Assembly (NCBI GenBank): GCA_028709305.1
Contig: JAQVXE010000001.1
Coordinates: 7,477-71,476, forward strand
From: Bacillota bacterium
Lineage (GTDB): Bacteria > Bacillota > DTU025
Reading direction: 5' to 3'
DNA: 64,000 nucleotides
Shown here piece after piece: positions 1 through 64,000 of the stretch. Below the pieces are notes generated by a model. That model was not told where the DNA came from, searched no databases, and saw only the letters and a list, made by a program, of their open reading frames with translations. Both the position numbers and the translations under genes were made by a program. How positions within the stretch are numbered: the stretch's first letter is position 1; each line of letters begins with the position of its first letter.

Positions 1-180
1 AAGGCAGGAATTCTCCGAGTTCCATAGTTATCCTGGGTCTTCGCCTTGGATGCTCTATCCCATAGACAGACCCCAGCGCATGACCATGTTCTAGAGGTCC
101 TCTTGTAGGGGCTCACACTAGATGACCGCGTAAAGTCGCTTTTGCTCAGATTGGATTTCAGTAATAGAAAGGGGTTAGGG

Positions 181-320
181 TGTTGGTGTAGCTGGGGGAA
201 ACATCACATGAAAGGAGAGAGATGAAGGTGTGCCGGATCGACGAGGTTCGAGCCTCTCGCCGGGACCACTTCATCCCCACCAAGCATCTTGACCTTACTA
301 GATTGCTGCAAGGATTTCAA
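181..320. repeat. ~130 bp segment with ~80% identity to 8920-9040 (leader/5' end of an IS-like element incl. RBS 'aaaggagagagATGaagg'); downstream sequence diverges from the second copy
   Basis: Direct visual alignment of 'atcacatgaaaggagagagatgaagg.gccggatcga.gaggt...agcatcttga...ttgctgc..ggatt' in both places. Confidence 0.6.
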
Positions 321-857
321 GAGTTGTCATGTTGGCCTCCGTATTCTACATGAAATCCCAAATATGGGCTCATGCTTCCTTTTGGTTCTTGGCGTTTCTG
401 CTACTCCGAATACGCCCCCTTACCATGCTGCTGCAGTGGGGGATAGCGAGCGGAGTCATAGTGTTTACGCCACATGCCATGGATTGTGACGGCATTATTC
501 GGAAGGCTCTGCTGGAGCGGGACTTTGTTTCGGGGAATCGGAAATCCTCTGATTTACTTTACAGACTCGACAGCAGCCTTCGGAATGCATCTTGCATCAG
601 CGAAATCCTGCAATTTTTGCTTGCGTGAATTCGCCCTAAGATTCCCGACGTTGACCTCCTATTTTCGTAATTGGGGGCGCAATCAAGATACGCGGTACTC
701 TGTTTGGGTTTAGGCCGGATTAGAGCAAGAAATGCCGGCAAATTTAGGCAGCTTAAAGGAAGGGATTGGAGTATAGCTGTAGAATGGAACGCTGAGCGCA
801 GGCTGACATCTGCGCAGAATCTCGTAGATCGGGTCAACCTGATCAGAAGGAGGTATT

Positions 858-1487
858 TTGATGCGCATCAGGAGACTGTTGGCGCTGGTGGCGCCGGCGG
901 TCATGCTTACTGTGGCGGCCTTGTCACTTGCTGGATGCGGACCCAAGAAAGACGTTGTTGTTACCCCGCAGACATTCATCTTCGACTGCGAAGCGAAAAA
1001 GGCGGCGGCCCAAGCGCGCGAGGAGGTAGACCGGCAGCAAAGGACTATCCCCGCAGGGATCATGGTCTCGGTCAGGCTGCTAGATGCGTTGAATTCTGCC
1101 ACGTCTATAGTCGGCGAAACATTCCGAATCGAAGTCCTGGAAGATATCATCATAGACGGCGCTGTAGTTGTTCCAGCGGGCAGCCCCGGCGTTGGCAAAG
1201 TGACCCTAGCGGTTCCCGCCAAATCCATGGGAAGGGCGGGAGAACTCCGTCTCTCAATGAATGCTATCTACACTTATGACGATATTCCGGTTCTGGTGGA
1301 GGCCAATGAACAGACTGCAGCGCGCGATGTGGAGTTAGCTGGCAAATCCTTTCTGGCCTACGTCTTCTTGGGCCCCGTGGGTCTCCTGACGCTGCTTCAA
1401 AAGGGGCAGAATGTCGTTATACCCGCCGATAGCCAGTTCTCGGTGATGGTTCGTATGCCTGTAACGGTGATGGGCAGGGTGTATTAG
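858..1487 (+). CDS. Lipoprotein (signal peptide + lipobox LAGC); possible short periplasmic adaptor/beta-barrel domain protein partnered with downstream MacB-type ABC transporter
   Basis: N-terminal MMRIRRLLALVAPAVMLTVAALSLAGC lipobox; located immediately upstream of FtsX permease/ABC ATPase genes. Confidence 0.5.
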   Translation: MMRIRRLLALVAPAVMLTVAALSLAGCGPKKDVVVTPQTFIFDCEAKKAAAQAREEVDRQQRTIPAGIMVSVRLLDALNSATSIVGETFRIEVLEDIIIDGAVVVPAGSPGVGKVTLAVPAKSMGRAGELRLSMNAIYTYDDIPVLVEANEQTAARDVELAGKSFLAYVFLGPVGLLTLLQKGQNVVIPADSQFSVMVRMPVTVMGRVY

Positions 1488-1530
1488 GCCGCTGGATATA
1501 TCTCAGGGCTGCTGAAAGGTTGATGAACGG

Positions 1531-2697
1531 ATGCACACGACGCTGCATTCAATCGCCGCGCTGCCGTGGCCTTGGACTTTCTTGCTGCGTAATAGATCGA
1601 AAGGCGTGCTATTGCTGCTTCTGGTAATGATGTCGGTTTTGGTGATTACGGCGATATCTGCGATCACCGATTCGGTCATGATGACGGTTTACAGGTCATC
1701 CGTTCTGGCATATGAGTATGCTTCCGTTATCGTATCGAAAGGCATCGGCGTACCGCAGCGTATTATAGATCACTTGCGTGATGCGGAATCGGTGGAACTT
1801 GTGCTTCCGTTTCTTGACTCATCTGTACGCGTAGTAGGAGTTTTGGGTAGCGAATCTAGGCCTGTCGTTGCAGTGCCTGCCCAAGAGTTCGAGACGGTGC
1901 TCAGCAAATTGCCTGTCGGGCTCAAGGGCGGACGACTGCCGCGCCAGGGCGAACCCGAAATAGCGATCCATGAGAGCATAGCCCAGGCCAAGGGCGTTTG
2001 GACCGGCGACCTAATAGGCAGGGAAATCGACTCTGATGACTACCTATGGGGCGCCTTCATGATAACCGGCGTTCTTGAAGGGGATATTCCTGTTTGTCTC
2101 GCGTCGCTGGAATACTTCAAAAAGCAGTGGGTCTACGACACGGGCGACTTGAATTACGCATACCTCGTATTTCCTGCGCTCGGGCGGTTCGAAGCCATGA
2201 ACGAAACCCTGGCCAATCTCCCAAGTGACGAAGTGACAATAACCACGCTGGAGTCTGTGAGACCAAGCTACAATGCAGAGTATTCCAACATTAGGCTGAT
2301 TATGTGGGCGGTGGATCTACTTGTAGTTGTAATCGTATCCACGGCCATGGGGTTGGTAAATACGGTTCACTATCTGAGCAGGCTGCGCGAATTCGCTCTC
2401 ATGTCAGCCATTGGCCTCACTCCTGCGACGCTCGTATTAAGGACTATCGTGGAAGTATTGAGCTTGGGACTTGTAGGCTTTGGCGCGGGGTTGGCGGCGG
2501 CCAAAGTGACCGTATCGCTGTTGTCAGCCTGTTTGTTTAGGCCGCGCGGGATAGAGATCGCTGGCATTGGCTGGAGAAGCATCGTATTCGCTATTCCAGT
2601 GCCGATTCTGGTATCAGTGTTCAGCACCATAACCATATGGTTCAACATTCTCAAGCTGGATGTTGTAGCTATGCTGGAGGGTCGCGATTGCTCATAA
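1531..2697 (+). CDS. FtsX/MacB-family ABC transporter permease (N-terminal TM, large extracytoplasmic domain, three C-terminal TM helices)
   Basis: Topology and length typical of FtsX/MacB-like permeases; translationally coupled to ABC ATPase. Confidence 0.7.
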   Translation: MHTTLHSIAALPWPWTFLLRNRSKGVLLLLLVMMSVLVITAISAITDSVMMTVYRSSVLAYEYASVIVSKGIGVPQRIIDHLRDAESVELVLPFLDSSVRVVGVLGSESRPVVAVPAQEFETVLSKLPVGLKGGRLPRQGEPEIAIHESIAQAKGVWTGDLIGREIDSDDYLWGAFMITGVLEGDIPVCLASLEYFKKQWVYDTGDLNYAYLVFPALGRFEAMNETLANLPSDEVTITTLESVRPSYNAEYSNIRLIMWAVDLLVVVIVSTAMGLVNTVHYLSRLREFALMSAIGLTPATLVLRTIVEVLSLGLVGFGAGLAAAKVTVSLLSACLFRPRGIEIAGIGWRSIVFAIPVPILVSVFSTITIWFNILKLDVVAMLEGRDCS

Positions 2698-3356
2698 CTA
2701 CGAGCGATGTCGGAATTTGCTTTTCAGCAGGTGACACCAAGACCTGGGCCCTAAGGCATGTGTCGCTATCGGTAGAAGCAGGACAGGTGATCATGATCTT
2801 TGGTCCTTCAGGAAGTGGCAAAAGCTCGCTATTGTACCTGCTGAGCGGCATGCGGCCAGCCAGTGAAGGTGAGGTGAGGTATGAGGGACGATTGCTTTCG
2901 GGCAGGAACAGCCGTCAGGTTCGGCAGCTACGGTTCACCGATTTCGGGTTCGTTTTTCAGCAGCATTTCCTGGTAGGGTATCTAACCGCTGTTGAAAATG
3001 TGTGTGCCGGGAGGTCGCACCGATATTTCGAACGAGCTTGCAATCTTCTTAAAGAGCTCGGCCTTGCAGACAAAACCAATGCATACCCCGCCCAGTTGTC
3101 ATACGGCCAGAGGCAGAGGGTCGCGCTGGCCAGGGCATTAGTTCATTCTCCAAAGGTAGTGTTTGCAGATGAGCCAACAGCCTCAGTGGATAGCGACATG
3201 TCAATAGAGATATGTCAGATTCTAAGCGACTACTGTGATCAAGGTGGCTCCTGCGTAATGGTAACGCACGATATGGCGCTGAAGACCTATGCTGACGTTG
3301 TATATAGCATGCGAGACGGGGTATTGAAGCCGGATACCGTGTGCGCAGGTGAGTAA
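2637..3356 (+). CDS. ABC transporter ATP-binding protein (MacB/LolD-type); true start probably near 2690 (TTG) overlapping permease stop
   Basis: Walker A GPSGSGKSS, ABC signature LSYGQRQRVALARAL, Walker B VVFADEPT, H-loop VTHD. Confidence 0.85.
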   Translation: MVQHSQAGCCSYAGGSRLLITTSDVGICFSAGDTKTWALRHVSLSVEAGQVIMIFGPSGSGKSSLLYLLSGMRPASEGEVRYEGRLLSGRNSRQVRQLRFTDFGFVFQQHFLVGYLTAVENVCAGRSHRYFERACNLLKELGLADKTNAYPAQLSYGQRQRVALARALVHSPKVVFADEPTASVDSDMSIEICQILSDYCDQGGSCVMVTHDMALKTYADVVYSMRDGVLKPDTVCAGE

Positions 3357-3375
3357 TTCATTTGGAGGTTAGACT

Positions 3376-3882
3376 ATGAGAAATCGCAAAATGCTAGTTA
3401 CTATGTGCGTGCTGTCTGCGTTTTTGCTTTTCGGCCTAACTGCATCTGCGTCGGCCAATAGCCGTACAGCTGTCAGCGTGAAGAGTGGATCTGGTACAGG
3501 TTTGTTCGGCTTGGAAATTGAACACAGATTCGAAAATGGGTTCGCGATCTGCCTGGAGGGTGGCGGCCTATATGTTCCAATGGGAGATGCCAAAGCGTGG
3601 TTTTTCGAGGGAGCCGTTAGCGGCAGATACTACTTTGTTCGCGGTGACATTAATCCTTTCGTCAGTCTTGGCGCGTTAGCTGTCGGGGGGGGAGTGGAAG
3701 CGGAGGAAGTCGAGGGCAAAGCTGTGATGCCGGGGATCATCGGCGTTGCAGGTGCAGAGGTTATGTTCAATCGGATTAGGCTTGCGGCGGAGCTTGGCTA
3801 TGAGGTTGTGTTCTCAGGTCCCCCCGACAACGAGAAATTAGCAGGACTCGTGTACGGGGTGAGCCTCGGCTATACCTTCTGA
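3376..3882 (+). CDS. Small secreted outer-membrane beta-barrel-like protein (OmpW/OmpA-like 8-strand barrel candidate)
   Basis: Signal peptide ending ASASA, alternating hydrophobic beta-strand pattern, C-terminal ...SLGYTF aromatic terminus typical of OMP beta-barrels. Confidence 0.5.
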   Translation: MRNRKMLVTMCVLSAFLLFGLTASASANSRTAVSVKSGSGTGLFGLEIEHRFENGFAICLEGGGLYVPMGDAKAWFFEGAVSGRYYFVRGDINPFVSLGALAVGGGVEAEEVEGKAVMPGIIGVAGAEVMFNRIRLAAELGYEVVFSGPPDNEKLAGLVYGVSLGYTF

Positions 3883-4512
3883 CACTAGCTATTCGGCGGA
3901 CATTTCGGCTATAGCCGGCAGGACATTGCACTTGGCTCATCTGCGTTTTTGGGGGAGTAGACCTTGGTTGGTCTCTCCCCCGCTCGGCCTTGGCGAAATG
4001 GAATCTCCTCGAGGGCCCCATCAGGAAATCTCGCGGGACATTCCGGGTTCTGTCAGGAAGATTGACATAAACATAGGCCAACAATGCATGGGCCGCACTT
4101 CGCTAAGGACTATGATCTGAAACGAGGGGATAGACATGCCCCCAGATCCATGAACAAAGGGATGCAACGCCCGTACTCGTCAAGCAGGGGTAGCCCCCCG
4201 CCTGCGAGTTCTGCAATTAGGCGATGTATCAATGATTCGTTCAGTTTGCTTCTTCGAGACCTGCTGATGTTTGGCGGCATATAGAACCTGTTTGCAAGGA
4301 TGGGCTGCACAAGAGGCAAGTAATGCCAGCAATGCAGCGATCAAGTCCTGATCAGATCATTCCACGCTGTGGAGCCGGGCCAACTAAAGCCAGACTGCGA
4401 TTCGCGGTGCAAAGTGTTGATTTATGGGGGACACAGCGACATTCATGGGGGCAGGCAAATGGCACATGCCAGAAAGTACTGCAACCGATGGACTGAAAGG
4501 AGGTGATGTAGC

Positions 4513-5004
4513 TTGCGAGTACTGACAGGAAGTAACCGAAGGGCGATTCTTGTGGCTCTTGTTCTGTGTCTGGCGGGGTTACAGATTGGCTGCGAGATCG
4601 CCGTAGACATAGGAAAGCCATATATCGGGCGCATGACACTTGACGTACCGAAAGTCGACCTCAGCATGGAGGCTGCCTATGAGGAGTACCTTGCGTGCCC
4701 GGGACAATACCGTGGCTACGAAGTCCAAGGGTACGGTGAAATCGTCTGTCCAGTCAGCACTTCTGTATTCGTGCTCAGGCTTGCTACCCTACGTGCTCGC
4801 TTTATGATGCTGGAGCTAGTAGGTGAAGCCAGAAGTGCGCCGCCTCTTCTGGTAGGCGATAACGTTTGGTTCGGGGGGTGCCTTGACGGAACCAGCTTGG
4901 ATATGGACTGGCACGTTCCTCACGTTGCCGACGATTATGGGGGAGAGGTGATGCCTCGTGTACAGATTTACTACATTCGGACGCTGTCAGGTAATCAGCT
5001 GTAG
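4513..5004 (+). CDS. Exported lipoprotein, paralog 1 of a tandem trio (OB-fold/BOF-like candidate); TTG start with strong RBS
   Basis: Lipobox LAGLQIGC; shared motifs ELVGEARS, VWF.G.LDG, PRV.(I/V)YYI with 5056..5499. Confidence 0.5.
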   Translation: MRVLTGSNRRAILVALVLCLAGLQIGCEIAVDIGKPYIGRMTLDVPKVDLSMEAAYEEYLACPGQYRGYEVQGYGEIVCPVSTSVFVLRLATLRARFMMLELVGEARSAPPLLVGDNVWFGGCLDGTSLDMDWHVPHVADDYGGEVMPRVQIYYIRTLSGNQL

Positions 5005-5055
5005 CGTGGCCACGGCCTTTCGCAGGGTCTATTAAGGGAAAGGAGGGACAATATC

Positions 5056-5499
5056 TTGTTCAAGGCGATACCGAATGGATGGCGCCGGATAATAGCTGTT
5101 GCGATTCTCTCTTTAGCAGTTGCGCAGGCGGGCTGCTATTTGGAGATCGAGGGCCACAGGATCGACTTGGATCGCAAGGCGCGCGAAGCCTACAAAGCCT
5201 ACATAAGCAACCCAGAGGAATACCGCGGACGTGAGATTGAGTGCAAAGGTGAAATCCTACAGGTTCTGCTTGACTTCACGTACCTGTTCTCCACAAACTC
5301 TGTTCCCGACAAGAGCTTTGTTCTGGAGCTTGTTGGCGAGGCCAGGAGCGGACCGATATTGCGGTCTAAGGACCAGGTATGGTTCAAGGGATTTCTGGAT
5401 GGGGTGTCTACCCAATGGGATATCATCACGATTTTGCGGGACAAGCATCGAAACCCGATACCGCGAGTGAAGGTTTATTATATCAAGGTAATCGACTAA
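5056..5499 (+). CDS. Exported lipoprotein, paralog 2 of tandem trio; TTG start with RBS aaaggaggg
   Basis: Lipobox AVAQAGC; clear sequence similarity to 4513..5004. Confidence 0.5.
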   Translation: MFKAIPNGWRRIIAVAILSLAVAQAGCYLEIEGHRIDLDRKAREAYKAYISNPEEYRGREIECKGEILQVLLDFTYLFSTNSVPDKSFVLELVGEARSGPILRSKDQVWFKGFLDGVSTQWDIITILRDKHRNPIPRVKVYYIKVID

Positions 5500-5536
5500 T
5501 GATGCTACCAAAGCCGGGGAGGGAGGCGCAATAATC

Positions 5537-5950
5537 TTGGGCGAAAAGGGTTTCACCATCCTTGACGTGATTCTTCTGGCGCTTGGGATAGTAGCTGTAG
5601 TGGGGTGGGTTTATGCAGGAGTGCGCAACAGCAAGGATTACGAGAGGCTCATGGCAGATCCTGAGCTTGGTGTAGGGCAGCATGTAGCCTCGAGGGTGGT
5701 AGTAACGAAGGTTTTCGATCGGTACTCATGTATTGTTCAATCTCTTGACCTGCGCGATTGTCTTTACCGCCTTGATTTCTTCGATGTGGAGGGAATCCCT
5801 TATCCGAGGCCGGGTGATACCCTCTTCTTCGCGGGAACATTTAGCGGAGTGTACGAGCTTTCAGGCAGGTCAATTCCTAGTATTCGAGTTGGATCCGTGA
5901 GCGACTATGAAGAGAGCAAAGAATGGAAGCTTCAGCCCGTTGTGCGTTAA
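5537..5950 (+). CDS. Membrane-anchored small protein, distant paralog 3 of the trio; TTG start
   Basis: Single N-terminal TM (ILDVILLALGIVAVVGWVYAG), similar size and beta-rich C-terminal pattern. Confidence 0.4.
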   Translation: MGEKGFTILDVILLALGIVAVVGWVYAGVRNSKDYERLMADPELGVGQHVASRVVVTKVFDRYSCIVQSLDLRDCLYRLDFFDVEGIPYPRPGDTLFFAGTFSGVYELSGRSIPSIRVGSVSDYEESKEWKLQPVVR

Positions 5951-6980
5951 TCCCGATCGATTCGGTCTCAAATAGGGGATTGCTAGGGAAAACACTTGAA
6001 TCGTGGGTACTGGGCCCCGGGCTTGCCATGGCCTTAACGGGCCGCGCCTGTGACATGTTGTTAGGCTTATGGAATAAGGCCAAGCATTGTCGGCCAATGG
6101 CCTACAACTTGTGCGTGAGCAAGGAGGGTCGTCAGGTGAGCATCTGAAGGTGACCCTCCTTAGCTATCGAACCTAACCGGATTATCTGCTTAAGGCCTTA
6201 CGATGGCTCCGATTTGCACGTTCCGCAAATATCACAAGCTTGTGTGGCACACTAGAAAGCGCAACCCTCATGGTCGTCTCCATCAGCTCTCCGCTTGCCT
6301 ATGACATGAGGGCAGACTGGCCTTCTTTGCGGCAACCCTTGGGTGCAAACAGAAGTGCAATCGCCGGAATCAGAACGAACCCGCAGCCTAGAGCTGCGCT
6401 GCCTGTCTTCTTCTCCGAGTTCTCGGGTTTGCCCATATGAAACCGCAGCCCCCTACGTCGCCTTTTCCGCTCTTGGGCCTGGCGCGTTTTCTTGCTCGAT
6501 ACCTCCGGGCCCTATAGAGAAGAGTCCGTATATGGTATGACCCACGGCATACGCCCTACTTAGCGTACCACGCATTTTCTGAGGAGAAGACTGCGGCTTC
6601 CCATTCAGCTTACAGGCTCGTGCCCCAGACGACACTGCGATGATAGTGACGGGTGTCAGCGCAGGGTAGGCGACCGATATGACAGTGCCGAACCTCGACG
6701 GACTGAGAGTAGGAGTCAAATGGCACCCACCTGTAGCCATGCTGGCGAACATGCGGCAATCTTCTTGAGAAGCGCCTTAGTCTGGCCAATCACCAGCGTG
6801 CCACGATGCCAGTTGAAATCCTCGAGGGTCAACGACGCAAGCTTCGAACAGCGAAGTCACAGTTCAGATATGCAACGGAAATTGGGCATACACAGGCATC
6901 AAATTTCGCACACGAATACGAACGCGGCTGAGAATTGACGCCAGCCGCGTTTATCATAATGCCTGCCATATAACTATTTG

Positions 6981-7030
6981 ATATGGCGCGCCTGGCAGGA
7001 ATCGAACCTGCGGCCCACGGATTAGAAGTA
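6981..7030 (-). repeat. Partial copy (3' half through anticodon loop) of tRNA-Arg(TCT); 50/50 nt identical to 22211-22260; candidate distal att site of an integrated element
   Basis: atatggcgcgcctggcaggaatcgaacctgcggcccacggattagaag present at both loci; identity ends exactly in the anticodon loop. Confidence 0.75.
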
Positions 7031-7079
7031 GCCTGTGTGAGTGCTTCCTCGCACCTTCCTGTGACGAATATGCCCTCTA

Positions 7080-7800
7080 CGTGCGCCCTGTATGGAGTAT
7101 CCATATCGGGGCGTACGCACAATGACACCGTTTCCGCGTAGTTCGTGACCATCTTGTGACCACTCTCCGGCATGGTAATCCGGCATTGTGGCTAGCCTAT
7201 GTATGGTCACTGGACGTCCGTCCGAACTCCATCTGGTCAAAGGCGATTTTGCAGCATTACATCGGACTCAGCTCTCACGTATGCGGCAAAGACCGAGAAG
7301 GCAGGTTCGCGGTGATCCGCATTCCACGCAGAAAGGCCGTGCGCAAGTTTCTGGACCGGGTCAAGCAATGGCTGAAGGCGCATGGGCACTGGAGACCGCA
7401 CGGCCAGCAGGGTTATTTGAGCAGGATGCTGCGTGGGTTCTACCAGTACTTTGGGCTGTGCCACTGTACCCCAAGCTGGACTATGTGCGAGTCGAAGTTC
7501 AGAAGATGTGGGTGCGATCCCTACGGCGACGGAGCCAGCGGCGCCAACTGTCGTGGGATATCCTTAGCAGTCGGGCGCGGTTCCTGTTACCTGATCCCGA
7601 GGCGGTTCACAGGATAGTCTAGCCAGCTACGCGAGATCTTGGGGAGCCCGGTGCGGGAAATCCGCACGCCGGGTTCTGAGGGGGGGAAAGAGGCGCAAGT
7701 GCCATGCCGGCTTGTCGAGGGCACTGGCCCGAAAGGGCCGGCAAACGGTGAGACTCCACAAAGGCTAAGGCACAAGGCCTCTCTCTACCCACCTCCGGAT
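7080..7800 (+). mobile_element. Group II intron remnant: possible 5' GUGCG, truncated intron-encoded protein, intact domain V and probable domain VI
   Basis: Domain V hairpin GAGCCCGGUGCGGGAAAUCCGCACGCCGGGUUC at ~7640-7675 (AGC triad, GAAA tetraloop); IEP fragment upstream. Confidence 0.6.
7156..7617 (+). pseudogene. C-terminal fragment (domain X/maturase + Zn-finger-like tail) of group II intron reverse transcriptase/maturase
   Basis: RKAVRKFLDRVKQWLKAHGHW...LSRMLRGFYQYFGL matches maturase domain X pattern (R.W.NYY-like); no RT domains upstream. Confidence 0.55.
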
Positions 7801-7994
7801 CCGCGACACATCCGCCAAAACCCGTCCATAGCATGAACGCATCACAAAAGGCCATGCAAATGGGCATTGCGCGGCAAGCGTGCAGCGTACGGCACATATG
7901 CACGGCCCGCTATCGAATCCGAAGTACTCATGCCCACATTGGCTGCGTGCAGACACTGGCTGCTCAGCGAAGCCAAGATACTCATCGGGAATTC

Positions 7995-8399
7995 TCACTC
8001 GACTGACAGTGTGCGAAAGATATCGGCAAGTTGCTGTTTGCTCAGGCCCCCTGAAGCAACGTCGATCATTGCGACATATAGCGTTCCGTCCGGGTCGCGC
8101 GTCTCTATCGCGTTCAGCTCCAGAAAGACTAGAGCGCAAGCTAAGGCGGTTCGTTTGTTGCCGTCGACAAACGGATGGTTGTTGCAGATATGGAATGCGT
8201 AGGCTGCTGCCGCCTCGAAGATGTCTCTATGGAGGAACTCTCCTCCGAACGAGGCCTGAGGCATTGCCAGGGCCGACAGAAGAAGGTCGATGTCTCGAAT
8301 GCCGCGATGGCCACCGTATCGGTTCACTAGGTCCATGTGGACGTCGATCGCCTCATCCAGAGTCAAGAAGATTATACTGTCCATGCCAAAGCACCCCAT
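7995..8399 (-). CDS. doc: Doc/Fic-family toxin (death-on-curing)
   Basis: Fic motif HPFVDGNKRTA; size 134 aa; immediately downstream of AbrB-type antitoxin. Confidence 0.85.
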   Translation of the reverse strand: MGCFGMDSIIFLTLDEAIDVHMDLVNRYGGHRGIRDIDLLLSALAMPQASFGGEFLHRDIFEAAAAYAFHICNNHPFVDGNKRTALACALVFLELNAIETRDPDGTLYVAMIDVASGGLSKQQLADIFRTLSVE

Positions 8400-8417
8400 A
8401 AAGCCTGTAACTGCATG

Positions 8418-8645
8418 CTACTCCGCAAGTTTCCTGAGCGTGGACTCGTGTTCTGCGTTCACCTTGGCGAGCGCTGCCCCGAACAGCTCATCGTGTCCCG
8501 CGTCGCGCACAGGCGAGATGACCAGGTTCTTGCCGTCGGTGACGATCTTCAGGGGGGTGGTCATCGTTATGTCAAGCAGTTCCAGTATTGGTTTGTCGAT
8601 GATCAGCGCCGCGCTGTTTCCATGGGCGGTGAGAGTTTTGATCAT
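8418..8645 (-). CDS. Phd/MazE-like antitoxin with AbrB/SpoVT swapped-hairpin domain (start at internal ATG with RBS GGAGGGG)
   Basis: MIKTLTAHGNSAALIIDKPILELLDI... typical AbrB-fold antitoxin N-terminus; 4-19 nt upstream of doc. Confidence 0.7.
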   Translation of the reverse strand: MIKTLTAHGNSAALIIDKPILELLDITMTTPLKIVTDGKNLVISPVRDAGHDELFGAALAKVNAEHESTLRKLAE

Positions 8646-9025
8646 GGCTGCCCCTCCGGTCAGTATATTGTAATCACAATATATCACCGAACGCAGGCTG
8701 CAGCAAGCGAGCTTACGGTCACAGCGGGCCTACGGGCACGCATCGCGCATAGGCGACAGTGCAAGCCGGCCCAGAGCGAGGGCGTAGGCCGAAGCCATCA
8801 GGCCATGATCTTCAGAGTGTTCCCGGCAGTGTCCCTGCCCACGGTGATTGACAGTATGTTAAGGCGTTCTGGCTGAATTGTACGGCCTATTGGGAGGAGA
8901 ACGGAGGGAGGCCTGTCGAAGAGAGAGGCATCACATGAAAGGAGAGAGATGAAGGGCGCCGGATCGATGAGGTGCTAGCCTCTCCCCGGTAGCCGCTCCA
9001 TCTCCCATCAGCATCTTGATCGTAC

Positions 9026-9616
9026 TTGATTGCTGCGCGGATTGCGAGATCTTGCGACGAAGATGTGATTGAGTTGCTGCGTCGCGGGGTGCGGGAAGGC
9101 TTCGTAAGGTGTCCCGAGTGCGGGGGGCCCATGACGTTGAGAGGGAGCTATGGTCGGAACCTCTGGGTTGCCGAGGGTCCCGACACAGCGCAAGTCCGTA
9201 TGGTACGTGCTGAGTGCCCGCGGTGTGCACGCTCGCATTCCTTGATTCCTTCGGTGCTGACCCCACGGAGTCCCTATCCCCAGTGGATCCGAGAGAAAGC
9301 GGTGCAAGAGCACCAGAGGGGCAAACGCATGAGGGAAATATCGAGAGAGCTGGGTGTGCCGCGTACGACTCTGGGCAGGTGGATTCACGCTTTCAAAGCC
9401 AAGAGGGCAAGAATCGCGGCGGCCATGCGGGCGATTCTAGTCGCCTGCCGCCAGAAGACGGCCGAGGCGCGAGAAACGCTGGCTGAGCTTGTGGGGAGAG
9501 CGAGCCGGGCGTTGGGTTTCAAGGCCAAGTGCAGACTGGTTTCGAGTCAGACGAATGTCCTGTTGTGTTACGCGAAAAGCGAGGGCCATGTGCCCTGGAG
9601 CGTCCCATTGCTGTGA
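9026..9616 (+). CDS. IS-associated HTH/zinc-ribbon protein (CPECGG...CPRCARSH; HTH ISRELGVPRTTLGRW)
   Basis: Motif reading only; sits directly after the shared IS leader repeat and overlaps transposase ORF. Confidence 0.4.
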   Translation: MIAARIARSCDEDVIELLRRGVREGFVRCPECGGPMTLRGSYGRNLWVAEGPDTAQVRMVRAECPRCARSHSLIPSVLTPRSPYPQWIREKAVQEHQRGKRMREISRELGVPRTTLGRWIHAFKAKRARIAAAMRAILVACRQKTAEARETLAELVGRASRALGFKAKCRLVSSQTNVLLCYAKSEGHVPWSVPLL

Positions 9617-10989
9617 CCGCCACGAGATGGACCTCCCTGGCTGGACCTCTCCGGGATATGCTTGATGAGACGACAAACCGGGGAGGGGCGAGGATGAAAA
9701 AGGAAGATGATCGAACAGAACAGGCTCTGGAGAGGTACACGGCTGTTGCCCCGGCTGCGAAGTCGGGCATGAGCCGGGAAGAAGCATCGGAAGCATGGGC
9801 CGAGATCCGCGAGATGAGGGCCAGAAACGTGTCGTCCGGCGCGCCGGACGTGTCGATGCGCACCCTGAGGCGGTGGGCGGCGGCCTACCGGGATGAGGGG
9901 CTTGAAGGGCTGTACAGGAAAGAGAGGTCCGATACCGGATCCGCAAGGGCCCTAAGGTCCAATGTGTTTCAGCGTGCCATAGAGCTCAAGGAGGAGTTGC
10001 CTGGGCGCAGCGTCAGGCAGATCATCGACATCATGACGGCCGAAGGAACCATAGAGCCGGGTGAAGTTGCCAGATCCACGCTCGGCCGCCATCTGAAAGA
10101 AGCCGGGATGATGGATATCCCCAAGCGGACGCCGAAGGGAACCAGCAGGTTCGTCAAGGCACGGCCTAACCAGCTATGGCAGGGCGACATCAAGTACGGG
10201 CCGTACGTGCCGGACGCGTCGGGCAAGCCCAGGCGCACCTATCTCTTCGCCTTTATCGACGACTGTTCGAGGCTGATCCCCCATGCAGAGTTCTACTTCG
10301 ACCAAAAGGGCCACAGCCTGGAAAGCTGCGTGAGACAGGGGATTGTGAAACGCGGCGTACCCGAGGCGGTCTTCGTAGATAACGGGAAGGTGTTCGTGTC
10401 GCACGTATTCCGCGTAGCATGCGCCACGCTGGGCGTTCGGCACCTAACGGCTGCACCCTACAGCCCCCAAAGTAAGTACGCGGGTCTACTGGAGGCCGCA
10501 CACAGATCTGGGCTCAAAGACCTGCAGGTCAAGTTGATTCAGTCACCCAACAGGGACAACGGGTACACCGCTGTGTGCGAGGCCACCGCAGGGATCAAGA
10601 CCAGATCGCGGGAGAAGGTCTATGTCGAGATCGGGGATGCGGACCCAGCATCGATAGGCGACTCCAGGCTCAGCGTGCATGCCATAGGGATAGCGGCCAC
10701 TAGGGCCAAAGCGCGGGCGCTACGGGATGCGTTGCGCATGTCTATCTGCTCGGTGGAGGAACTGGCGCTTGGAGGGCCCCAGCGGGAGGTGTCGGATGCG
10801 CCTGCTCCATCCCAGGCTCCGTCTCAGGATAAGGCAACAGAGGCGCAGCTGCGAGTGCTCAGGATCCAGGCCGATAAGCTTCGACTGCCCGAGGAGGACT
10901 ATGCAAGGTTCGAGTGTATGACCAAGCGTGAGGCCTCGGACGCCATCAGCGACTTCAACCGGCGGCTGAGCAGGTCTCAGGCTGGCTAG
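9529..10989 (+). pseudogene. IS481-family (rve/DDE integrase core) transposase, likely degenerate at 3' end
   Basis: LWQGDIKYGPYV...YLFAFIDDCSRLI and ...FVDNGKVF DDE core; expected PYSPQTNGKVER motif degraded to PYSPQSKYAG. Confidence 0.55.
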
Positions 10990-11254
10990 CGGCAGGCAGC
11001 ATCCTATCCATGACTGGGGGAGGCCATGGCGACCTCCCCCCTTCGCGTATTCGATAGAGGATCGCGAAAGACGTGAAGTCTAGATTAAGCCCATTGATGG
11101 AAGGGTATTGGCAGGCGTGGGCGAACTATCCTATGGAGTTGGAGATACAAGTCTGTATTGTATGCGGTTTTCCAGATAGGCGGTGATCCAAGCCAACACG
11201 GCGTTAGCGGAATCCCAGCGTTCGTGTCTTGACAGAAGATCGGAGGTATGAGTA

Positions 11255-13012
11255 GTGAGAAGAGTACCGGTTCTACTCATGATCATGCTTTGCGTGTTCA
11301 TGGCAGGATGCGCCGGAGGGGGGTGCGATAAATACACTGCCTCAGGGCGAATAACCAGGGCCGACAACCCGCAGCAGGGCGTCGACGGGGTAACCATTGC
11401 TTTCAGTGGAGGTCATGGCACAGCAGGTACTGACGCCAGCGGCAACTTCAGTAAGGGTGGACTAAAGGGCCTCGTGAGCGTGACCCCGGCGAAAGAACAC
11501 TGGGTCTTCGAGCCCGTCTCGAGGCAGGTCAGCGGCGAATCGAGCAATGTGAACTTTGCCGGGCGCAGGTTGCTGACCGATGATGAACTGGAGGCAATCG
11601 AGACGACGAGCGAGCAAGCTACTCAGATGCTCGAATCAGGCAGCACGTACCAGCAGGTCGCCGACTGGCTCAGAGAGCAGAATTGCGTGGAGGAAGTATG
11701 TTACGAATCGGAGATATCGGAGATCCACGTAAAGTACCTAAGCGGAGGCTGGGAATTCTGGATGCCTGCTTCTCCCATGCCCGAAGATGCTGTGGAGTCA
11801 CAATCATTTGCGGAGTTCCCAGGCGTGAACCTTCCAAGGGGGCTTGTTAACCGAAGGGCTGCGGTCATTAACTGCTGGAGCAGTGAACCAAAGATGAGCT
11901 ACGCAAAGGAAGACTTGCTGGGTGCAGTGACTGTCCTGAAGCTGATGGGCTACAGGCCTGAGTACATAGAATCTGGGGGGGACATACTGGAATGCCTGAA
12001 GTCATTGAACGACTGCGCAGTGGTAGTCATGGTTGGTCACGGGAGTGGATCCGCGGATAGACCTCACTCTATCACCACTGGCCTTCCCTGGCAGGATTAC
12101 TATGGGGAGGAATGGTGCCAGGATCTATGGCGTAAGGGGAATGTCCAATACAGCGACAATGAAATCAGATCGTATGTATCAATACTACCGAAATTCTGGA
12201 CAACATACTACTCCAGTAAGCCTTTTGAAAGAACATTGTTTATTAACGGATCCTGTTCGCCATCGAAACCGCGCCCGGAAGGCCTGAACCATTGGGATGC
12301 GCTTTCACAGGTGGGCGTGGAATGTCACATTGGATACGATAGGCTCTGTCACACGGGCCCACTCATGGCCAAAGCCATGCTCAGCAAGCTGCAACTTGGA
12401 CAGAGTACGGGATTCGCCTTTGGTGCATTGCCATGGAACCTGAGGTATCTCTTGCTGCACAACTCTCATCTGAAGCTGGATGGGAATCCCAACCTCTGTA
12501 TAACGGGTCCCCTGCTGTCTACCATCAATATCAACCCAGCGGCTTATCTACTTCCTCAGAGTCAGTGGTCCGGATGGGGGCCGAGCCATCGGTGGTTTTG
12601 GGGACTCTACAGCCAAGCCTGGGGTGGCGGCGTAGGGAATCTCACCTATCATTTTTCTCTGGAAAATGCCATTCATGTAGCGGGAGCCACCATCATGGCA
12701 CGACTATCGGCCGAAACTCTTGGTTTTGGTGGAGGGCCCCCGGATGGGTATTCCGATGTGACCCTCTACCTCAATGGTACGCGTTACGATACGCAGAGAG
12801 TGATTCCAGACGATGGCAAGGGGCAGCGTTACGTATGGGTAGTAGACGGTACGGATATACGCGAAGACAATACATTCAGCTTCGCTGTCGAAGCAACTGC
12901 TGATTATAAGAATGGGCTGGTCATCTATCCAACTGACGACTTTCCCCGGGGTAATGATGACCCTATCACTATCCATGTGTACGGTTCGTTTGGCGGCGGC
13001 GGTGGATGGTGA
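11255..13012 (+). CDS. Large secreted lipoprotein; N-terminal carboxypeptidase-regulatory-like domain; central region with candidate caspase-fold (clan CD) His/Cys dyad (VVMVGHGSG ... FINGSCS)
   Basis: Lipobox FMAGC; H...C spacing ~75 aa as in gingipain/caspase-like peptidases; Gly-rich C-terminus. Confidence 0.45.
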   Translation: MRRVPVLLMIMLCVFMAGCAGGGCDKYTASGRITRADNPQQGVDGVTIAFSGGHGTAGTDASGNFSKGGLKGLVSVTPAKEHWVFEPVSRQVSGESSNVNFAGRRLLTDDELEAIETTSEQATQMLESGSTYQQVADWLREQNCVEEVCYESEISEIHVKYLSGGWEFWMPASPMPEDAVESQSFAEFPGVNLPRGLVNRRAAVINCWSSEPKMSYAKEDLLGAVTVLKLMGYRPEYIESGGDILECLKSLNDCAVVVMVGHGSGSADRPHSITTGLPWQDYYGEEWCQDLWRKGNVQYSDNEIRSYVSILPKFWTTYYSSKPFERTLFINGSCSPSKPRPEGLNHWDALSQVGVECHIGYDRLCHTGPLMAKAMLSKLQLGQSTGFAFGALPWNLRYLLLHNSHLKLDGNPNLCITGPLLSTININPAAYLLPQSQWSGWGPSHRWFWGLYSQAWGGGVGNLTYHFSLENAIHVAGATIMARLSAETLGFGGGPPDGYSDVTLYLNGTRYDTQRVIPDDGKGQRYVWVVDGTDIREDNTFSFAVEATADYKNGLVIYPTDDFPRGNDDPITIHVYGSFGGGGGW

Positions 13013-13508
13013 GGACTCATGGTCATCCAATGCCAGAAACAGCAGAAATCGAGTTGTGTATACGCCACATTGGAGTGAGCCTGGCCCCATTCCTCCGGCA
13101 GATGACCTACATCAGGGTTGATGATAAGCTTCTTCGTTTTCATTGCGCACCTAGAATAGCCTGAAATGAACAGGCCATTTCAGTAACTTTCAGCTGATGC
13201 CAAGACTTCTGCAGTTCATATGGTAATGGAGGAGTACAACAACAAATGCCACGAGGCTCCCTTCTCTAGTATGCTTGGGTTGAACAAAACCGCAGCTAGA
13301 GGAGTGATCTCGTGGCTAGACCAAGTATACCACGCGGGCGAGTTTCTGGAAACGTGTCTATGCGGCTGACGGGCATGAAACGTCAGGTTACCTCATTGGG
13401 AGGCCTTCCGGCGGTTAGGATGGCTTGGGACACGCTTGGCATGAACTGCATCCTCCTGGAGCACGGTTTTGAGAAGCGGAGCGGAGTGCCGGCTACGGAG
13501 CTTTTGCC

Positions 13509-14645
13509 GTGACGGTTGAGCATCTCGCTCAAGCCCGATCCAATGTCGAATTGGAGAAGGCACTACAGGATCCGGTTTTGGCCGCGTGCATCGGCGGTCG
13601 GCAGGTAGACGAGACAACGCTCTCAAGGTTTCGCAACGACAACCGTTTCGACTGGGGCGGAGTCTTGGAGGGTGTAGGTGAGCGCCTTCAGGCCTTTGAC
13701 TTGACCCGAGCAGATGAAGAAGGAATTCTGATTGTCGACGATACGATCGCCGAGAAGGCGGGAGAGAAGATTGAGGGCGTTCGGAGGCTGTATGATTCTT
13801 CAGCCGAAAGGTACGTGACCGGGCATTCGATAGTGAACCTTGTGTATTCGGGCAGACGCGTGTTCTACCCGTTGGCGTGTGAAATCGTGCTCCCCAGCAG
13901 CGACGGTATGGAGTACCTCACCAAGAATGATCTTGCGCTGTGCATGCTTAAGGGCGCTGTGCGGAGAGGCTTCAGGCAGACGGTGGTGCACGACTCGGCG
14001 TACCTATGCGATGACCTCATGCAGTTCCTAGATTCCGCAAACGTGCCCTGGGTCTCCAAGTGCAAGAGCAACCGGATCCTGGTCTACCGCGGGCAAAGGC
14101 TTCACGCCCATGAGCTCGGCTCTATACTTGCCAGGAGCAGGTTCCGGAGACACAAGCGCTACCGCGACATCGAATACGCGTCGGCCATTGCTGAACTGCC
14201 TGGTCACGGTCTGTGCCGGTTCGTCGTTGTGAGAAACTTCAGGGAAGATGAGCCGGAAGGAGCTGACGTGGGAGTCAAATACCTGCTCGCAAGCGATGAA
14301 AGCGTACACGGATCAACGGTGGTGCGGCTGTACAAGATGCGCTGGAAGGTGGAAGAGCATCACCGTTCGGCCAAGCAGGATCTGGGGCTAAAGGATTACC
14401 AGGGGCGGAAGCTCCGGGGCGTCATAGCCCATCTGATGTCGGTTGCCCTCGCGCACATACTCGTCGTGTTCATGAAAGCATGCCTGCCGAGGTTGAAAGG
14501 CGCCAGCACGGGACAGCTTGTCCGCGACTTCATATGCACATCGTGCCGCGTGAACAGCCACGGGGCGAGGCTAACCGTTCTGTATGATAGGATCCTGCCA
14601 TACTCAGAAGCCATACGGCATTACCAAATGGCTCGTGCTGGTTAG
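13509..14645 (+). CDS. IS4/IS701-family DDE transposase
   Basis: ILIVDDTIAEK..., YKMRWKVEEHHRSAKQDLGL (Y-x2-R-x3-E-x6-K signature). Confidence 0.8.
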   Translation: MTVEHLAQARSNVELEKALQDPVLAACIGGRQVDETTLSRFRNDNRFDWGGVLEGVGERLQAFDLTRADEEGILIVDDTIAEKAGEKIEGVRRLYDSSAERYVTGHSIVNLVYSGRRVFYPLACEIVLPSSDGMEYLTKNDLALCMLKGAVRRGFRQTVVHDSAYLCDDLMQFLDSANVPWVSKCKSNRILVYRGQRLHAHELGSILARSRFRRHKRYRDIEYASAIAELPGHGLCRFVVVRNFREDEPEGADVGVKYLLASDESVHGSTVVRLYKMRWKVEEHHRSAKQDLGLKDYQGRKLRGVIAHLMSVALAHILVVFMKACLPRLKGASTGQLVRDFICTSCRVNSHGARLTVLYDRILPYSEAIRHYQMARAG

Positions 14646-14932
14646 TCTGGAATCTCAACTGCAGAAGTTTTGTGATGCAATCAGGTCTATTGATGGTACG
14701 CCAGAAGCTGTGATAGCGTAAGGCTCTTGCTACATCAATACCGGCCCAAAGCGCTCAAATACACACAGTAGTGTTGACTACGCCCTACGAAATCTGCCTT
14801 TGCAGGGCCCTACCACGTAACGGAGGCCCTCTGTTGGACTCCTTCAGTGTTGTAGAGTCCGCGGTTCAGCATTTTTTCTGAAAGCAGCCTGAGGAAGCAG
14901 GTACTATGCGACGGATGTCGAATGCATAAAGC

Positions 14933-15646
14933 ATGAACGACACAGTCATTGCCACAACCAATGAAATAGCCGAACTTAGGGGCTTGGCTGAGCAGTATGC
15001 TGAACTCTGTATTCTCGTTGACCAACTGAAGTAAGAAAACGCTGAGCTAGCCGCCAAAGTCAAGTGGTATGGAGAGCAGTTCCGCTTGAGCCAGAAGCGG
15101 CGCTTCGGCGCTTCCAGCGAAAAGACGGATTGCGAGCAATTGCGGCTCTTCAACGAAGTTGAGGCGGAGGCTCAACCGCTTCTGGCTGAACCTACGATCG
15201 AAAAAATCACCTATCAGCGCCACAAACAAAAGGGTCGGCGCGAGGCTATCCTTTCTGACCTGCCCGTGGAGACGGTAGAATACCGCCTTCCAGAAGAGGA
15301 GCAGGTCTGTCCCTCTTGTGGCGGCCCTTTGCATGAGATGAGCACTGAAGTGCGGCGAGAGCTTAAAGTCATTCCCGCTCAGGTTAAGGTCGCAGAGCAT
15401 GTGCGCCTCGTCTATTCTTGCCGCCGGTGTGAGCAAGAAGAGATCAATACGCCTGTAGTAACAGCGCCGATGCCTGCGCCTGTATTGAAAGGGAGCCTGG
15501 CTTCACCTTCAGCCCTGGCCTACATCATGACCCCAAAATACGTTGAAGGCATGCCGCTCTATCGCCAGGAGCAGCAGTTCGCCCGTTTGGGAATAGGCCT
15601 TTCCCGACAGACGCTGGCTAACTGGATGCTCTACGGGGCCAAGAAT
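14933..15646 (+). pseudogene. IS66-family transposase TnpC N-terminal part; in-frame TAA at 15031-15033, then interrupted by IS21 insertion; short continuation at 18433-18503
   Basis: [30 protein letters not shown] leucine-zipper/Zn-finger region, CPSCGG...[29 protein letters not shown]; resumes WLTPLYERMHEHLL after IS21. Confidence 0.7.
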
Positions 15647-15654
15647 TGCATATT

Positions 15655-15835
15655 CCGGCCCAAATCGTCCACCGATTCCGGGACAATTCGTCCACCCATT
15701 CCGATTGAACTCGTCCACTGATTCCGGAGCAAACAATCCACCGTTTCCGGAGCAATTCGTCCACTGATTCCGGCTCAAATCGTCCATCGATTCCGGAGCA
15801 ATTCGTCCGGGGCGGCTGCCTCGGTTCGGAGCTGA
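15655..15835. repeat. Array of ~6 sub-terminal direct repeats (~24 nt, core TCGTCCAC.GATTCCGG) at IS21 left end; mirrored inverted at 18270-18430
   Basis: Visible iterated 'tcgtccac(c/t)gattccgg(a/g)gcaa' units; IS21 family known to carry multiple terminal transposase-binding repeats. Confidence 0.7.
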
Positions 15836-15914
15836 AGCACGCCGGCAACAATGCCACAGGATAGCCGCGTAGAGTCACCGAACTCCCGTAAGCAAGATGC
15901 TTCTAGGAGGGTGA

Positions 15915-17462
15915 TTGAGGGCTGTGGCAAACAGGAGGTTGTCGATGCGCAAGATCAAGGAGATTCTGAGGCTTTATCACGAGGTGGGGTTGAGCCGTCG
16001 CCGGATTGCCGAAAGCCTACAAGCTGCCCATAGCACTGTCGGCGATGTGATCAGGAGAGCCAACGGCGTCGGGCTCGGCTGGCCGATCCCGGACACCATG
16101 ACTTGGGACGATGTGGAGCGTTTGCTTTATCCGGGCAACACGAACAAGCCCAGGACGAGGCCTATGCCGAAGTGGGAACAGATCCACCGCGAGCTTAAGA
16201 GCAAGAAGTCCGTTACCCTGCAGCTTCTATGGTATGAGTACAAGCAGGAAAATCCGGATGGAGTCCAGTACAGCCAGTTCTGCGCCTACTATCGCGAATG
16301 GGTACGCAAGCTTGATGTTGTCATGCGGCAGACGCATCGCGCCGGAGAGAAGATGTTCGTGGACTTCGCCGGACAGACCGTACCGATACGGGATCGGACC
16401 TCGGGCGAAATCAAGGAGGCGTACGTGTACGTTGCGGTATTGGGGGCGAGCAACTATACGTATGCGGAGGCCACGATGACGCAGGATCTGAAATCATGGG
16501 TGAACTTGACCCGGAACGCCCTGGAGTTCTTCAAGGGATCGACGGAGATATGGGTACCCGATAATCTCAAGACCGGAGTGACGAACGCATGCCGCTACGA
16601 GCCGGACATAAACCCTACCTACAGCGAGATGGCCGAGCATTACGGCGCGGTGGTTATCCCGACGCGGCCCCGAAAGCCGAAGGACAAAGCGAAGGTCGAG
16701 AAGGGAGTGCAAGTGGTAGAGCAATGGATACTGGCCGCAATACGCAAGATCACCTTCTTCGACCTGCACCAGCTGAACGGCGTCATCAAGGAGAAGCTGG
16801 ACGTACTGAACAACAAACCGTTTCAGAAGATGGACGGGACGCGCAGGTCCGTGTATGAGCAGATAGATAAGCCGGCGCTCAAGCCCCTTCCGCAGACGCC
16901 CTACGTGTTCGCTAGATGGAAGAAGGCAACCGCTAACATCGACTATCACATTTCGGTGGACCACAACCTATACAGTGTTCCGTACACCCTCGTAGGCCAT
17001 GAGCTCGATGTTCGCCTAACTGGTAGCACCGTGGAGGTATTCAGCCGGGGCCAAAGGGTAGCAATCCATCAGAGGGCCATAGGTCGAGGGCAGGTCGCCA
17101 CGGAACCAAGCCACCGGCCCGTATCGCACCAAAAGCACCTCGAATGGACGCCCGAACGAATGATACGCTGGGCTGAATCGGTGGGGCCCAACACTGGCAA
17201 GCTCGTGAAGATGATACTCGAAAGAAGGCCCCACCCGGAACAGGGATACCGCTCGTGCCTGGGGATCATCAGACTGGCGAAAGCCTATTCAGCGGAGAGA
17301 CTGGAAGCGGCGGCAGCCAGGGCGCTGGCGCTGGGAGGCATCTCATACAAGAGCGTAAAGTCCATTCTCAAGAACGGGCTGGATCAGGTTCCCCTGCCCG
17401 ACCAGACGCCTCAGGCGATGCCCGCCCATACCAATGTCCGCGGACCAGGCTACTTCAACTAG
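15915..17462 (+). CDS. istA: IS21-family transposase IstA
   Basis: N-terminal HTH, rve DDE core (FVDFAGQT..., YVAVLGASNYTYAEA), length 515 aa. Confidence 0.9.
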   Translation: MRAVANRRLSMRKIKEILRLYHEVGLSRRRIAESLQAAHSTVGDVIRRANGVGLGWPIPDTMTWDDVERLLYPGNTNKPRTRPMPKWEQIHRELKSKKSVTLQLLWYEYKQENPDGVQYSQFCAYYREWVRKLDVVMRQTHRAGEKMFVDFAGQTVPIRDRTSGEIKEAYVYVAVLGASNYTYAEATMTQDLKSWVNLTRNALEFFKGSTEIWVPDNLKTGVTNACRYEPDINPTYSEMAEHYGAVVIPTRPRKPKDKAKVEKGVQVVEQWILAAIRKITFFDLHQLNGVIKEKLDVLNNKPFQKMDGTRRSVYEQIDKPALKPLPQTPYVFARWKKATANIDYHISVDHNLYSVPYTLVGHELDVRLTGSTVEVFSRGQRVAIHQRAIGRGQVATEPSHRPVSHQKHLEWTPERMIRWAESVGPNTGKLVKMILERRPHPEQGYRSCLGIIRLAKAYSAERLEAAAARALALGGISYKSVKSILKNGLDQVPLPDQTPQAMPAHTNVRGPGYFN

Positions 17463-18234
17463 GAGGCCCGATGAAATGTTGGTTGAACACACCATAACAC
17501 GGCTGAACGACATGCGCCTGGCCGGAATGAGCGAAGCCTATTCGTGGCAAAGGGAAAAGCCCAACATACATGAGTTGTCTTTCGACGAACGCTTCGGCAT
17601 GCTGGTTGACCGGGAATGGGCTTGTCGGCAGGACAGACGGCTGTCTCGCCTGCTCAAGGCGGCCAAGTTGCGTCTCCCGGCATGCGTTGAGGACATCAAC
17701 TACCGGCAACCCCGCGACCTCGACCGGAACACTATCGTTCACCTGGCTGCATGCGATTGGATCAGGAACGCTCAGAACGTCCTGATCACCGGGCCGACGG
17801 GCGTGGGCAAGACGTTCATAGCCTGTGCCCTGGCTCACTCCGCTTGCCGCCACGGATTCAGCGCGCGGTACTACAGAGTGCCGCGCCTGCTATCCGAACT
17901 AACTGTCGCCCATGGCGACGGATCGTATCCCCAGTTGCTAAGCAGACTGTCGAGGACACGCCTACTGATATTGGACGACTGGGGAACGGCGCCGCTGGGG
18001 CCCTCGGAAAGCCACGACATCCTGGAGATCGTCGACGATCGCAGCCAGCTGTCCTCCACGATCATTGCCGGCCAACTCCCGGTTGAAGACTGGCATGCAT
18101 CTATCATCGACCCGTCCGTGGCAGATGCAGTCCTTGACCGCCTTGTTCACAATTCACACAGAATACGCCTGAAAGGGGAGTCGATGAGGAAGGTAGAGCA
18201 GCGACCGCAGCGAACCATTGACCAAGGGACATGA
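17434..18234 (+). CDS. istB: IS21-family helper ATPase IstB (true start likely ~17473)
   Basis: Walker A GPTGVGKT, Walker B LLILDDWG, IstB-like length. Confidence 0.9.
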   Translation: MSADQATSTRRPDEMLVEHTITRLNDMRLAGMSEAYSWQREKPNIHELSFDERFGMLVDREWACRQDRRLSRLLKAAKLRLPACVEDINYRQPRDLDRNTIVHLAACDWIRNAQNVLITGPTGVGKTFIACALAHSACRHGFSARYYRVPRLLSELTVAHGDGSYPQLLSRLSRTRLLILDDWGTAPLGPSESHDILEIVDDRSQLSSTIIAGQLPVEDWHASIIDPSVADAVLDRLVHNSHRIRLKGESMRKVEQRPQRTIDQGT

Positions 18235-18547
18235 TCCCATACCGTGCGTCGCTTCGCTCCGACCTGGCCAGCCGGGGCCTTTCAGAACCACCGGATTCTT
18301 TGCCCCGCGGAACAGGTGGACGAATTGCCCCGGACCAGCTGGACGATTTGGATCGGAACAGGTGGACGAATTGGGCCGGAACGAGTGGACGCTTTCCTCC
18401 GGACCAGGTGGACGATTTCATCGGAATACGCAAGAACTGGCTCACACCCCTTTATGAAAGAATGCATGAGCATCTTCTAGGAGCCTGTGCGAGTAATATC
18501 TGAATCGGAGTACAGGAAAACGCAGCTACATAGCGAATTAACATAGT

Positions 18548-19036
18548 ATGAGTAAGACATACAGGCCTTACAACCCAGATCAAATGTATCTGTTGCCGCC
18601 ATCCCTCAAGGACTGGCTTCCGGAGGGACATCTGGCGTACTTCGTAAGCGATCTCGTCGATCAGCTGGACCTCTCGGCCATCGAGCAAGTCTATGAGCGA
18701 GAGGAGAGAGGCTATCCGCCTTGCCACCCGAGGATGATGGTAAAGGTCCTGCTATACGCCGAATGCGTTGGAGTTCGTTCCTCCAGGAAGATCGAAAAGC
18801 GCCTTGTAGAGGATGTAGCGTTTCGAGTTCTCGGGGCGGGCAACACGCCAGCGTTCAGAACTGTAGCCGAGTTTCGCAGCCGGCACTTGAAGGAGCTTGC
18901 AGCGCTGTTTGCACAGGTTCTGACGGTCTGTTGGAAGTCGGGACTTGTATCGCTCAAGCACGTCGCGCTTGACGGCACAAAGATCAGGGCGAACGCTTCC
19001 AAACACACCTCTGTTTGGCAAGTAGAAAGTGCATAG
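18548..19036 (+). pseudogene. IS1182-family transposase, N-terminal fragment (interrupted by second IS21)
   Basis: YNPDQMYLLPPSLKDWLPEGHLAYFV...GYPPCHPRMMVKVLLYAECVGVRSSRKIE...DGTKIRANASKH. Confidence 0.7.
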
Positions 19037-19102
19037 TTCGGCGGCCGAAATGTGCATAGGCTAACCGCCGCGCCTGGGGTTGGGTCTTCGTACCCTTCGG
19101 GG

Positions 19103-19885
19103 CTAGGCCGTCGGGTTGAGGGTCTCCCGCCCGGAGCCCATCCCGTCAGATTCTCTCGGTGCGTTTAGTTGTGAGAGAGCATTCCGTAGTCGATAACTCT
19201 CGCCGGTGAACGCCAGCACGTGTCCGTGGTGGACGAGCCTGTCGATGAGCGCGGCGGTCAACCGGTTGTCGTTGATCAACGTGTTCCACTGTCCGAATTC
19301 GAGGTTCGTGGTGATGGCCACGCTTCGACGCTCGTAACAGTTGGCTATCACCTGGAACAGAAGCTCGGCCGCGTGGCGATGCAGGGGCAAGAAGCCCAGC
19401 TCGTCCACGATGAGCAGATCGCATGACTCGAGGTCACGCGTGAAGCTTCCCAGCGTCCCCTTTGCGTTTTTCTCCAGCAGGCGATTGGCCAGATCAACCG
19501 TTTGGAAGAAGCGCACCTCCTTTCCGCTTAGGGCTGCCTTCAGTCCCAGCGCTATCACAAGATGCGTCTTGCCCGTTCCCACGCCGCCCATGCAGATCAA
19601 GGACTCCTTGGCATCAATGAAGTCCAGCTCTGTTAGGTGCTCTCTAGTGGTCTGCGGGGGCAGTACGATGTTCTCCCAGGAGAACTCCTCTAGCGTTTTC
19701 GTCTGGGGGAAGCCTGCGCGTTTCAGTCTGCGCCGGTTTCGGTTGTCTTCACGTATCTTCAGTTCCTCTGCAAAGAGGTCCGTCAGGAACTGCTCGCTGC
19801 TCTCGAGGGCAATCTGCGTGTAGATCCGGCTCACCGATCCAAGCTTAAGCGCTTTGCACTGCTCTTGGAGAAGAGCGGACTTCAT
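19103..19885 (-). CDS. istB: IS21-family IstB ATPase
   Basis: GGVGTGKTHL Walker A, LLIVDELG Walker B. Confidence 0.9.
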   Translation of the reverse strand: MKSALLQEQCKALKLGSVSRIYTQIALESSEQFLTDLFAEELKIREDNRNRRRLKRAGFPQTKTLEEFSWENIVLPPQTTREHLTELDFIDAKESLICMGGVGTGKTHLVIALGLKAALSGKEVRFFQTVDLANRLLEKNAKGTLGSFTRDLESCDLLIVDELGFLPLHRHAAELLFQVIANCYERRSVAITTNLEFGQWNTLINDNRLTAALIDRLVHHGHVLAFTGESYRLRNALSQLNAPRESDGMGSGRETLNPTA

Positions 19886-21399
19886 CTCGTCGCCACCCCC
19901 TCCAGCCGTGTCGGCAGCAGCCGGTCGTAGAGAGTGGAATCCGGATCGTAAGCCGCCACTTCCAGCGGCGTGTAGCCCTCGGCTATGGGTTCGGGAGTCC
20001 GGTTCTCCGGGCGGAGCGAATAGAGCTTGAGCTCGAGGTTCGCCGGATTGGCCCGCCTGTCGGCGGGCAGCGCCTCAAGCGCTTCTGCGATCTGATCAAT
20101 GCTATAGGTCTTCAGCGCGTCTCGCAGGGCTCGGACTCGAATCGCCCGGTCTGGCGCATCGGCTTCCTGCAGATACGCTCGGACCGCTTCAGGCAGATGG
20201 CGAAACATGGCTGAGTGCACAGCCGCTCGCGGACGATGCGAATAGATCTCAAACAGGGCCGGCCAGTCAATTGGTTGTTCTTTGAGCATGTAGCTCCTCG
20301 GCAGAGTCGTGAGAAGCTCGCCTTCCCGATTCCGTACTTCGATTCGATCCCAATACACGCTGAGCAGAACCCTTTGCCGCGGTTTGCCTTGCGGCACAGC
20401 ATAGGTCGCCTTCTCGAAACGGAACTGCGCGTAGTTGTTCAGTACTGCATGATCGAGCCGCATGGCTTCGAACGGAACGTTTGGCAGCGGCAATAGCGCC
20501 GATCGCTCCTCCTCCCAAAGGTCGCTGATCTTCCTGTCGGCCTTGTAGTGAACGCGGTCCATGTCCTTCACAGCCTCGGTCGCCAGCAGCTCGCCCAGCT
20601 CCTCGAAGCTGTTGAGGGGATGAATAGGGCATAGCCATTGCCTGCGCGTGTATCCCACCTTGTTCTCAACGTTGCCCTTTTCGTTGCCTCTTGCCGGCCC
20701 GCAGAAGTCCGCTTCGAAGCGGTGGTGAAGCTGAAACCGCATGAACGCCTCGGTTAGCACTCGCTCCTCTCCTTCCCCGATGCTTGCCACCGCGGCCGAC
20801 ATGTTATCCAACACCAATCTCCGGGGCACGCCTCCTGCCTGCTCAAACAGCAGCTTTAGCCCTTCCAAGAAGCATTCCGTGTTCTCGGACGGCATCGGGA
20901 CTGCGAAACCTGCATTTGACCACGGGAACGAGAGGACAAGCGACTTGATCTCGATGATCTTGCCATCTCGCACGCAGCGGACTGTTCCGAAATCCGCCTG
21001 GGCCTCCCCAATCGGGTGTTCAAGTTCAACGTATGCACTGCTATCGCCCTTGAACAGCTCGCCGCGCCGCTTCTGAACGTACTCCCTTACTGTACGTTCC
21101 CCGCCCTTAAAGCCATGGGCGTCTCGAAGCTCTCGATAAATGGCTGCGGCATTACGGCGATCCTTTCTGGGCAGTAATCGATCTTCAAGCAGCCAAGTGT
21201 CAACGATCTCCGCTACAGGATCCATAACTGGCCTCCGCTTGGCTCGGGCGCTGGGCATAGGCTCGTTCCAGTCATCCCGCTGAGCGTATTTTGCTGCCGT
21301 CCGCCAACACACGCCGGTCCGTTTAGCAATTGCGCTGATCGATGCCTCTTCGCTTTCATACGCATGCTTGATATACTCTTGTACAGGCATAGCTATCAC
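19882..21399 (-). CDS. istA: IS21-family transposase IstA
   Basis: HTH N-terminus + rve DDE core; overlaps istB by 4 nt. Confidence 0.9.
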   Translation of the reverse strand: MIAMPVQEYIKHAYESEEASISAIAKRTGVCWRTAAKYAQRDDWNEPMPSARAKRRPVMDPVAEIVDTWLLEDRLLPRKDRRNAAAIYRELRDAHGFKGGERTVREYVQKRRGELFKGDSSAYVELEHPIGEAQADFGTVRCVRDGKIIEIKSLVLSFPWSNAGFAVPMPSENTECFLEGLKLLFEQAGGVPRRLVLDNMSAAVASIGEGEERVLTEAFMRFQLHHRFEADFCGPARGNEKGNVENKVGYTRRQWLCPIHPLNSFEELGELLATEAVKDMDRVHYKADRKISDLWEEERSALLPLPNVPFEAMRLDHAVLNNYAQFRFEKATYAVPQGKPRQRVLLSVYWDRIEVRNREGELLTTLPRSYMLKEQPIDWPALFEIYSHRPRAAVHSAMFRHLPEAVRAYLQEADAPDRAIRVRALRDALKTYSIDQIAEALEALPADRRANPANLELKLYSLRPENRTPEPIAEGYTPLEVAAYDPDSTLYDRLLPTRLEGVATR

Positions 21400-21522
21400 T
21401 CCGTCTTACCTCCCGATTGGCCGTAACCTAATCTGAGGAGGTATTCTATACGGCGCGGTGGCTATGCCTTCTTCGCCAGCCGACGTTGTGACATTTTCAC
21501 CGCCGATCTATGCAATTCCATT

Positions 21523-21918
21523 ATGCCGAAAAGAGCCGATGCCGGCTACTTCAGCGAGAAGAATGTGACCTTTCTTGAGAAGCGGAAAATCAACGCATAC
21601 ATTCCTCCCGACAAACAAAAGCACAGCGCGCCCGCTGAACCAGCGCCAAGAGGTCGAATACCGTCCGATTTATCCTGCAAGGAGCGAATGCGGCGAAAAC
21701 TAAGGACGGTACGCGGACGCGAAGCCTATGCCCTGAGAAAACAGATCGTCGAACCGGTCTTCGGCCAAGTAAAGACAGTGCAAGTCATACGCCAGTTGCT
21801 GCTTCGGGGCAAACCAAAGGTGCGAGCAGAGTGGCTGATCGTATGCACAGCGCACAACATACTGAAACTCTTCAGGTCCGGGAGACAGGCGAATATGGCA
21901 GTACTGTGCCCAACATAG
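21523..21918 (+). pseudogene. IS1182-family transposase C-terminal fragment
   Basis: ADAGYFSEKNVTFLEKRKINAYIP...IVEPVFGQVK...RGKPKVRAEWLIVCTAHNILKL. Confidence 0.65.
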
Positions 21919-22213
21919 CCCAACACCCGTCCCGCAAGGATACGTCAGGGCCCCAACACGGGTGGTATGGTGTTATCAAGGAGCACGCAGCCTTCATGGT
22001 CGATGAATGCGCCTACGCTAACCCATTGGGGCTGAGTTACTCGCACAGGCTCCTAGCAGTTATTAACCCTCAGCCTGCGTAGGCTGGCGTCGCCCTACTC
22101 GATTCTGGCTGCTCTCATCTGGTGGTTTGCAGATCCGTTTGCAAAACAAAAAGACCTGCCCGTTGGCAGATCTACCCAGTTACCGAAACCCCAGTCTATA
22201 AAGGGTTTAATAT

Positions 22214-22288
22214 GGCGCGCCTGGCAGGAATCGAACCTGCGGCCCACGGATTAGAAGTCCGTTGCTCTATCCCCTGAGCTACAGGCGC
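22214..22288 (-). tRNA. tRNA-Arg (anticodon UCU), CCA encoded
   Basis: Manual cloverleaf: GCGCCUG acceptor, D-arm UAGCUCAGGGGAUAGAGC, anticodon loop CUUCUAA, T-arm GCAGGUUCGAUUCCUGC, 3' CAGGCGC-G-CCA. Confidence 0.85.
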
Positions 22289-22593
22289 GCAAAACATGTT
22301 GCCGGATACCACATCCAGCAGAAAACATTATAACACCGCGTCAAGTTCAAGTCAAAACCAAACTCCGCGCTGTTCAGCCGCAGTGTTGCTCGGTGGATGG
22401 CCTGAATATGCAGCGGCCCATCACGTAGTGGGGGCGATGCAAACCGTTAAGAACTATGGCGTTAGTAAAAAACGCCAGGCAAGCGCAGTGAAATCATCAC
22501 TGCATAACCATGCACTTGCATTGCATGATAATGCGGAGTATAATGGTCGGCATAGCCATTCATCAAACATACTGAAGGGGGATTCCGTTCAAG

Positions 22594-24273
22594 ATGTACC
22601 AACCCAAAACAGCATTAATTGTACAAGTCTCATTATTCTGTCTCGTAATCTGTCTGGCATTTGGCCTGTTGGTGCCCGTACCGATGGTGGCTGCAGACGG
22701 GCAGGACCAAGATGTCATGTCAACGGCGATCAAATTCGCGGAAGATCATGCTGGTCTTACCGAGGATATCGCCAGAACGCTGTGGGAGTATGCTGAGGTA
22801 GGGCTTGGCGAGTACAAGTCATATGTCAAGGCGAGGAGCGTTCTTGCTGAAGCCGGATTCAAGATCACGGATTCAGCTGCGGATATTCCTACGTGCCTGG
22901 TTGCCCAATGGGGATCAGGCGAGCCTGTTATCGGCATCTATGAAGATACTGATGCTCTGCCCGGCGTCGGCCACGCATGCGGGCACAACCTGAACACCGC
23001 AGCCGGCATCGTGGCTGCCATGGCCATGAAACACGCCATGGAGACCCACGACATTCAGGGGACGATAAAGGTGTTCATCAACCCCGCAGAGGAAGTATGG
23101 GACGTCGCTCCCCTCGTTGCCGCTGCAGGACACTACGATGATGTCGACGCACTGATCAGTTTCCATGCGGGAACAGAAAACACATCTGAGTATGGAAGCA
23201 CCATGGCCATGGACCATGTGGAATATAAGTTCAAAGGTCAGCCCGCCCATGCCGCCGCTGCTCCCGAGAAGGGTATCAGCGCTCTCGACGCCGTGGAGAT
23301 AATGAACGTTGCAGTCAACTACCTCAGGGAGCATCTCATTCAGGAGATGAGGATACACTATGTCATCACAGATGGCGGGGCCGCTCCCAACATAGTACCT
23401 GCAACTGCCGCCAGCCGCTACTTCATCCGCGGGCCCGAATACCCTGACGTCGCTTACGCTCGCCAGCGCATCGACGACTGCGCCAAGGCAGCGGCTCTTG
23501 CCACAGGCGCTGAGCTGGAGATAGGATTCAGTTCGGGCATATACAACAAGGTCCCCAACAAGGCCTTAGCCCTCAAGGCCATAGATGCGATAGGCTTAGT
23601 AGGGACACCGAAGTTCAATGAGGACGACATAGCCAAGATGGAAGCACTCGGCATCACTGGAGTGCCCTCCGGCGCTATCGACGAGCCTACGGGAAGCCAG
23701 AGCTTTGGGTCTAACCCAATAGGCGATGTAACCTGGAAGACCCCGTCCACTACCGTTGGGATTGCCACATGGGCTCCGGGAACGGCGGGCCACTCAGTTG
23801 AGGCGGCTGTGCAGAGCGGGTCGATCTATGGTTTCAAAGGCGCGGAAGCTGCATCCAAAGCCCTTGCAGTTCTCGGTCTGGACCTGATGACGAACCCCGA
23901 TTCATTGGCTGCAGTCATTGCTGAATACGAGGACAGGATGAAAAACATGCCGCCATACGAGGGGAAAGCCATGATACCCGAAGTGGCTTACCCGGAGGCG
24001 CCTGGGGTCGTTGTGTCAGCTTCAAAGGGCTGTGCGCTGCTGACGTCGGCCGAAACAGCGTTCGAAGAAGCCGAAGGCGATATCATAGTAGTGCAGGCAG
24101 CCACCGACGAAATGCTTGGCGAGTTTACCATTGGGGCTGAGCAGTTGGGCGCGACGGCCGAATATTCCTTTGCTACTTGCGGCAAGATCGAGCCTGGCCA
24201 GAGGCTGAAGATCTTCTACACCGCAGCTGGAACCGATAGCACATGGTTCTACGGCTATGTTCACGCGAAGTAG
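22594..24273 (+). CDS. M20-family amidohydrolase/peptidase (AbgB/hippurate-hydrolase-like) with N-terminal membrane anchor
   Basis: HACGHN metal-binding motif, M20 architecture; N-terminal hydrophobic segment. Confidence 0.7.
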   Translation: MYQPKTALIVQVSLFCLVICLAFGLLVPVPMVAADGQDQDVMSTAIKFAEDHAGLTEDIARTLWEYAEVGLGEYKSYVKARSVLAEAGFKITDSAADIPTCLVAQWGSGEPVIGIYEDTDALPGVGHACGHNLNTAAGIVAAMAMKHAMETHDIQGTIKVFINPAEEVWDVAPLVAAAGHYDDVDALISFHAGTENTSEYGSTMAMDHVEYKFKGQPAHAAAAPEKGISALDAVEIMNVAVNYLREHLIQEMRIHYVITDGGAAPNIVPATAASRYFIRGPEYPDVAYARQRIDDCAKAAALATGAELEIGFSSGIYNKVPNKALALKAIDAIGLVGTPKFNEDDIAKMEALGITGVPSGAIDEPTGSQSFGSNPIGDVTWKTPSTTVGIATWAPGTAGHSVEAAVQSGSIYGFKGAEAASKALAVLGLDLMTNPDSLAAVIAEYEDRMKNMPPYEGKAMIPEVAYPEAPGVVVSASKGCALLTSAETAFEEAEGDIIVVQAATDEMLGEFTIGAEQLGATAEYSFATCGKIEPGQRLKIFYTAAGTDSTWFYGYVHAK

Positions 24274-24315
24274 GGCGATGTGGGCCGAAGACAATGGCCG
24301 TCGCTCCTACTGAGA

Positions 24316-24360
24316 AGGCGGCAGCTGGCTGACTCCCAAGTCGCCGAGCTGCCGCTTTGC
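24316..24360. terminator. Bidirectional intrinsic terminator between convergent genes
   Basis: Inverted repeat GCGGCAGCTGG...CCGAGCTGCCGC followed by TTTGCC. Confidence 0.5.
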
Positions 24361-24462
24361 CCACCAACCGCATTCTGGGACAGCGCGTATGGGTCAGAAA
24401 CCACCACCCGTACCTACACGCCATGCATATATGTACGGCAGTCTCCTCTACGCTCTGGCTGG

Positions 24463-26301
24463 CTAATCCTCAACCCGAAAGACCCCCGCGCCCATAGCCG
24501 GCAACTTAATGGTGCGCCTGCCTCCTGTTTCCGAGGCCGGAGCCGGCAGTACATCCAATTCCTCCAGCCCGTTATCATCGTGCTCCAGCCAAAAAACAGT
24601 CTTCATCGGCATCCCTGCCCAGCACTCCAGCCCGTGTGTGTTACTCATGCGCTCTGATACCAGTCCCACATCCACTTCACGCGGCTCCTCGGTGTTGTTG
24701 AGTGCTACGACAATGCAAGCGCCATCATCCCATCTCGCGCAAACGAAGGGGCTTTCGGGCCCGTCTGCAACGAGCGATGCAAACTCACCGCGCCTGAGAA
24801 CTGCATGTTCCGCCCGAAGCTGCGCCAGGTCGCGATAGTGCTTGAGAAGCTTGCGATCCCATTTGTCTTCATCCCAGGGCATGCACCTTCTGCAGTCGGG
24901 ATCGTCCTCACCTTCCAGCCCGATCTCATCCCCATAGTAGATGTAAGGAGTCCCGGTGTATGTGAACTGGAACGTGGAGGCCAGCATCACCCTTGCGGCA
25001 TCTCCCTGGCAGGCGGTGAGGAAACGCTCCCGGTCATGGGATCCCAGCAAGTTCCACATGGCATACTGAACCTGTCTCCGGTTTCGCATGGCTGTGGCAG
25101 TCAAGCCGACTGCAAAAGCGGCGGTCCCGATTCTCCGGCGCGCGAAATAATTGAGGCACAGCTCCCTCCATGGGTAGTTCATGACCGAGTCCATCTGATC
25201 CCCGCGCAGGAAGGGCGAGGCATCATGCAGGATCTCGCCTACTATGAGGATATCGGGCCTAATTAGCCGCATCCGCGTTCTGAACTCGCGCCAGAATCCG
25301 TGGTCCACGTCGTCGGCCACATCAAGGCGCCACCCGTCTATATCTAGCGTGCGCGTCCAGTGTTCAGCCGCTGAGATGAGGTAGTCGCGAACCTCAGGGT
25401 TATCCGTCCGAAATTTTGGCATCTGCCATATCCCCGGGCCGAATGTTTCGTAGTTCGGCTTCGGGCGAGTGCGAACCGGGAACTCATGGACATTGAACCA
25501 CTTCCAGTAGGGCGAATCTTTGCCCTTTTCCACTACGTCTTGGAATGCGAAGAACTCGTAGCCGGAGTGGTTGAATACTGCGTCAAGCACTACGCGAATT
25601 CCTCGGGAGTGGCACTCGTCAACAAGCTTCTTGGCGGTTTCCTCGTCTCCAAAATGGGGATCGATGCGGAAATAGTCAATTGTGTCGTACTTATGATTCG
25701 AAGACGAAAGAAAAATCGGGGTGAGGTAGAGGCACGACACCCCCAAAGAGGACATGTAGTCAAGCTTCTGGATGATTCCGGCCAAGTCTCCCCCTGAGAA
25801 GGAACGCGGCGTGGGCAGCGCGCCCCACCGCGACGTGCCCGCAGGGTCGTTCGCGGGGTCGCCATTGGCAAATCTGTCCACGAAGATCTGGTAGACCACA
25901 GCATCACGAGCCCAAGCAGGCGGATCGTCCATGCCGTCATGATGCCAAATGCATGGATACTGGAAACACCATGTCCAGGGTTCATCCTGGGGCGGCCTCT
26001 CGGAGAAACCGCCTTCACCGTAGAAGATGCGCGTTTCTCCATCTTCGAGCTCGAAGTAGTACATGAAACGGCCATATTGCAGCTCCATGCTTCCTCTCCA
26101 GTAATCAAAGAGCTCGTCAGATCCTGTGGGCCAGAGGCGAACCCTGTCTGAAAGCGCATGTGGCGTGTACCTATCGGTGTACACTGCCTCAACTCGCCGA
26201 AGATCGCCTCTGGCGGCACGGAGCACGATTTCAAGCCTATCGTCACTGAGTGGATACGCCATTGAGTCGTAAGGCGTGTGCCATATTGCGTGCTTATGCA
26301 A
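24463..26301 (-). CDS. GH13 alpha-amylase family: cyclomaltodextrinase/neopullulanase/maltogenic amylase type
   Basis: GH13 conserved regions VYQIFVDRFANG, GIRVVLDAVFNHSG, GWRLDVADDV, EILHD, LLGSHDRERF; N-terminal domain typical of neopullulanases. Confidence 0.9.
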   Translation of the reverse strand: MHKHAIWHTPYDSMAYPLSDDRLEIVLRAARGDLRRVEAVYTDRYTPHALSDRVRLWPTGSDELFDYWRGSMELQYGRFMYYFELEDGETRIFYGEGGFSERPPQDEPWTWCFQYPCIWHHDGMDDPPAWARDAVVYQIFVDRFANGDPANDPAGTSRWGALPTPRSFSGGDLAGIIQKLDYMSSLGVSCLYLTPIFLSSSNHKYDTIDYFRIDPHFGDEETAKKLVDECHSRGIRVVLDAVFNHSGYEFFAFQDVVEKGKDSPYWKWFNVHEFPVRTRPKPNYETFGPGIWQMPKFRTDNPEVRDYLISAAEHWTRTLDIDGWRLDVADDVDHGFWREFRTRMRLIRPDILIVGEILHDASPFLRGDQMDSVMNYPWRELCLNYFARRRIGTAAFAVGLTATAMRNRRQVQYAMWNLLGSHDRERFLTACQGDAARVMLASTFQFTYTGTPYIYYGDEIGLEGEDDPDCRRCMPWDEDKWDRKLLKHYRDLAQLRAEHAVLRRGEFASLVADGPESPFVCARWDDGACIVVALNNTEEPREVDVGLVSERMSNTHGLECWAGMPMKTVFWLEHDDNGLEELDVLPAPASETGGRRTIKLPAMGAGVFRVED

Positions 26302-26337
26302 CCTGTAGTATCCCTCGCTTCTATATCTTTACAACCA

Positions 26338-27195
26338 TTACTCCTTGACTGCGCCACGTGTCAGCCCCGACACAAGCTGGTTTTGAAGCAGAGCGAACAG
26401 GACAAGAATCGGGGCAGACCCTATTATGGCGGCCGCGGAGAATACTCCCCACCTCTTTGCATACTGATCGCCGATAAACGTTTGCAGCCCCACTGCTAGC
26501 GTGAGGACGTCGTTGGACGACAGTAGCACTTTTGCCAGAACATATTCCGAATAGGTACCTATGAACTGAAGGAAGAAGATAACCACAAGAATTGGGCGTG
26601 ATAGGGGCAGTATCACTTTGTAGAAACACTGAAACCGTGTTGCCCCGTCAATAGTGGCCGCTTCCTCCAGCGACGTGGGTATGGTGTCGAAGTATCCCTT
26701 CATCAGCCACACATTTACGCCCATGGCCCCGCCCAAATAGACCAGGATAAGCCCGCCATGGGTATTGAGGCCGAATCTCGCGAAGCGCTCGCCGATCCAG
26801 AGCAGGAGCAAGTAGATGGCTACCATCGCAAGCATCTGCGGGAACATCTGGATCAGCAATATCGAGAAGAGTCCGGTCTTCCGCCCGCGGAACCTGAAGC
26901 GGGAGAAGGAGTAGGCCGCGAGCGAGGTGATGGTCACAACAAGGGCTGACGTGATCAGCGAGACCTTCAATGTATTGAGCACCCACCGCGCGAACGGGTG
27001 GGTTGGGTCATTGAACAGGCGCCTGTAGTTCTCGAGCGATGGATTGCTCGGTATCAGCTTCTGTCCGATTATCGTGTTCGAAGGGTCGAACGAAGCCGAT
27101 ATTATCCAGAGCACCGGCAAGATGGCGAATATTATGCACAGCCATATGATTATGTGGCGCCACAAGTAGGCCGGCTCCAAAAACCCCCTAAACAT
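26338..27195 (-). CDS. Sugar ABC transporter permease (MalG/MdxG-like)
   Basis: 6-TM permease with EAA-like loop; in operon with MalF/MalE-like genes. Confidence 0.85.
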   Translation of the reverse strand: MFRGFLEPAYLWRHIIIWLCIIFAILPVLWIISASFDPSNTIIGQKLIPSNPSLENYRRLFNDPTHPFARWVLNTLKVSLITSALVVTITSLAAYSFSRFRFRGRKTGLFSILLIQMFPQMLAMVAIYLLLLWIGERFARFGLNTHGGLILVYLGGAMGVNVWLMKGYFDTIPTSLEEAATIDGATRFQCFYKVILPLSRPILVVIFFLQFIGTYSEYVLAKVLLSSNDVLTLAVGLQTFIGDQYAKRWGVFSAAAIIGSAPILVLFALLQNQLVSGLTRGAVKE

Positions 27196-28762
27196 TCTCG
27201 CGCACCTCCTCCAGGGTGCCTGTAAAGCGGAAGTTGAACCAGCTTAACGTTCCGACTATGAGGAATATCAATATGGTTACTGCCGACGCAAGCCCGTAGT
27301 CCGTTCCTGACCCGCTTTCGAAGGCGAGCCGATAAGTGTAGGTGATCAGGATGTCGGTTGCGCCTGCAGGAGTTCGCGCTCCAGGAATAGGCGGCCTTCC
27401 TTGGGTGACCAGGTATATCACGCCGAAATTGTTGAAGTTGAAAGCGAAGCATGACACCAAAAGCGGCGCTACGCTCACGAGCAGCAGGGGAAGGGTGACG
27501 TGCCAGAACTGCTGCCAACCACTTGCGCCGTCGACCGTGGCAGCTTCGTAAAGCTCATCCGGGATGCTTTGGAGCGATCCGAGGTTGATAAGCATCATGT
27601 AGGGGAATCCCAGCCAGAGGTTGACTATGACTAGCGCAGCTTTTGCCCAGAAGGGATCCTGCAGCCATGGCACTCTGACGCTGAAAAGCGATTGGAGCAC
27701 GTCATTGATCAATCCCACTTCCGTATTGAGCAGGCCTCTCCATATGAGCGCTGAAATGAAGACAGGCATCGCGTAGGGTATTACCAGCAGAACCCTGTAG
27801 AACCCCTTGAACTTCATCTTGTTGTCGTTGAGAAGAACCGCTAGGAGAAGGCCGAGTGCAAACGTAGTTACGACAGATAGGGCCGCCCATTCGAATGTCC
27901 ATACGAACACCCTCAGAAATGGGCCTGACACCTGTGGGCTCCGGAGAAGTCTCGAAAAGTTGCCCCACCCGACTGGCGCGCGATAGCCGACGTCCAGTGC
28001 CTCCCCATCATCTGACAGAAAAGCTCCCTGCGTTGCAATGAATGCCTTCCCGGTATTCGAGTCAACTAGCGCATCAAGGTGCTCGTCGTAATGATACTGA
28101 GGCGCATACGTGGCAAATCGATCCACGTTCCTCATCTTCAGCACCGAGTCTCCTAGATGAAACTCAAGTGCCTCCAGGCTGCTCATGTACTGAAAGAGCT
28201 CCAACATGCCAAGCTGCTGGTAAGGGCCTATCCTTTCGGGAACTCCGTCGGGATCTCCCTCTACGGTGAGAGTTGCCTCTTCAAGCGGAATCACCTCTCC
28301 GTCTATGCCAACCAGCTTCTCACCCTCAGGGCCGACGAGTAAGACTGCGAACTTGCCGTCCTGGCTTCGGTAGATAGTGGCTTGATACTCCGGCATCTCT
28401 TCCTGCAGTGTGAACCGGGCGACGTAGTTCTCTATCACCTGTTCCTTTGTGAGAACGTGGCCTGTGCCGTAGTTCGTGAAGGCCACAGCCACGGTGTAGC
28501 ATATGGGGTATACCACCATCGCTGCCATGAAGATCAGGCCCGGAATCAGGTATCGCCAGGTGAAGAGACGGGGAGTGAGGAACACCCAGTCTATAAGGGC
28601 GCATCCTGCTGCCAGCATTATTGCCAACCAGTAAGCGCCCTCGCCCACGAGCACGAAAATGGCCCAAATGGCCACTGCATTGAGCAATCCGAGGAGCGCG
28701 ACCTTTGCAATCAGTCCTGGAAGCGGAGTATCAGCCGCTCTGCGTCTTGTCGTGCCTTTCAA
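27188..28762 (-). CDS. Sugar ABC transporter permease (MalF/MdxF-like with large periplasmic P2 loop)
   Basis: 524 aa, long extracytoplasmic insert between TM helices as in MalF; EAA motif region. Confidence 0.85.
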   Translation of the reverse strand: MKGTTRRRAADTPLPGLIAKVALLGLLNAVAIWAIFVLVGEGAYWLAIMLAAGCALIDWVFLTPRLFTWRYLIPGLIFMAAMVVYPICYTVAVAFTNYGTGHVLTKEQVIENYVARFTLQEEMPEYQATIYRSQDGKFAVLLVGPEGEKLVGIDGEVIPLEEATLTVEGDPDGVPERIGPYQQLGMLELFQYMSSLEALEFHLGDSVLKMRNVDRFATYAPQYHYDEHLDALVDSNTGKAFIATQGAFLSDDGEALDVGYRAPVGWGNFSRLLRSPQVSGPFLRVFVWTFEWAALSVVTTFALGLLLAVLLNDNKMKFKGFYRVLLVIPYAMPVFISALIWRGLLNTEVGLINDVLQSLFSVRVPWLQDPFWAKAALVIVNLWLGFPYMMLINLGSLQSIPDELYEAATVDGASGWQQFWHVTLPLLLVSVAPLLVSCFAFNFNNFGVIYLVTQGRPPIPGARTPAGATDILITYTYRLAFESGSGTDYGLASAVTILIFLIVGTLSWFNFRFTGTLEEVRENV

Positions 28763-28872
28763 CTTGTTTCACCCCTCCCTGAGCTAGCGCAAGGGCGCGC
28801 GCTCATACCGATTGCGCGGCACGGGCGGCGCCCCTACTGAATAAGGCGTAGCACAAAAGCAAAAGCGCAAGC

Positions 28873-30078
28873 CTACTTCTTACTAGCTTTGATAGTGGCG
28901 ATGATCTGTGCCGTTGCATCATCGAGGGCTGTCTTCGGATCGAGCTTCTGGGTGAGCGTCAGGTCTATTGCATCACTCCAGGCTGTCCATACTGCAGACA
29001 TCTCCGGTATTGCGGGCATCGGCACTCCGGCCGCGGCGCTTGCCCCTGTAGCTGCTATGTCTGGGTCAGACGATACAGCTTTGGCTGCTGGGCCATATGC
29101 CGGCGGACGCGGATCCTTGTTGAAGAGCGCCAACATCGTATCTGTAGTTGCCACGTACTCGTTGAGGAAGGCCTTAGACAGCATCTTGTTCTTGCTGAAC
29201 GAGCTTATCATGAAGCCCTGAACCCCCACGAACGGACGTGGATCCTTTCCATCTATCATCGGAATAGTCGCAAATCCGTATGGAACCTTCGCTTCTCTCA
29301 GGTCGCCCAAGGCCCATGGTCCCGTAATCATCATGCCAGCCTTGCCGTCCTTGAAGAGGCCCATCATTGTATTGTAGTCCATGCTTTGCGGCATCAGTCC
29401 ATCTTCGACGAGCTTATCCAGGAGGCTTAAGCCCCTTACTGCGCCTGCATTGCTGAGACCTACGTCAAGAGGATTCAAAGTGCCGTCCTTGTTGGCCCCG
29501 AAGACGTACCCACCGGCTGCACTCATGATCGGGAATGTGTGGTAAGGGTCAGGTATGGGGAGCAAGAATCCATACTGCTTTCTGTCTTTGTCGGTGAGCC
29601 GCTTGCATATCGCGACTAGGTCACCCCAAGTCTTGGGCGGCGTGGGAACAAGCTTGGTATTGTAGAATAGCCCTACCGCCTCTACGGCGTAAGGAACACC
29701 ATACAATGTCTTGCCCCATGTGAAGGCGCTAATTGAGACATTGATGAAGTCCTTCTGCTTTTCCTGAAGGTCGATTGGCTCAATCAGACCATTGGTGACA
29801 AGCTCTCCAAGCCAGTCATGGGCGCCGACAATTATGTCGGGACCTTTGCCTGCTGGACCCGCTACGCCAAGCTGGTCGCGGATGTCGCCGAAGCCGAGCT
29901 CCTGGATCTCGACAGGCACTTTGTACTTGGCCGTGAATTTCTTGCCGAGCTCCTCCAATACGGGGGCCCGTGTTCCATCCGCCCAGATGAGAAGTTTGCC
30001 CTCCTGGGATGCTGATGCGCAGGTAGCCAATGCGAGCAGCATCGCCACGCAAATGGTAATTGCAAGAGATCTCTTCAT
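28873..30078 (-). CDS. Maltose/maltodextrin-binding lipoprotein (MalE/MdxE family)
   Basis: Lipobox LATCAS; family-1 SBP, MalE-like motifs; head of maltodextrin operon. Confidence 0.85.
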   Translation of the reverse strand: MKRSLAITICVAMLLALATCASASQEGKLLIWADGTRAPVLEELGKKFTAKYKVPVEIQELGFGDIRDQLGVAGPAGKGPDIIVGAHDWLGELVTNGLIEPIDLQEKQKDFINVSISAFTWGKTLYGVPYAVEAVGLFYNTKLVPTPPKTWGDLVAICKRLTDKDRKQYGFLLPIPDPYHTFPIMSAAGGYVFGANKDGTLNPLDVGLSNAGAVRGLSLLDKLVEDGLMPQSMDYNTMMGLFKDGKAGMMITGPWALGDLREAKVPYGFATIPMIDGKDPRPFVGVQGFMISSFSKNKMLSKAFLNEYVATTDTMLALFNKDPRPPAYGPAAKAVSSDPDIAATGASAAAGVPMPAIPEMSAVWTAWSDAIDLTLTQKLDPKTALDDATAQIIATIKASKK

Positions 30079-30429
30079 CTTTGCGGCTGCACACTCCGAG
30101 CGCTAGTCGTGCCCGAAGAGGCGCCTTTCCCCCTTCCTATTTGTGGTGAGTAGTGTGCTCCCTGCATATGGCACAAAACCGCCGATGCAAACCTCTGATG
30201 CGGCGATTTGGGAGCACTAGATAATTTCTCCGGTGGGGTCGCAAATCCTTCATTGGCAGGATAGGTGGTGTTTTGTCCCAGGGCGATTGATTCGATAGCC
30301 ATAGGCCAAAGACAGCACTTGAACTACCCCAAACCCATCGGACACTGGCATATGTGCTTTAGGTCGATGGTCAAACCCATGTCCGGGAGCATATGGTGCA
30401 CTAGACTCTATCCATGGGAGTGATGGGCA

Positions 30430-31338
30430 ATGACAGATGAAGAAAGGGAAGAGGTCGAAACGCGCCAGGCTCCGGTTTGCCCGGGCGGATTTCTGTACGA
30501 GATCAAGGCGGGCGATACGTTCTACGCTTTGGCCCGCCGGTATGGGATAAGCGTCGAGGCAATAATGGCAGCCAACCCAGGCGTCGACCCCAGAAGGCTG
30601 CAGATCGGGCAGCTTATCTGCATACCGGCTGCCGTTCCGCCTACGCCTCCAGTTTTCTGCCCCGGTGGCACGCCTTACGTGATACAGAGGGGAGATACGC
30701 TGTACAGGTTAGCTCAGAGGTACGGAACTACTGTTGATGCGTTGCTGAGAGCCAACCCGGGCATCGATCCGATGAATCTGCAGATCGGGCAGTTGATATG
30801 CATCCCAGTGCCAACACCGGTGCCGCCGCCGACGGTCTGTCCGGGCGGAATCTTCTATACGATCAGAGCAGGCGACACAATATACCTGATTGCACAGAGA
30901 TACGGGACGACGGTCCAGGCCATACTGGCCGCCAACCCTGGCCTCGATCCTGTGAGGCTTCAGGTGGGCCAGGTCATATGTGTGCCCTTGCCCGTAGTGG
31001 CGCCCCGCATTTGCACCCTTGTGCTTTCCCCGTCCGTGACAGGTCCTATCACAACGGCCGGCGGCGCTTTGTGGATGCGCACTGATGCGGCAGGCCAAAC
31101 TGAGGTATTGGTTACTATCACTAACGTGCCTCCGCCAGCGACCCTTGGAGCAGCTACGTACACAGCTCTGTTCACCTGGAATGGGTACTCGTTCCAGGTG
31201 CCAATGGCAGAGGCTATGGGCACCGGCATCTGGACTGGAACTGCGGTCCAGCAGCTTCCTGCAGCATTCTTCTCAACTGGCAGCGTCAACGTCTACCCAG
31301 GTCCCGTCCTTGGAGGACTCATAGCGAACTGCAGGTAG
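30430..31338 (+). CDS. Protein with three tandem LysM peptidoglycan-binding domains and a C-terminal domain of unknown function
   Basis: Three repeats CPGG..Y.I..GDT.Y.LA.RYG..V.A...ANPG.DP..LQ.GQ.IC.P. Confidence 0.8.
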   Translation: MTDEEREEVETRQAPVCPGGFLYEIKAGDTFYALARRYGISVEAIMAANPGVDPRRLQIGQLICIPAAVPPTPPVFCPGGTPYVIQRGDTLYRLAQRYGTTVDALLRANPGIDPMNLQIGQLICIPVPTPVPPPTVCPGGIFYTIRAGDTIYLIAQRYGTTVQAILAANPGLDPVRLQVGQVICVPLPVVAPRICTLVLSPSVTGPITTAGGALWMRTDAAGQTEVLVTITNVPPPATLGAATYTALFTWNGYSFQVPMAEAMGTGIWTGTAVQQLPAAFFSTGSVNVYPGPVLGGLIANCR

Positions 31339-31457
31339 TAGAAGGGAAAGCAGCCGAGAGATTGGGAGAGTGGAAGCCTGCGAGGTGTAGCGGATCTGAG
31401 GGGACCGGGGAGCCTGCCCCACGGGGCAGGCTTTCCTGCTCTCCCCAACGCCTGAGA

Positions 31458-32063
31458 TCACGTCAGATGTGACACGCAATTCACAGCTTCTACGACGTAA
31501 CCCGCTTCAGTATGGTCCACCACATTTATGCAGCACGGGTCCTGAGAGATCTTCCAGAAGCTCGACACAGGGGCGCGCAAGATGTCAAGGAGGACTAGCT
31601 TTGTGAGAACGCGGTGAGATACAACCACTACTTCATCGTCATGGCCGTGCGAGGAGACGATGGTACCCAATGCAGATGTGGCCCGGGCTGAAACATCCGA
31701 TAGAGACTCGCCGCCGGGGAATGTAAAGGAATCGGGGCCGGTCTGCCAGTCCAGATAGAGGTTCCCGTATTCCGACCTGATTTGACCAGTGGAGAGACCT
31801 TCCCACTCTCCGACATCGATGTCTGTCAGCGCCTCAAGAACCGCTATATTGAGGCCGTGGGGGACGGCTATCGCCCGGGCAGTGTCCACGGCGCGCGACA
31901 GGGGGCTTGTGTAGACCGCCGTGAGATTGGCTTCACGAAGGGCCCTGGCAGCCGCTGCAGCCTGGCCTCTGCCTATGTCATCGAGGGGTGCATCCATACG
32001 TCCTCGAAACGTTTCTTCGCGCCCGCGAATGGTTTGCCCGTGACGTACCAGATATATTCTCAT
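31458..32063 (-). CDS. Histidine phosphatase (phosphoglycerate mutase/CobC) family protein
   Basis: RHG catalytic motif MRIYLVRHGQT, second His in VVVVSHRV. Confidence 0.8.
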   Translation of the reverse strand: MRIYLVRHGQTIRGREETFRGRMDAPLDDIGRGQAAAAARALREANLTAVYTSPLSRAVDTARAIAVPHGLNIAVLEALTDIDVGEWEGLSTGQIRSEYGNLYLDWQTGPDSFTFPGGESLSDVSARATSALGTIVSSHGHDDEVVVVSHRVLTKLVLLDILRAPVSSFWKISQDPCCINVVDHTEAGYVVEAVNCVSHLT

Positions 32064-33496
32064 CCTATTAACACCTTCTCTTCCGGGAGGATAACGTTGG
32101 CTATGGGCTTTTGCCGTTGGGCCAGAGCGAACATCACAGTAAGCGGACCCAGACGTCCGGAGAACATGGTTATCATTATGAGGACCCTGCCGAAATCGGT
32201 TAGGGATGTCGTAATGCCTGTTGTAAGACCGACTGTGCCAAAGGCCGATACCGTCTCGAACATCACCTGGATGAAGGACGCTTCCTCTGATACGGAGAGC
32301 GCTACAGTAACTAGTGTTACCAATGTCAGCGCAAGAACGGAAATGGTTACGGCCCTGAACACCAAATCCTTGCCTATTCGCCTGTCGTAGATCTCCACTT
32401 CGCTGGAACCGCGAATAGTGGAAAGAAGCGCGGCCGTGATTGCCCCCAGAGTGGTAGTCTTTATGCCTCCACCTGTGGAGCTGGGAGATGCTCCAATGAA
32501 CATGAGCACTATGAAGACGAAAAGGGTGGAGCTTCGCATCTTGCTAATGTCCAGTGTGTTGAAGCCTGCAGTACGCGGGGTTACGCCTTGAAAGAGCGCC
32601 CCCATGATCTTGCCTCCGGGATTCAGGTTGCCCAATGTGGCAGGGTTGGAAAACTCCAGTCCGAATGTGGCGATGACTCCTACCAGCAGGAGCCAGAATG
32701 TGACCTCAAGCACCAACTTCGTATGTAGGGAGAACCTGTTGCCTTTCCTGTGGCCGAGCAGCTCAACTATGACTGGAAATCCAAGACCTCCAATGATGAT
32801 CAGAGACCCAATTGTGAAGACGACTACGGGATCCGCTTCCCAGTACGTGAGGCTGGAGAAGGGTCCTGTTATCGACCCGAACAGATCGAATCCTGCATTG
32901 CAGAATGCCGATACAGAGTGGAATATGCCGTAATATACCGCCCTGGAGGCTGGCATTATCGACGAAAACCGCAGAGAGAGTATGATCGCCCCTGCGCCTT
33001 CCACAACGAAGGTGGTCAGCAGGAGGTACCTTGTGAGCCGCACAAGGCCTGCTACGCTAAACTGGTTGAGGGATTCTTGTAGGAGAATTCTCCCTCGAAG
33101 TGTGATCTTGCGGCCCAAAAAGAGCGCTATCATGGTGGCAAGGGCCATGAACCCCAGTCCACCTACTTGTATCAGGGTGAGAATAACTATCTGTCCAAAA
33201 AGCGAAAAAGATGTGGCTGTATCGAGCACTACCAGCCCTGTGACGCACGTAGCAGATGTTGCCGTGAAAATGGCGTCAATGAACCTGATGCTGTTCCCGC
33301 TGGCGGATGCTGCTGGAAGCGAAAGCAATATTGCACCGATGATTATGACGGCAGCGAAACCTGTGACCAGGACTTGTGATGGGCTGAGCTTCGCGCGGCG
33401 AAACCTATTGATGAAACCTCTGCGTGAACCCATGTTTTCAGTCATAACCGCCTTCACTCCCCTGGATGCAACCAATCCTACCATTGGGGTATGCAC
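32060..33496 (-). CDS. trkH: Trk/Ktr-family K+ uptake membrane subunit (TrkH-like)
   Basis: ~10 TM, repeated pore-loop G-x-G motifs (TGGG, GLGF), length 478 aa. Confidence 0.8.
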   Translation of the reverse strand: MHTPMVGLVASRGVKAVMTENMGSRRGFINRFRRAKLSPSQVLVTGFAAVIIIGAILLSLPAASASGNSIRFIDAIFTATSATCVTGLVVLDTATSFSLFGQIVILTLIQVGGLGFMALATMIALFLGRKITLRGRILLQESLNQFSVAGLVRLTRYLLLTTFVVEGAGAIILSLRFSSIMPASRAVYYGIFHSVSAFCNAGFDLFGSITGPFSSLTYWEADPVVVFTIGSLIIIGGLGFPVIVELLGHRKGNRFSLHTKLVLEVTFWLLLVGVIATFGLEFSNPATLGNLNPGGKIMGALFQGVTPRTAGFNTLDISKMRSSTLFVFIVLMFIGASPSSTGGGIKTTTLGAITAALLSTIRGSSEVEIYDRRIGKDLVFRAVTISVLALTLVTLVTVALSVSEEASFIQVMFETVSAFGTVGLTTGITTSLTDFGRVLIMITMFSGRLGPLTVMFALAQRQKPIANVILPEEKVLIG

Positions 33497-33651
33497 GTGT
33501 CAATTCTATCAAATGGAGCAAACGGTCGTCACTATGCACCCCTATTTCACAATTGCAGAACGCACTTGGGAGGATTGGCGAATCTTGATGCAGAAGTGGA
33601 AGCAGTGTAAGATACTTAGTAACACTTAGCGAAACTGAGAGGTGACGATGG

Positions 33652-34971
33652 GTGGACGACCCAAGTAGTAGTAGCTACTTGTTTGCCTTTGTCTGCTTGG
33701 CGTTGTCTGGCATGTTCTCCGCGAGTGAGGCTGCTATCCTTTCATCTGATGAGTTGAGGCTTAAAAGCAGATACTCATCGGACCGCAGACTACGTTCAGC
33801 TCTTGCTGTAAAGAAGAGCCCCGCTTCTGCCATTTCATTTATTCTCCTTGGAAACACACTGGTCAATGCAATCTTCGCTGGACTTGTGGCTTCCATAGTC
33901 CACTCACTGGCAATGCGTGATGGCGGACTGGCTGACGCGATTGCCACAGCGACCGCCACGGCGATACTACTCGTATTCTCTGAGATCAGTCCCAAGCTTG
34001 TGGCTGGAGGCAACCCCGAAGCTGTTGCGCTATGGGCGTCATCATGGCTGCCGGGATTCGCTTCCGTGCTGAGACCTGTGTCCAATTTGCTAACTTCATT
34101 GTCCAGGTATCTTGCGTCGCGTCTTCCACAGCCGACGCTTTCCGAGGAGGACTTTGGGGAGCTGCGATTTCTTGCGGCTGTGGAATACGGTGAGGAGGCA
34201 GGCGTTATCTCAGGCCTCGAAAAGGAGATGATATGGGGAGCTATGGAAACCCCTGACCTCATGGCCAAAGAGATAATGACTCCAAGGCCGCAAATTGTCG
34301 CGGCGGGCGAGGACGACAGCGCCAAAGAGGCGTTGGATTTGATGCTGGATGAGGGTTTCTCGCGCATTCCGGTGTACGTAGATTCTATCGACAAGGTCAC
34401 CGGAATACTGAACATGAAGGACATCGCCTCATTTATTAGCCGATCTCCGGGAGACTGGCGGGAGAGCCTCGAGCGCATGCCATGTGTGCAGCTGGCAGTG
34501 AAGCCCTACTTCACTCATGAAAGGAAAAGAGTGTCTGACCTGCTCATAGAGATGCGGCTCAAGGGCGTGCATACGGCCATAGTCGTCGATGGCCATGATG
34601 GCGTTTCTGGGCTTGTTACTCTGGAAGACGTTTTGGAGGTTATCGTCGGCGACATTCAAGACGAGTATGACGAGGAGGCCCCAGAGCTGCTGATGGTGGA
34701 AGCAGGGTGCTGGCAGGCTGTTGGAAGTCTGCGACTGGCGGACCTTGCAGAAGCTGTCGATGTCGATCTTCCTACAGATGAGTTTGATTCTGTGGCCGAC
34801 TTCATCATGGCATGCCTCGACAGGGTTCCGTCCCAGGGCGATGCATACTCCCTTGTCAATCCCAGGTTGACCTTTGAGGTTAGGGATATGGAGGGTCCGC
34901 GAATCAGGCGGGTCACGGTGAAATCGCAGGAAGGTGCAGACGGAGGCTTGAATGGAGGCGGGATGCCATGA
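33652..34971 (+). CDS. CNNM/HlyC/CorC-family transporter (DUF21 + CBS pair + CorC_HlyC domain)
   Basis: N-terminal 4-TM DUF21, tandem CBS, C-terminal transporter-associated domain. Confidence 0.85.
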   Translation: MDDPSSSSYLFAFVCLALSGMFSASEAAILSSDELRLKSRYSSDRRLRSALAVKKSPASAISFILLGNTLVNAIFAGLVASIVHSLAMRDGGLADAIATATATAILLVFSEISPKLVAGGNPEAVALWASSWLPGFASVLRPVSNLLTSLSRYLASRLPQPTLSEEDFGELRFLAAVEYGEEAGVISGLEKEMIWGAMETPDLMAKEIMTPRPQIVAAGEDDSAKEALDLMLDEGFSRIPVYVDSIDKVTGILNMKDIASFISRSPGDWRESLERMPCVQLAVKPYFTHERKRVSDLLIEMRLKGVHTAIVVDGHDGVSGLVTLEDVLEVIVGDIQDEYDEEAPELLMVEAGCWQAVGSLRLADLAEAVDVDLPTDEFDSVADFIMACLDRVPSQGDAYSLVNPRLTFEVRDMEGPRIRRVTVKSQEGADGGLNGGGMP

Positions 34972-36056
34972 TCGCGCTGGATTTTCTAGCCTCTTTTCTG
35001 ATCCGAGTTATCGTCTTTGTTGCATCGGTGCTCGGGGTAGGTTTCTTTGCGGCATCTGAGACTGCGTTTCTAAGCATGAACAGATGGGCAGTTGACAAGC
35101 TTGCCGGCGAGGGCGATAGGAATGCTCGTGCCCTATGCCAACTTGTGGAAGATGCGGGCAAGACTATGTCTGGCGTGCTGGTGGGGACGAACGTTTTGGC
35201 GACCTTAGCATCAGTTTTGGCAGTCTCCATTCTGGTCATGGCCGGAGTATCTGGGGCGAGAGCGATAGCTGTCTCATCCATAGCGACAACCGCAATCATA
35301 CTGGTCTTCTCCGAGTTGACTCCGAAGACCTATGCAGCAAGGAATCCTACGGCGACTGCGCTTGAGGTTGCGCGTCCGCTCTCTCTGGCCACTACTGCGC
35401 TCGGTCCGGTTGCCTCGTTTCTTGCCTGGATTCCTTTGCACATAGCTGCCTTGTTTAGGCGAAGATCGGGAGCGCGCAGTGAGACTCCTGATGACCTGAT
35501 TCGAGCAGCTCTCGATGCCGCTGAGGATGACGGGGCGGTCATCCCTGCAGAAACAGAGGTTATCCATGGGGTTCTGGATTCCAAAGCCAAGCTTATCCGC
35601 GACATCATGACTCCAATGGATCGGACTTTCGCCTTGAACCATGACTCTACTTTGGAGGACTTCATGGCCGCATACCGCGAGCAACGCTATAGTCGGATGC
35701 CGATAATCGCTCCCTCTGGCAGCAGGGTGATTGGTGTTGCGCATGTGAAGGACGTGATGAGAGAGATCGTTGCAGGCGGCGATCCGTCCGAAAAGCCGGT
35801 TCGCTCAGCCGCTAAGGCCGCGTGCCTTGTTCCTGCGGATGCTCCGGCACTGGATGCCTTCAACGCGATAAGGAGCCGCAGAGCGCACCTGGCTGTAGTG
35901 GTCGACTATGGAGTGCCTGCAGGCATCGTCACATTGGAGGATTTTCTCGAAGAGATAGTGGGCGATATCCCGGAGGACATATCGGGTCATGTCTTGAGGC
36001 AGGCCTATGGCGCAGCTGGTCTGGCTGCAGTAGCAGAAAATGTAGAGGGGATGTGA
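34968..36056 (+). CDS. Second CNNM/DUF21-CBS family membrane protein (tandem paralog)
   Basis: Same DUF21 + CBS architecture; 4-nt overlap with upstream paralog. Confidence 0.8.
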   Translation: MIALDFLASFLIRVIVFVASVLGVGFFAASETAFLSMNRWAVDKLAGEGDRNARALCQLVEDAGKTMSGVLVGTNVLATLASVLAVSILVMAGVSGARAIAVSSIATTAIILVFSELTPKTYAARNPTATALEVARPLSLATTALGPVASFLAWIPLHIAALFRRRSGARSETPDDLIRAALDAAEDDGAVIPAETEVIHGVLDSKAKLIRDIMTPMDRTFALNHDSTLEDFMAAYREQRYSRMPIIAPSGSRVIGVAHVKDVMREIVAGGDPSEKPVRSAAKAACLVPADAPALDAFNAIRSRRAHLAVVVDYGVPAGIVTLEDFLEEIVGDIPEDISGHVLRQAYGAAGLAAVAENVEGM

Positions 36057-36061
36057 GGGGC

Positions 36062-37063
36062 GTGCCGGAACAACTCCATAGGAAAGCACATGCGCCTTCG
36101 TGGAAGCGGGCTCTGGAGAACACAATCAAGTCCTGGTGCCCTGTTTCCAGGGATAACCGGGTTCTAATCGTTACCGACACTCAGAGGTTGCCTGTGGCTC
36201 AGTCTCTGTCAGGGCTATGTGAGGAGTCGGGCTGTGATACCCGGCTGTGCGTATTTCGGCAGACAGACGCCAGATACTCGACCACAGACATCCCAGGAGA
36301 GCTGCTGGAGTTTGGGCCTATGGACGCAACGTTTGTACTGCTCTCTGACGATTATTATTTGGCCAGAAATGGACTTGCCAGGCTTTTCCCTGCACTCACA
36401 CGACCCGGGTGGCTGAATTCGCGTTACGTGTTTTTCAGGCCGCGAATCCCTGACCAGGCCCTCCTTGAGGGATTGTGCACCAGCAGGGAAGTTGTGGATC
36501 GTATTGTCGGCACGTATGCCTCACATGCGCGTGGCGAGATGTTATGCGTTGCAGCGCCGGGAGGGACTGACATAAGAGTCGTCGTCGGCGACTTCGAAGC
36601 GTTGCCGTACATTGTCGACTCGCCGGCCGCGAACTGTTTCTTGCCTCCGTCTGAAACATATGCTGCTCTGGACGAGACTTCGGCCAATGGCATCATCGTG
36701 GCCGATCTGACCGTTGGGGAGTTCGTGTGCGATGGCCAATTGCTGGAGGCTTTTGGACGGCCTGATGTTCCTGTACGTTTTGTGGTGGAAGATGGTCTGA
36801 TCGTAGCCGTGGAGGGCGGGAGTTTCGCCGATAGCCTCAGAGAACTGCTTTGGGCTCTGCCAGTAGACGCCCGCCGCGTAGTGGAGCTTGGAATTGGGTT
36901 GTCTGCGATCTCTCCGACCGGGTACATTGGAGCCGACGAATGCATTGCAGGCACATGCCATTTCGGAATTGGCGACAATAGGTTCTATGGTGGAAGGAAT
37001 GATGCTCCCATACATCTGGATGTGGTTGTGGATCGGCCTTCCATAGGGCTCTATCCGCTGTGA
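36062..37063 (+). CDS. Putative M29-type aminopeptidase (AmpS/PepS-like); GTG start; the ORF-track N-terminal extension is a shadow of the upstream gene
   Basis: C-terminal HFGIGDN...GGRNDAPIHLDVVV resembles the M29 metal-site signature; N-terminal VLIVTD region. Confidence 0.45.
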   Translation: MPEQLHRKAHAPSWKRALENTIKSWCPVSRDNRVLIVTDTQRLPVAQSLSGLCEESGCDTRLCVFRQTDARYSTTDIPGELLEFGPMDATFVLLSDDYYLARNGLARLFPALTRPGWLNSRYVFFRPRIPDQALLEGLCTSREVVDRIVGTYASHARGEMLCVAAPGGTDIRVVVGDFEALPYIVDSPAANCFLPPSETYAALDETSANGIIVADLTVGEFVCDGQLLEAFGRPDVPVRFVVEDGLIVAVEGGSFADSLRELLWALPVDARRVVELGIGLSAISPTGYIGADECIAGTCHFGIGDNRFYGGRNDAPIHLDVVVDRPSIGLYPL

Positions 37064-37184
37064 TGCGCAATGCCCGAAGCAAGTCGGCTGCAGAAGACTG
37101 ATGAGATTCACTCTTGACCCAAGCAAGAGCATTGTGTGGCCCTTGACCGCACTTTGCACCTGTGGTAAAATTCTTACGCAACGT

Positions 37185-37264
37185 GGTGGATGTAGCTCAG
37201 CTGGCTAGAGCATCAGATTGTGGCTCTGAGGGTCGTGGGTTCAAGTCCCATCATCCACCCCATT
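37185..37264 (+). tRNA. tRNA-His (anticodon GUG) with extra 5' G(-1), CCA encoded
   Basis: Manual fold: G-1, GUGGAUG acceptor, anticodon loop UUGUGGC, T-arm GUGGGUUCAAGUCCCAU. Confidence 0.9.
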
Positions 37265-37354
37265 AACTCGAATGTAGGGCCCTGGCAATGTCCAGGGCTC
37301 ATTGCTTTACACTCACTTTGGGTTATGCTATACTTTGACGCGGGAATGAGGCGT

Positions 37355-37431
37355 GCGCCCGTAGCTCAGCTGGACAGAGCGATGGACTTCGAATCCATAG
37401 GCCGCAGGTTCGAGCCCTGCCGGGCGTGCCA
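37355..37431 (+). tRNA. tRNA-Arg (anticodon UCG), CCA encoded
   Basis: Manual fold: GCGCCCG acceptor (G1:U72), D-arm GCUCAGCUGGACAGAGC, anticodon loop CUUCGAA, T-arm GCAGGUUCGAGCCCUGC. Confidence 0.8.
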
Positions 37432-37611
37432 TTCATTTTTGTATTTCAGAGCTCAACCGGTGCATATCCAAGGTTGGCATTGATGTCCCGGTGGCGGCCG
37501 ATGGAGCCGCCTTCCGGGGCATAATATTGTGAACGGAATTTCTCAAAGGAATCAACTTGCGCATCGTCGAATAGGTTACCCGAAGGATGCTCGGGACAGC
37601 GAGGTGTACTT

Positions 37612-39108
37612 ATGTATAAAGCCAGTGTAATCGATAACGATCAGGGGTTAGTAACTCTGGAAATAGTCGTAAGCAAGGACGCAGTTCGTCAAGCATTGAA
37701 AAGTGCGGTTCGCAGAGTAGGACAGCGAGTTTCCGTCCCGGGCTTCCGAAGAGGCAAGGCGCCCCGCATGATATTGGAGAGCTATGTCGGCAGGGAGGCC
37801 ATCTATGATGAGGCTATCCGTGACGTAGTTCCTAAGGCCTATGAGGAGGCACTTAAGGAGGCAGATCTCACTCCACTGGAAGATCCGGCATTTGAAGGGC
37901 TTGAACAGCCTGAACTGGATTCTGGTGAGCCTTTGACCTTCAGAGCCAGAGTGACGGTAAAGCCTGAGGTAAAGCTTGGAGATTACAAGGCCATCAAGCT
38001 GGATAGGGAGAAGCGCGAGGTGACTGATGCCGACATCGACCGCGTGCTTGAGAATCTTCGAGACAGGCGAGGAGAGTTTGCTCCGACAGAGCGCACTATT
38101 GCTCAGTCAGGAGACCTCGTGACTGTGGATATCAAAGCTTCAGTGGACGGAGAGCCAGTTGAAGAGCTTTCGGTTCATGACACGCAAGTACCTGTTGGCA
38201 TGGGCTATCTGCTGGAAGGCATGGACGATGAGATAGAAGGGATGACGGTAGGCGAGCCCAAAGAGTTCAAAGCCGTTATTCCTGAGGATTTTGGAATTGA
38301 AGAACTCCAGGATGTTGAAGCAACCTTCAACATCCTGGTGAAAGATATCAAGGTAAAGCAATTGCCGGAGCTGGATGATGAATTTGCCAAGGATTTCGGC
38401 AACGTCGAAACCCTGGAGGAGTTGCGCAGAGACATCAGGCATTCCATGGCGCACCGCTTGCTTGCCGACGCCCGAAGAGATTTGGCTGAGCGTGCTCTTG
38501 ATGCGCTGGTTACGACCTCCGAGGTTGAGCCGCCCAAGCTCCTGGTTGAGCAAGAGGCTGACAGGGCCTTTGAACGATTGCAGAGCAGAGTGGAGGAACA
38601 GGGCCTTACGTGGGATCAGTACCTGGAGGCAAAGAACCAATCTGAGGATGACGCATATCAGGAAATCCTCGAGCTTGCGCCGGCTGCTGCCAAGAAGTTG
38701 CTCGTGACTGAGGCATTGGCCAAAGAGGAGAATCTCCTTCCCACTACCGACGAAGTGAGCATTGCCGTAGCTCAGATGATGAGCTACGTTGGCACGCAGA
38801 ACCGCGAGGTACTGCAGAAGGCAATAGTAGATCCGGGTCTGCGTCAGGCCGCAGCTGAAGGGATACTGCGCGACAAGGTTTTGGAATACCTGGCGCAAAC
38901 ATGCGACTCCGATCCTGAGTCGGCTGAATGCCAGGAGTGCGCTGCATTGGAAGCTGAGGCGAAGGCAGAGAAGGCCGAAGCCAAGGCTGAAGAGGAAGGT
39001 GCAGAGCAGGCAGTTGGGGCCTCGGAACCGGGCTCAACTGAGGAGGGGCCAGAGTCTCCCGAGCCGGAGGCAGCAGGTTCGCCAGAAGACGGAGAAGAGG
39101 ATAACTAA
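37612..39108 (+). CDS. tig: Trigger factor (ribosome-associated PPIase chaperone) with acidic C-terminal tail
   Basis: Canonical trigger factor N-terminus (GFRRGKAP ribosome-binding signature) and length; synteny tig-clpP-clpX. Confidence 0.95.
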   Translation: MYKASVIDNDQGLVTLEIVVSKDAVRQALKSAVRRVGQRVSVPGFRRGKAPRMILESYVGREAIYDEAIRDVVPKAYEEALKEADLTPLEDPAFEGLEQPELDSGEPLTFRARVTVKPEVKLGDYKAIKLDREKREVTDADIDRVLENLRDRRGEFAPTERTIAQSGDLVTVDIKASVDGEPVEELSVHDTQVPVGMGYLLEGMDDEIEGMTVGEPKEFKAVIPEDFGIEELQDVEATFNILVKDIKVKQLPELDDEFAKDFGNVETLEELRRDIRHSMAHRLLADARRDLAERALDALVTTSEVEPPKLLVEQEADRAFERLQSRVEEQGLTWDQYLEAKNQSEDDAYQEILELAPAAAKKLLVTEALAKEENLLPTTDEVSIAVAQMMSYVGTQNREVLQKAIVDPGLRQAAAEGILRDKVLEYLAQTCDSDPESAECQECAALEAEAKAEKAEAKAEEEGAEQAVGASEPGSTEEGPESPEPEAAGSPEDGEEDN

Positions 39109-39323
39109 GCTGAGTAAGAAACCGTTCGGAACTGGGCGTGTTGGCCAAGTCTCCGACTGGGCCTGCGTGCATACAGTGCTATGAGGAATTAATTGCTGTC
39201 CAAAGCAGCAGAATAATCTGGACTCTGTCTGCGTGCACCATGTCGCCTTTGACAGGAGCCGCCCCCTTGATGCGGGGCGCGGGTTTAAAGGGAATAAAAG
39301 GAAATGAGAGAGACAAAGAGGTG

Positions 39324-39923
39324 ATGGACATGACCCTCATACCTATGGTCGTTGAACAGACTAGCCGCGGTGAGCGAGCATATGACATTTACTCCAGGCT
39401 GCTCAAGGACAGGATCATCTTCGTTGGTGGCCCGATCGATGACAGCATGGCGAATCTTGTCATAGCGCAGATGCTATTTCTGCAAGGTGAGGATCCTGAG
39501 AAGGACATCAATCTTTACATCAACAGCCCGGGTGGGGTAGTCACTGCTGGGCTAGCCATATACGACACTATGCAGTACGTGAAGCCTGATGTTTCCACGG
39601 TTTGTGTAGGGCTTGCGGCAAGCGCGGCGGCCGTGCTTCTTGCAGCGGGTGCCAAGGGGAAGCGTTACGCTTTGCCTTATTCCAGGATAATGGTTCACCA
39701 GCCTCATGGCGGCACACAGGGTCAGGCCACCGACATAGAGATACAGGCGAAGGAAATCCTGAGAATCAAGAGCATTACCAACGAGATTCTTGCGCACCAC
39801 ACTGGGCAGCCTATTGATCGAATCGACCGTGATACGGATCGCGACTTCTACATGTCAGCCCAGGAGGCCAGGGAGTACGGGATTGTTGACAGCATTTTCG
39901 AGGGCAAGGCTGGAGAGGCTTAG
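39324..39923 (+). CDS. clpP: ATP-dependent Clp protease proteolytic subunit ClpP (start at ATG 39324 after RBS aaagagg)
   Basis: [20 protein letters not shown], catalytic Ser in AASAAA-context, His in MVHQP. Confidence 0.95.
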
Positions 39924-39938
39924 CCGAGGGGTGGTATC

Positions 39939-41204
39939 ATGTTCAAGTATGGTGATGATAAAGGTCAACTGAGATGTTCCTTCTGCGGCAAGGCCCAGGA
40001 GCAGGTAAGACGGCTAATTGCCGGTCCTGGAGTATACATCTGCGATGAGTGCATTGAGCTGTGCAATGAGATAATCGAGGAAGAGTCGGGGATCAGTTCC
40101 GACATCGACTTCAGCGAGATTCCAAAGCCGCACGAAATCCGCGCCATTCTTGACGAGTATGTGATTGGGCAAGATGACGCCAAGAAGACGCTTTCTGTTG
40201 CCGTGTACAACCATTACAAGAGGATCAGCGCTGCGCCCCACGTTGATGATGTGGAGCTGCAGAAGAGCAACATCATGCTCCTTGGTCCTACCGGCTGTGG
40301 AAAAACGCTCCTCGCTCAGACGCTTGCCAAGATCCTTAACGTGCCTTTCGCCATATCCGACGCAACCTCCCTTACGGAGGCGGGCTATGTTGGAGAGGAC
40401 GTTGAGAATATCTTGCTCAAGCTTATTCAGAACGCCGACTATGACATAGAGCGGGCAGAAAAGGGTATTGTTTATATCGACGAGGTAGACAAGATAGCAA
40501 GGAAGTCAGAGAACCCGTCCATAACCAGGGACGTATCGGGCGAAGGAGTGCAGCAGGCCCTCCTTAAGATCCTGGAGGGCACTGTGGCCAGCGTGCCTCC
40601 TCAAGGAGGACGGAAGCACCCCCATCAGGAGTTCATCCAGCTGGATACGACCAATATCCTCTTCATATGCGGGGGCGCGTTCGACGGGCTCGACAAGATA
40701 ATAGAGAACCGGATCGGCCGCAAGACTCTGGGGTTTGGGGCCGAGGTAAAGCCGAAGGTTGACCGGAACATCGGCGACACTCTTCGTCAGGTGATGCCGG
40801 AGGATCTTCTGAAATTCGGCCTGATCCCTGAGTTCATCGGCAGGCTTCCTGTGGTTGTTCCCCTCGACGCATTGGATGAAGAGTCGTTGGTCCGAATACT
40901 GACTGAGCCCAGGAATGCCCTGGTGAAGCAGTACAGGAAGCTCTTTGAGCTGGATGGCGTTGAGCTTGAGTTTACCGATGACTCGCTCCAGTCCGTGGCT
41001 CGGAAGGCTATGGAGAGGAATACGGGTGCCAGAGGGTTGAGGTCGATCATGGAGCATATCATGCTCGACATAATGTACGACATACCCACTCGCACCGACG
41101 TCAAGAAGGTCGTTATCACCAAGGAGACTGTAGCTGACGACGGTCAGCCCACCATGGTGTTAAGCGAGAAGAAGCCAGTCCGCAAGAAGGAAGAGACTGC
41201 GTAG
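39939..41204 (+). CDS. clpX: ATP-dependent Clp protease ATPase subunit ClpX
   Basis: N-terminal zinc-binding CSFCGK...CDEC, Walker A GPTGCGKT, ClpX length. Confidence 0.95.
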
Positions 41205-41312
41205 GGCTTGAAAACCCGCAGGGCATGTCAGAGCTTGCGGAAATCCATATGGCATCCTGATATCCCGGCGTGACGCACTGCGTTCGCCGGGATAGTTGTT
41301 CTTTCGGCGGGC

Positions 41313-43088
41313 ATGCTACATCGTGGACAGGAGGGATGTGGCATGAGCAACGTCGGCGTGATTGGTTTGATCAACCTCTTCTTCGGCATTGTCATCGGTC
41401 TTTACTTCTGGAACCTGCTCAAGGCCCAGCAGGGATCGAAAACTGCAGTGGACCGTGATTCCCGCCGCGAAATGGAGAAGCTGAGGGAGATGCGCAGCCT
41501 CAGCCTGACCAGGCCCCTTACGGAATTGACCAGACCCGCACGGTTTGAGGACGTAGTAGGGCAGAAGGATGCCCTTCTTGCTTTGAAGGCGGCGCTTTGC
41601 GGGCCCAACCCCCAACATGTGATCCTCTACGGGCCGCCGGGAGTGGGAAAGACGGCTGCTGCTCGCGTTGTGCTTGAGGAGGCGAAGAAGAGCCCGCTTT
41701 CGCCCTTCAGAGCGGATGCCGTGTTCATCGAGATTGATGCGAACACCGCCCGTTTCGACGACCGCGGAATCGCCGATCCACTTATCGGATCGGTTCATGA
41801 TCCTATCTACCAGGGTGCAGGTCCCTTAGGTGTTGCAGGCATACCTCAGCCCAAACCGGGAGCCGTTACAAAGGCCCATGGCGGCGTGCTCTTCATAGAC
41901 GAGATCGGCGAACTCCACTCCATCCAAATGAACAAGCTGCTCAAGGTATTAGAGGACAGAAAGGTCTTCCTGGAGTCGGCTTATTACAGCGCTGACGACC
42001 GCAACATTCCCCTGTACATCCATGACATTTTCAAGAACGGACTCCCCGCCGACTTCCGGCTTGTGGGGGCCACCACTCGTCCTGCCCAGGACATTCCCCC
42101 GGCCATAAGGTCGAGATGCTTGGAGGTATATTTTCGGGCCCTTACGCCCGATGAAGTTGGCATCATAGCCACACAGGCCGCCGATAAGATCAAAATGCGC
42201 GTGGAAGATGGTGTTATCGACATCGTGAGAAAGTACGCGCAAAACGGAAGAGACGCGGTGAACATGGTGCAGCTTGCTGCGGGTGTTGCAATAACTGACG
42301 GGCGGCAGATGGTGATGAGGTCGGACATGGAATGGGTGGTAGAAAGCGGGCAGTACTCTCCTAGGCCGGAGAAGAAGGTACCGGATGTTCCTGAAGTTGG
42401 GGTCGTGAACGGGCTCGCCGTTTGGGGTCCGGGGATGGGGTCGGTGATCCAGATCGAGGCCTCAGCTACGCCCGGCGAACCGGGGTCGGGCACCTTCATC
42501 GTAACCGGGATCGTTGAAGAAGAGGAACAGGGAGATGGATCAAAGATACTCCGCAGGCGCAGCATGGCGCGGAGCTCAGTGGACAACGTGTCGACCGTTC
42601 TGCGCAACAGTTATTCTTTGCAGATATCTGATTACCACATACACGTAAACTTCCCCGGAGGGGCTCCAGTAGATGGACCTTCAGCTGGAATCGCTATGGC
42701 CGTCGCCGTATTGTCGGCCGTGAGGCAGATTCCCATTGACAACAGAGTGGCAATGACAGGTGAGCTAACGGTGCATGGAAAGGTGAGCCCAGTAGGGGGC
42801 ATCGTTGCCAAGGTAGAGGCCGCCGCAAGTGCCGGCGCCACCCGCGTGATCATCCCGGCGGAAAACTGGAACGACAGGTTCACTGAACGAACGGACATTC
42901 AGGTGATCGCAGCTAAGGATATCGACGAAGTCCTGAAGACTGCGACAGTGTTCAGGACAGTTGAAGCAGAGTCGCAAACTTCCCGTGCCACCTGGCCCGA
43001 GGTTGCCGCCGCGGCGAGTTGCCACAGGGGAGAGGTGCCGGGAGGAGCAGGTCCAGTGCCAGCAGGGAGCGTGCAGATCACTGGGTGA
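41313..43088 (+). CDS. lonB: LonB-type membrane-anchored ATP-dependent protease (AAA+ + Lon S16 proteolytic domain)
   Basis: N-terminal TM, Walker A GPPGVGKT, Lon protease Ser-Lys dyad region PVDGPSAGIAMAVAV ... K; position between clpX and lon as in Bacilli/Clostridia. Confidence 0.8.
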   Translation: MLHRGQEGCGMSNVGVIGLINLFFGIVIGLYFWNLLKAQQGSKTAVDRDSRREMEKLREMRSLSLTRPLTELTRPARFEDVVGQKDALLALKAALCGPNPQHVILYGPPGVGKTAAARVVLEEAKKSPLSPFRADAVFIEIDANTARFDDRGIADPLIGSVHDPIYQGAGPLGVAGIPQPKPGAVTKAHGGVLFIDEIGELHSIQMNKLLKVLEDRKVFLESAYYSADDRNIPLYIHDIFKNGLPADFRLVGATTRPAQDIPPAIRSRCLEVYFRALTPDEVGIIATQAADKIKMRVEDGVIDIVRKYAQNGRDAVNMVQLAAGVAITDGRQMVMRSDMEWVVESGQYSPRPEKKVPDVPEVGVVNGLAVWGPGMGSVIQIEASATPGEPGSGTFIVTGIVEEEEQGDGSKILRRRSMARSSVDNVSTVLRNSYSLQISDYHIHVNFPGGAPVDGPSAGIAMAVAVLSAVRQIPIDNRVAMTGELTVHGKVSPVGGIVAKVEAAASAGATRVIIPAENWNDRFTERTDIQVIAAKDIDEVLKTATVFRTVEAESQTSRATWPEVAAAASCHRGEVPGGAGPVPAGSVQITG

Positions 43089-43462
43089 GTGATAATTGGC
43101 GGTTCAGCCTTCATTCATTTCTGTTGGGTCACCCGGTTAAGTAGTTGGCCTTCATCGCCGAATCCCCATCCCGAACTCCCATAGTCGCATTCACATGCGC
43201 ACTCAAATGCTTGAAATCCCCGTCAAACTAGGTGGCACAGGGTTCGAAGCCGTTGGCGACTGTCCGCTTCAGACGGAACGCATCGCCTCTGACCGATGCG
43301 TACCCTGCCCAGCTGAGTCTCGTTCTTCTCGAATTCCGTGCATATCTTGCTGAAAAGGTCTGCTTTTTGCTTGCCCAGCTCTGCCACGTATTGCATTTAC
43401 CGTGCTGCTTTTCTTGAAGGAAAGCAAAGAGGCAAGGAGAATAGGTAGAATGCATGTAGGAG

Positions 43463-45958
43463 GTGCTTAATCCCTTGGCTAGAGCGGATAAGTTATCACA
43501 TAAAGACACAAAAACATCTGCACAGACGTTGCCACTGCTTCCCCTCAGAGGAGTTGTGGTATTTCCACACACCACCCTTCCACTTGAGGTTGGAAGGGAC
43601 AAGTCTGTGGTTGCCTTGGAAGAGGCAATGTCTTGCGGAAAGCTCATCGTCCTTGCCGCTCAGAAGGTCGCTAAGGTAAATGAGCCATCTCCCGACGACA
43701 TCTACACCGTAGGCACAGTGTCAGCGATAAAGCAGCTAGTCAGGTTGCCAGATGGCACAATACGAGTTGTTGTGGAAGGCGTCGAGCGGGCCGTTATCTT
43801 GGAATATGTACATTCCGACCCATGCTACGTGGTCAAGGTTGAGCCTATGCCAACTGTGGAAGTACACGACCCTGAACTGGAGGCTCTTGCACGTAACGCG
43901 TTGCGTGAATTTGAGCAATTCGTCAAACTTTCAAAGAAGATTCCAGTGGAGATACTCTTAGCTATAGCAGGATCAAACCAACCTGGCAAGCTTGCAGACG
44001 ATATAGCGGCTAACATGCCGCTGAAGATCGAGGATAAGCAGGAGATTCTTTCGTGCTTTGATGCGCGCACAAGGCTTGAGAGGCTATCAGTGATTCTCAG
44101 GCGCGAGCTTGAGATTCTCGAGCTCGAGCGGAAGATACACATGCGAGTCAGGAAGCAGATGGAGAAAACTCAAGAAGAGTATTACCTTCGTGAGCAAATG
44201 CGTGCAATAAAGAAAGAGCTGGGCGACCGTGATGACTTCAGCTCTGAAGCAGAAGAGTTCAAGCAGAAGATTGAGGAGGCCAATCTCCCCCAGGATGTGC
44301 TTGACAAGGCAGTCCGCGAACTCGACAAGCTGGAAAGCATGCCGCCAATGGCAGCCGAGTCCGTCGTCGTCCGTAATTACCTCGATTGGCTTCTCGCTAT
44401 TCCTTGGGGCGTGATGACAGAGGACAGGCTGGATATCGAGCGCGCCGAGGAAATCCTCGATGAGGATCACTGGGGCCTCGAGAAGGTCAAAGAGAGGATT
44501 TTGGAGTTCTTGGCAGTCCGGCAGCTCTCAGATGAGCTGCGAGGACCGATCCTTTGCCTGGTGGGCCCGCCTGGAGTAGGCAAGACTTCATTAGGCAAAT
44601 CTGTTGCCAGGGCCCTCAATCGCAACTTCGTCAGGTTTTCACTTGGCGGAGTAAGGGATGAGGCAGAAATTCGCGGTCACAGGCGCACCTATGTAGGGGC
44701 AATGCCAGGGAAAGTGGTTCAGCTGTTGAGGCAGGCTGGCAGCATGAACCCGGTGATTCTCCTGGATGAGATTGACAAGATGTCGGCTGATTTCCGGGGA
44801 GACCCGTCCTCGGCGTTGCTGGAAGTGCTCGATCCTGAGCAGAACTGCGAGTTTGGAGATCACTACATGGAGGTCACTATCGACCTTTCCAATGTCATGT
44901 TTATAACAACAGCCAACAACTTGTATTCCATCCCCCGACCTCTGCAAGACAGGATGGAGATCATAAGGCTTCCGGGATATACGGAAGAGGACAAGCTGCA
45001 GATCGCAAGGCACTTCCTTGTCAGCAAGCAGCTGGCTGAGAATGGACTATTGGAAGAAAACGTTGTGGTAGAGGGAGATGCGGTTCGCGAGATCATCCGC
45101 TGCTACACCCGGGAATCTGGCGTGCGCAACCTCGAACGTCAGATAGGTTCGATTTTCCGGAAGATTGCAAGAGAAGTAGTGGGCGGCAGCAAAGGACCGT
45201 TTGTGGTGAACCAGGCAGATCTCCAGGAGTATCTTGGAGTGCCCCAGTATAGATATGGCGTCGCTGACCTTGACAGCAAGGTTGGCGTAGCGGTGGGTGT
45301 CGCTTGGACCGAGACAGGCGGTGACACGCTCGACATTGAAGTATCGGCGATGAGCGGAAGCGGTAAGCTGATTCTCACGGGTAAGCTTGGCGATGTGATG
45401 CGCGAGTCGGCCCAGGCCGGGTATACGTATGTCAGGTCGCGAGCGCTCGAGCTTGGCATCTCTGAGGACTTCTACGAGAAGATGGACGTTCACATCCATG
45501 TTCCGGAAGGCGCGACCCCCAAAGATGGGCCGTCTGCAGGGATTACTATGGCTACAGCTCTGGCGTCGGCGCTTTCGGGCACGCCCGTTAGGAATGATCT
45601 GGCGATGACGGGCGAGATCACACTTCGAGGAAGAGTATTGCCGGTGGGCGGGATCAAGGAGAAGGCCCTTGCTGCTCACAGGGCGGGGATACGTACGATG
45701 ATAATCCCGGACGAAAACAACAAGGATCTCGAGGAACTGCCGGAAAATGTTGCGTGCGACATGACATTCGTCGAAGTATCCCACATGGATGAAGTACTGG
45801 CCATGGCACTTCTTCCGAGCGAAGCTGATGAAGAGGAGCGTCTTGACGCATGCAGTTCTCAACAGAGTGAATCTGCAGACGAAAGTGGCGGAGTGGTGAA
45901 AGGTCTCCCGCTCCCTGGCACTGTCCCTAACAGGCCTCAGCCTCCGGCTCTATGCTGA
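43463..45958 (+). CDS. lon: ATP-dependent protease La (LonA)
   Basis: Lon N-terminal [13 protein letters not shown], Walker [10 protein letters not shown], proteolytic [15 protein letters not shown]. Confidence 0.95.
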
Positions 45959-46010
45959 GTAGCTAAGGCCATAACCTCTAAGGCAATCGATAATGACCAT
46001 GTGAGTTCTT

Positions 46011-46048
46011 GAAGGGCGCCCCGACGGGGCGCCCTCTAAGTATTTTGG
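46011..46048 (+). terminator. Rho-independent terminator after lon
   Basis: GC hairpin GGGCGCCCCGACGGGGCGCCC followed by U-tract TCTAAGTATTTT. Confidence 0.7.
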
Positions 46049-46316
46049 GCTCTTTTGGCACGTTGCTGTAAGTCATGGCAGGAGTTGATGCCTTGGAGGT
46101 CGAATATTCAGGGGGTGAATATTCATCTCTGCATAAACTACCCTTGGGGAAATCCACGGCGGCCTGCAAAACCCATGTTCCGCGCGGCGATGTGTTTGTG
46201 GCCTCGTTGAGGTCTGAGGCTTGGGGTTCGTGGATGGCTTGGTGGGTAGAATACTAGAGCAACAATCTTCCCCATGCAGGTGGGAATGTGCCTGGAAAGG
46301 ACGGGATGTGTAAGAC

Positions 46317-47639
46317 ATGGGCAAAACAAGAGTAATTATCATGGGCGCTGCGGGGCGCGACTTCCACAACTTCAATGTCTACTTCCGCGACAATGAAAGG
46401 TACGATGTTGTAGCTTTCACGGCCACGCAGATTCCGGATATCGCTGGGAGAGTGTACCCTGCTGTGCTGGCGGGAAAGCTTTATCCCAACGGGATTCCGA
46501 TCTATCCCGAGGATGAGCTTGAGGAGCTAATCAGGAAGCACGGCGTCGACCAGGCAATTTTTGCCTACAGCGACCTTTCGCATGTTGACATAATGCACAA
46601 AGCTTCTGCTGTAATGGCCGCAGGCGCAGATTTCCGCCTGATGGGGCCGAAGACTACCATGCTTGAGTCAAAAGTCCCTATTGTAGCAATTGTTGCGGTG
46701 CGCACTGGGGTCGGCAAGAGCCAGACAACTCGCTACGTGAGCCAGGCTCTGATCGATGCGGGTTTGAAGGTAGTGGCGATCAGGCATCCGATGCCCTATG
46801 GCGACCTTGCCAAACAGGCAGTCCAGCGTTTTGCTACATACGAAGACCTTGATATCCACAAGTGCACCATTGAGGAGCGCGAGGAGTACGAGCCCCACAT
46901 CGATAAGGGCATAATCGTTTATGCCGGCGTCGATTACGGCAAGATCCTGGAAGAGGCCGAGAAAGAGGCTGATGTCATCCTTTGGGACGGCGGCAACAAC
47001 GACTTCTCTTTCTACAAGCCCGACCTCACCATCACACTGGTCGACCCGCACAGGGCTGGGCACGAGGTTCTGTACCATCCCGGCGAAACCAATGTACGCC
47101 TTGCCGATGTGGTGATCATAAACAAGGTAGACACTGCGAAGCCCGACGACATCGAGACGGTTCGCAAGAATGTGAAACGTGTCAATCCGCGCGCACAGAT
47201 AGTAGATGCGGCTTCGCCTGTGACCGTAGAAGACCCAGAGAAGATCCGCGGGAAGCGCGTTTTGGTAGTGGAGGATGGACCCACGCTTACCCATGGAGGA
47301 ATGGGTTTCGGTGCAGGAGTCGTTGCTGCCCGTCAGTTTGGAGCGAAGGAACTTGTGGAACCGAGGCCATTCGCTGTAGGCAGCCTCGTCGATACGCTGG
47401 AAACGTTCTGTCACCGTGAGCCGTTGCTTCCTGCAATGGGATACAGCGAGAAGCAGATACGCGAGCTTGAGACGACCATAGACAAATCTGACGCCGAAGT
47501 CGTTGTAATCGGGACGCCGATCGATCTACGCAGAGTTCTTGAGATAAACAAGCCCGCTGTGAGAGTAAGATACGAGCTCAAACAGGAGTCCGGACCCGAT
47601 CTTGTGGATATTGTGCGGGCGAAGTTCGTCAAGAAGTAG
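46317..47639 (+). CDS. COG2403-family P-loop protein (cyclic 2,3-diphosphoglycerate synthetase-like / predicted GTPase)
   Basis: P-loop VRTGVGKSQTT, ~440 aa with N-terminal Rossmann-like RVIIMGAAGRDFHNFN; family assignment from memory of COG2403/CPGS architecture, not verified. Confidence 0.45.
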   Translation: MGKTRVIIMGAAGRDFHNFNVYFRDNERYDVVAFTATQIPDIAGRVYPAVLAGKLYPNGIPIYPEDELEELIRKHGVDQAIFAYSDLSHVDIMHKASAVMAAGADFRLMGPKTTMLESKVPIVAIVAVRTGVGKSQTTRYVSQALIDAGLKVVAIRHPMPYGDLAKQAVQRFATYEDLDIHKCTIEEREEYEPHIDKGIIVYAGVDYGKILEEAEKEADVILWDGGNNDFSFYKPDLTITLVDPHRAGHEVLYHPGETNVRLADVVIINKVDTAKPDDIETVRKNVKRVNPRAQIVDAASPVTVEDPEKIRGKRVLVVEDGPTLTHGGMGFGAGVVAARQFGAKELVEPRPFAVGSLVDTLETFCHREPLLPAMGYSEKQIRELETTIDKSDAEVVVIGTPIDLRRVLEINKPAVRVRYELKQESGPDLVDIVRAKFVKK

Positions 47640-47795
47640 AACGGTTGGGCATGGCTTCTGATTAGAAGTGTTATCTACTTTCTCTGATCCGTGCAGGGGC
47701 ATGGAAGTAGACAGACAGAATCTCACATAGTTTACAGATTAGGCCTAAACTGGTATACTCCTGATCAGAATCGATTTTGATCAGGAGGGATTGGC

Positions 47796-49040
47796 ATGAG
47801 TCGATGCGCTTACGTCGCCGCCAGGCACAAAGCTTTCCCATGCATGCTGGCATTCGCTATGGCGGCGGCGTTCTTTTCTTGTTGCCCATCGCAGTCAGCG
47901 GTCGCGGCTTCAGGAAGCACGTCCCTTGTGTTCAAATGCACTCTGGATTCGGAGACTCAGCCCAGGATGATTGCTACATTGTCTCATACGGCCGGTCGGT
48001 TCTCCTCGACACTCAAGTCTTCCACCGAGGCGACACATGAGTTCAGGCTGCAGGCCAAATTCGCTGAGGAGCTCTCGCTTCTCAAATACTCTGCGGCACT
48101 GGGCATATCAGGGCTTCTTGCGGCACCTGGCGATGCTTCCCGCTGGCGCCAGCTCTCTTCTACGGTCGGCGTTGTTGTCGACAGGAAGGCCAACCCATGG
48201 CGGCCCGAGGGGAAGCTTGCTGTTACTGTAAGGGAATATCCCCTCAACGCCAGCAGGGATTATAGCGAAGGCATGGTTACTGTGAAGGCGGGTCGCAGCC
48301 TTTCGCAGGCCCCTGGGGCCACCGTTAAGCTGGAAGCGATCGCGGGCCGCAAGGAGATGCCACTCAACCCCAAGTGGACTGCGGGCTATTTGGAGTCATC
48401 TCTAACCGTGCAGTTGCCGTTGGGCTCGCACGCTCGAGGCACAGCCAACGTATCTGCCAGGCGCAGGGCTTACCCGGAAGCTGAGCACAAGTCGTACTCC
48501 CGCGCTGCGTGCAAGCTCACAGGAGAGTGGACGCCTTCCAAGGTTCATTCGATTGACTGTAGTCTGACAGCGGCGGCGACGGTGAGAGAGAATGATAGGT
48601 CTAAGGATAAGAATGAGGCCACGACAAGCGCCAAATGGACGTTCAAACCCTCGCAAGACTGGAGTGCAAACATCAAGGCGTCCCTTGTGTCTGCGCGCCA
48701 GCCCAATCAGGCAGATGCCGGGAGGGCGGTGCGGGGAAGTGGCGGGTTAACTCTCACATGGAAGCCTGCGGAAAGCCTGAGGTTGACGGCTGCCGGCGAT
48801 GTGTCGTATGGCAGTACCATTGCCGATGATGAAGATGATGACGATGTGAATGTAGAAGAGAGGGCAGGAGACAGCAAAGTCAGAACAGGTTTCGTGCTTG
48901 GAGCGAGTTTGGGACTTTCGAGCCGAGTCACGCTCGATGGAAAAGTCAGTCTGAAGCGCGAGAGTCAGCAGGCAACTGACGTATGGGAGCATGGCAAGTG
49001 GGTGCACACAGGAGAGATTCAGGTGTCCATGAAATTCTGA
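47796..49040 (+). CDS. Secreted beta-rich protein, candidate outer-membrane beta-barrel (C-terminal ...QVSMKF)
   Basis: Signal peptide, alternating amphipathic strands, aromatic C-terminus; Asp-rich patch DDEDDDD. Confidence 0.4.
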   Translation: MSRCAYVAARHKAFPCMLAFAMAAAFFSCCPSQSAVAASGSTSLVFKCTLDSETQPRMIATLSHTAGRFSSTLKSSTEATHEFRLQAKFAEELSLLKYSAALGISGLLAAPGDASRWRQLSSTVGVVVDRKANPWRPEGKLAVTVREYPLNASRDYSEGMVTVKAGRSLSQAPGATVKLEAIAGRKEMPLNPKWTAGYLESSLTVQLPLGSHARGTANVSARRRAYPEAEHKSYSRAACKLTGEWTPSKVHSIDCSLTAAATVRENDRSKDKNEATTSAKWTFKPSQDWSANIKASLVSARQPNQADAGRAVRGSGGLTLTWKPAESLRLTAAGDVSYGSTIADDEDDDDVNVEERAGDSKVRTGFVLGASLGLSSRVTLDGKVSLKRESQQATDVWEHGKWVHTGEIQVSMKF

Positions 49041-49146
49041 GGCTATTGCCTACGTGCTGGGTTAAGTGTAAGATACTATAGTGAGCATCTGTTGCGATCA
49101 GACAGTTAGTCGCAGGGCTGCGATAAGGCTTAAGGGAGGAGATCGC

Positions 49147-51237
49147 TTGAAAAAATATACAGTGGATCAGCTGCGTAACCTTGCCGTTGTGTCACATGGC
49201 GGCGCTGGCAAGACTACTCTTGCCGAGGCTATGCTCTACTTGAGCGGTGGTGTGGATAGGCTTGGCAAGGTGGATGATGGCACTTCGACGATGGACTACG
49301 ATCCAGACGAGGTCAAGCGGAAAAGCTCCATTAACGCCTCGGTAGCCCCTGTGGAGTGGAATAATCATAAGATCAACTTTATTGACACTCCCGGCTACTC
49401 TGATTTCGTCGGCGATGTTGTGGGCGCATTGCGCGTAGCCGACTCCGTGATGGTGCTAGTAGATGCAGTCTCCGGAGTCGAAGTTGGCACGGAGCTCATG
49501 TGGAGACGCATCGAGGAATACGACCTTCCCCGCATGCTGGTTGTAAACCGCATGGACCGCGAGAACGCCAACTTCTTCAAGGCAGTCGAGTCTCTCACAG
49601 AGTTTTTTGGCAATAGGGTCGCTGTTGCTCAGATTCCTGTTGGGGAAGGCGACAAGTTCCGCGGGGTTATAGATCTTTCAAGCATGAAGGCCTACATGTG
49701 GGATGATGCCTCCGGAAAGAATTACAGCGAGGTCGAAATCCCTGCCGACCTTCTTGAGACGGCTGAGGAGTATCGCGAGAAACTCGTGGAGTTTGCTGCA
49801 GAAAGCGATGAGGAGCTACTTAACAAGTATTTTGAGGGCGAAACGCTGACGCAGAAGGATATTGAGGCAGGGCTCGAAAAGGCGTTGCTGTCCCGTTCGG
49901 TTTATCCTGTATTTTGCGCATCCGGATTGAAGCTCACAGGGATTCAGCCATTGATGGATGCGATAGTTTCGCTGTGTCCGTCGCCTGTTTCGGTTGGGGC
50001 GGTAAAGGGTACAGCGCCTGGTTCTGAAGACGTTGTGGAGCGCAAGCCTGAGGAGACGGAGCCCCTCTCCGCGCTCGTCTTCAAAACAATGGCCGACCCT
50101 TACGTCGGCAAGATTACCATGTTCCGTGTATATTCAGGTATTGTGAAGTCGGATTCGCAGGTGTATAACGCCAGCCGCGACAGGACGGAGCGGTTCGGCC
50201 AGATATTTATGACCAAGGGAAAACAGCAAGTTCCCGTCTCCGAAGTGGGCCCTGGCGATATTGCCGGCGTGGCGAAGCTTGCCGAGACGACTACCGGGGA
50301 TACGCTGGCAGACAAGGACAATCCGATGATACTGCCGCGGATCGACTTCCCCAGTTCCGTACTGTCTATGGCTGTAAGACCGAAGAGCAAGGGCGATGAG
50401 GACAAGATAGGCCAGGGCCTGACTAGGCTCATGGAGGAAGATCCCACGCTCAAGTTTGACAAGGACGCGGAGTCGTCGGAGCTTGTCGTTTCGGGAATGG
50501 GCGAAGTGCACCTCGACATAATGGCCGACAGGCTGAAGAGGAAATTTGGCGTAGAGGTAGTGCTCGAGGAGCCCAAGATACCCTACAGAGAAACCATCAA
50601 GAACACCGTTAATGTTGAGGGCAGGCACAAGAAGCAGACAGGTGGACGGGGCCAGTTCGGACACGTATGGATTGAGATGTCGCCCCTGCCGTCCGGAACA
50701 GGGTTTGAATTCGAGGACAAAGTCTTTGGAGGCGCAGTGCCGCGCCAGTTCATCCCTGCCGTGGAGAAGGGCTTGAGAGAAGCTCTCCCAGCCGGAGGCG
50801 TATTGGCCGGATTCCCGTTGGTTGACCTCAAGTGCTCGCTCTACGATGGTTCGAGCCACCCTGTGGACTCGTCTGAAATGGCGTTTAAGATCGCGGCTCA
50901 GTTGGCGCTCAAGAAGGGCTGCACAGAGGCTACGCCGATACTCCTTGAACCCATACTCAAGGTGGATGTTACTGTGCCTGAGGAGTTCATGGGAGACGTC
51001 ATGGGCGACTTCAACAAGAAGCGCGGCCGAATATTGGGTATGGAGCCGGAGGGCAGATACCAGATAGTCAGGGCGCTTGTGCCAATGTCTGAGATGGCCA
51101 AGTACTCCATAGATCTGAGGGCCATGACGGGGGGCCGCGGCATGTTCACCACGGAATTTTCCCATTATGAGGAGGTTCCAGGGAGCATAGCAACGAAGAT
51201 CATCGAAGAGGCTAACAAGGAGAAGGAAGCGCAATAG
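49147..51237 (+). CDS. Elongation factor G family translational GTPase (EF-G paralog, EF-G2-like); TTG start after RBS aagggaggag
   Basis: G1 SHGGAGKTT, G3 DTPGYSDF, G4 NRMD; five-domain EF-G length (~697 aa). Confidence 0.9.
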   Translation: MKKYTVDQLRNLAVVSHGGAGKTTLAEAMLYLSGGVDRLGKVDDGTSTMDYDPDEVKRKSSINASVAPVEWNNHKINFIDTPGYSDFVGDVVGALRVADSVMVLVDAVSGVEVGTELMWRRIEEYDLPRMLVVNRMDRENANFFKAVESLTEFFGNRVAVAQIPVGEGDKFRGVIDLSSMKAYMWDDASGKNYSEVEIPADLLETAEEYREKLVEFAAESDEELLNKYFEGETLTQKDIEAGLEKALLSRSVYPVFCASGLKLTGIQPLMDAIVSLCPSPVSVGAVKGTAPGSEDVVERKPEETEPLSALVFKTMADPYVGKITMFRVYSGIVKSDSQVYNASRDRTERFGQIFMTKGKQQVPVSEVGPGDIAGVAKLAETTTGDTLADKDNPMILPRIDFPSSVLSMAVRPKSKGDEDKIGQGLTRLMEEDPTLKFDKDAESSELVVSGMGEVHLDIMADRLKRKFGVEVVLEEPKIPYRETIKNTVNVEGRHKKQTGGRGQFGHVWIEMSPLPSGTGFEFEDKVFGGAVPRQFIPAVEKGLREALPAGGVLAGFPLVDLKCSLYDGSSHPVDSSEMAFKIAAQLALKKGCTEATPILLEPILKVDVTVPEEFMGDVMGDFNKKRGRILGMEPEGRYQIVRALVPMSEMAKYSIDLRAMTGGRGMFTTEFSHYEEVPGSIATKIIEEANKEKEAQ

Positions 51238-51269
51238 GCTCTTGCCCGTGTGGCAGAGTGTGCGTATGA

Positions 51270-51585
51270 TATAGTTGAAATCCACAATTGCATACGCGAT
51301 GAAGGGGAGGAGTAGCGGGGTTAAGCCGCAAGAGAGGGATGTCCACCGGGTGGAAGGCATCCTGGCCTCTATCCACGCGAAGGTCGCCCCCGAGCAGCCG
51401 GTGCCAAATGGCCTTGCCCCAGCCCAGAGCGGGCGGGCCAGAGTAGAGCCAGCCGGGATAGCCCGTTACAGCTTGTGGAGATCAGTGCGGGCCGTGTTGT
51501 GTCGAGGCTTGCTCTGAACAAAGGTGGTACCGCGAAGGAACGCCTCCTTCGCCCTTTGATGGGCGGGGAGGCGTCTGTTTTTGGA
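51270..51585 (+). promoter_or_regulatory. T-box riboswitch leader of valS with intrinsic terminator; candidate Val specifier GUC (~51341)
   Basis: Conserved T-box sequence AAAGGTGGTACCGCG at 51520-51535 followed by terminator hairpin CGCCTCC...GGGCGGGGAGGCG + TCTGTTTTT; AGAGA GA-motif in stem I region. Confidence 0.75.
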
Positions 51586-51666
51586 AGGACAGATTCATAG
51601 ATGATCTGCCGGACATGTCTTGTTACGTCTGCAGAGATGCCGGCAGCTATGGGAGGCAAGCGATTC

Positions 51667-54327
51667 ATGGCTAAGACGGACATATCGACAACGTATAGTC
51701 CCAAGGAGATTGAAGAGTCAACTTACCAGTTCTGGCTCGACCGAGGCTATTTCCACGCAGAGCCTGACCCGGATCTGGAAAGGGAGCATTTTACGATCCT
51801 CATGCCCCCGCCCAACATCACAGGAACGCTTCACATAGGGCATGCTCTCGATTTTACGATCCAGGATATTCTCATCAGGTGGAAGCGGATGCAGGGTGCC
51901 AATGTCTGCTGGATACCTGGCACAGACCATGCGAGCATCGCCACTGAGGCGAAGGTCGTAGCGAGCCTGGCTACGGAGGGCATCTCCAAGGCTGATGTCG
52001 GCCGCGAGCGTTTCCTGGAGATCGCGTGGGAGTGGAAGGAGAAGTACGGCGGGGAAATCGTGGAGCAGCAGAAGAAACTGGGGGCATCGTGCGACTGGGA
52101 GAGGAAGCGCTTCACTATGGACCCGGTATGTTCCAAGGCAGTGCGTGAGGTATTCGTAAGGCTTTTTGAGAAGGGTCTCATCTACCGGGGTGACCGAATG
52201 GTCAATTGGTGCCCCAACTGCGGAACCTCCCTGTCAGATGTGGAAGTGGAACATGAGGACCTGGAGTCAGCCCTGTGGCATCTCAGGTATCCGCTGACGG
52301 ATGGGAGCGGCCATGTAGTGGTTGCTACAACCCGTCCAGAGACGATGCTGGGCGATACGGGGGTGGCTGTGAACCCCAAGGACCCAAGATACTCGGAGCT
52401 TGTGGGCAAGACAGTAATACTCCCCATTATGGACCGGGAGATCCCTATCGTGGCAGATGATCACGTGGATCCCAAGTTTGGCACCGGAGCCGTCAAGATC
52501 ACTCCTGCGCACGATCCTGACGACTTCGAGATCGGCGAGAGACACGGGCTGCCTCTAGTAACGGTCATAGGCCCAGACGGCATCATGACGGAAGAGGCGG
52601 GGAAATTCGCAGGCATGACTCGGGAGGAGTGCAGGTCGGCAGTGGTGGAAGAACTGAAGACCGAGGGATTTCTGGAGGAAATCGAGACCTACGAGCATGC
52701 TGTGGGCCATTGCCAGCGATGCGGCACTACCGTGGAGCCTATGGTGTCGAGACAGTGGTTTGTGAAGATGAAGCCCTTGGCCGAACCGGCGATTAGAGCA
52801 GTGAAGGACGGAAGCGTTAGGTTCGTGCCTGAAAGGTTCACCAAAACATACCTTAACTGGATGGAGAATGTGCGCGATTGGTGCATCTCCCGACAGCTTT
52901 GGTGGGGACACCGCATACCTGTCTGGTATTGTGAAGGCTGTGACCACATGTTTGCGTCTCGTGAAGATGCCGCCCAATGTCCGCAATGCGGAGGCCCTGT
53001 AAGGCAAGATCCGGATGTGCTCGACACCTGGTTCAGCTCGGCGCTGTGGTCCTTTTCCACCATGGGGTGGCCTGAGGAGACTCTGGAACTGAAGCACTGG
53101 CATCCAACGTCAGTGCTAGTGACAGGTTACGATATCATCTTCTTCTGGGTTGCCAGGATGATCTTCATGAGCCTGGAATTCATGGGCGAGAAACCATTCT
53201 CCGATGTGCTGTTGCACGGGCTGATAAGAAACCCGGATGGCTCCAAGATGAGCCGGTCGAAGGGGACGGGCGTCAACCCGCTTCAGATTATCGATGAGTA
53301 TGGGGCTGACACGCTCAGGTTCACCCTAATCACAGGAAACACTCCCGGAAACGACATCAGATGGCGCCCCGAAAAAGTGGAGGCATCGCGAAACTTCTGC
53401 AACAAGATCTGGAATGCCAGCAGGTTCGTGATGATGAATCTGGAAGATTTCGCGGCGCCGCAGGGAGGAGACGAACCGGAGGATCTGGAGTTTGACCTTG
53501 CAGATAGATGGATCATGTCGCGCCTGAACAGGGTGGCTGCCGAGATCACGGAGCTGCTGGGAAGGTACGACATGGGTGAGGCGGCACGAACCATATACGA
53601 GTTTGTGTGGGGCGAGTATTGCGACTGGTACATTGAGCTAGCCAAGCGCCGCCTGTACAGCGACGATGATCCGGCCGGCAGGCGCACAGCGCAGTACGTC
53701 TTATGGAAGGTGCTTGACGGTTCGCTCAAGCTCTTGCATCCTTTCATGCCGTTTATTACTGAAGGCATTTGGCAGCACTTGCCGGGCTCAGAAGAGAGCA
53801 TCATGATCGAGGCTTGGCCCACAATGGATGAAGCCTGGGTTGATGCCGAGGCCGAAGCCCATATGACCACTTTGATGGAGACTGTGAGAGCGATCAGGAA
53901 CATCAGGGCTGAGTTCAACGTGGCGCCGGGCAAGAAAGTTGACGCCATATTCCAAGCAGAGGGTGAGGCCTTCGATATCCTCAGCGGCAACATCGACATG
54001 GTTGTGCATCTCGCCGGCCTTGCCGGAGCAAGTGTTGAGCAGGTCTTTCAGAGCAAGCCGGAGAAGGCTGCTGCAGCCGTCGTACCGGGTATCGAAGTCT
54101 ATCTTCCACTTGCTGGTATGGTAGATATTGACAAAGAGACGGAGAGATTGCGCCGCGAGGAGGAGAACCTTCTGCGAGAGGTGAAAATGGCCCGTGGCAA
54201 GCTGTCGAATGAAGGCTTCGTAACGAAAGCGCCTGCCCATGTAGTGCAGAAACAACGCGACAGGCTCAGTGAATACGAGGAGAAGCTCGCAAAGATCAGA
54301 ACGAGAATAGCGCAGCTAGAGGGATAA
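51667..54327 (+). CDS. valS: Valine--tRNA ligase
   Basis: HIGH motif (PNITGTLHIGHAL), KMSKS (KMSRSKGTG), C-terminal coiled-coil; valS-folC synteny. Confidence 0.95.
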   Translation: MAKTDISTTYSPKEIEESTYQFWLDRGYFHAEPDPDLEREHFTILMPPPNITGTLHIGHALDFTIQDILIRWKRMQGANVCWIPGTDHASIATEAKVVASLATEGISKADVGRERFLEIAWEWKEKYGGEIVEQQKKLGASCDWERKRFTMDPVCSKAVREVFVRLFEKGLIYRGDRMVNWCPNCGTSLSDVEVEHEDLESALWHLRYPLTDGSGHVVVATTRPETMLGDTGVAVNPKDPRYSELVGKTVILPIMDREIPIVADDHVDPKFGTGAVKITPAHDPDDFEIGERHGLPLVTVIGPDGIMTEEAGKFAGMTREECRSAVVEELKTEGFLEEIETYEHAVGHCQRCGTTVEPMVSRQWFVKMKPLAEPAIRAVKDGSVRFVPERFTKTYLNWMENVRDWCISRQLWWGHRIPVWYCEGCDHMFASREDAAQCPQCGGPVRQDPDVLDTWFSSALWSFSTMGWPEETLELKHWHPTSVLVTGYDIIFFWVARMIFMSLEFMGEKPFSDVLLHGLIRNPDGSKMSRSKGTGVNPLQIIDEYGADTLRFTLITGNTPGNDIRWRPEKVEASRNFCNKIWNASRFVMMNLEDFAAPQGGDEPEDLEFDLADRWIMSRLNRVAAEITELLGRYDMGEAARTIYEFVWGEYCDWYIELAKRRLYSDDDPAGRRTAQYVLWKVLDGSLKLLHPFMPFITEGIWQHLPGSEESIMIEAWPTMDEAWVDAEAEAHMTTLMETVRAIRNIRAEFNVAPGKKVDAIFQAEGEAFDILSGNIDMVVHLAGLAGASVEQVFQSKPEKAAAAVVPGIEVYLPLAGMVDIDKETERLRREEENLLREVKMARGKLSNEGFVTKAPAHVVQKQRDRLSEYEEKLAKIRTRIAQLEG

Positions 54328-55158
54328 GTGATGATATCTGATTCCATGGATGGAAACATTGGGTCCGGGCCTCGAACTGGAGATAGTGCTCGTACGGAGC
54401 GCCGGGCCCGTCCCCCCTCAGGGGGCATCGCTGAGATGCTGAGGCGTGTGAACGAGGCTCTCGTCTGCATGTACGGGGCGAAACAACTGACGCCTAACTG
54501 GGATCCAGTTGGCGAGATGATCCACATCATACTGACGCAGAATACCTCGGACGTGAACTCCGATCGAACCTACGCCGCATTGCGACACGCCTATGCCTCA
54601 TGGGAGGATGTGGCCGCCGCGTCTCCGTCAGAGATTGCGGATTTGATCCGAATTGGAGGGCTTGCGGATATCAAAGCCGGACGCATAGTTGACGTGCTGG
54701 CGAGGCTGGAGGCCGACTATGGCCATATCAGCTTGGAGGCACTCTGTGACATGAATGATGATGAAGCTTTCGACTACCTCACATCACTGCCTGGCGTTGG
54801 CCCGAAAACCGCCGCGTGTGTGCTTCTGTTCGCCATGGGCAGGCCTGTTTTTCCAGTAGATACCCATGTACACAGGGTTGCGAATCGCATTGGCCTTGTC
54901 GATACGAAACAGCCTGCGGCTACCCAGGCAGAATTGGCTCCTGCTGTGCCGGATGATATCGTCTACCAGCTGCACATGAACATGGTGGAGCATGGTCGGC
55001 TAACCTGTCGCGCTCTTCGCCCGGAATGCGAGTGCTGCGCCCTCAGTGGCGGTTGCGCATGGGCCAAAACGCGAGCGGTCGGGGAGGATGCGACGAAGAG
55101 CTGCGCATCTGAACTGTCTGGAGCATGCTATGTGGCTGAAGGCCACGAGCAGGCTTGA
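54328..55158 (+). CDS. HhH-GPD superfamily DNA glycosylase (endonuclease III-like) with C-terminal Cys cluster; N-terminal ~35 aa extension uncertain
   Basis: HhH-GPD LPGVGPKTAACVLLFAMGRPVFPVDTHVHRV, C-terminal C-x6-C-x2-C-x5-C-like cysteines. Confidence 0.75.
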   Translation: MMISDSMDGNIGSGPRTGDSARTERRARPPSGGIAEMLRRVNEALVCMYGAKQLTPNWDPVGEMIHIILTQNTSDVNSDRTYAALRHAYASWEDVAAASPSEIADLIRIGGLADIKAGRIVDVLARLEADYGHISLEALCDMNDDEAFDYLTSLPGVGPKTAACVLLFAMGRPVFPVDTHVHRVANRIGLVDTKQPAATQAELAPAVPDDIVYQLHMNMVEHGRLTCRALRPECECCALSGGCAWAKTRAVGEDATKSCASELSGACYVAEGHEQA

Positions 55159-55227
55159 TCAAGCTGTTTGGACTGGGCGACGGCTTCCCGAGGAGCAAAT
55201 TTGTCCAATGAATGCGAGGCGCAGTTG

Positions 55228-56541
55228 ATGAAGTACGACGCAGCAGTCGGTTACTTGAGCTCTCTTACAAGGTTCGGAATGAAGCCAGGACTCGAGCGGA
55301 CTGAGGCTTTGCTTAAGGCGATGGGAAACCCGGAGCACAGGATGGCCCATATTCACATAGCCGGGACTAATGGCAAGGGCTCTGTAGCATCCATGCTTGA
55401 ATCGACGCTCAGAGAGGCTGGGCATACGACCGGGCTGTTCACATCACCACATCTTCGGCAGTATACCGAGCGAATCAGGGTGTGTGGCGACGAAATCCCT
55501 GAGCGGCAGTTCGCCGAGTTGATTGCGGAGATGGTGCCCGATATAGAGAGGCTCAGCGAGGATGATGCCATAGGGACGCCCACGGAATTCGAGGTGCTCA
55601 CCGCCGCCTGTTTCCTTTGGTTCATGCGCTCAGGTGTCGATGTGGCAGTTGTCGAGACGGGCCTTGGGGGCACCTACGACTCGACCAATGTAGTGCGTCC
55701 AAAAGTGAGTGTCATCACTCACATAGCCATGGACCATATGGATAGGCTGGGCAACACTCTTGCTGAGGTCGCAGCCAACAAGGCTGGGATCATAAAGCGC
55801 GGAGCGCCGGTGGTGACAGCGCCCCAGGATCCGGAGGCAATGTCAGTTGTGATGGCCAAAGCGAGAGATGAGGGAACCCTGGTTGCGGCTGTTGGTGCAG
55901 ATGTTCCCTATGAGCTGGTATCCGTGGACCTTTCCGGAACGACCGTGGAAGTGGATGCGCCGACACTCGGCCGAATTCGCCTGCACACACCCTTAGTCGG
56001 GCGTCATCAGGCGATGAATTGTGCAACCGCAGTGGCTGCTATTGACGCCCTGGCAGGGGCAAGAGGGATATCGCTTCCCCTTTCTGCGATATGCAGCGGG
56101 ATGGAAAAGGCACGCCATCCTGGACGGTTCGAAGTCGTACAGCAGCTGCCGTACACCGTGATTCTGGATGGGGCTCATAACCCGGACGGAGCGGCCAGTC
56201 TGGGCACAACTCTCCATGATGTGGCGTGCGGGCTCAGGCCCAGGGTAATGGTGTTCGGTGCATCTCGCGACAAGCCCGTTGGCGAAATGCTCCGATGGAT
56301 CGCGCCAGAGGTTGACGTCATTGTCGCCACAGCCGCGAGCAGCACCAGAATGGGAACGTGCGATCCCCACGAAGTGGCCGGCATTGCCAGGGAGATGGGA
56401 ATGGAGGCTCACGTAGTTATGCCTGCCCTCCGGGCCGTAGAGGCCGGGAGGGAAATCGCGCGCAAGATAGATGCCAAGTTGTTGCTAGTGGCAGGGTCGT
56501 TGTACCTTGTGGGCGAAGTCAGAGGGATATGGAGGGGCTAA
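55228..56541 (+). CDS. folC: Folylpolyglutamate synthase / dihydrofolate synthase
   Basis: P-loop IHIAGTNGKGS, Mur-ligase family motifs, position after valS. Confidence 0.9.
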   Translation: MKYDAAVGYLSSLTRFGMKPGLERTEALLKAMGNPEHRMAHIHIAGTNGKGSVASMLESTLREAGHTTGLFTSPHLRQYTERIRVCGDEIPERQFAELIAEMVPDIERLSEDDAIGTPTEFEVLTAACFLWFMRSGVDVAVVETGLGGTYDSTNVVRPKVSVITHIAMDHMDRLGNTLAEVAANKAGIIKRGAPVVTAPQDPEAMSVVMAKARDEGTLVAAVGADVPYELVSVDLSGTTVEVDAPTLGRIRLHTPLVGRHQAMNCATAVAAIDALAGARGISLPLSAICSGMEKARHPGRFEVVQQLPYTVILDGAHNPDGAASLGTTLHDVACGLRPRVMVFGASRDKPVGEMLRWIAPEVDVIVATAASSTRMGTCDPHEVAGIAREMGMEAHVVMPALRAVEAGREIARKIDAKLLLVAGSLYLVGEVRGIWRG

Positions 56542-57278
56542 GCTTGACGCATGACTTCTCAGAAATGGAACTGTTCCGAAAGGCCCGAGTCACCGTGCTT
56601 GTGGGGGCGTTTGGATCTGGAAAGACAGAGCTTGCGATCAACTTTGCCATGCGCATGAACGACGCGGGACGTGAGGTGGCATTAGTCGATATCGATATCC
56701 TAAAACCCATGTTTCGCTCCCGGGACAAGCGTCGCCACCTGTCGGAGAAGGGAATCCGTGTCGTGTCGAGTGTGGCTGATTACGAAGATGCAGACATTCC
56801 GGCGCTTTCCCCTGCAATCTACGGAGTCATCGAGGACGAATCCTTGGATGTTGTGATCGATGTGGGAGGCGACGATGATGGCGCCCGAATACTTGGAAGG
56901 TTCCGCAATGTGCTTGAGAGGGCCGGATACGAGATGCTGTATGTCGTCAATACTCGCAGGCCTTTTTCATCGACGCCCGAGGACATAGCCAACATGGTCC
57001 TTGCAGTTGAGGAGGCATCGAGACTAAAATGCACGGCTTTGGTGTCAAACACCAATCTGGGCTCTGAGAGTTCTGTCGAATTGGCGAAAGAGGGACTTGA
57101 TATTACGCAGCAAGCTGCAGAAACCTTGAGAATACCGGTAAGATTTGCAGTGATTGAGAAGGGAGTGGCCGATTCCTCCAGAGCTGATTTAGTCAATATG
57201 CTGCGCACTTATGGTGTGCCCGCGCTCGAAATGGAACGAACCATTTTGCCTCCGTGGGAAGGAATTGCACAGTCATGA
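56529..57278 (+). CDS. Uncharacterised P-loop NTPase (GAFGSGKTE Walker A); start ambiguous (ATG 56529 overlapping folC stop, or ATG 56565)
   Basis: Walker A VLVGAFGSGKTE, Walker B-like LDVVIDVGGDDDG. Confidence 0.5.
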   Translation: MEGLSLTHDFSEMELFRKARVTVLVGAFGSGKTELAINFAMRMNDAGREVALVDIDILKPMFRSRDKRRHLSEKGIRVVSSVADYEDADIPALSPAIYGVIEDESLDVVIDVGGDDDGARILGRFRNVLERAGYEMLYVVNTRRPFSSTPEDIANMVLAVEEASRLKCTALVSNTNLGSESSVELAKEGLDITQQAAETLRIPVRFAVIEKGVADSSRADLVNMLRTYGVPALEMERTILPPWEGIAQS

Positions 57279-57362
57279 GTGGTATTACACAAGAATAGAA
57301 GTATCTACTGAGGCGGGGTCATGCCCCGTACCGGATGAATCGAGCAAAGGAAGGGATCTTAC

Positions 57363-57962
57363 ATGCCGGCGAAGCGATCGTCCTCAGGCAGCGCTCTCTC
57401 ATGGATCTTTGCAGTGATCCTGATAAGCGTGGCCGCGGTCGGGGTTGGCTGGCTCATCGGGCAGCAAGTGCTGGGCTGGATTAATCCGAACCGAAGCTCA
57501 GTATCTGAGCAGGGCTCAGAAGATACTGGTGGTTACAGCTATTATCCCTGGAGCAGCTCGAATGGATCAAGCAGTGAGACGCAGCAGTCGCCGACAACAA
57601 CTACTCCCGACATTAATCTGCCCGTAAGCACTCTGCCCGGAAGTAGCACGGCCGAGGCCCCAACGTACGGAGTGGACAGTCCGTCTATGTCGAGTTCTTC
57701 CACTGATGGAGTTGGCACGACACAGGGTGTAGTCTCCGGTTCCGCTGCCAAGCAGTTTTACCGCGTGCGAGTGGGATCTTTCGGCACCAGAGAGGCCGCA
57801 ATGGCTGCCGCCAGCGAGCTGGAAGTCCAGGGCTACCCGATCTTCGTTACCGGTGGCGGACCATGGTCTGTTCAGGTTGGAGCATTCGCACTCAGAGAGA
57901 ATGCGATAGCACTAGGCGATACCCTTGCTAATCAGGGTTATGACGTTACCATAGTTGAATAG
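57363..57962 (+). CDS. SPOR-domain (peptidoglycan-binding) membrane protein with Ser/Thr-rich linker
   Basis: N-terminal TM, low-complexity linker, C-terminal SPOR fold FYRVRVGSFGTREAAMAAASELEVQGYPIFV...WSVQVGAF. Confidence 0.75.
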   Translation: MPAKRSSSGSALSWIFAVILISVAAVGVGWLIGQQVLGWINPNRSSVSEQGSEDTGGYSYYPWSSSNGSSSETQQSPTTTTPDINLPVSTLPGSSTAEAPTYGVDSPSMSSSSTDGVGTTQGVVSGSAAKQFYRVRVGSFGTREAAMAAASELEVQGYPIFVTGGGPWSVQVGAFALRENAIALGDTLANQGYDVTIVE

Positions 57963-58187
57963 GGGTAAGGGGTGATCGAGCAGGGCCTTGTTCTGCATCG
58001 TGTCTGGATTAGCGTATTTTCGGCCCGGGTGTAGCAGGTGAGTGGCGAGTTCAACCCTGGATATGCCAATGCTCTCCAGGACGTGCAGGAACGTCCCCGG
58101 CTGTCGTGGCACCAGCGCATTCTGATATAGCAGTCGAAGCGGATCGATAAGCAACGGCGATACGGGCCCGGCCGAGGCCCGATAGGC

Positions 58188-58637
58188 ATGGGCCGGGCCA
58201 ATTGTCTTATGGACGCATGTTCTTACATTGCGTTTAAGTGGAGGGAACGAGGTTTGAAACTTGCAGACATCCGCGATTTGTTAGGGGCGGAGGTTCTTGT
58301 GGGAGAGGACAAGCTCTCCACGGTTGAGATTGACATGGCGTGTGGCTCTGACCTTATCAGCGATGTGCTTGCTTTTTGTCACGACAATACTCTCTTGTGC
58401 ACAGGGCTGGTAACCGCGCAAATTGTTCGGACAGCTGAGATTGCCGGGTTGTCCACCATAATATTTGTGCGAGGGAAGAGGCCCGAGGAAAGCGTGATAG
58501 AGATGGGGAGAGCCGCCGGGATTCCCATGCTGGCAACCGATCTGCCTCTGTTTGAAACTTGCGGTCTGCTCTTTAGGGCGGGCGTCGGCGGGATTCGTCT
58601 TTGTGCCGATGGGAGCAGCCGATCAGGAGAGATCTGA
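58188..58637 (+). CDS. DRTGG-domain protein (start likely internal, ~58251 TTG)
   Basis: DRTGG-like core ...TGLVTAQIVRTAEIAGLSTIIFVRGKRP...; first gene of hydrogenase-like sensor cluster. Confidence 0.65.
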   Translation: MGRANCLMDACSYIAFKWRERGLKLADIRDLLGAEVLVGEDKLSTVEIDMACGSDLISDVLAFCHDNTLLCTGLVTAQIVRTAEIAGLSTIIFVRGKRPEESVIEMGRAAGIPMLATDLPLFETCGLLFRAGVGGIRLCADGSSRSGEI

Positions 58638-59140
58638 CAGTGTACCGCAAGAACGATAATGGACAAGCCATGGATCCTGCGGAAGTTACTCCATGCGGGG
58701 CGGCTCGTCCTTCCTCCGAACCCGTGCTTGAGATGAGCTTCGAAGTCGGCCACTACGATTTCGCTGCAGCCGGCGAGGCGGCCAGCAAGATCAAGCAGGT
58801 TCTCAGGAAACTGGGGATGGCGCCTGACGTAGTGCGTCGCGCAGCGGTGGCAGCGTACGAAGCTGAAATGAACCTGGTTATCCATTCTGTGGGAGGAAGC
58901 ATCCTTCTCCATGTCGACACGGAGAAGGTGACACTCGTTTCTTGCGACGAAGGTCCGGGAATGCCAGACATCAGCCTGGCAATGAAGGAAGGCTACTCAA
59001 CTGCGCCGGATGAGATAAGGGAAATGGGATTCGGGGCTGGAATGGGGCTTCCTAACATGAAGAGGTGTTCCGATTCGTTTTCCATAGAATCCGAGGTGGG
59101 ACGCGGAACGACTGTAACCGCATCAATCAGGATAGCCTAA
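58601..59140 (+). CDS. GHKL-type ATPase, anti-sigma-factor/Ser-Thr kinase-like (HATPase_c); start uncertain (~58662-58733)
   Basis: N/G1/G2 boxes: E..NLVIH, DEGPGM, GFGAGMGL. Confidence 0.7.
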   Translation: MCRWEQPIRRDLTVYRKNDNGQAMDPAEVTPCGAARPSSEPVLEMSFEVGHYDFAAAGEAASKIKQVLRKLGMAPDVVRRAAVAAYEAEMNLVIHSVGGSILLHVDTEKVTLVSCDEGPGMPDISLAMKEGYSTAPDEIREMGFGAGMGLPNMKRCSDSFSIESEVGRGTTVTASIRIA

Positions 59141-59203
59141 CCTAATGAAGCAAGCAGCTAGAACCCTGGCCAGTTCGCGTTCCATGGGGAGGTTGAGCTG
59201 TGC

Positions 59204-60538
59204 ATGGAGAGCCGGTTTCACTCCGTGAAACTCCTCGAGGAAAAGTGTAAAGGCTGTACCAACTGCATAAAGCGCTGCCCGACTGAGGCCATCAGAGTGC
59301 GAGAAGGTAAGGCTGTAATCAACGCTGCCAGGTGCATTGATTGTGGAGAGTGTGTTAGGACCTGCGAGAACCACGCCAAAACCATTATTGCCAATTCTCT
59401 TGAGGATCTTCGAGAATATGAGTATACAATTGCCTTGCCTGCGCCTGCCCTCTACTCGCAATTGGAGAGGGCGTCAGGACCGGATGAGATCGTGTGGGCT
59501 CTCCAAGAGATAGGCTTTGACGAGGTTTGCGACGTGTCGTTCGGTGCTGATATCATCACCGAGTGCACACGCAGGCACCTCATGTCTTTTCCGAAGCTCC
59601 GGCCGGTGATTTCCGGAGCTTGCCCTGCTGTAGTCCGCCTGATCCAGGTCAGATACCCAAACCTCCTTTCCCACGTGGCCAAAGTAGAAAGCCCGATGTA
59701 TGCAGCGGCTCGGGTAGCCCGGGCTGAAGTATCAAGCAGGCTCGGCATTGCCCACGATCGTATAGGGGTCTTTTTCATCACGCCCTGCGCGGCCAAGGTC
59801 ACTGCTGTTATCGCCCCTTTGGGCTCAGAGAAGTCATACGTAGATGGCGCGATTTCCATATCTGACATATACGGAGAGCTAATAACCAGAGTCGGGCAGC
59901 ATGGTGCTGCTCGACCAGTATACAGAGGGTCAAGCTTCGGTTTTGCATGGGCAAACAGCAGCGGAGAACTGAAGGCTTTGGGATTGCAGAACGTGTTGGC
60001 TGTGGATGGAATACACAATGTCCTTGATCTGCTTGAAGAGGTAGACAACGGCCGATTGGCCGGGGTCGACTACATCGAGGCTCTCGCGTGTCCTGCAGGA
60101 TGTGTTGGAGGTCCGGCAACTGTGGAGAACCCCTTTGTGGCCCGGGCCCGCATGATAGAGATCTCAAAGGCCGTTGAAGCCGGTTCGGATTATGCTCTTG
60201 CAGAGGCAAAGCAGGTGGTAGACAAGTACGGGGAAGAGTTCTTTGCCCTCCAAGGCGAGCTTGCTGCAGTTGCCGGCCTGGCGATCGATCCTCGCCTTGA
60301 GGTTGCCATAGCCAAGATGAGTGAACTGGAACGAGTTTTGGCCCGACTTCCGGGCTTGGATTGCGGGGCCTGCGGTTCGCCTACGTGCCGCGCACACGCG
60401 GAGGATGTTGTGTGCGGTCATGCCTCTGAGGTTGACTGCGTGTTCAAGTTGCGGGAGGCCATGGAAGAGGTTGCGGAGGAGCTCCTCAAGTTGGCTAAGA
60501 CGGACCTTCCGTCGCTGCAAAGGAGGAACGACAAATGA
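59204..60538 (+). CDS. Sensory [FeFe]-hydrogenase-like protein (HydS/HfsB-type): 2x[4Fe-4S] ferredoxin domain + H-cluster domain + C-terminal extra Cys4 motif; no PAS domain
   Basis: CKGCTNCIKRCP and CIDCGECVRTC ferredoxin motifs; H-domain L1 ISGACPAVV (proton-relay Cys replaced by Ala), L2 FFITPCAAKVT, L3 EALACPAGCVGGP; C-terminal CGACGSPTCRAH...C...C. Confidence 0.75.
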   Translation: MESRFHSVKLLEEKCKGCTNCIKRCPTEAIRVREGKAVINAARCIDCGECVRTCENHAKTIIANSLEDLREYEYTIALPAPALYSQLERASGPDEIVWALQEIGFDEVCDVSFGADIITECTRRHLMSFPKLRPVISGACPAVVRLIQVRYPNLLSHVAKVESPMYAAARVARAEVSSRLGIAHDRIGVFFITPCAAKVTAVIAPLGSEKSYVDGAISISDIYGELITRVGQHGAARPVYRGSSFGFAWANSSGELKALGLQNVLAVDGIHNVLDLLEEVDNGRLAGVDYIEALACPAGCVGGPATVENPFVARARMIEISKAVEAGSDYALAEAKQVVDKYGEEFFALQGELAAVAGLAIDPRLEVAIAKMSELERVLARLPGLDCGACGSPTCRAHAEDVVCGHASEVDCVFKLREAMEEVAEELLKLAKTDLPSLQRRNDK

Positions 60539-60879
60539 CTGTGCAGGAAATCGCCGACATTTTGGGCTTGAGATGCGTCGCAGGAGGCAAATCATTGGAG
60601 CGCGAGGTTTCATCGGGTTATGTGTCGGACTTGCTCAGCGATGTGATGGGCAACGCAAGGGATAGTGGCATATGGGTGACCTCACAGGTTCATCAGAATG
60701 TTGTGGCAGTTGCGCTGCTTCTTGACCTTGCAGCGGTAGTGATCGCAGGCGGGCTGGAGATGAACGACGATGCGCTTGCCAAGGCAAAAGCGGAGGGAGT
60801 GCCGGTTCTGTCAACCAAGATGTCGGCGTTCGAAGCGGTGGGCAGACTGTACGAGTTGGGTGTAAGGGGAGACGTCTAG
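60535..60879 (+). CDS. DRTGG-domain protein (second copy)
   Basis: Small 114 aa protein with DRTGG-like fold pattern (VTSQVHQNVVAVALLLDLAAVVIAGG); 4-nt overlap with hydrogenase-like gene. Confidence 0.65.
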   Translation: MTVQEIADILGLRCVAGGKSLEREVSSGYVSDLLSDVMGNARDSGIWVTSQVHQNVVAVALLLDLAAVVIAGGLEMNDDALAKAKAEGVPVLSTKMSAFEAVGRLYELGVRGDV

Positions 60880-60881
60880 GC

Positions 60882-61625
60882 ATGGTCCGGGCTTTCGCCG
60901 CCGACCTGCACGTCCACACTTACCTGTCGCCGTGCGCGGCTAGGGAGATGAGCCCGCAGGCAATAGTCGGACGGTGTCTCGAATTGGGCCTTGACATCAT
61001 TGCTCCTGCTGACCATAACTCAGCTGCAAACGTGGAGGCTATGGCACTTGCTGCCAGCGGCACAGGGCTTGTGGTTATCTGCGGCATGGAAGTTTGCACA
61101 AAGGAAGAAGTCCATGTAATCACCCTTCTTCCAAACGTTCGTGCCATGGCAGAATGGGAATCGAAGGTAGCGAGATCCAGGGCGCCTGGGGTGAATGCCC
61201 CTTCGATTTTCGGAGATCAATGGGCGTTTTCGCCGCAGAGCGGCGACATTGTTCAGGAGACGTCTCTCTTGGCTGCCCCGACATTGCTGTCTCTAGAAGA
61301 GATTGTGCAGGGCGTTGGAGCCCTGGGAGGCATCTGCGTGCCGTGCCACGTTGACAGGCGCGCGTTCAGCATCCTGGCACAGCTGGGATTCGTTCCTGAG
61401 CATTTGGACATTCCTGCGCTGGAAGTATCCAAGGTCATCTCCCAAGCTGAGGCTAGACGGGCGTTCCCCGCGACATGCGGCCGCACTCTGGTCTCTTTTT
61501 CTGATGCCCATTCCCTGAACGAGATTGGGTTGGGCTGTTCTCTTTTTTGGCTCGAAGAGCCGACATTCGATGAGATCGTGCTTGCTCTTCGCGGAGAGGC
61601 GGGAAGATACGTTGAGGTGGAGTAG
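60882..61625 (+). CDS. PHP-domain phosphoesterase
   Basis: PHP metal-binding motifs DLHVHTYLSPCA, PADHNS, later His/Asp residues. Confidence 0.8.
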   Translation: MVRAFAADLHVHTYLSPCAAREMSPQAIVGRCLELGLDIIAPADHNSAANVEAMALAASGTGLVVICGMEVCTKEEVHVITLLPNVRAMAEWESKVARSRAPGVNAPSIFGDQWAFSPQSGDIVQETSLLAAPTLLSLEEIVQGVGALGGICVPCHVDRRAFSILAQLGFVPEHLDIPALEVSKVISQAEARRAFPATCGRTLVSFSDAHSLNEIGLGCSLFWLEEPTFDEIVLALRGEAGRYVEVE

Positions 61626-61685
61626 CAGTTTCTATCTGTGGTAAGTCCATCTGCGGGGTAGACTGTACAGAAATGGCGGTGCGGC

Positions 61686-62228
61686 ATGAGGGAGCTTTCA
61701 ATGCACATACTCGACATAGCACAAAACTCCATAGCTGCTGAGGCGCGGCTTATCCAGATCGACGTAGTCGAGGACGCAGCTAATGAGATGATGACCATTA
61801 GCGTAATTGATGACGGGAAAGGAATGTCTGAGGAAGTTGTGCAGATGGTGGCCGATCCCTTTGTCACGTCTCGAACGACGCGCCAGGTCGGGCTGGGGAT
61901 TCCGCTCCTGACTGCGGCGGCCGAAAGATGCGGCGGAGGGGTGGAAATTATCAGCAAGCAGAATGTGGGCACTACGGTAACCGCACAGTTCCAGCTGTCG
62001 CATATAGATCGAGCGCCCCTGGGAAACATGGCAGAAACCCTCCTTGTGTTGGTGGCCTGTAACCCCGACCTGGATTTTGTGTATAATCATGTTCGAGGAG
62101 AAAATTCATTTAGATTCGATACCCGAGAGATTCGGTCGGAGTTGGGCAGTATTCCTCTATCACATCCGGAGGTTGTGACGTTCATTCGCGACTTCGTGGC
62201 AGAGGGTGAAAGGAGGCTGGGGGCGTGA
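61686..62228 (+). CDS. Second GHKL-type ATPase (HATPase_c) protein
   Basis: DDGKGM (G1), GLGIPL (G2) boxes. Confidence 0.65.
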   Translation: MRELSMHILDIAQNSIAAEARLIQIDVVEDAANEMMTISVIDDGKGMSEEVVQMVADPFVTSRTTRQVGLGIPLLTAAAERCGGGVEIISKQNVGTTVTAQFQLSHIDRAPLGNMAETLLVLVACNPDLDFVYNHVRGENSFRFDTREIRSELGSIPLSHPEVVTFIRDFVAEGERRLGA

Positions 62229-62713
62229 GGCAATTCGGTATTGTCCAGCGGGTTCGCGGCAAGTTTGCCGAGGTCCTGGTGAGTCGTCCAGCTGCTTGCA
62301 AGAGCTGTGGAGCATGCCAACTGATGGATAATCGTCCACACACGGTGACTGTGAGAAACGACGCCGGTGCGGACGTCGGCGACACAGTAGCCCTGGAGCT
62401 GCCTGGGAAGGATTTGGTTCGCGCAGTCCTTCTTGCATATGGAGTGCCATTGGTCATGTTCCTGGCCGGGCTGGGCGTGGGGGCGCCCGTGGCTCGGAGC
62501 CTCGGATTGGCGGTCAACCCCTCCATTGCATCAGCCATAGGGGGAGTCGCTTTTCTTTCTGCCGGCTACTACGGAGTGCACCTATACGACCGTTCTCTTG
62601 GAGCGGAAGCCTTTGCTTCTGTTGCTGTAGCTGTTGTGGATGCGGATAACCTTGAGTGCGCATCTAATGTGGCAGGAGTCGCGCGGGCCCGTGAGGCGAG
62701 GGAGACCGAATGA
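62225..62713 (+). CDS. RseC/MucC-family small membrane protein (N-terminal Cys motif CKSCGAC + 2 TM)
   Basis: Motif and topology match SoxR-reducing/RseC family; overlaps flanking genes by 4 nt (operon). Confidence 0.6.
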   Translation: MRQFGIVQRVRGKFAEVLVSRPAACKSCGACQLMDNRPHTVTVRNDAGADVGDTVALELPGKDLVRAVLLAYGVPLVMFLAGLGVGAPVARSLGLAVNPSIASAIGGVAFLSAGYYGVHLYDRSLGAEAFASVAVAVVDADNLECASNVAGVARAREARETE

Positions 62714-63378
62714 AGCAGGATAAGATACCAGATGTAGTAGTAAGGAGGCTTCCACTGTACCTTAGGGCGGTGGAGGATTTCTACCGCAAGGACCAGGCAA
62801 TAGTCTCCTCCAGTCAGCTGGGAGAGTGGACAGGCTTTACTCCGGCGCAGGTCAGGAAGGATCTCGCGTTGTTTGGAGAGTTTGGAAAACAAGGCATCGG
62901 TTACGATGCGAGGTTCTTGCATAACAAGCTGAGGGAGATTCTTGGGTTGACCAGAGATGTTAGTGTGGGCCTTGTTGGCCTTGGAAATCTGGGCCGCGCC
63001 TTGTTGCACCACAATGTCCGCGCCCGCATGGGTACTCCAGGGGTTGAGGGCGATCCAAAGCACTGGGTTCCAGAAACCTTGCGCATTGTCGCAGCCTTTG
63101 ACGTCGACCCCGAAAAAGTGGGCGTCACGTACGCGCAAGTTCCCGTCTATCACGTAGACCAGCTTTTGGGCAAGTCTGCTGAGCTTGGTCTTGAAATCAT
63201 GGTGCTTGCGGTGCCCCCCGACAGCGCTGAGGCAGTTGCGTACGAATGCGTGAAGGCGGGGATCAAAGCTATTCTGAATTTCGCCCCCGTAAATCTTGTG
63301 GTGCCTGACGATGTCAAGGTATATTCGGCAGACCTTACGTTGGAACTGCAAAGCCTTGCGTTTTATACCACCCATTGA
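62710..63378 (+). CDS. rex: Redox-sensing transcriptional repressor Rex
   Basis: N-terminal wHTH (VVRRLPLYLRAVE...SSQLGEWTGFTPAQVRKDL), Rossmann NADH site VGLVGLGNLGRAL. Confidence 0.9.
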   Translation: MKQDKIPDVVVRRLPLYLRAVEDFYRKDQAIVSSSQLGEWTGFTPAQVRKDLALFGEFGKQGIGYDARFLHNKLREILGLTRDVSVGLVGLGNLGRALLHHNVRARMGTPGVEGDPKHWVPETLRIVAAFDVDPEKVGVTYAQVPVYHVDQLLGKSAELGLEIMVLAVPPDSAEAVAYECVKAGIKAILNFAPVNLVVPDDVKVYSADLTLELQSLAFYTTH

Positions 63379-63411
63379 GCTAATTCACCTGGTGGCAGAG
63401 GAGGTCTAGAA

Positions 63412-64000
63412 GTTGTCGACGCGAAAAAAGCAAGCACTGATTCTGGTAATTGCTCTGGCAGCCGTTTGGATTGGAGTATCCGTAATAGCGGGGCAGGAGG
63501 ATTCGGATTACTGTGGATCTTGCCACTCTATGTTGCCATACCATGAATCCTGGAGCCAGAGCAACCATGCGAGCGTTGAGTGTTCGGAATGCCATATTGA
63601 ACCCGGTATTTCAGGATGGATCAAAGCCAGGTTAGATCTGAATCGCATGAAAAAGGCAGAGGCATCCGGGGTGACAGCTCAACCCGACATTGAGGTAGGG
63701 GACGATTTCTGCCTCAAGTGCCACGGAAAGGCTGCGAACATAACGGATACCGAGGCAATGACGATACCTCATTTCCTCCATGGCGAGGTGGGGCTTGACT
63801 GTGCATCATGCCACGGTGGCGAGATTCACGGAAAACACGGTACAACCCCCACGGGCATGACCCATGCCACTTGCATTGAATGTCACGAAGAGATTATTAC
63901 GGATTTGGAGACATGTACGAAGTGTCATAAAACCGATTCGATCATTGAAACTGATGTGATGAGGATTCCTCATCTGCTCCATGGCGACATGGGATTGTCG
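63412..64000 (+). CDS. Multiheme c-type cytochrome (membrane-anchored; at least 6 CxxCH motifs), 3'-partial at window edge
   Basis: TTG start after RBS gaggagg; N-terminal TM; haem sites CGSCH, CSECH, CLKCH, CASCH, CIECH, CTKCH. Confidence 0.7.

Follow-up and report, generated by a model that had tools for sequence, protein, structure and literature searches.

A single intact tRNA-Arg(tct) gene, called by both ARAGORN and Rfam, occupies 22213–22288 on the minus strand of the window (the whole 64-kb stretch of DNA that was analysed). The same tDNA is represented a second time on this replicon, in direct orientation, by a displaced 3' fragment, while the intervening 15 kb is filled largely with the remains of insertion sequences (ISs) and a group II intron.

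The tRNA-Arg gene and its displaced 3' fragment

The two copies form a repeat pair of 53 nt with 98% identity, i.e., one mismatch, at 6977–7029 and 22206–22258, with a start-to-start distance of 15,229 nt. At its core is an exact block of 49 nt (6981–7029 = 22210–22258), which gave two matches in the window when up to three mismatches were allowed, against 0.00 expected from 100 shuffles. The repeat covers nucleotides 31–76 of the tRNA (its last 46 nt) together with three exact nucleotides of the 3' flank, or seven if the one mismatch is included. The first-pass annotation had reported an exact tRNA repeat of 50 nt at 6981–7030 and 22211–22260; the repeat itself is real, but those limits need correcting, because the right copy lies at 22210–22258 and consists of 46 tRNA nucleotides plus three from the flank. 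Nor does the identity stop inside the anticodon loop, as had been proposed: it ends at nucleotide 31, the final base on the 5' side of the anticodon stem, and thus at the edge of the loop.

Neither ARAGORN nor Rfam found a tRNA at 6981–7029, and the left copy is not a second full tRNA gene. There is no 5' half beside this fragment, and the sequence 5' of it (from 7030 onward) is unrelated to the tRNA. Among the genomic islands catalogued in the Islander database, a 3' fragment is present in 3760 of 3919, the attP is centred on the anticodon in 2083, and crossovers fall into the sublocation classes of Williams (2002), at the anticodon loop, the T loop and the junction of the T and acceptor stems (PMC4383910). 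In the window, too, the fragment is the 3' part of the gene; one end of the identity block falls at a recognised crossover sublocation, and the block extends 7 nt beyond the CCA. We refer to the minus-strand fragment found by the repeat search at 6977–7029 (tRNA nucleotides 31–76 plus 7 nt of 3' flank) as the attR core, and to 22206–22258, which overlaps the intact and putatively reconstituted tRNA, as the attL core. A promoter-like site was also noted near the tRNA gene, at 22327–22355.

Gene and IS content of the interval

Debris of ISs and of an intron makes up about 70% of the interior, and the only non-transposon genes left are doc with a putative antitoxin gene and one lipoprotein gene. 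Nearest the fragment on the plus strand is a 5'-truncated group II intron remnant (7255–7797; Rfam RF00029, 46.1 bits; GIIM; tblastn with P0122), comprising a maturase (X/thumb) pseudogene at 7276–7610 with a frameshift near 7470, and RNA domains V–VI at 7642–7794. We rejected a truncated-gene model in which the intron reached the fragment boundary at 7030, as intron homology begins only at about 7255–7276. A gene for a Doc (Fic-fold) toxin follows on the minus strand (7995–8399; PF02661, 7.6e-19; TIGR01550, 1.1e-16), with the gene for its putative antitoxin partner immediately upstream (8418–8687, minus strand; TIGR02609, 2.5e-4, which is below cutoff). The IS481-like element at 8929–10989 (plus strand) consists of a 123-nt leader repeat (8929–9049) and two ORFs in different frames, encoding DUF6431 plus HTH domains (9026–9616) and an rve transposase (9529–10989).

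The sole non-IS, non-toxin cargo gene, at 11255–13012 on the plus strand, encodes a modular lipoprotein of 585 amino acids. Searches of Pfam, NCBIfam and PDB sequences yielded no family for it, leaving its earlier description as caspase-like without a match in any of the three, and a single-sequence AlphaFold model (pLDDT 37) was too poor for use. Beyond it lie an IS701/IS4-type element with 21-nt inverted repeats (13201–14672, plus strand) and an N-terminal fragment of an IS66 transposase gene (15086–15645, plus strand). The latter is interrupted by IS21 copy 1 (15646–18429, plus strand; istA 15915–17462, istB 17434–18234), which has an AAGAA target duplication and 23-nt terminal repeats in arrays; the IS66 sequence then resumes at 18435–18473 before being cut by IS1182. 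This last element is itself split by IS21 copy 2 (19030–21516, minus strand; istA 19882–21399, istB 19103–19885) into a left part (18474–19029, plus strand), with an inverted repeat at 18474–18496 and positions 1–158 of the 488 in the transposase profile, and a right part (21517–22059, plus strand), with the transposase C-terminus and an inverted repeat at 22037–22059. The accessory genes listed by the first-pass annotation were therefore largely borne out: the intron remnant, Doc and its partner, the IS481-like element, IS701, the IS66 fragment, the split IS1182 and two copies of IS21.

No phage structural, lysis or replication genes were found among the ORFs of the interval or in six-frame fragments from its gaps, and relaxase, coupling protein and type IV secretion genes gave no Pfam or NCBIfam matches there. 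The DNA at 7030–8930 had no match in a phage collection and nothing useful in a plasmid collection. GC content is 0.569 inside the interval versus 0.529 to the left and 0.551 to the right, a weak and small shift.

An integrase-side attachment arm and the missing integrase

The 150 nt adjoining the intact tRNA (22060–22209, minus strand) were recognised as an integrase-side (P') arm of attL by an arm motif, a hairpin and comparison with relatives. The 28-nt motif, TGGTGGTTTGCA[AG]AT[CT][CG]GTTTGCAAAAC, lies at 22120–22147, exactly 65 nt from the 3' end of the tRNA; it occurs once in the 64-kb window, was not found on the distal side (7030–7250) and had no matches in viral contigs. Both the motif and its 65-nt spacing recur at five further loci, making six with the window (L001, L033, L036, L038 and L039, of which L038 sits at another tRNA). 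In four of these five, all except L001, a gene with Phage_int_SAM_3 and Phage_integrase domains is directly upstream of the arm. A hairpin at about 22072–22087 is in the position of the hairpin found downstream of int in the relatives, and the arm also contains an intrinsic terminator for the tRNA (22152–22173). Among the related arms, the one most similar to that in the window belongs to a P0006-type integrase. With the motif and spacing recurring beside integrase genes, the DNA at 22060–22209 is demonstrably element-borne and not chromosomal. Motif and spacing together define a family-specific attachment arm, by which integrase-less remnants of this element family can be flagged in other genomes.

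Two of these relatives are particularly informative. L036 has the order int, arm, tRNA-Arg 3' half and then non-tRNA DNA, with an identity block that ends within 1 nt of the fragment boundary in the window; it is an attP-like form with an element-borne tRNA 3' half. L033, from a near-identical strain, carries a live integrase of 407 amino acids (P0001) at the same tRNA-Arg(tct). Integrases located at the termini of IMG/VR proviruses are 38–51% identical to this integrase family. The element-type arm, the integrases beside the same arm in relatives and the attP-like L036 all uphold the original attL/attR reading of the tRNA repeat.

No trace of an integrase was detected anywhere in the window, either by tblastn or with a profile HMM made from 80 homologous sequences, so the earlier statement that no integrase gene survives holds. 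The right end of IS1182 abuts the expected end of the integrase gene. The flanks of IS1182 are mismatched: IS66 sequence adjoins its left end and the hairpin region of the attL arm its right end, and there is no target duplication, which suggests an IS-linked deletion. About 600 nt of IS1182 are missing beside IS21 copy 2, which likewise has no target duplication. Together these junctions point to removal of the integrase by an IS-linked deletion, although the order of the IS events and the deletion is inferred from the mismatched flanks.

The distal (P) arm, at 7030–7250, was found only in contigs of the same species; it has no recognisable arm sites, and no homologues beyond those contigs, so that nothing links the two ends to a single element.

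Contigs from independent assemblies (L022, L026, L045, L046, L047 and L051) run through the fragment into both flanks at 99.9–100% identity, and attL is crossed by one (L032/L034). At least 19 contigs carry the island at 99.9–100% identity, making it plausible that it is fixed in place, as had been suggested; they come from many samples, and those with the island include SRR2420280, ERR13909482, SRR11702764 and JGI 3300064082. Excision in trans may nevertheless occur, given that neither att core is broken and that a related live integrase acts at this site. The sister assembly GCA_028703975.1 contains contigs of the old island (L026 and L053) as well as L033, with its live integrase element at the tRNA.

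A search of metagenome contigs for an empty site, using an exact 69-nt pattern made up of the left flank, the core and the 5' part of the tRNA, gave no matches; the left-flank control also gave none, showing that this species is not in that collection. When synteny was followed through the neighbouring M20 peptidase gene, the tRNA was kept beside it only in L001, the closest other species, where, on the 557-kb contig JBMNJT010000008.1, it is occupied by an element-type arm plus ISLre2 and IS256 elements. The remaining 19 relatives checked had no tRNA-Arg beside the peptidase gene, which in L002, L004, L005 and L006 is followed by sdaAB–sdaAA. L023 was considered as the ancestral arrangement, of which the window would retain a truncated sdaAA remnant. 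This was rejected: SDH_alpha is complete in L023, and the junction is at residue 281 of a protein whose natural homologues have 299 amino acids; for these reasons L023 is best read as a derived or chimeric state and not as an empty site.

Proposed origin of the island and comparison with known systems

We take the features that were observed directly (the direct repeat with its boundaries, an element-type arm next to the tRNA, the lack of any integrase in the window, and the IS and intron content) to represent the decayed remnant of an integrase-driven mobile element inserted at tRNA-Arg(UCU), a reading to which we assign a probability of roughly 85%. A mobile element with a phage-type tyrosine integrase, carrying its own 3' part of tRNA-Arg(UCU), would have entered the chromosomal tRNA gene by recombination at the anticodon-loop sublocation. 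The 5' part of the chromosomal gene would thereby have been joined to the 3' part of the element, restoring a functional tRNA (attL, 22206–22288), and the original chromosomal 3' part would have been displaced by about 15.2 kb (attR, 6977–7029). The element would then have gathered the group II intron, the IS481-like element, IS701, IS66, IS1182 and two copies of IS21, and deletion or recombination tied to IS1182 and IS21 copy 2 would have taken out the integrase and neighbouring modules. The remnant, presumably unable to move itself, would since have been carried unchanged by the population.

A different history, which we regard as unlikely, is that the interval is what is left of a collapsed tandem array of at least two elements at the same tRNA, with attL and attR arms from different elements, the internal att copies and integrases having been lost by IS-mediated deletions. 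Reuse of the site is documented by the live element and old-island contigs of GCA_028703975.1, at least two interior junctions have mismatched flanks indicating deletions, the motif of the proximal arm is absent from the distal arm, and 125 tandem arrays are recorded in Islander (PMC4383910). Against this, there are just two copies of the core in the window, the interior has no recognisable second integrase, second arm, phage module or ICE module, and the evidence requires no more than one insertion.

Much less probable is that the fragment at 6981–7029 is a relic of a duplicated tRNA-Arg(UCU) that lost its 5' part to an unrelated insertion or deletion, for instance that of the nearby group II intron, the interval being simply IS-rich chromosome. 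The group II intron remnant is only about 220 nt from the fragment, and no empty site could be shown; but intron homology runs from about 7255 and not from 7030, the boundary at nucleotide 31 and the point where the element-borne tRNA copy of L036 ends differ by no more than 1 nt, an integrase arm demonstrably adjoins the intact tRNA, and the fragment is direct and the 3' part, as integration predicts. Many short-read contigs do break within the repeat, at about 7006–7010, as they might if it were an artefact of assembly or a chimera. Breaks near 7010 are, however, expected of a 31-mer graph at a 49-nt repeat, and independent assemblies span the attR junction and the interior at 99.9–100% identity, with one spanning attL. 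Because such assemblies cross the fragment and both flanks, the repeat is not an assembly artefact, an explanation to which we attach almost no weight.

Under the preferred reading of a single decayed element, the rebuilt tRNA (attL) is still an attachment site for a living relative of that element in the sister strain. We suggest, tentatively, that the relic may not be inert and that the 15-kb remnant could be excised or carried in trans by the integrase of this relative. If so, the "IS graveyard" would be a cis-mobilisable passenger, with islands accumulating in tandem at the tRNA.

The island is of an ordinary, well-known kind, and nothing about it challenges current understanding. Its main relevance is to annotation: 6977–22258 can be marked as decayed DNA of horizontal origin in an uncultured Bacillota lineage from metagenomes of the anaerobic-digester type, and with the integrase lost, it would be overlooked by island finders that rely on that gene. 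As in the islands of Islander (Hudson, Lau & Williams, 2015; PMC4383910), one end is an intact tRNA and the other a directly repeated 3' fragment, the identity block runs from the edge of the anticodon loop to the 3' end of the tRNA, and the integrase-side arm lies beside the tRNA. Islander-type islands, however, have a tyrosine integrase, normally next to the tDNA, and carry phage or ICE genes, whereas the island in the window has no integrase and an interior made up mostly of IS elements. It is thus a remnant of a tRNA-integrated genomic island and not a complete member of the class, and would be rejected by the integrase filter of Islander because no integrase gene is left.

The DLP12 prophage of E. 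coli K-12, at argU, shares the same isoacceptor target, tRNA-Arg(UCU); as annotated it starts at nucleotide 33 of argU, in the anticodon loop. This defective element spans about 21 kb and contains insertions of IS3 and IS5. DLP12 nevertheless keeps intD beside argU and many lambdoid genes (lysis, Q, nohD and tail-fibre fragments), whereas the island in the window has no integrase or recognisable phage gene, and the hosts and integrases of the two are unrelated at the level tested. A closer counterpart is the live sister element (P0001; integrated in L033, attP-like in L036), which shares the tRNA-Arg(tct) target, a core end within 1 nt, and the motif with its 65-nt spacing. The remainder of its arm is about half identical to that in the window and its distal arm is different, and unlike the island it retains int, a gene for a 322-amino acid protein and an HTH_17 (excisionase-like) gene.

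The tRNA gene and its displaced 3' fragment

The window contains a single intact tRNA-Arg(tct) gene (22213-22288, minus strand; ARAGORN; 73.4 bits with the Rfam tRNA model). A direct repeat of 53 nt with one mismatch, 6977-7029 and 22206-22258, has a start-to-start distance of 15,229 nt. Its exact block of 49 nt (6981-7029 = 22210-22258) had no further match in the window with up to 3 mismatches, and none was found in 100 shuffles. Numbered along the tRNA, the 53-nt repeat extends from nt 31 to nt 76 and 7 nt past CCA; its first base is the last one in the anticodon stem's 5' strand and lies three bases ahead of the anticodon. The repeat reported by the first-pass annotation is thus present, with the right copy misplaced by one to two bases, and what had been described as 50 nt of the tRNA is corrected to 46 nt of tRNA plus flank. 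The left copy lacks the 5' half, and neither ARAGORN nor Rfam recognises a tRNA gene there, which disposes of the possibility, raised at the outset, that the repeat belongs to a second full tRNA gene. Both repeat junctions are genuine: the left copy and its flanks are spanned at 99.9-100% identity by independently assembled contigs (L022, L026, L045, L046, L047 and L051), and the right copy by one such assembly (L032/L034).

The integrase-side arm beside the tRNA gene

If an element integrated at the tRNA, the DNA directly 3' of the rebuilt gene must be element-borne. The window derives from an uncultured Bacillota lineage. Its nearest relative in the species collection (L001, with a peptidase 88% identical) has the tRNA beside an M20 peptidase gene, and the sequence downstream of the tRNA matches the window for 125 nt at 91% identity before diverging into ISLre2 and IS256 elements. 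Read as conserved chromosomal flank, this shared stretch would speak against an island, a reading overturned by the arms of integrase-bearing relatives, which were located by exact-protein look-ups. A near-identical strain (L033, GCA_028703975.1; 99.7% identity across 13 kb of the right flank) carries a Phage_int_SAM_3 plus Phage_integrase gene, full-length form 407 aa (P0001), whose stop lies 172 nt past the same tRNA. L036 carries genes for an HTH_17 protein and a 322-aa protein, then int, the arm and a tRNA-Arg 3' half that gives way to non-tRNA DNA; this junction is attP-like, and the tRNA copy borne by the element stops 1 nt from the limit of the window's fragment. Two loci from another species (L039 and L040) have a truncated integrase, the arm and an intact tRNA-Arg(tct), and L038 has an integrase 70% identical, at a different tRNA.

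When six arms were compared (window, L001, L033, L036, L039 and L038), the motif TGGTGGTTTGCA[AG]AT[CT][CG]GTTTGCAAAAC lay at a distance of precisely 65 nt from the 3' end of the tRNA in 6/6; it occurs once in the 64-kb window. Because the motif is shared with an integrase at a different tRNA and is seen in the attP-like form, it is element-borne, and 22060-22209 is therefore the integrase-side arm of attL. The proposal of integrase-mediated insertion with attL and attR ends is thereby supported. A hairpin upstream of the motif matches the position of a hairpin after int in the relatives, the arm provides an intrinsic terminator for the tRNA (22152-22173), and two TTTGCA[AG]A repeats are putative arm-type integrase binding sites.

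A search for the empty site with the exact predicted attB pattern gave 0 matches in the metagenome collection; a left-flank control pattern also gave 0, and therefore the collection lacks this species. One metagenome contig (L023), 99.96% identical to window 1490-6845, departs from it at 6845/6846 (L023:5356/5357) and continues into sdaAA-sdaAB-ECF transporter genes. As an ancestral empty site it is ruled out by its shortened sdaAA: it lacks about 15 of the natural last codons (the protein is naturally 299 aa long and is interrupted at residue 281), and the reading frame runs 43 codons into sequence shared with the window. Because sdaAA is cut short, the junction, at which no IS was found, is derived or chimeric, the product of a rearrangement in one strain or of a chimera in the contig.

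Several observations concern the surroundings. The M20 peptidase gene is followed by an alpha-amylase gene in the window and L001, and by sdaAB-sdaAA in L002 (about 11.7-13.3 kb), L004, L005 and L006; the tRNA neighbourhood has therefore been rearranged between species. Downstream of an FtsX-like/ABC pair (1531-3356), three small paralogous ORFs in tandem (4513-5950; 163, 147 and 137 aa) have LELVGEARS..P......VWF.G.LDG as a common motif and had no Pfam match.

Content of the interval and loss of the integrase

IS and intron sequence make up roughly 70% of the 15.2 kb. From the left, unassigned DNA (7030-7250) precedes a 5'-truncated group II intron remnant (about 7255-7797, plus strand), comprising a frameshifted maturase X-domain (7276-7610) and RNA domains V-VI (7642-7794; RF00029, 46 bits). 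A Doc toxin (7995-8399) and a weakly matching partner antitoxin (8418-8687) lie on the minus strand. On the plus strand follow an IS481-like element whose DUF6431/HTH and rve parts lie on separate ORFs (8929-10989), a 585-aa lipoprotein gene without family match (11255-13012), an IS701-type element with inverted repeats of 21 nt (13201-14672), and an IS66 transposase fragment (15086-15645 and 18435-18473) interrupted by IS21 copy 1 (15646-18429; AAGAA target duplication). Two end pieces of an IS1182 (18474-19029 and 21517-22059, plus strand) enclose IS21 copy 2 (about 19030-21516, minus strand). Six-frame fragments in the gaps between genes held nothing gene-like, and the island showed no phage or conjugation genes. 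GC shifts only slightly (0.569 inside vs 0.529 and 0.551 outside).

The lipoprotein, whose signal ends FMAGC, is modular: other proteins contain as many as 16 copies of its ~80-aa N-terminal unit (residues 25-105), and its middle and C-terminal (about 410-580) domains occur separately elsewhere. Among 937 relatives (E<=1e-3) few are full-length, and no support was found for the label "caspase-like". The terminal arrays of IS21 copy 1, six 23-nt direct repeats at 15652-15835 and four or more in inverted orientation at 18308-18422, resemble the multiple transposase-binding repeats that IS21-family elements typically have at their ends. A 123-nt non-coding repeat has one copy in the left flank (202-322), ahead of ORF 329-628, and another, 84% identical, ahead of the DUF6431 ORF of the IS481-like element (8929-9049). 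Each copy folds as a long imperfect hairpin (z-scores from -0.6 to -2.7 by copy and strand), and Rfam gave no match; the repeat could be a small mobile hairpin element, or else the end or leader of an IS.

The first-pass annotation held that the integrase gene had been lost, and the tblastn check for remnants that it proposed bore this out: when the entire window was searched in six-frame translation, neither tblastn with the L033 integrase nor a profile HMM of 80 homologues gave a trace of the gene. The right inverted repeat of IS1182 reaches 22059, a short way downstream of where the integrase stop codon aligns. Its left flank is IS66 coding sequence and its right flank the hairpin region of the attL arm, with no target duplication; the mismatched flanks therefore imply one or more IS-linked deletions or recombinations. 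Of the 488 profile positions, the pieces retain 1-158 and about 357-488, with ~600 nt of the middle missing beside the nested IS21 copy 2, which also lacks a target duplication. At least one deletion beyond plain nested insertion has affected 18474-22059. Such events would have taken out the rest of IS66, the IS1182 middle, the integrase and intervening DNA, and the integrase was probably lost through a deletion linked to IS1182/IS21.

Possible site reuse and related systems

Contigs with the 585-aa gene (at least 19) or Doc (at least 13), from many runs and samples, were all collinear with the window at 99.9-100%, and therefore the remnant is carried unchanged. GCA_028703975.1 holds old-island contigs (L026, L053) plus the integrase-bearing attL: either a live element sits in tandem beside the relic, or the MAG mixes strains. 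The interval would be the product of a single insertion or of several, and the remnant may still be mobilisable in trans.

Living members of this small integrative-element family (L033:13168-14479, L036:1-3361 and L038:1-10542) target tRNA 3' halves and encode an HTH_17 excisionase-like protein, a ~320-aa protein and a 407-412-aa integrase; L038 cargo includes an N6_N4 methyltransferase, a ResIII helicase and a DnaC/IstB-like ATPase. The P0001/P0006 integrases are 38-51% identical to integrases at provirus ends (IMG/VR). In L001 (6805-9465), ISLre2/UPF0236 and an IS256 fragment occupy the integrase's place ~145 nt downstream of tRNA-Arg(tct), and beyond them lie an ABC exporter and a LytTR two-component locus. 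The arrangement looks like parallel decay of an element at the same site.

The island is best classed as the remnant of a P0001/P0006-family element that has no integrase left. To the first reading we add corrected repeat limits, the integrase-side arm, and IS1182/IS21-linked deletion as the likely loss route. A regenerated tDNA with a displaced fragment marking the island ends is the Islander signature, with a 3' fragment in 3760/3919 islands and an anticodon-centred attP in 2083/3919 (PMC4383910). The window shows the same arrangement, whereas a complete Islander-type member has an internal integrase. The island also resembles DLP12 of E. coli K-12, a defective prophage at argU (tRNA-Arg UCU) annotated from nt 33, although DLP12 keeps intD beside argU and the island has no integrase. 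The feature is of an ordinary, well-understood kind, and DLP12 (21 kb), itself interrupted by IS3 and IS5, is its close textbook analogue.

Follow-up and report, generated by a model that had tools for sequence, protein, structure and literature searches.

PAS-less HydS proteins with a C-terminal Cx2Cx4Cx16C motif form the published group D (M2e) class of [FeFe] hydrogenases, represented by TamHydS (PMC8163306, PMC6984386, PMC10407848), whose description and characterisation date from 2019 to 2026. TamHydS catalyses H2 turnover at a low rate and has an electron path of the normal N-terminal two-cluster type (PMC8163306); its activity is very low, its proton relay is lost, its affinity for H2 is high, and the Hred state is stabilised (PMC8163306, PMC6984386). 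The hfs clusters, in turn, have as hallmarks a PAS domain, the HfsC serine phosphatase, and the HfsD hydrogenase (PMC11837493). A layout with doubled DRTGG and GHKL genes and a PHP gene is listed in a Halanaerobium genome paper (PMC4237134). In addition, experiments in Caldicellulosiruptor have established that Rex controls FeFe hydrogenase genes (PMC6391272), and RseC has been linked to Rnf/Rsx (PMC9124969, PMC11729352).

Here, we analysed positions 58188-64000 of the window (the whole 64,000-nt stretch of DNA). We consider it probable that this region forms the sensing and regulatory half of a conserved island for hydrogen and redox balancing, carried by an uncultured lineage of anaerobic Bacillota. 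The centre of the cluster is a group D, TamHydS-like putative H2-sensing [FeFe] hydrogenase of a class already described; the core layout is not new, since dozens of genomes share it, and what is unusual is confined to the order of the genes at this site. Pfam and NCBIfam profile searches directly established the domains of the nine genes, all of which run in the same direction:

58254..58637, + strand: DRTGG-domain protein a (DRTGG-a), 127 aa (start TTG 58254; longest ORF 58188-58637; Pfam DRTGG, E 4.8e-07)
58640..59140, + strand: GHKL1, SpoIIAB/RsbW-like serine-kinase-type ATPase, 166 aa (start GTG 58640; Pfam HATPase_c and HATPase_c_2)
59204..60538, + strand: HydS, group D (M2e) putative sensory [FeFe] hydrogenase, 444 aa (Fer4x2, Fe_hyd_lg_C, and FeS, PF04060)
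60535..60879, + strand: DRTGG-domain protein b (DRTGG-b), 114 aa (Pfam DRTGG, E 5.2e-08; weak Hpr_kinase_N match)
60882..61625, + strand: PHP-family metal-dependent phosphoesterase, 247 aa (Pfam PHP and PHP_C)
61686..62228, + strand: GHKL2, stand-alone histidine-kinase-type ATP-binding domain protein, 180 aa (Pfam HATPase_c, E 1.3e-13)
62225..62713, + strand: RseC/MucC-family small membrane protein, 162 aa (Pfam RseC_MucC, E 2.6e-26)
62710..63378, + strand: Rex, NADH/NAD+-sensing transcriptional repressor, 222 aa (NCBIfam NF003995, 220.7 bits, cut-off 126; Pfam Put_DNA-bind_N and CoA_binding)
63413..64000, + strand: membrane-anchored multihaem cytochrome c with a NapC/NrfH-like N-terminus (from TTG 63413, cut by the window end; full length in contig L001)

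TTG 58254 is likely the true start of DRTGG-a, with a GGAGGG ribosome-binding site upstream and the same start annotated in L001 and L083. The GHKL1 start is likely GTG 58640, preceded by AGGAGAG (alternatives at 58670 and 58733). A preliminary description had read the region as nine co-directional genes with 4-nt overlaps; the shared direction holds, but such overlaps occur at only three of the eight junctions (HydS/DRTGG-b, where the start overlaps the HydS stop codon, GHKL2/RseC, and RseC/Rex), and at the other five the genes stand 2 to 63 nt apart. The genes and motifs that it named were confirmed by the profile searches, by alignments to solved hydrogenases, and by the family alignment.

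HydS carries a pair of [4Fe-4S] motifs at the N-terminus, then the H-domain, and finally the C-terminal Cx2Cx4Cx16C domain (PF04060), here CGACGSPTC-x16-C. Alignment to solved hydrogenases shows that the four H-cluster cysteines are retained (C140, C195, C296, and C300) and that the relay cysteine is replaced by alanine. Specifically, SGACP takes the place of TSCCP, also in the family alignment; TPCAAK supplies the L2 cysteine and EALACPAGC both L3 cysteines. A139 occupies the proton-relay position (C299 in CpI), T193 and L294 replace the two methionines (M353 and M497 in CpI), and S252, E255, D268, and E292 correspond to the group D proton-path residues S249, E252, D265, and E289 of TamHydS. 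Judged by A139, T193, S252, E255, D268, E292, L294, and the Cx2Cx4Cx16C motif, the protein is assigned to the group D class, with whose published features it agrees (PMC8163306, PMC10407848). The earlier motif reading (four ligating cysteines kept, alanine at the relay position, an extra C-terminal cysteine motif) is therefore correct, and the protein is better described as sensory-type than as a standard catalytic hydrogenase. A Pfam search found no PAS domain in it, and the best 120 database homologues all share its architecture, none with PAS. The PAS-less form is not, however, the undescribed variant "unlike described HydS" that had been proposed, because the TamHydS class has already been described and characterised.

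The proteins around HydS resemble a kinase/phosphatase relay, as previously suggested. The sole PDB relatives of GHKL1 are SpoIIAB anti-sigma F factor kinases (E 2e-06), with 46 bits against NCBIfam TIGR01925 spIIAB, under the cut-off; its N-box, DxGxG, and GxGxGL motifs are kept in 77 homologues. HydS is preceded by DRTGG-a in 69 loci, the motif conserved there being SDL(I/L)SDV, and followed by DRTGG-b in 71 loci, with SDLL invariant; SDLxSDV is conserved in both paralogues. In L036 and L067, DRTGG-a and GHKL1 are fused as one 269-aa polypeptide. The metal-ligand motifs of the PHP protein (HxH, DHN, E, H, and SDAH) are kept in 72 homologues. GHKL2 lacks a DHp/His domain, and its PDB relatives are histidine kinase catalytic domains; catalytic motifs are conserved in both GHKL proteins and in PHP. 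The natural DRTGG-kinase fusion and these conserved motifs support a predicted relay around HydS. To our knowledge, DRTGG is not an established phospho-acceptor domain, and our literature search found no paper joining DRTGG, hydrogenase, and PHP.

Neighbourhoods were counted over 59 genome loci with enough flank. The order DRTGG-GHKL1-HydS-DRTGG-PHP, accepting a DRTGG-GHKL1 fusion for the first two genes, is found in 52 of the 59; GHKL2 is additionally present in 41, and 40 of these 41 also have NuoE and NuoF downstream (NuoE, NuoF, and HydA were confirmed by Pfam on L046 reference genes). In most genomes, the module directly precedes, or interleaves with, the bifurcating hydrogenase genes hydC-hydB-hydA. 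Outside the window lineage, GHKL2 is never found apart from hydCBA; it is flanked there by NuoE and the [2Fe-2S] gene, or else comes immediately behind PHP. Altogether, the two DRTGG genes, SpoIIAB-like GHKL1, HydS, PHP, and the second GHKL ATPase are the standard family neighbourhood, usually with HydABC next; the doubled layout, claimed as undescribed, is instead canonical and published for Halanaerobium (PMC4237134).

Contrary to the earlier view, the gene string extends beyond Rex and the cytochrome. In L001, which is 99.94 % identical to the window, the full-length cytochrome (241 aa, 9 CXXCH motifs) is followed by NUDIX, NfnAB, and Fhs, and close relatives continue past Fhs with a [2Fe-2S] protein, HydC-HydB-HydA, and Rnf. 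The order Fhs-[2Fe-2S]-NuoE-NuoF-HydA is found in L085 (which ends within NuoF), L087, L088, and L092, with RnfC and RnfD next in the last three, and the final 560 nt of L001 match at 88 % the L087 stretch leading into the [2Fe-2S] gene. The hydCBA genes are seen in relatives only (sharing 87-96 % identity in Fhs or 66 % in HydS), not in the window's own genome. What is lineage-specific is thus the RseC-Rex-cytochrome-NUDIX-NfnAB-Fhs block, inserted between the sensor module and [2Fe-2S]-hydC-hydB-hydA-rnf.

An operator scan found no Rex site in the window or in L001, including upstream of 58188 and of 63413 (given earlier as 63412), the two places where one had been expected. In L085, a perfect TTGTGAATGTCTTCACAA immediately precedes hydC; L087 and L088 have a 12/14 site at the same position. 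Across other loci, Rex boxes are enriched 30-fold upstream of NuoE (27 matches, 62 windows, 18 loci) and 7-fold upstream of DRTGG-a. The proposed link of Rex to the HydS system is supported, but since the operator in relatives precedes hydC, the supported target is the bifurcating hydrogenase and not the cytochrome.

These results bear on three other explanations. HydS may be not a sensor but a hydrogenase of low turnover or a protein that exchanges electrons with HydABC. The GHKL, DRTGG, and PHP proteins would then act on the enzyme, assembling it in a nucleotide-dependent way, activating it, or controlling it post-translationally, rather than as a transcriptional relay. We regard this as unlikely, even though TamHydS turns over H2 through a normal two-cluster path (PMC8163306) and GHKL2 sits within the hydCBA string in most genomes. 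The conserved module also lacks any DNA-binding protein or sigma factor, and neither is conserved among its neighbours; other DRTGG-bearing proteins are metabolic enzymes (e.g., phosphate acetyltransferase and CBS-pyrophosphatase; NCBIfam matches); and PHP has as weak PDB relatives a putative phosphoesterase and a 5'-3' exoribonuclease of the RNase AM type, whose substrates are nucleotides or the ends of RNA and not phosphoproteins. Set against these points are the lost proton relay, very low activity, high H2 affinity, and stabilised Hred state of TamHydS (PMC8163306, PMC6984386), the likeness of GHKL1 to a protein kinase/anti-sigma factor, and the five-gene module standing without adjacent HydABC in 11 of the 59 loci. 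A more serious contender, although one we hold only tentatively, is that RseC, Rex, and the cytochrome are functionally separate from the HydS module and were placed there by rearrangement of a redox-gene block before hydCBA, RseC serving Rnf, Rex being a global regulator, and the cytochrome an unrelated respiratory component. Rex lies upstream, divergent, or downstream of the module in other lineages; RseC, which has CxxCxxC near its N-terminus and a pair of hydrophobic helices, adjoins GHKL2 only in the window lineage, L009, and L028; and L028, with the same valS-folC-SPOR synteny upstream, has the order GHKL2-RseC-[2Fe-2S]-HydCBA-Rex. Likewise, L123 retains DRTGG-a, GHKL1, RseC, and Rex and has lost HydS, DRTGG-b, PHP, and GHKL2, cytochrome lengths span 174 to 584 aa with none in L088, and RseC is linked to Rnf/Rsx (PMC9124969, PMC11729352), with Rnf genes in the same island in relatives. 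However, the 4-nt overlaps of RseC with both neighbours suggest translational coupling, and a rex gene accompanies group D loci in no fewer than seven independent contexts, with Rex boxes strongly enriched at such loci.

The third explanation, which we consider very improbable, is an undescribed PAS-less hfs/HydS variant: the nine genes would form an operon complete in itself, with signals passing from an H2 sensor and a partner-switching cascade to Rex, and from Rex to the adjacent cytochrome and other electron-transfer genes. The close spacing and common direction of the genes, the SpoIIAB-like GHKL1, and the recurrence of the Rex-cytochrome pair, 34 nt apart, in L001-L004, L083-L086, L116, and L123 are in its favour. 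Yet HydS belongs to a published class (PMC8163306), 52 of the 59 loci share the core layout, the string runs on to Rnf, Rex boxes stand before hydC in relatives instead of before the cluster or the cytochrome, and L088 keeps all else of the string without the cytochrome.

We therefore return to a canonical group D module with an inserted redox block, in which a relay tunes HydABC and Rex is a second input; taken as a whole, this reading is probably right. It is weakened by the 11 of 59 loci in which no HydABC adjoins the five-gene module, by the lack of a DNA-binding protein or sigma factor in the module, by the likeness of PHP to enzymes of nucleotides or RNA, by the low-rate H2 turnover of TamHydS (PMC8163306), by the negative operator scan of the window and L001, and by the fact that hydCBA is seen in relatives only. 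The mechanism we infer, from H2 sensing in vivo through phosphorylation chemistry to the output of the relay, would run as follows. HydS would bind H2 at its H-cluster and, because this lacks a fast proton relay, turn over slowly, as TamHydS does in the literature. Its redox state could pass to the C-terminal [4Fe-4S] cluster and alter engagement of the DRTGG proteins and the SpoIIAB-like kinase, which may phosphorylate a DRTGG protein that the PHP enzyme would reset. The state of the relay would then set HydABC expression or activity, and Rex would add the NADH/NAD+ ratio through the operator before hydC. RseC is most likely to be grouped with the island's Rnf genes.

Compared with known systems, the cluster departs from the hfs type to which it had been likened, as it has no PAS domain, HfsC serine-phosphatase homologue, or HfsD-type hydrogenase, the three features that define hfs (PMC11837493). 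Its HydS resembles TamHydS, which is likewise PAS-less and shares the C-terminal Cx2Cx4Cx16C motif and the matching proton-path residues.

The nine co-directional genes that the preliminary description had placed in this part of the window were recovered, all on the plus strand, by a six-frame ORF listing combined with Pfam and NCBIfam scans. The 4-nt overlaps that it had assigned to the whole string hold for three of the junctions; the other junctions are gaps of 2 to 63 nt.

Genes of the cluster and tRNA genes elsewhere in the window
58188-58637, plus strand: DRTGG-a, the DRTGG gene before HydS, longest ORF; likely start TTG at 58254, with GGAGGG upstream and the same start annotated in near-identical contigs
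58640-59140, plus strand: GHKL1, a SpoIIAB-like ATPase, from a likely GTG start; HATPase_c/HATPase_c_2 by profile scans
59204-60538, plus strand: HydS, Fe-S protein of 444 aa; Fer4, Fe_hyd_lg_C and FeS (PF04060)
60535-60879, plus strand: DRTGG-b, the DRTGG gene after HydS; DRTGG domain
60882-61625, plus strand: PHP; PHP domain
61686-62228, plus strand: GHKL2, the second HATPase_c protein
62225-62713, plus strand: RseC_MucC (PF04246)
62710-63378, plus strand: Rex; NF003995, 220.7 bits against a cut-off of 126, with Put_DNA-bind_N and CoA_binding
from TTG at 63413, plus strand: membrane-anchored multihaem cytochrome, cut by the window end
22216-22288, minus strand: tRNA gene
37186-37259, plus strand: tRNA gene
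37355-37428, plus strand: tRNA gene

The multihaem cytochrome c gene is indeed present after Rex, as had been described, and its copy in L001 (a contig 99.94 % identical to the window that runs past the window end) encodes 241 aa with nine CXXCH motifs. When positions 8000-21335 of L001 were searched for sigma-70 promoters and intrinsic terminators, nothing convincing was found around the cluster, and terminator-like sites were rarer than in shuffled sequences. An inverted-repeat search of the intergenic gaps found no operator-like palindromes, its sole find being a GC-rich hairpin at 58165-58199 (GGCCCGGCCGAGGCC / GGCATGGGCCGGGCC, 15-nt arms and a 5-nt loop) between the SPOR-domain gene and DRTGG-a. 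The gap between these two genes is roughly 290 nt in the window versus 56-117 nt in the related loci L084 and L085.

Judged by its sequence, the Fe-S protein of the cluster is a member of the described group D (M2e) of putative sensory [FeFe] hydrogenases. The first characterised member of this group is TamHydS of Thermoanaerobacter mathranii (PMC6984386, PMC8163306; Land et al. 2019/2020), and the group layout comprises two N-terminal [4Fe-4S] motifs, the H-domain and a C-terminal Cx2Cx4Cx16C motif, without PAS (PMC8163306). The window HydS matches Fer4 families and Fe_hyd_lg_C (E 1e-32), carries CxxCxxCxxxC twice, and ends in C387-x2-C390-x4-C395-x16-C412 (PF04060, E 2.9e-11), so that the C-terminal four-Cys motif of the preliminary description is upheld; its lack of PAS is likewise upheld, with no Pfam match to that domain across the 444 aa. 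In alignments to solved hydrogenases, C140, C195, C296 and C300 fall on the H-cluster ligands. As had been proposed, the relay Cys of TSCCP is replaced by Ala (SGACP here) with the ligand Cys kept, and the remaining three ligand Cys are retained in TPCAAK and EALACPAGC.

The residues that distinguish group D point the same way. In TamHydS, C299 is not conserved (A137), M353 is replaced by Ser/Thr, a substitution conserved in group D, and M497 by Leu (PMC8163306, PMC6984386); the window HydS has A139 at CpI C299, T193 at M353 and L294 at M497. A proton path formed by TamHydS E252, E289, S249 and D265 is exclusive to group D (PMC10407848; Cabotaje et al. 2023). Mapped solely by the fixed offset from A137 of TamHydS to A139, the window residues S252, E255, D268 and E292 correspond to S249, E252, D265 and E289 with identical spacing, and E255, D268 and E292 are invariant in alignment A1 of 15 family members. 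A database search with HydS found at least 7865 relatives (E <= 1e-20); the top 120 all have the same domain set and none a PAS domain. The described class is further marked by a bound [2Fe] subcluster, low turnover and high affinity for H2. Since the sequence features match those published for group D, the window HydS joins this class as a new member, and the proposal that a PAS-less HydS is undescribed does not stand, because the published group D/M2e class has exactly such an architecture (PMC8163306).

The kinship with hfs-type clusters and group C sensors, also put forward earlier, has some basis in the protein itself: group C enzymes (TmHydS, R. albus HydS, HfsB) have likewise lost the relay Cys and carry an extra C-terminal four-Cys cluster (PMC11837493, PMC10055695). 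By analogy, the putative window sensor may share with them a low turnover and the proposed role in H2 sensing that controls other hydrogenases. However, the hfs operon encodes a PAS-bearing HfsB, the serine phosphatase HfsC and the ferredoxin-linked hydrogenase HfsD (PMC11837493), and neither the C-terminal PAS, HfsC nor the ferredoxin-linked HfsD/HydA2 that accompany group C sensors occurs at the window cluster, where the neighbours are DRTGG, GHKL and PHP genes. We therefore reject an hfsABCD-type or group C identity. The proton-path residues of group D are not conserved in group C (PMC10407848). The 64-kb window holds no second Fe_hyd_lg_C gene and, apart from the HydS gene itself, no HydA, NuoF or NuoE.

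To compare gene neighbourhoods, we used a pattern scan with one genome per species, which matched at least 600 stretches; 599 of those listed encode a HydS relative. The best 80 loci of these at least 600 matches were fetched with 10-kb flanks, 59 of them with enough flank to be tallied, and all ORFs of the loci were searched by phmmer with the window proteins and Pfam-verified reference NuoE, NuoF and HydA. In 35 of the 59 loci, DRTGG-GHKL1-HydS-DRTGG-PHP-GHKL2 is accompanied by the bifurcating hydrogenase HydABC, without Rex or RseC, usually in the order PHP-NuoE-GHKL2-[2Fe-2S]-NuoF-HydA and in some cases PHP-GHKL2-[2Fe-2S]-NuoE-NuoF-HydA. The five-gene core stands alone in a further 11 of the 59, and a few more have partial forms. 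An apparent DRTGG-b/PHP fusion in L004 was rejected, as the two matches lie in different reading frames and Pfam finds PHP alone in the long ORF. The same operon has been reported for Halanaerobium hydrogeniformans, where Halsa_1862-1871 encode HydA, NuoF, a ferredoxin-like protein, a histidine kinase, NuoE, PHP, an Fe-S hydrogenase and an anti-sigma Ser/Thr kinase (PMC4237134). Far from being an undescribed layout, the doubled DRTGG/GHKL and PHP genes are thus what normally accompanies group D HydS among the 59 loci and in Halanaerobium (PMC4237134).

The canonical locus, for example that of Thermoanaerobacterium butyriciformans (L046), matches the window in the order and orientation of DRTGG, the SpoIIAB-like kinase, HydS, DRTGG and PHP, has a second, stand-alone HATPase_c gene as well, and in several lineages shares a SPOR-domain gene immediately upstream. 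Its hydrogenase genes come directly after PHP, and a Rex box frequently lies between PHP and NuoE; in the window, by contrast, RseC and Rex come after GHKL2, and the hydrogenase genes, as placed in relatives, are shifted about 8 kb away. The SPOR-domain gene of the window (57363-57962) lies directly upstream of the group D module, as it does in L034, L046 and L028; in many distant Clostridia, too, such a gene occupies this place, frequently with folC and valS ahead of it, and this chromosomal position appears old and conserved.

Among the fetched loci, RseC, Rex and the cytochrome follow GHKL2 in place of hydrogenase genes solely in the window lineage (L001-L004 and L083-L086). The operon does not end in Rex and the cytochrome, as had been supposed: past the window end, L001 (15029-20670) runs on directly from the cytochrome into genes for a NUDIX protein, NfnA- and NfnB-like proteins and formate-tetrahydrofolate ligase (Fhs). 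The NUDIX protein has 451 aa with the NUDIX domain at its C-terminus only, its N-terminal 320 aa being without a Pfam match. Relatives recruited through the HydS protein (L085) and the Fhs gene (L087, L088 and L092, with Fhs 96 %, 91 % and 87 % identical) continue after Fhs with a thioredoxin-like [2Fe-2S] protein, NuoE, NuoF and HydA, which places the HydABC genes, expected as the group A bifurcating partner of a group D enzyme, about 7-9 kb downstream of rex; RnfC and RnfD come next in L087, L088 and L092. In L088 the string from SPOR to RnfD lies on one contig, with the cytochrome absent. The final 560 nt of L001 align at 88 % with the L087 stretch that enters the [2Fe-2S] gene, so L001 stops just where the hydrogenase genes would begin.

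A hydrogenase-less operon terminating in Rex is not favoured by the relatives, which carry hydCBA after Fhs. In L028, which shares the valS-folC-SPOR upstream synteny with the window, the order is GHKL2-RseC-[2Fe-2S]-HydC-HydB-HydA-Rex. Given this order and the shared synteny, the window layout is best read as a rearranged canonical locus, in which a redox block (Rex, cytochrome, NUDIX, NfnAB, Fhs) would now lie between RseC and hydCBA. What sets the system apart is solely that RseC, Rex, the cytochrome, NfnAB and Fhs together separate the sensor module from the hydrogenase that it most likely serves.

Several variants occur around this block. L087 has about 1.2 kb extra (6390-7540) between fhs and the [2Fe-2S] gene relative to L001, with a 201-aa minus-strand ORF that lacks a Pfam match. 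In the related metagenome contig L123 (4587-6800), DRTGG-a, GHKL1, RseC, Rex and the cytochrome are retained, HydS, DRTGG-b, PHP and GHKL2 are missing, and Rnf genes come directly after Fhs, a content that suggests modular decay of the sensor module. In many more distant contigs, rex lies about 2 kb upstream of fhs.

Rex itself has the standard architecture of a winged-helix N-terminus and a Rossmann NAD(H) domain, and its gene, inside the island, is probably translationally coupled to rseC. Residues 1-221 of the protein match positions 1-206 of the NCBIfam models, a surplus of about 15 residues that stems from what looks like an insertion around RARMGTPGVEGDPKHWVPE within the domain for NAD(H) binding. 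We scanned for operators of the form TTGTGAAN4TTCACAA, in one case allowing up to 2 mismatches and in another requiring at least 11 of 14 informative positions. The operators anticipated upstream of 58188 and 63413 were not found; the sole match in the window and L001 lies inside valS, at chance level. The candidate sites lie upstream of hydC (TTGTGAAAAACAGCACAA / TTGTGAATGTCTTCACAA): L085 has a perfect TTGTGAATGTCTTCACAA immediately before the gene, and L087 and L088 have a 12/14 match at the same position. Across the other loci, sites with at least 12/14 matches reach 1.61 per kb within 270 nt around NuoE starts (27 matches, 18 loci) and 0.38 per kb ahead of the leading DRTGG gene, against an overall rate of 0.054 per kb.

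Rex occurs in a minority of the examined loci. The rex gene adjoins group D loci in several unrelated lineages: it lies upstream of them in L017, L036, L056 and L067, is divergent in L022 and L048, and lies downstream in L028. Together with the sites at hydC and NuoE, this supports a link of Rex with hydCBA and, at some loci, with the sensor module as well. That Rex controls FeFe hydrogenase genes has experimental support in Caldicellulosiruptor and is a prediction in Thermoanaerobacterium (PMC6391272, PMC5886521). The proposed circuit of Rex-controlled electron-transfer genes is thus sustained for hydCBA but not for the cytochrome, near whose gene the window and L001 hold no operator. Its length among relatives spans 174-584 aa, and L088 lacks the protein. 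The cytochrome has an N-terminal anchor and is NapC/NrfH-like at its N-terminus only; an identity as NrfH/NapC quinol dehydrogenase was rejected (TIGR03153, 42 bits against a cut-off of 134; nine CXXCH, not a four-haem core).

RseC is a clear family member (PF04246, 92.5 bits against a cut-off of 24.4), with CKSCGAC and two hydrophobic stretches read from the sequence. Since the literature connects RseC with Rnf/Rsx systems (PMC9124969, PMC11729352) and the island includes Rnf genes, RseC is more plausibly an Rnf-related component than a part of H2 sensing.

How group D sensors transduce their signal is stated as an open question in the literature (PMC8163306), and the 2026 paper on TamHydS leaves gene context aside. 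Our literature search found no paper combining DRTGG, hydrogenase and PHP, and none relevant for DRTGG with hydrogenase. The genes beside HydS offer candidates. The solved relatives of GHKL1 are SpoIIAB anti-sigma F kinases alone (E 2e-06); GHKL1 itself scores 46 bits against the 135-bit cut-off of TIGR01925, and its ATP-binding motifs are conserved in 77 homologues. GHKL2 resembles a histidine-kinase catalytic domain without the phospho-accepting domain, PHP keeps all metal ligands and has nucleotide/RNA phosphoesterases as weak solved relatives, and both DRTGG paralogues share a conserved SDL(I/L)SDV motif. In Tepidanaerobacter sp. GT38 (L036:9166-9975) and a Thermosediminibacteraceae MAG (L067:9152-9961), DRTGG-a and GHKL1 are fused into one 269-aa protein, independent evidence for joint action of the two; in both, rex lies immediately upstream of the fusion gene with a perfect Rex box before it. 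Most likely, the redox state of HydS would control a kinase/phosphoesterase cycle on the DRTGG proteins. The examined loci hold no transcription or sigma factor as a conserved neighbour of the module, and the relay could act on a regulator encoded at another site or directly on HydABC.

The likeness to partner switching (SpoIIAB/SpoIIAA/SpoIIE, RsbW/RsbV/RsbU) lies in a SpoIIAB-like GHKL protein beside small single-domain proteins and a phosphoesterase, and by analogy a kinase, substrate/antagonist and phosphatase logic is possible. The window differs in having DRTGG instead of the STAS antagonist and PHP instead of the PP2C phosphatase, in encoding no sigma factor nearby, and in a GHKL1 far below the SpoIIAB cut-off. 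The resemblance noted in the preliminary description is suggested by the SpoIIAB-related GHKL1 and fails for STAS, PP2C and the sigma factor. We consider it conceivable, though on balance doubtful, that DRTGG, SpoIIAB-like GHKL and PHP form an unrecognised partner-switching relay, with DRTGG for STAS and PHP for PP2C. Such a relay would make expression or activity of the bifurcating hydrogenase depend on the redox state of an H-cluster sensor, and in this lineage Rex and RseC would join it in a single unit controlling HydABC, NfnAB, Rnf and the Wood-Ljungdahl pathway.

Elsewhere in the window, Rfam places a group II intron catalytic domain at 7642-7794 on the plus strand (RF00029, 46.1 bits against a gathering score of 40). 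The roughly 6 kb around it (3356-9529) have no ORF of at least 200 aa on either strand, short ORFs in several frames and no tandem repeats, and may be a degraded intron or mobile element.

Altogether, the genes and motifs first reported are confirmed by ORF, profile and alignment checks, and of their interpretation the sensory-type hydrogenase stands, while the undescribed variant, the hfs kinship and the Rex/cytochrome end do not. Both the sensor and the genes in its core neighbourhood are what is usual at group D loci, so the window brings no new class; the cluster is a rearranged member of a known, widespread kind. The window is of value for comparison. The DRTGG-kinase fusion, the conserved catalytic motifs and the common SDLxSDV motif point to the DRTGG, SpoIIAB-like kinase and PHP proteins, always adjacent to PAS-less HydS, as its candidate transducer, while the Rex operators at hydC indicate a further input that is independent of it. 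Signalling by group D sensors is a general question, not one specific to the window. The lineage is known from metagenome-assembled genomes; for some related contigs, the label is that of a fermentation or bioreactor metagenome. With H2 sensor, Rex, RseC, NfnAB, Fhs, HydABC and Rnf gathered in one island, it is a compact example of how such anaerobes may coordinate their ferredoxin, NADH, NADPH and H2 pools.

Compared with the Rex regulons of Clostridia and Thermoanaerobacterales (PMC6391272, PMC5886521), whose operators are of the TTGTGAAN4TTCACAA or TTGTTAAN4TTAACAA type, the sites before hydC at related loci are alike, whereas rex here lies within the island and no operator was detected in the window. 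Compared with TamHydS, the window HydS differs in R124 and S128 (E122 and K126 in TamHydS), and there is no AraC-type regulator near it, unlike at the TamHydS locus. It is about 44-47 % identical to its Thermoanaerobacteraceae/Thermoanaerobacterium homologues (L046, L051). At M353, TamHydS has Ser and the window protein Thr, a hydroxyl residue in both, and the two share the domain order, the lack of PAS, Ala at C299 and Leu at M497.
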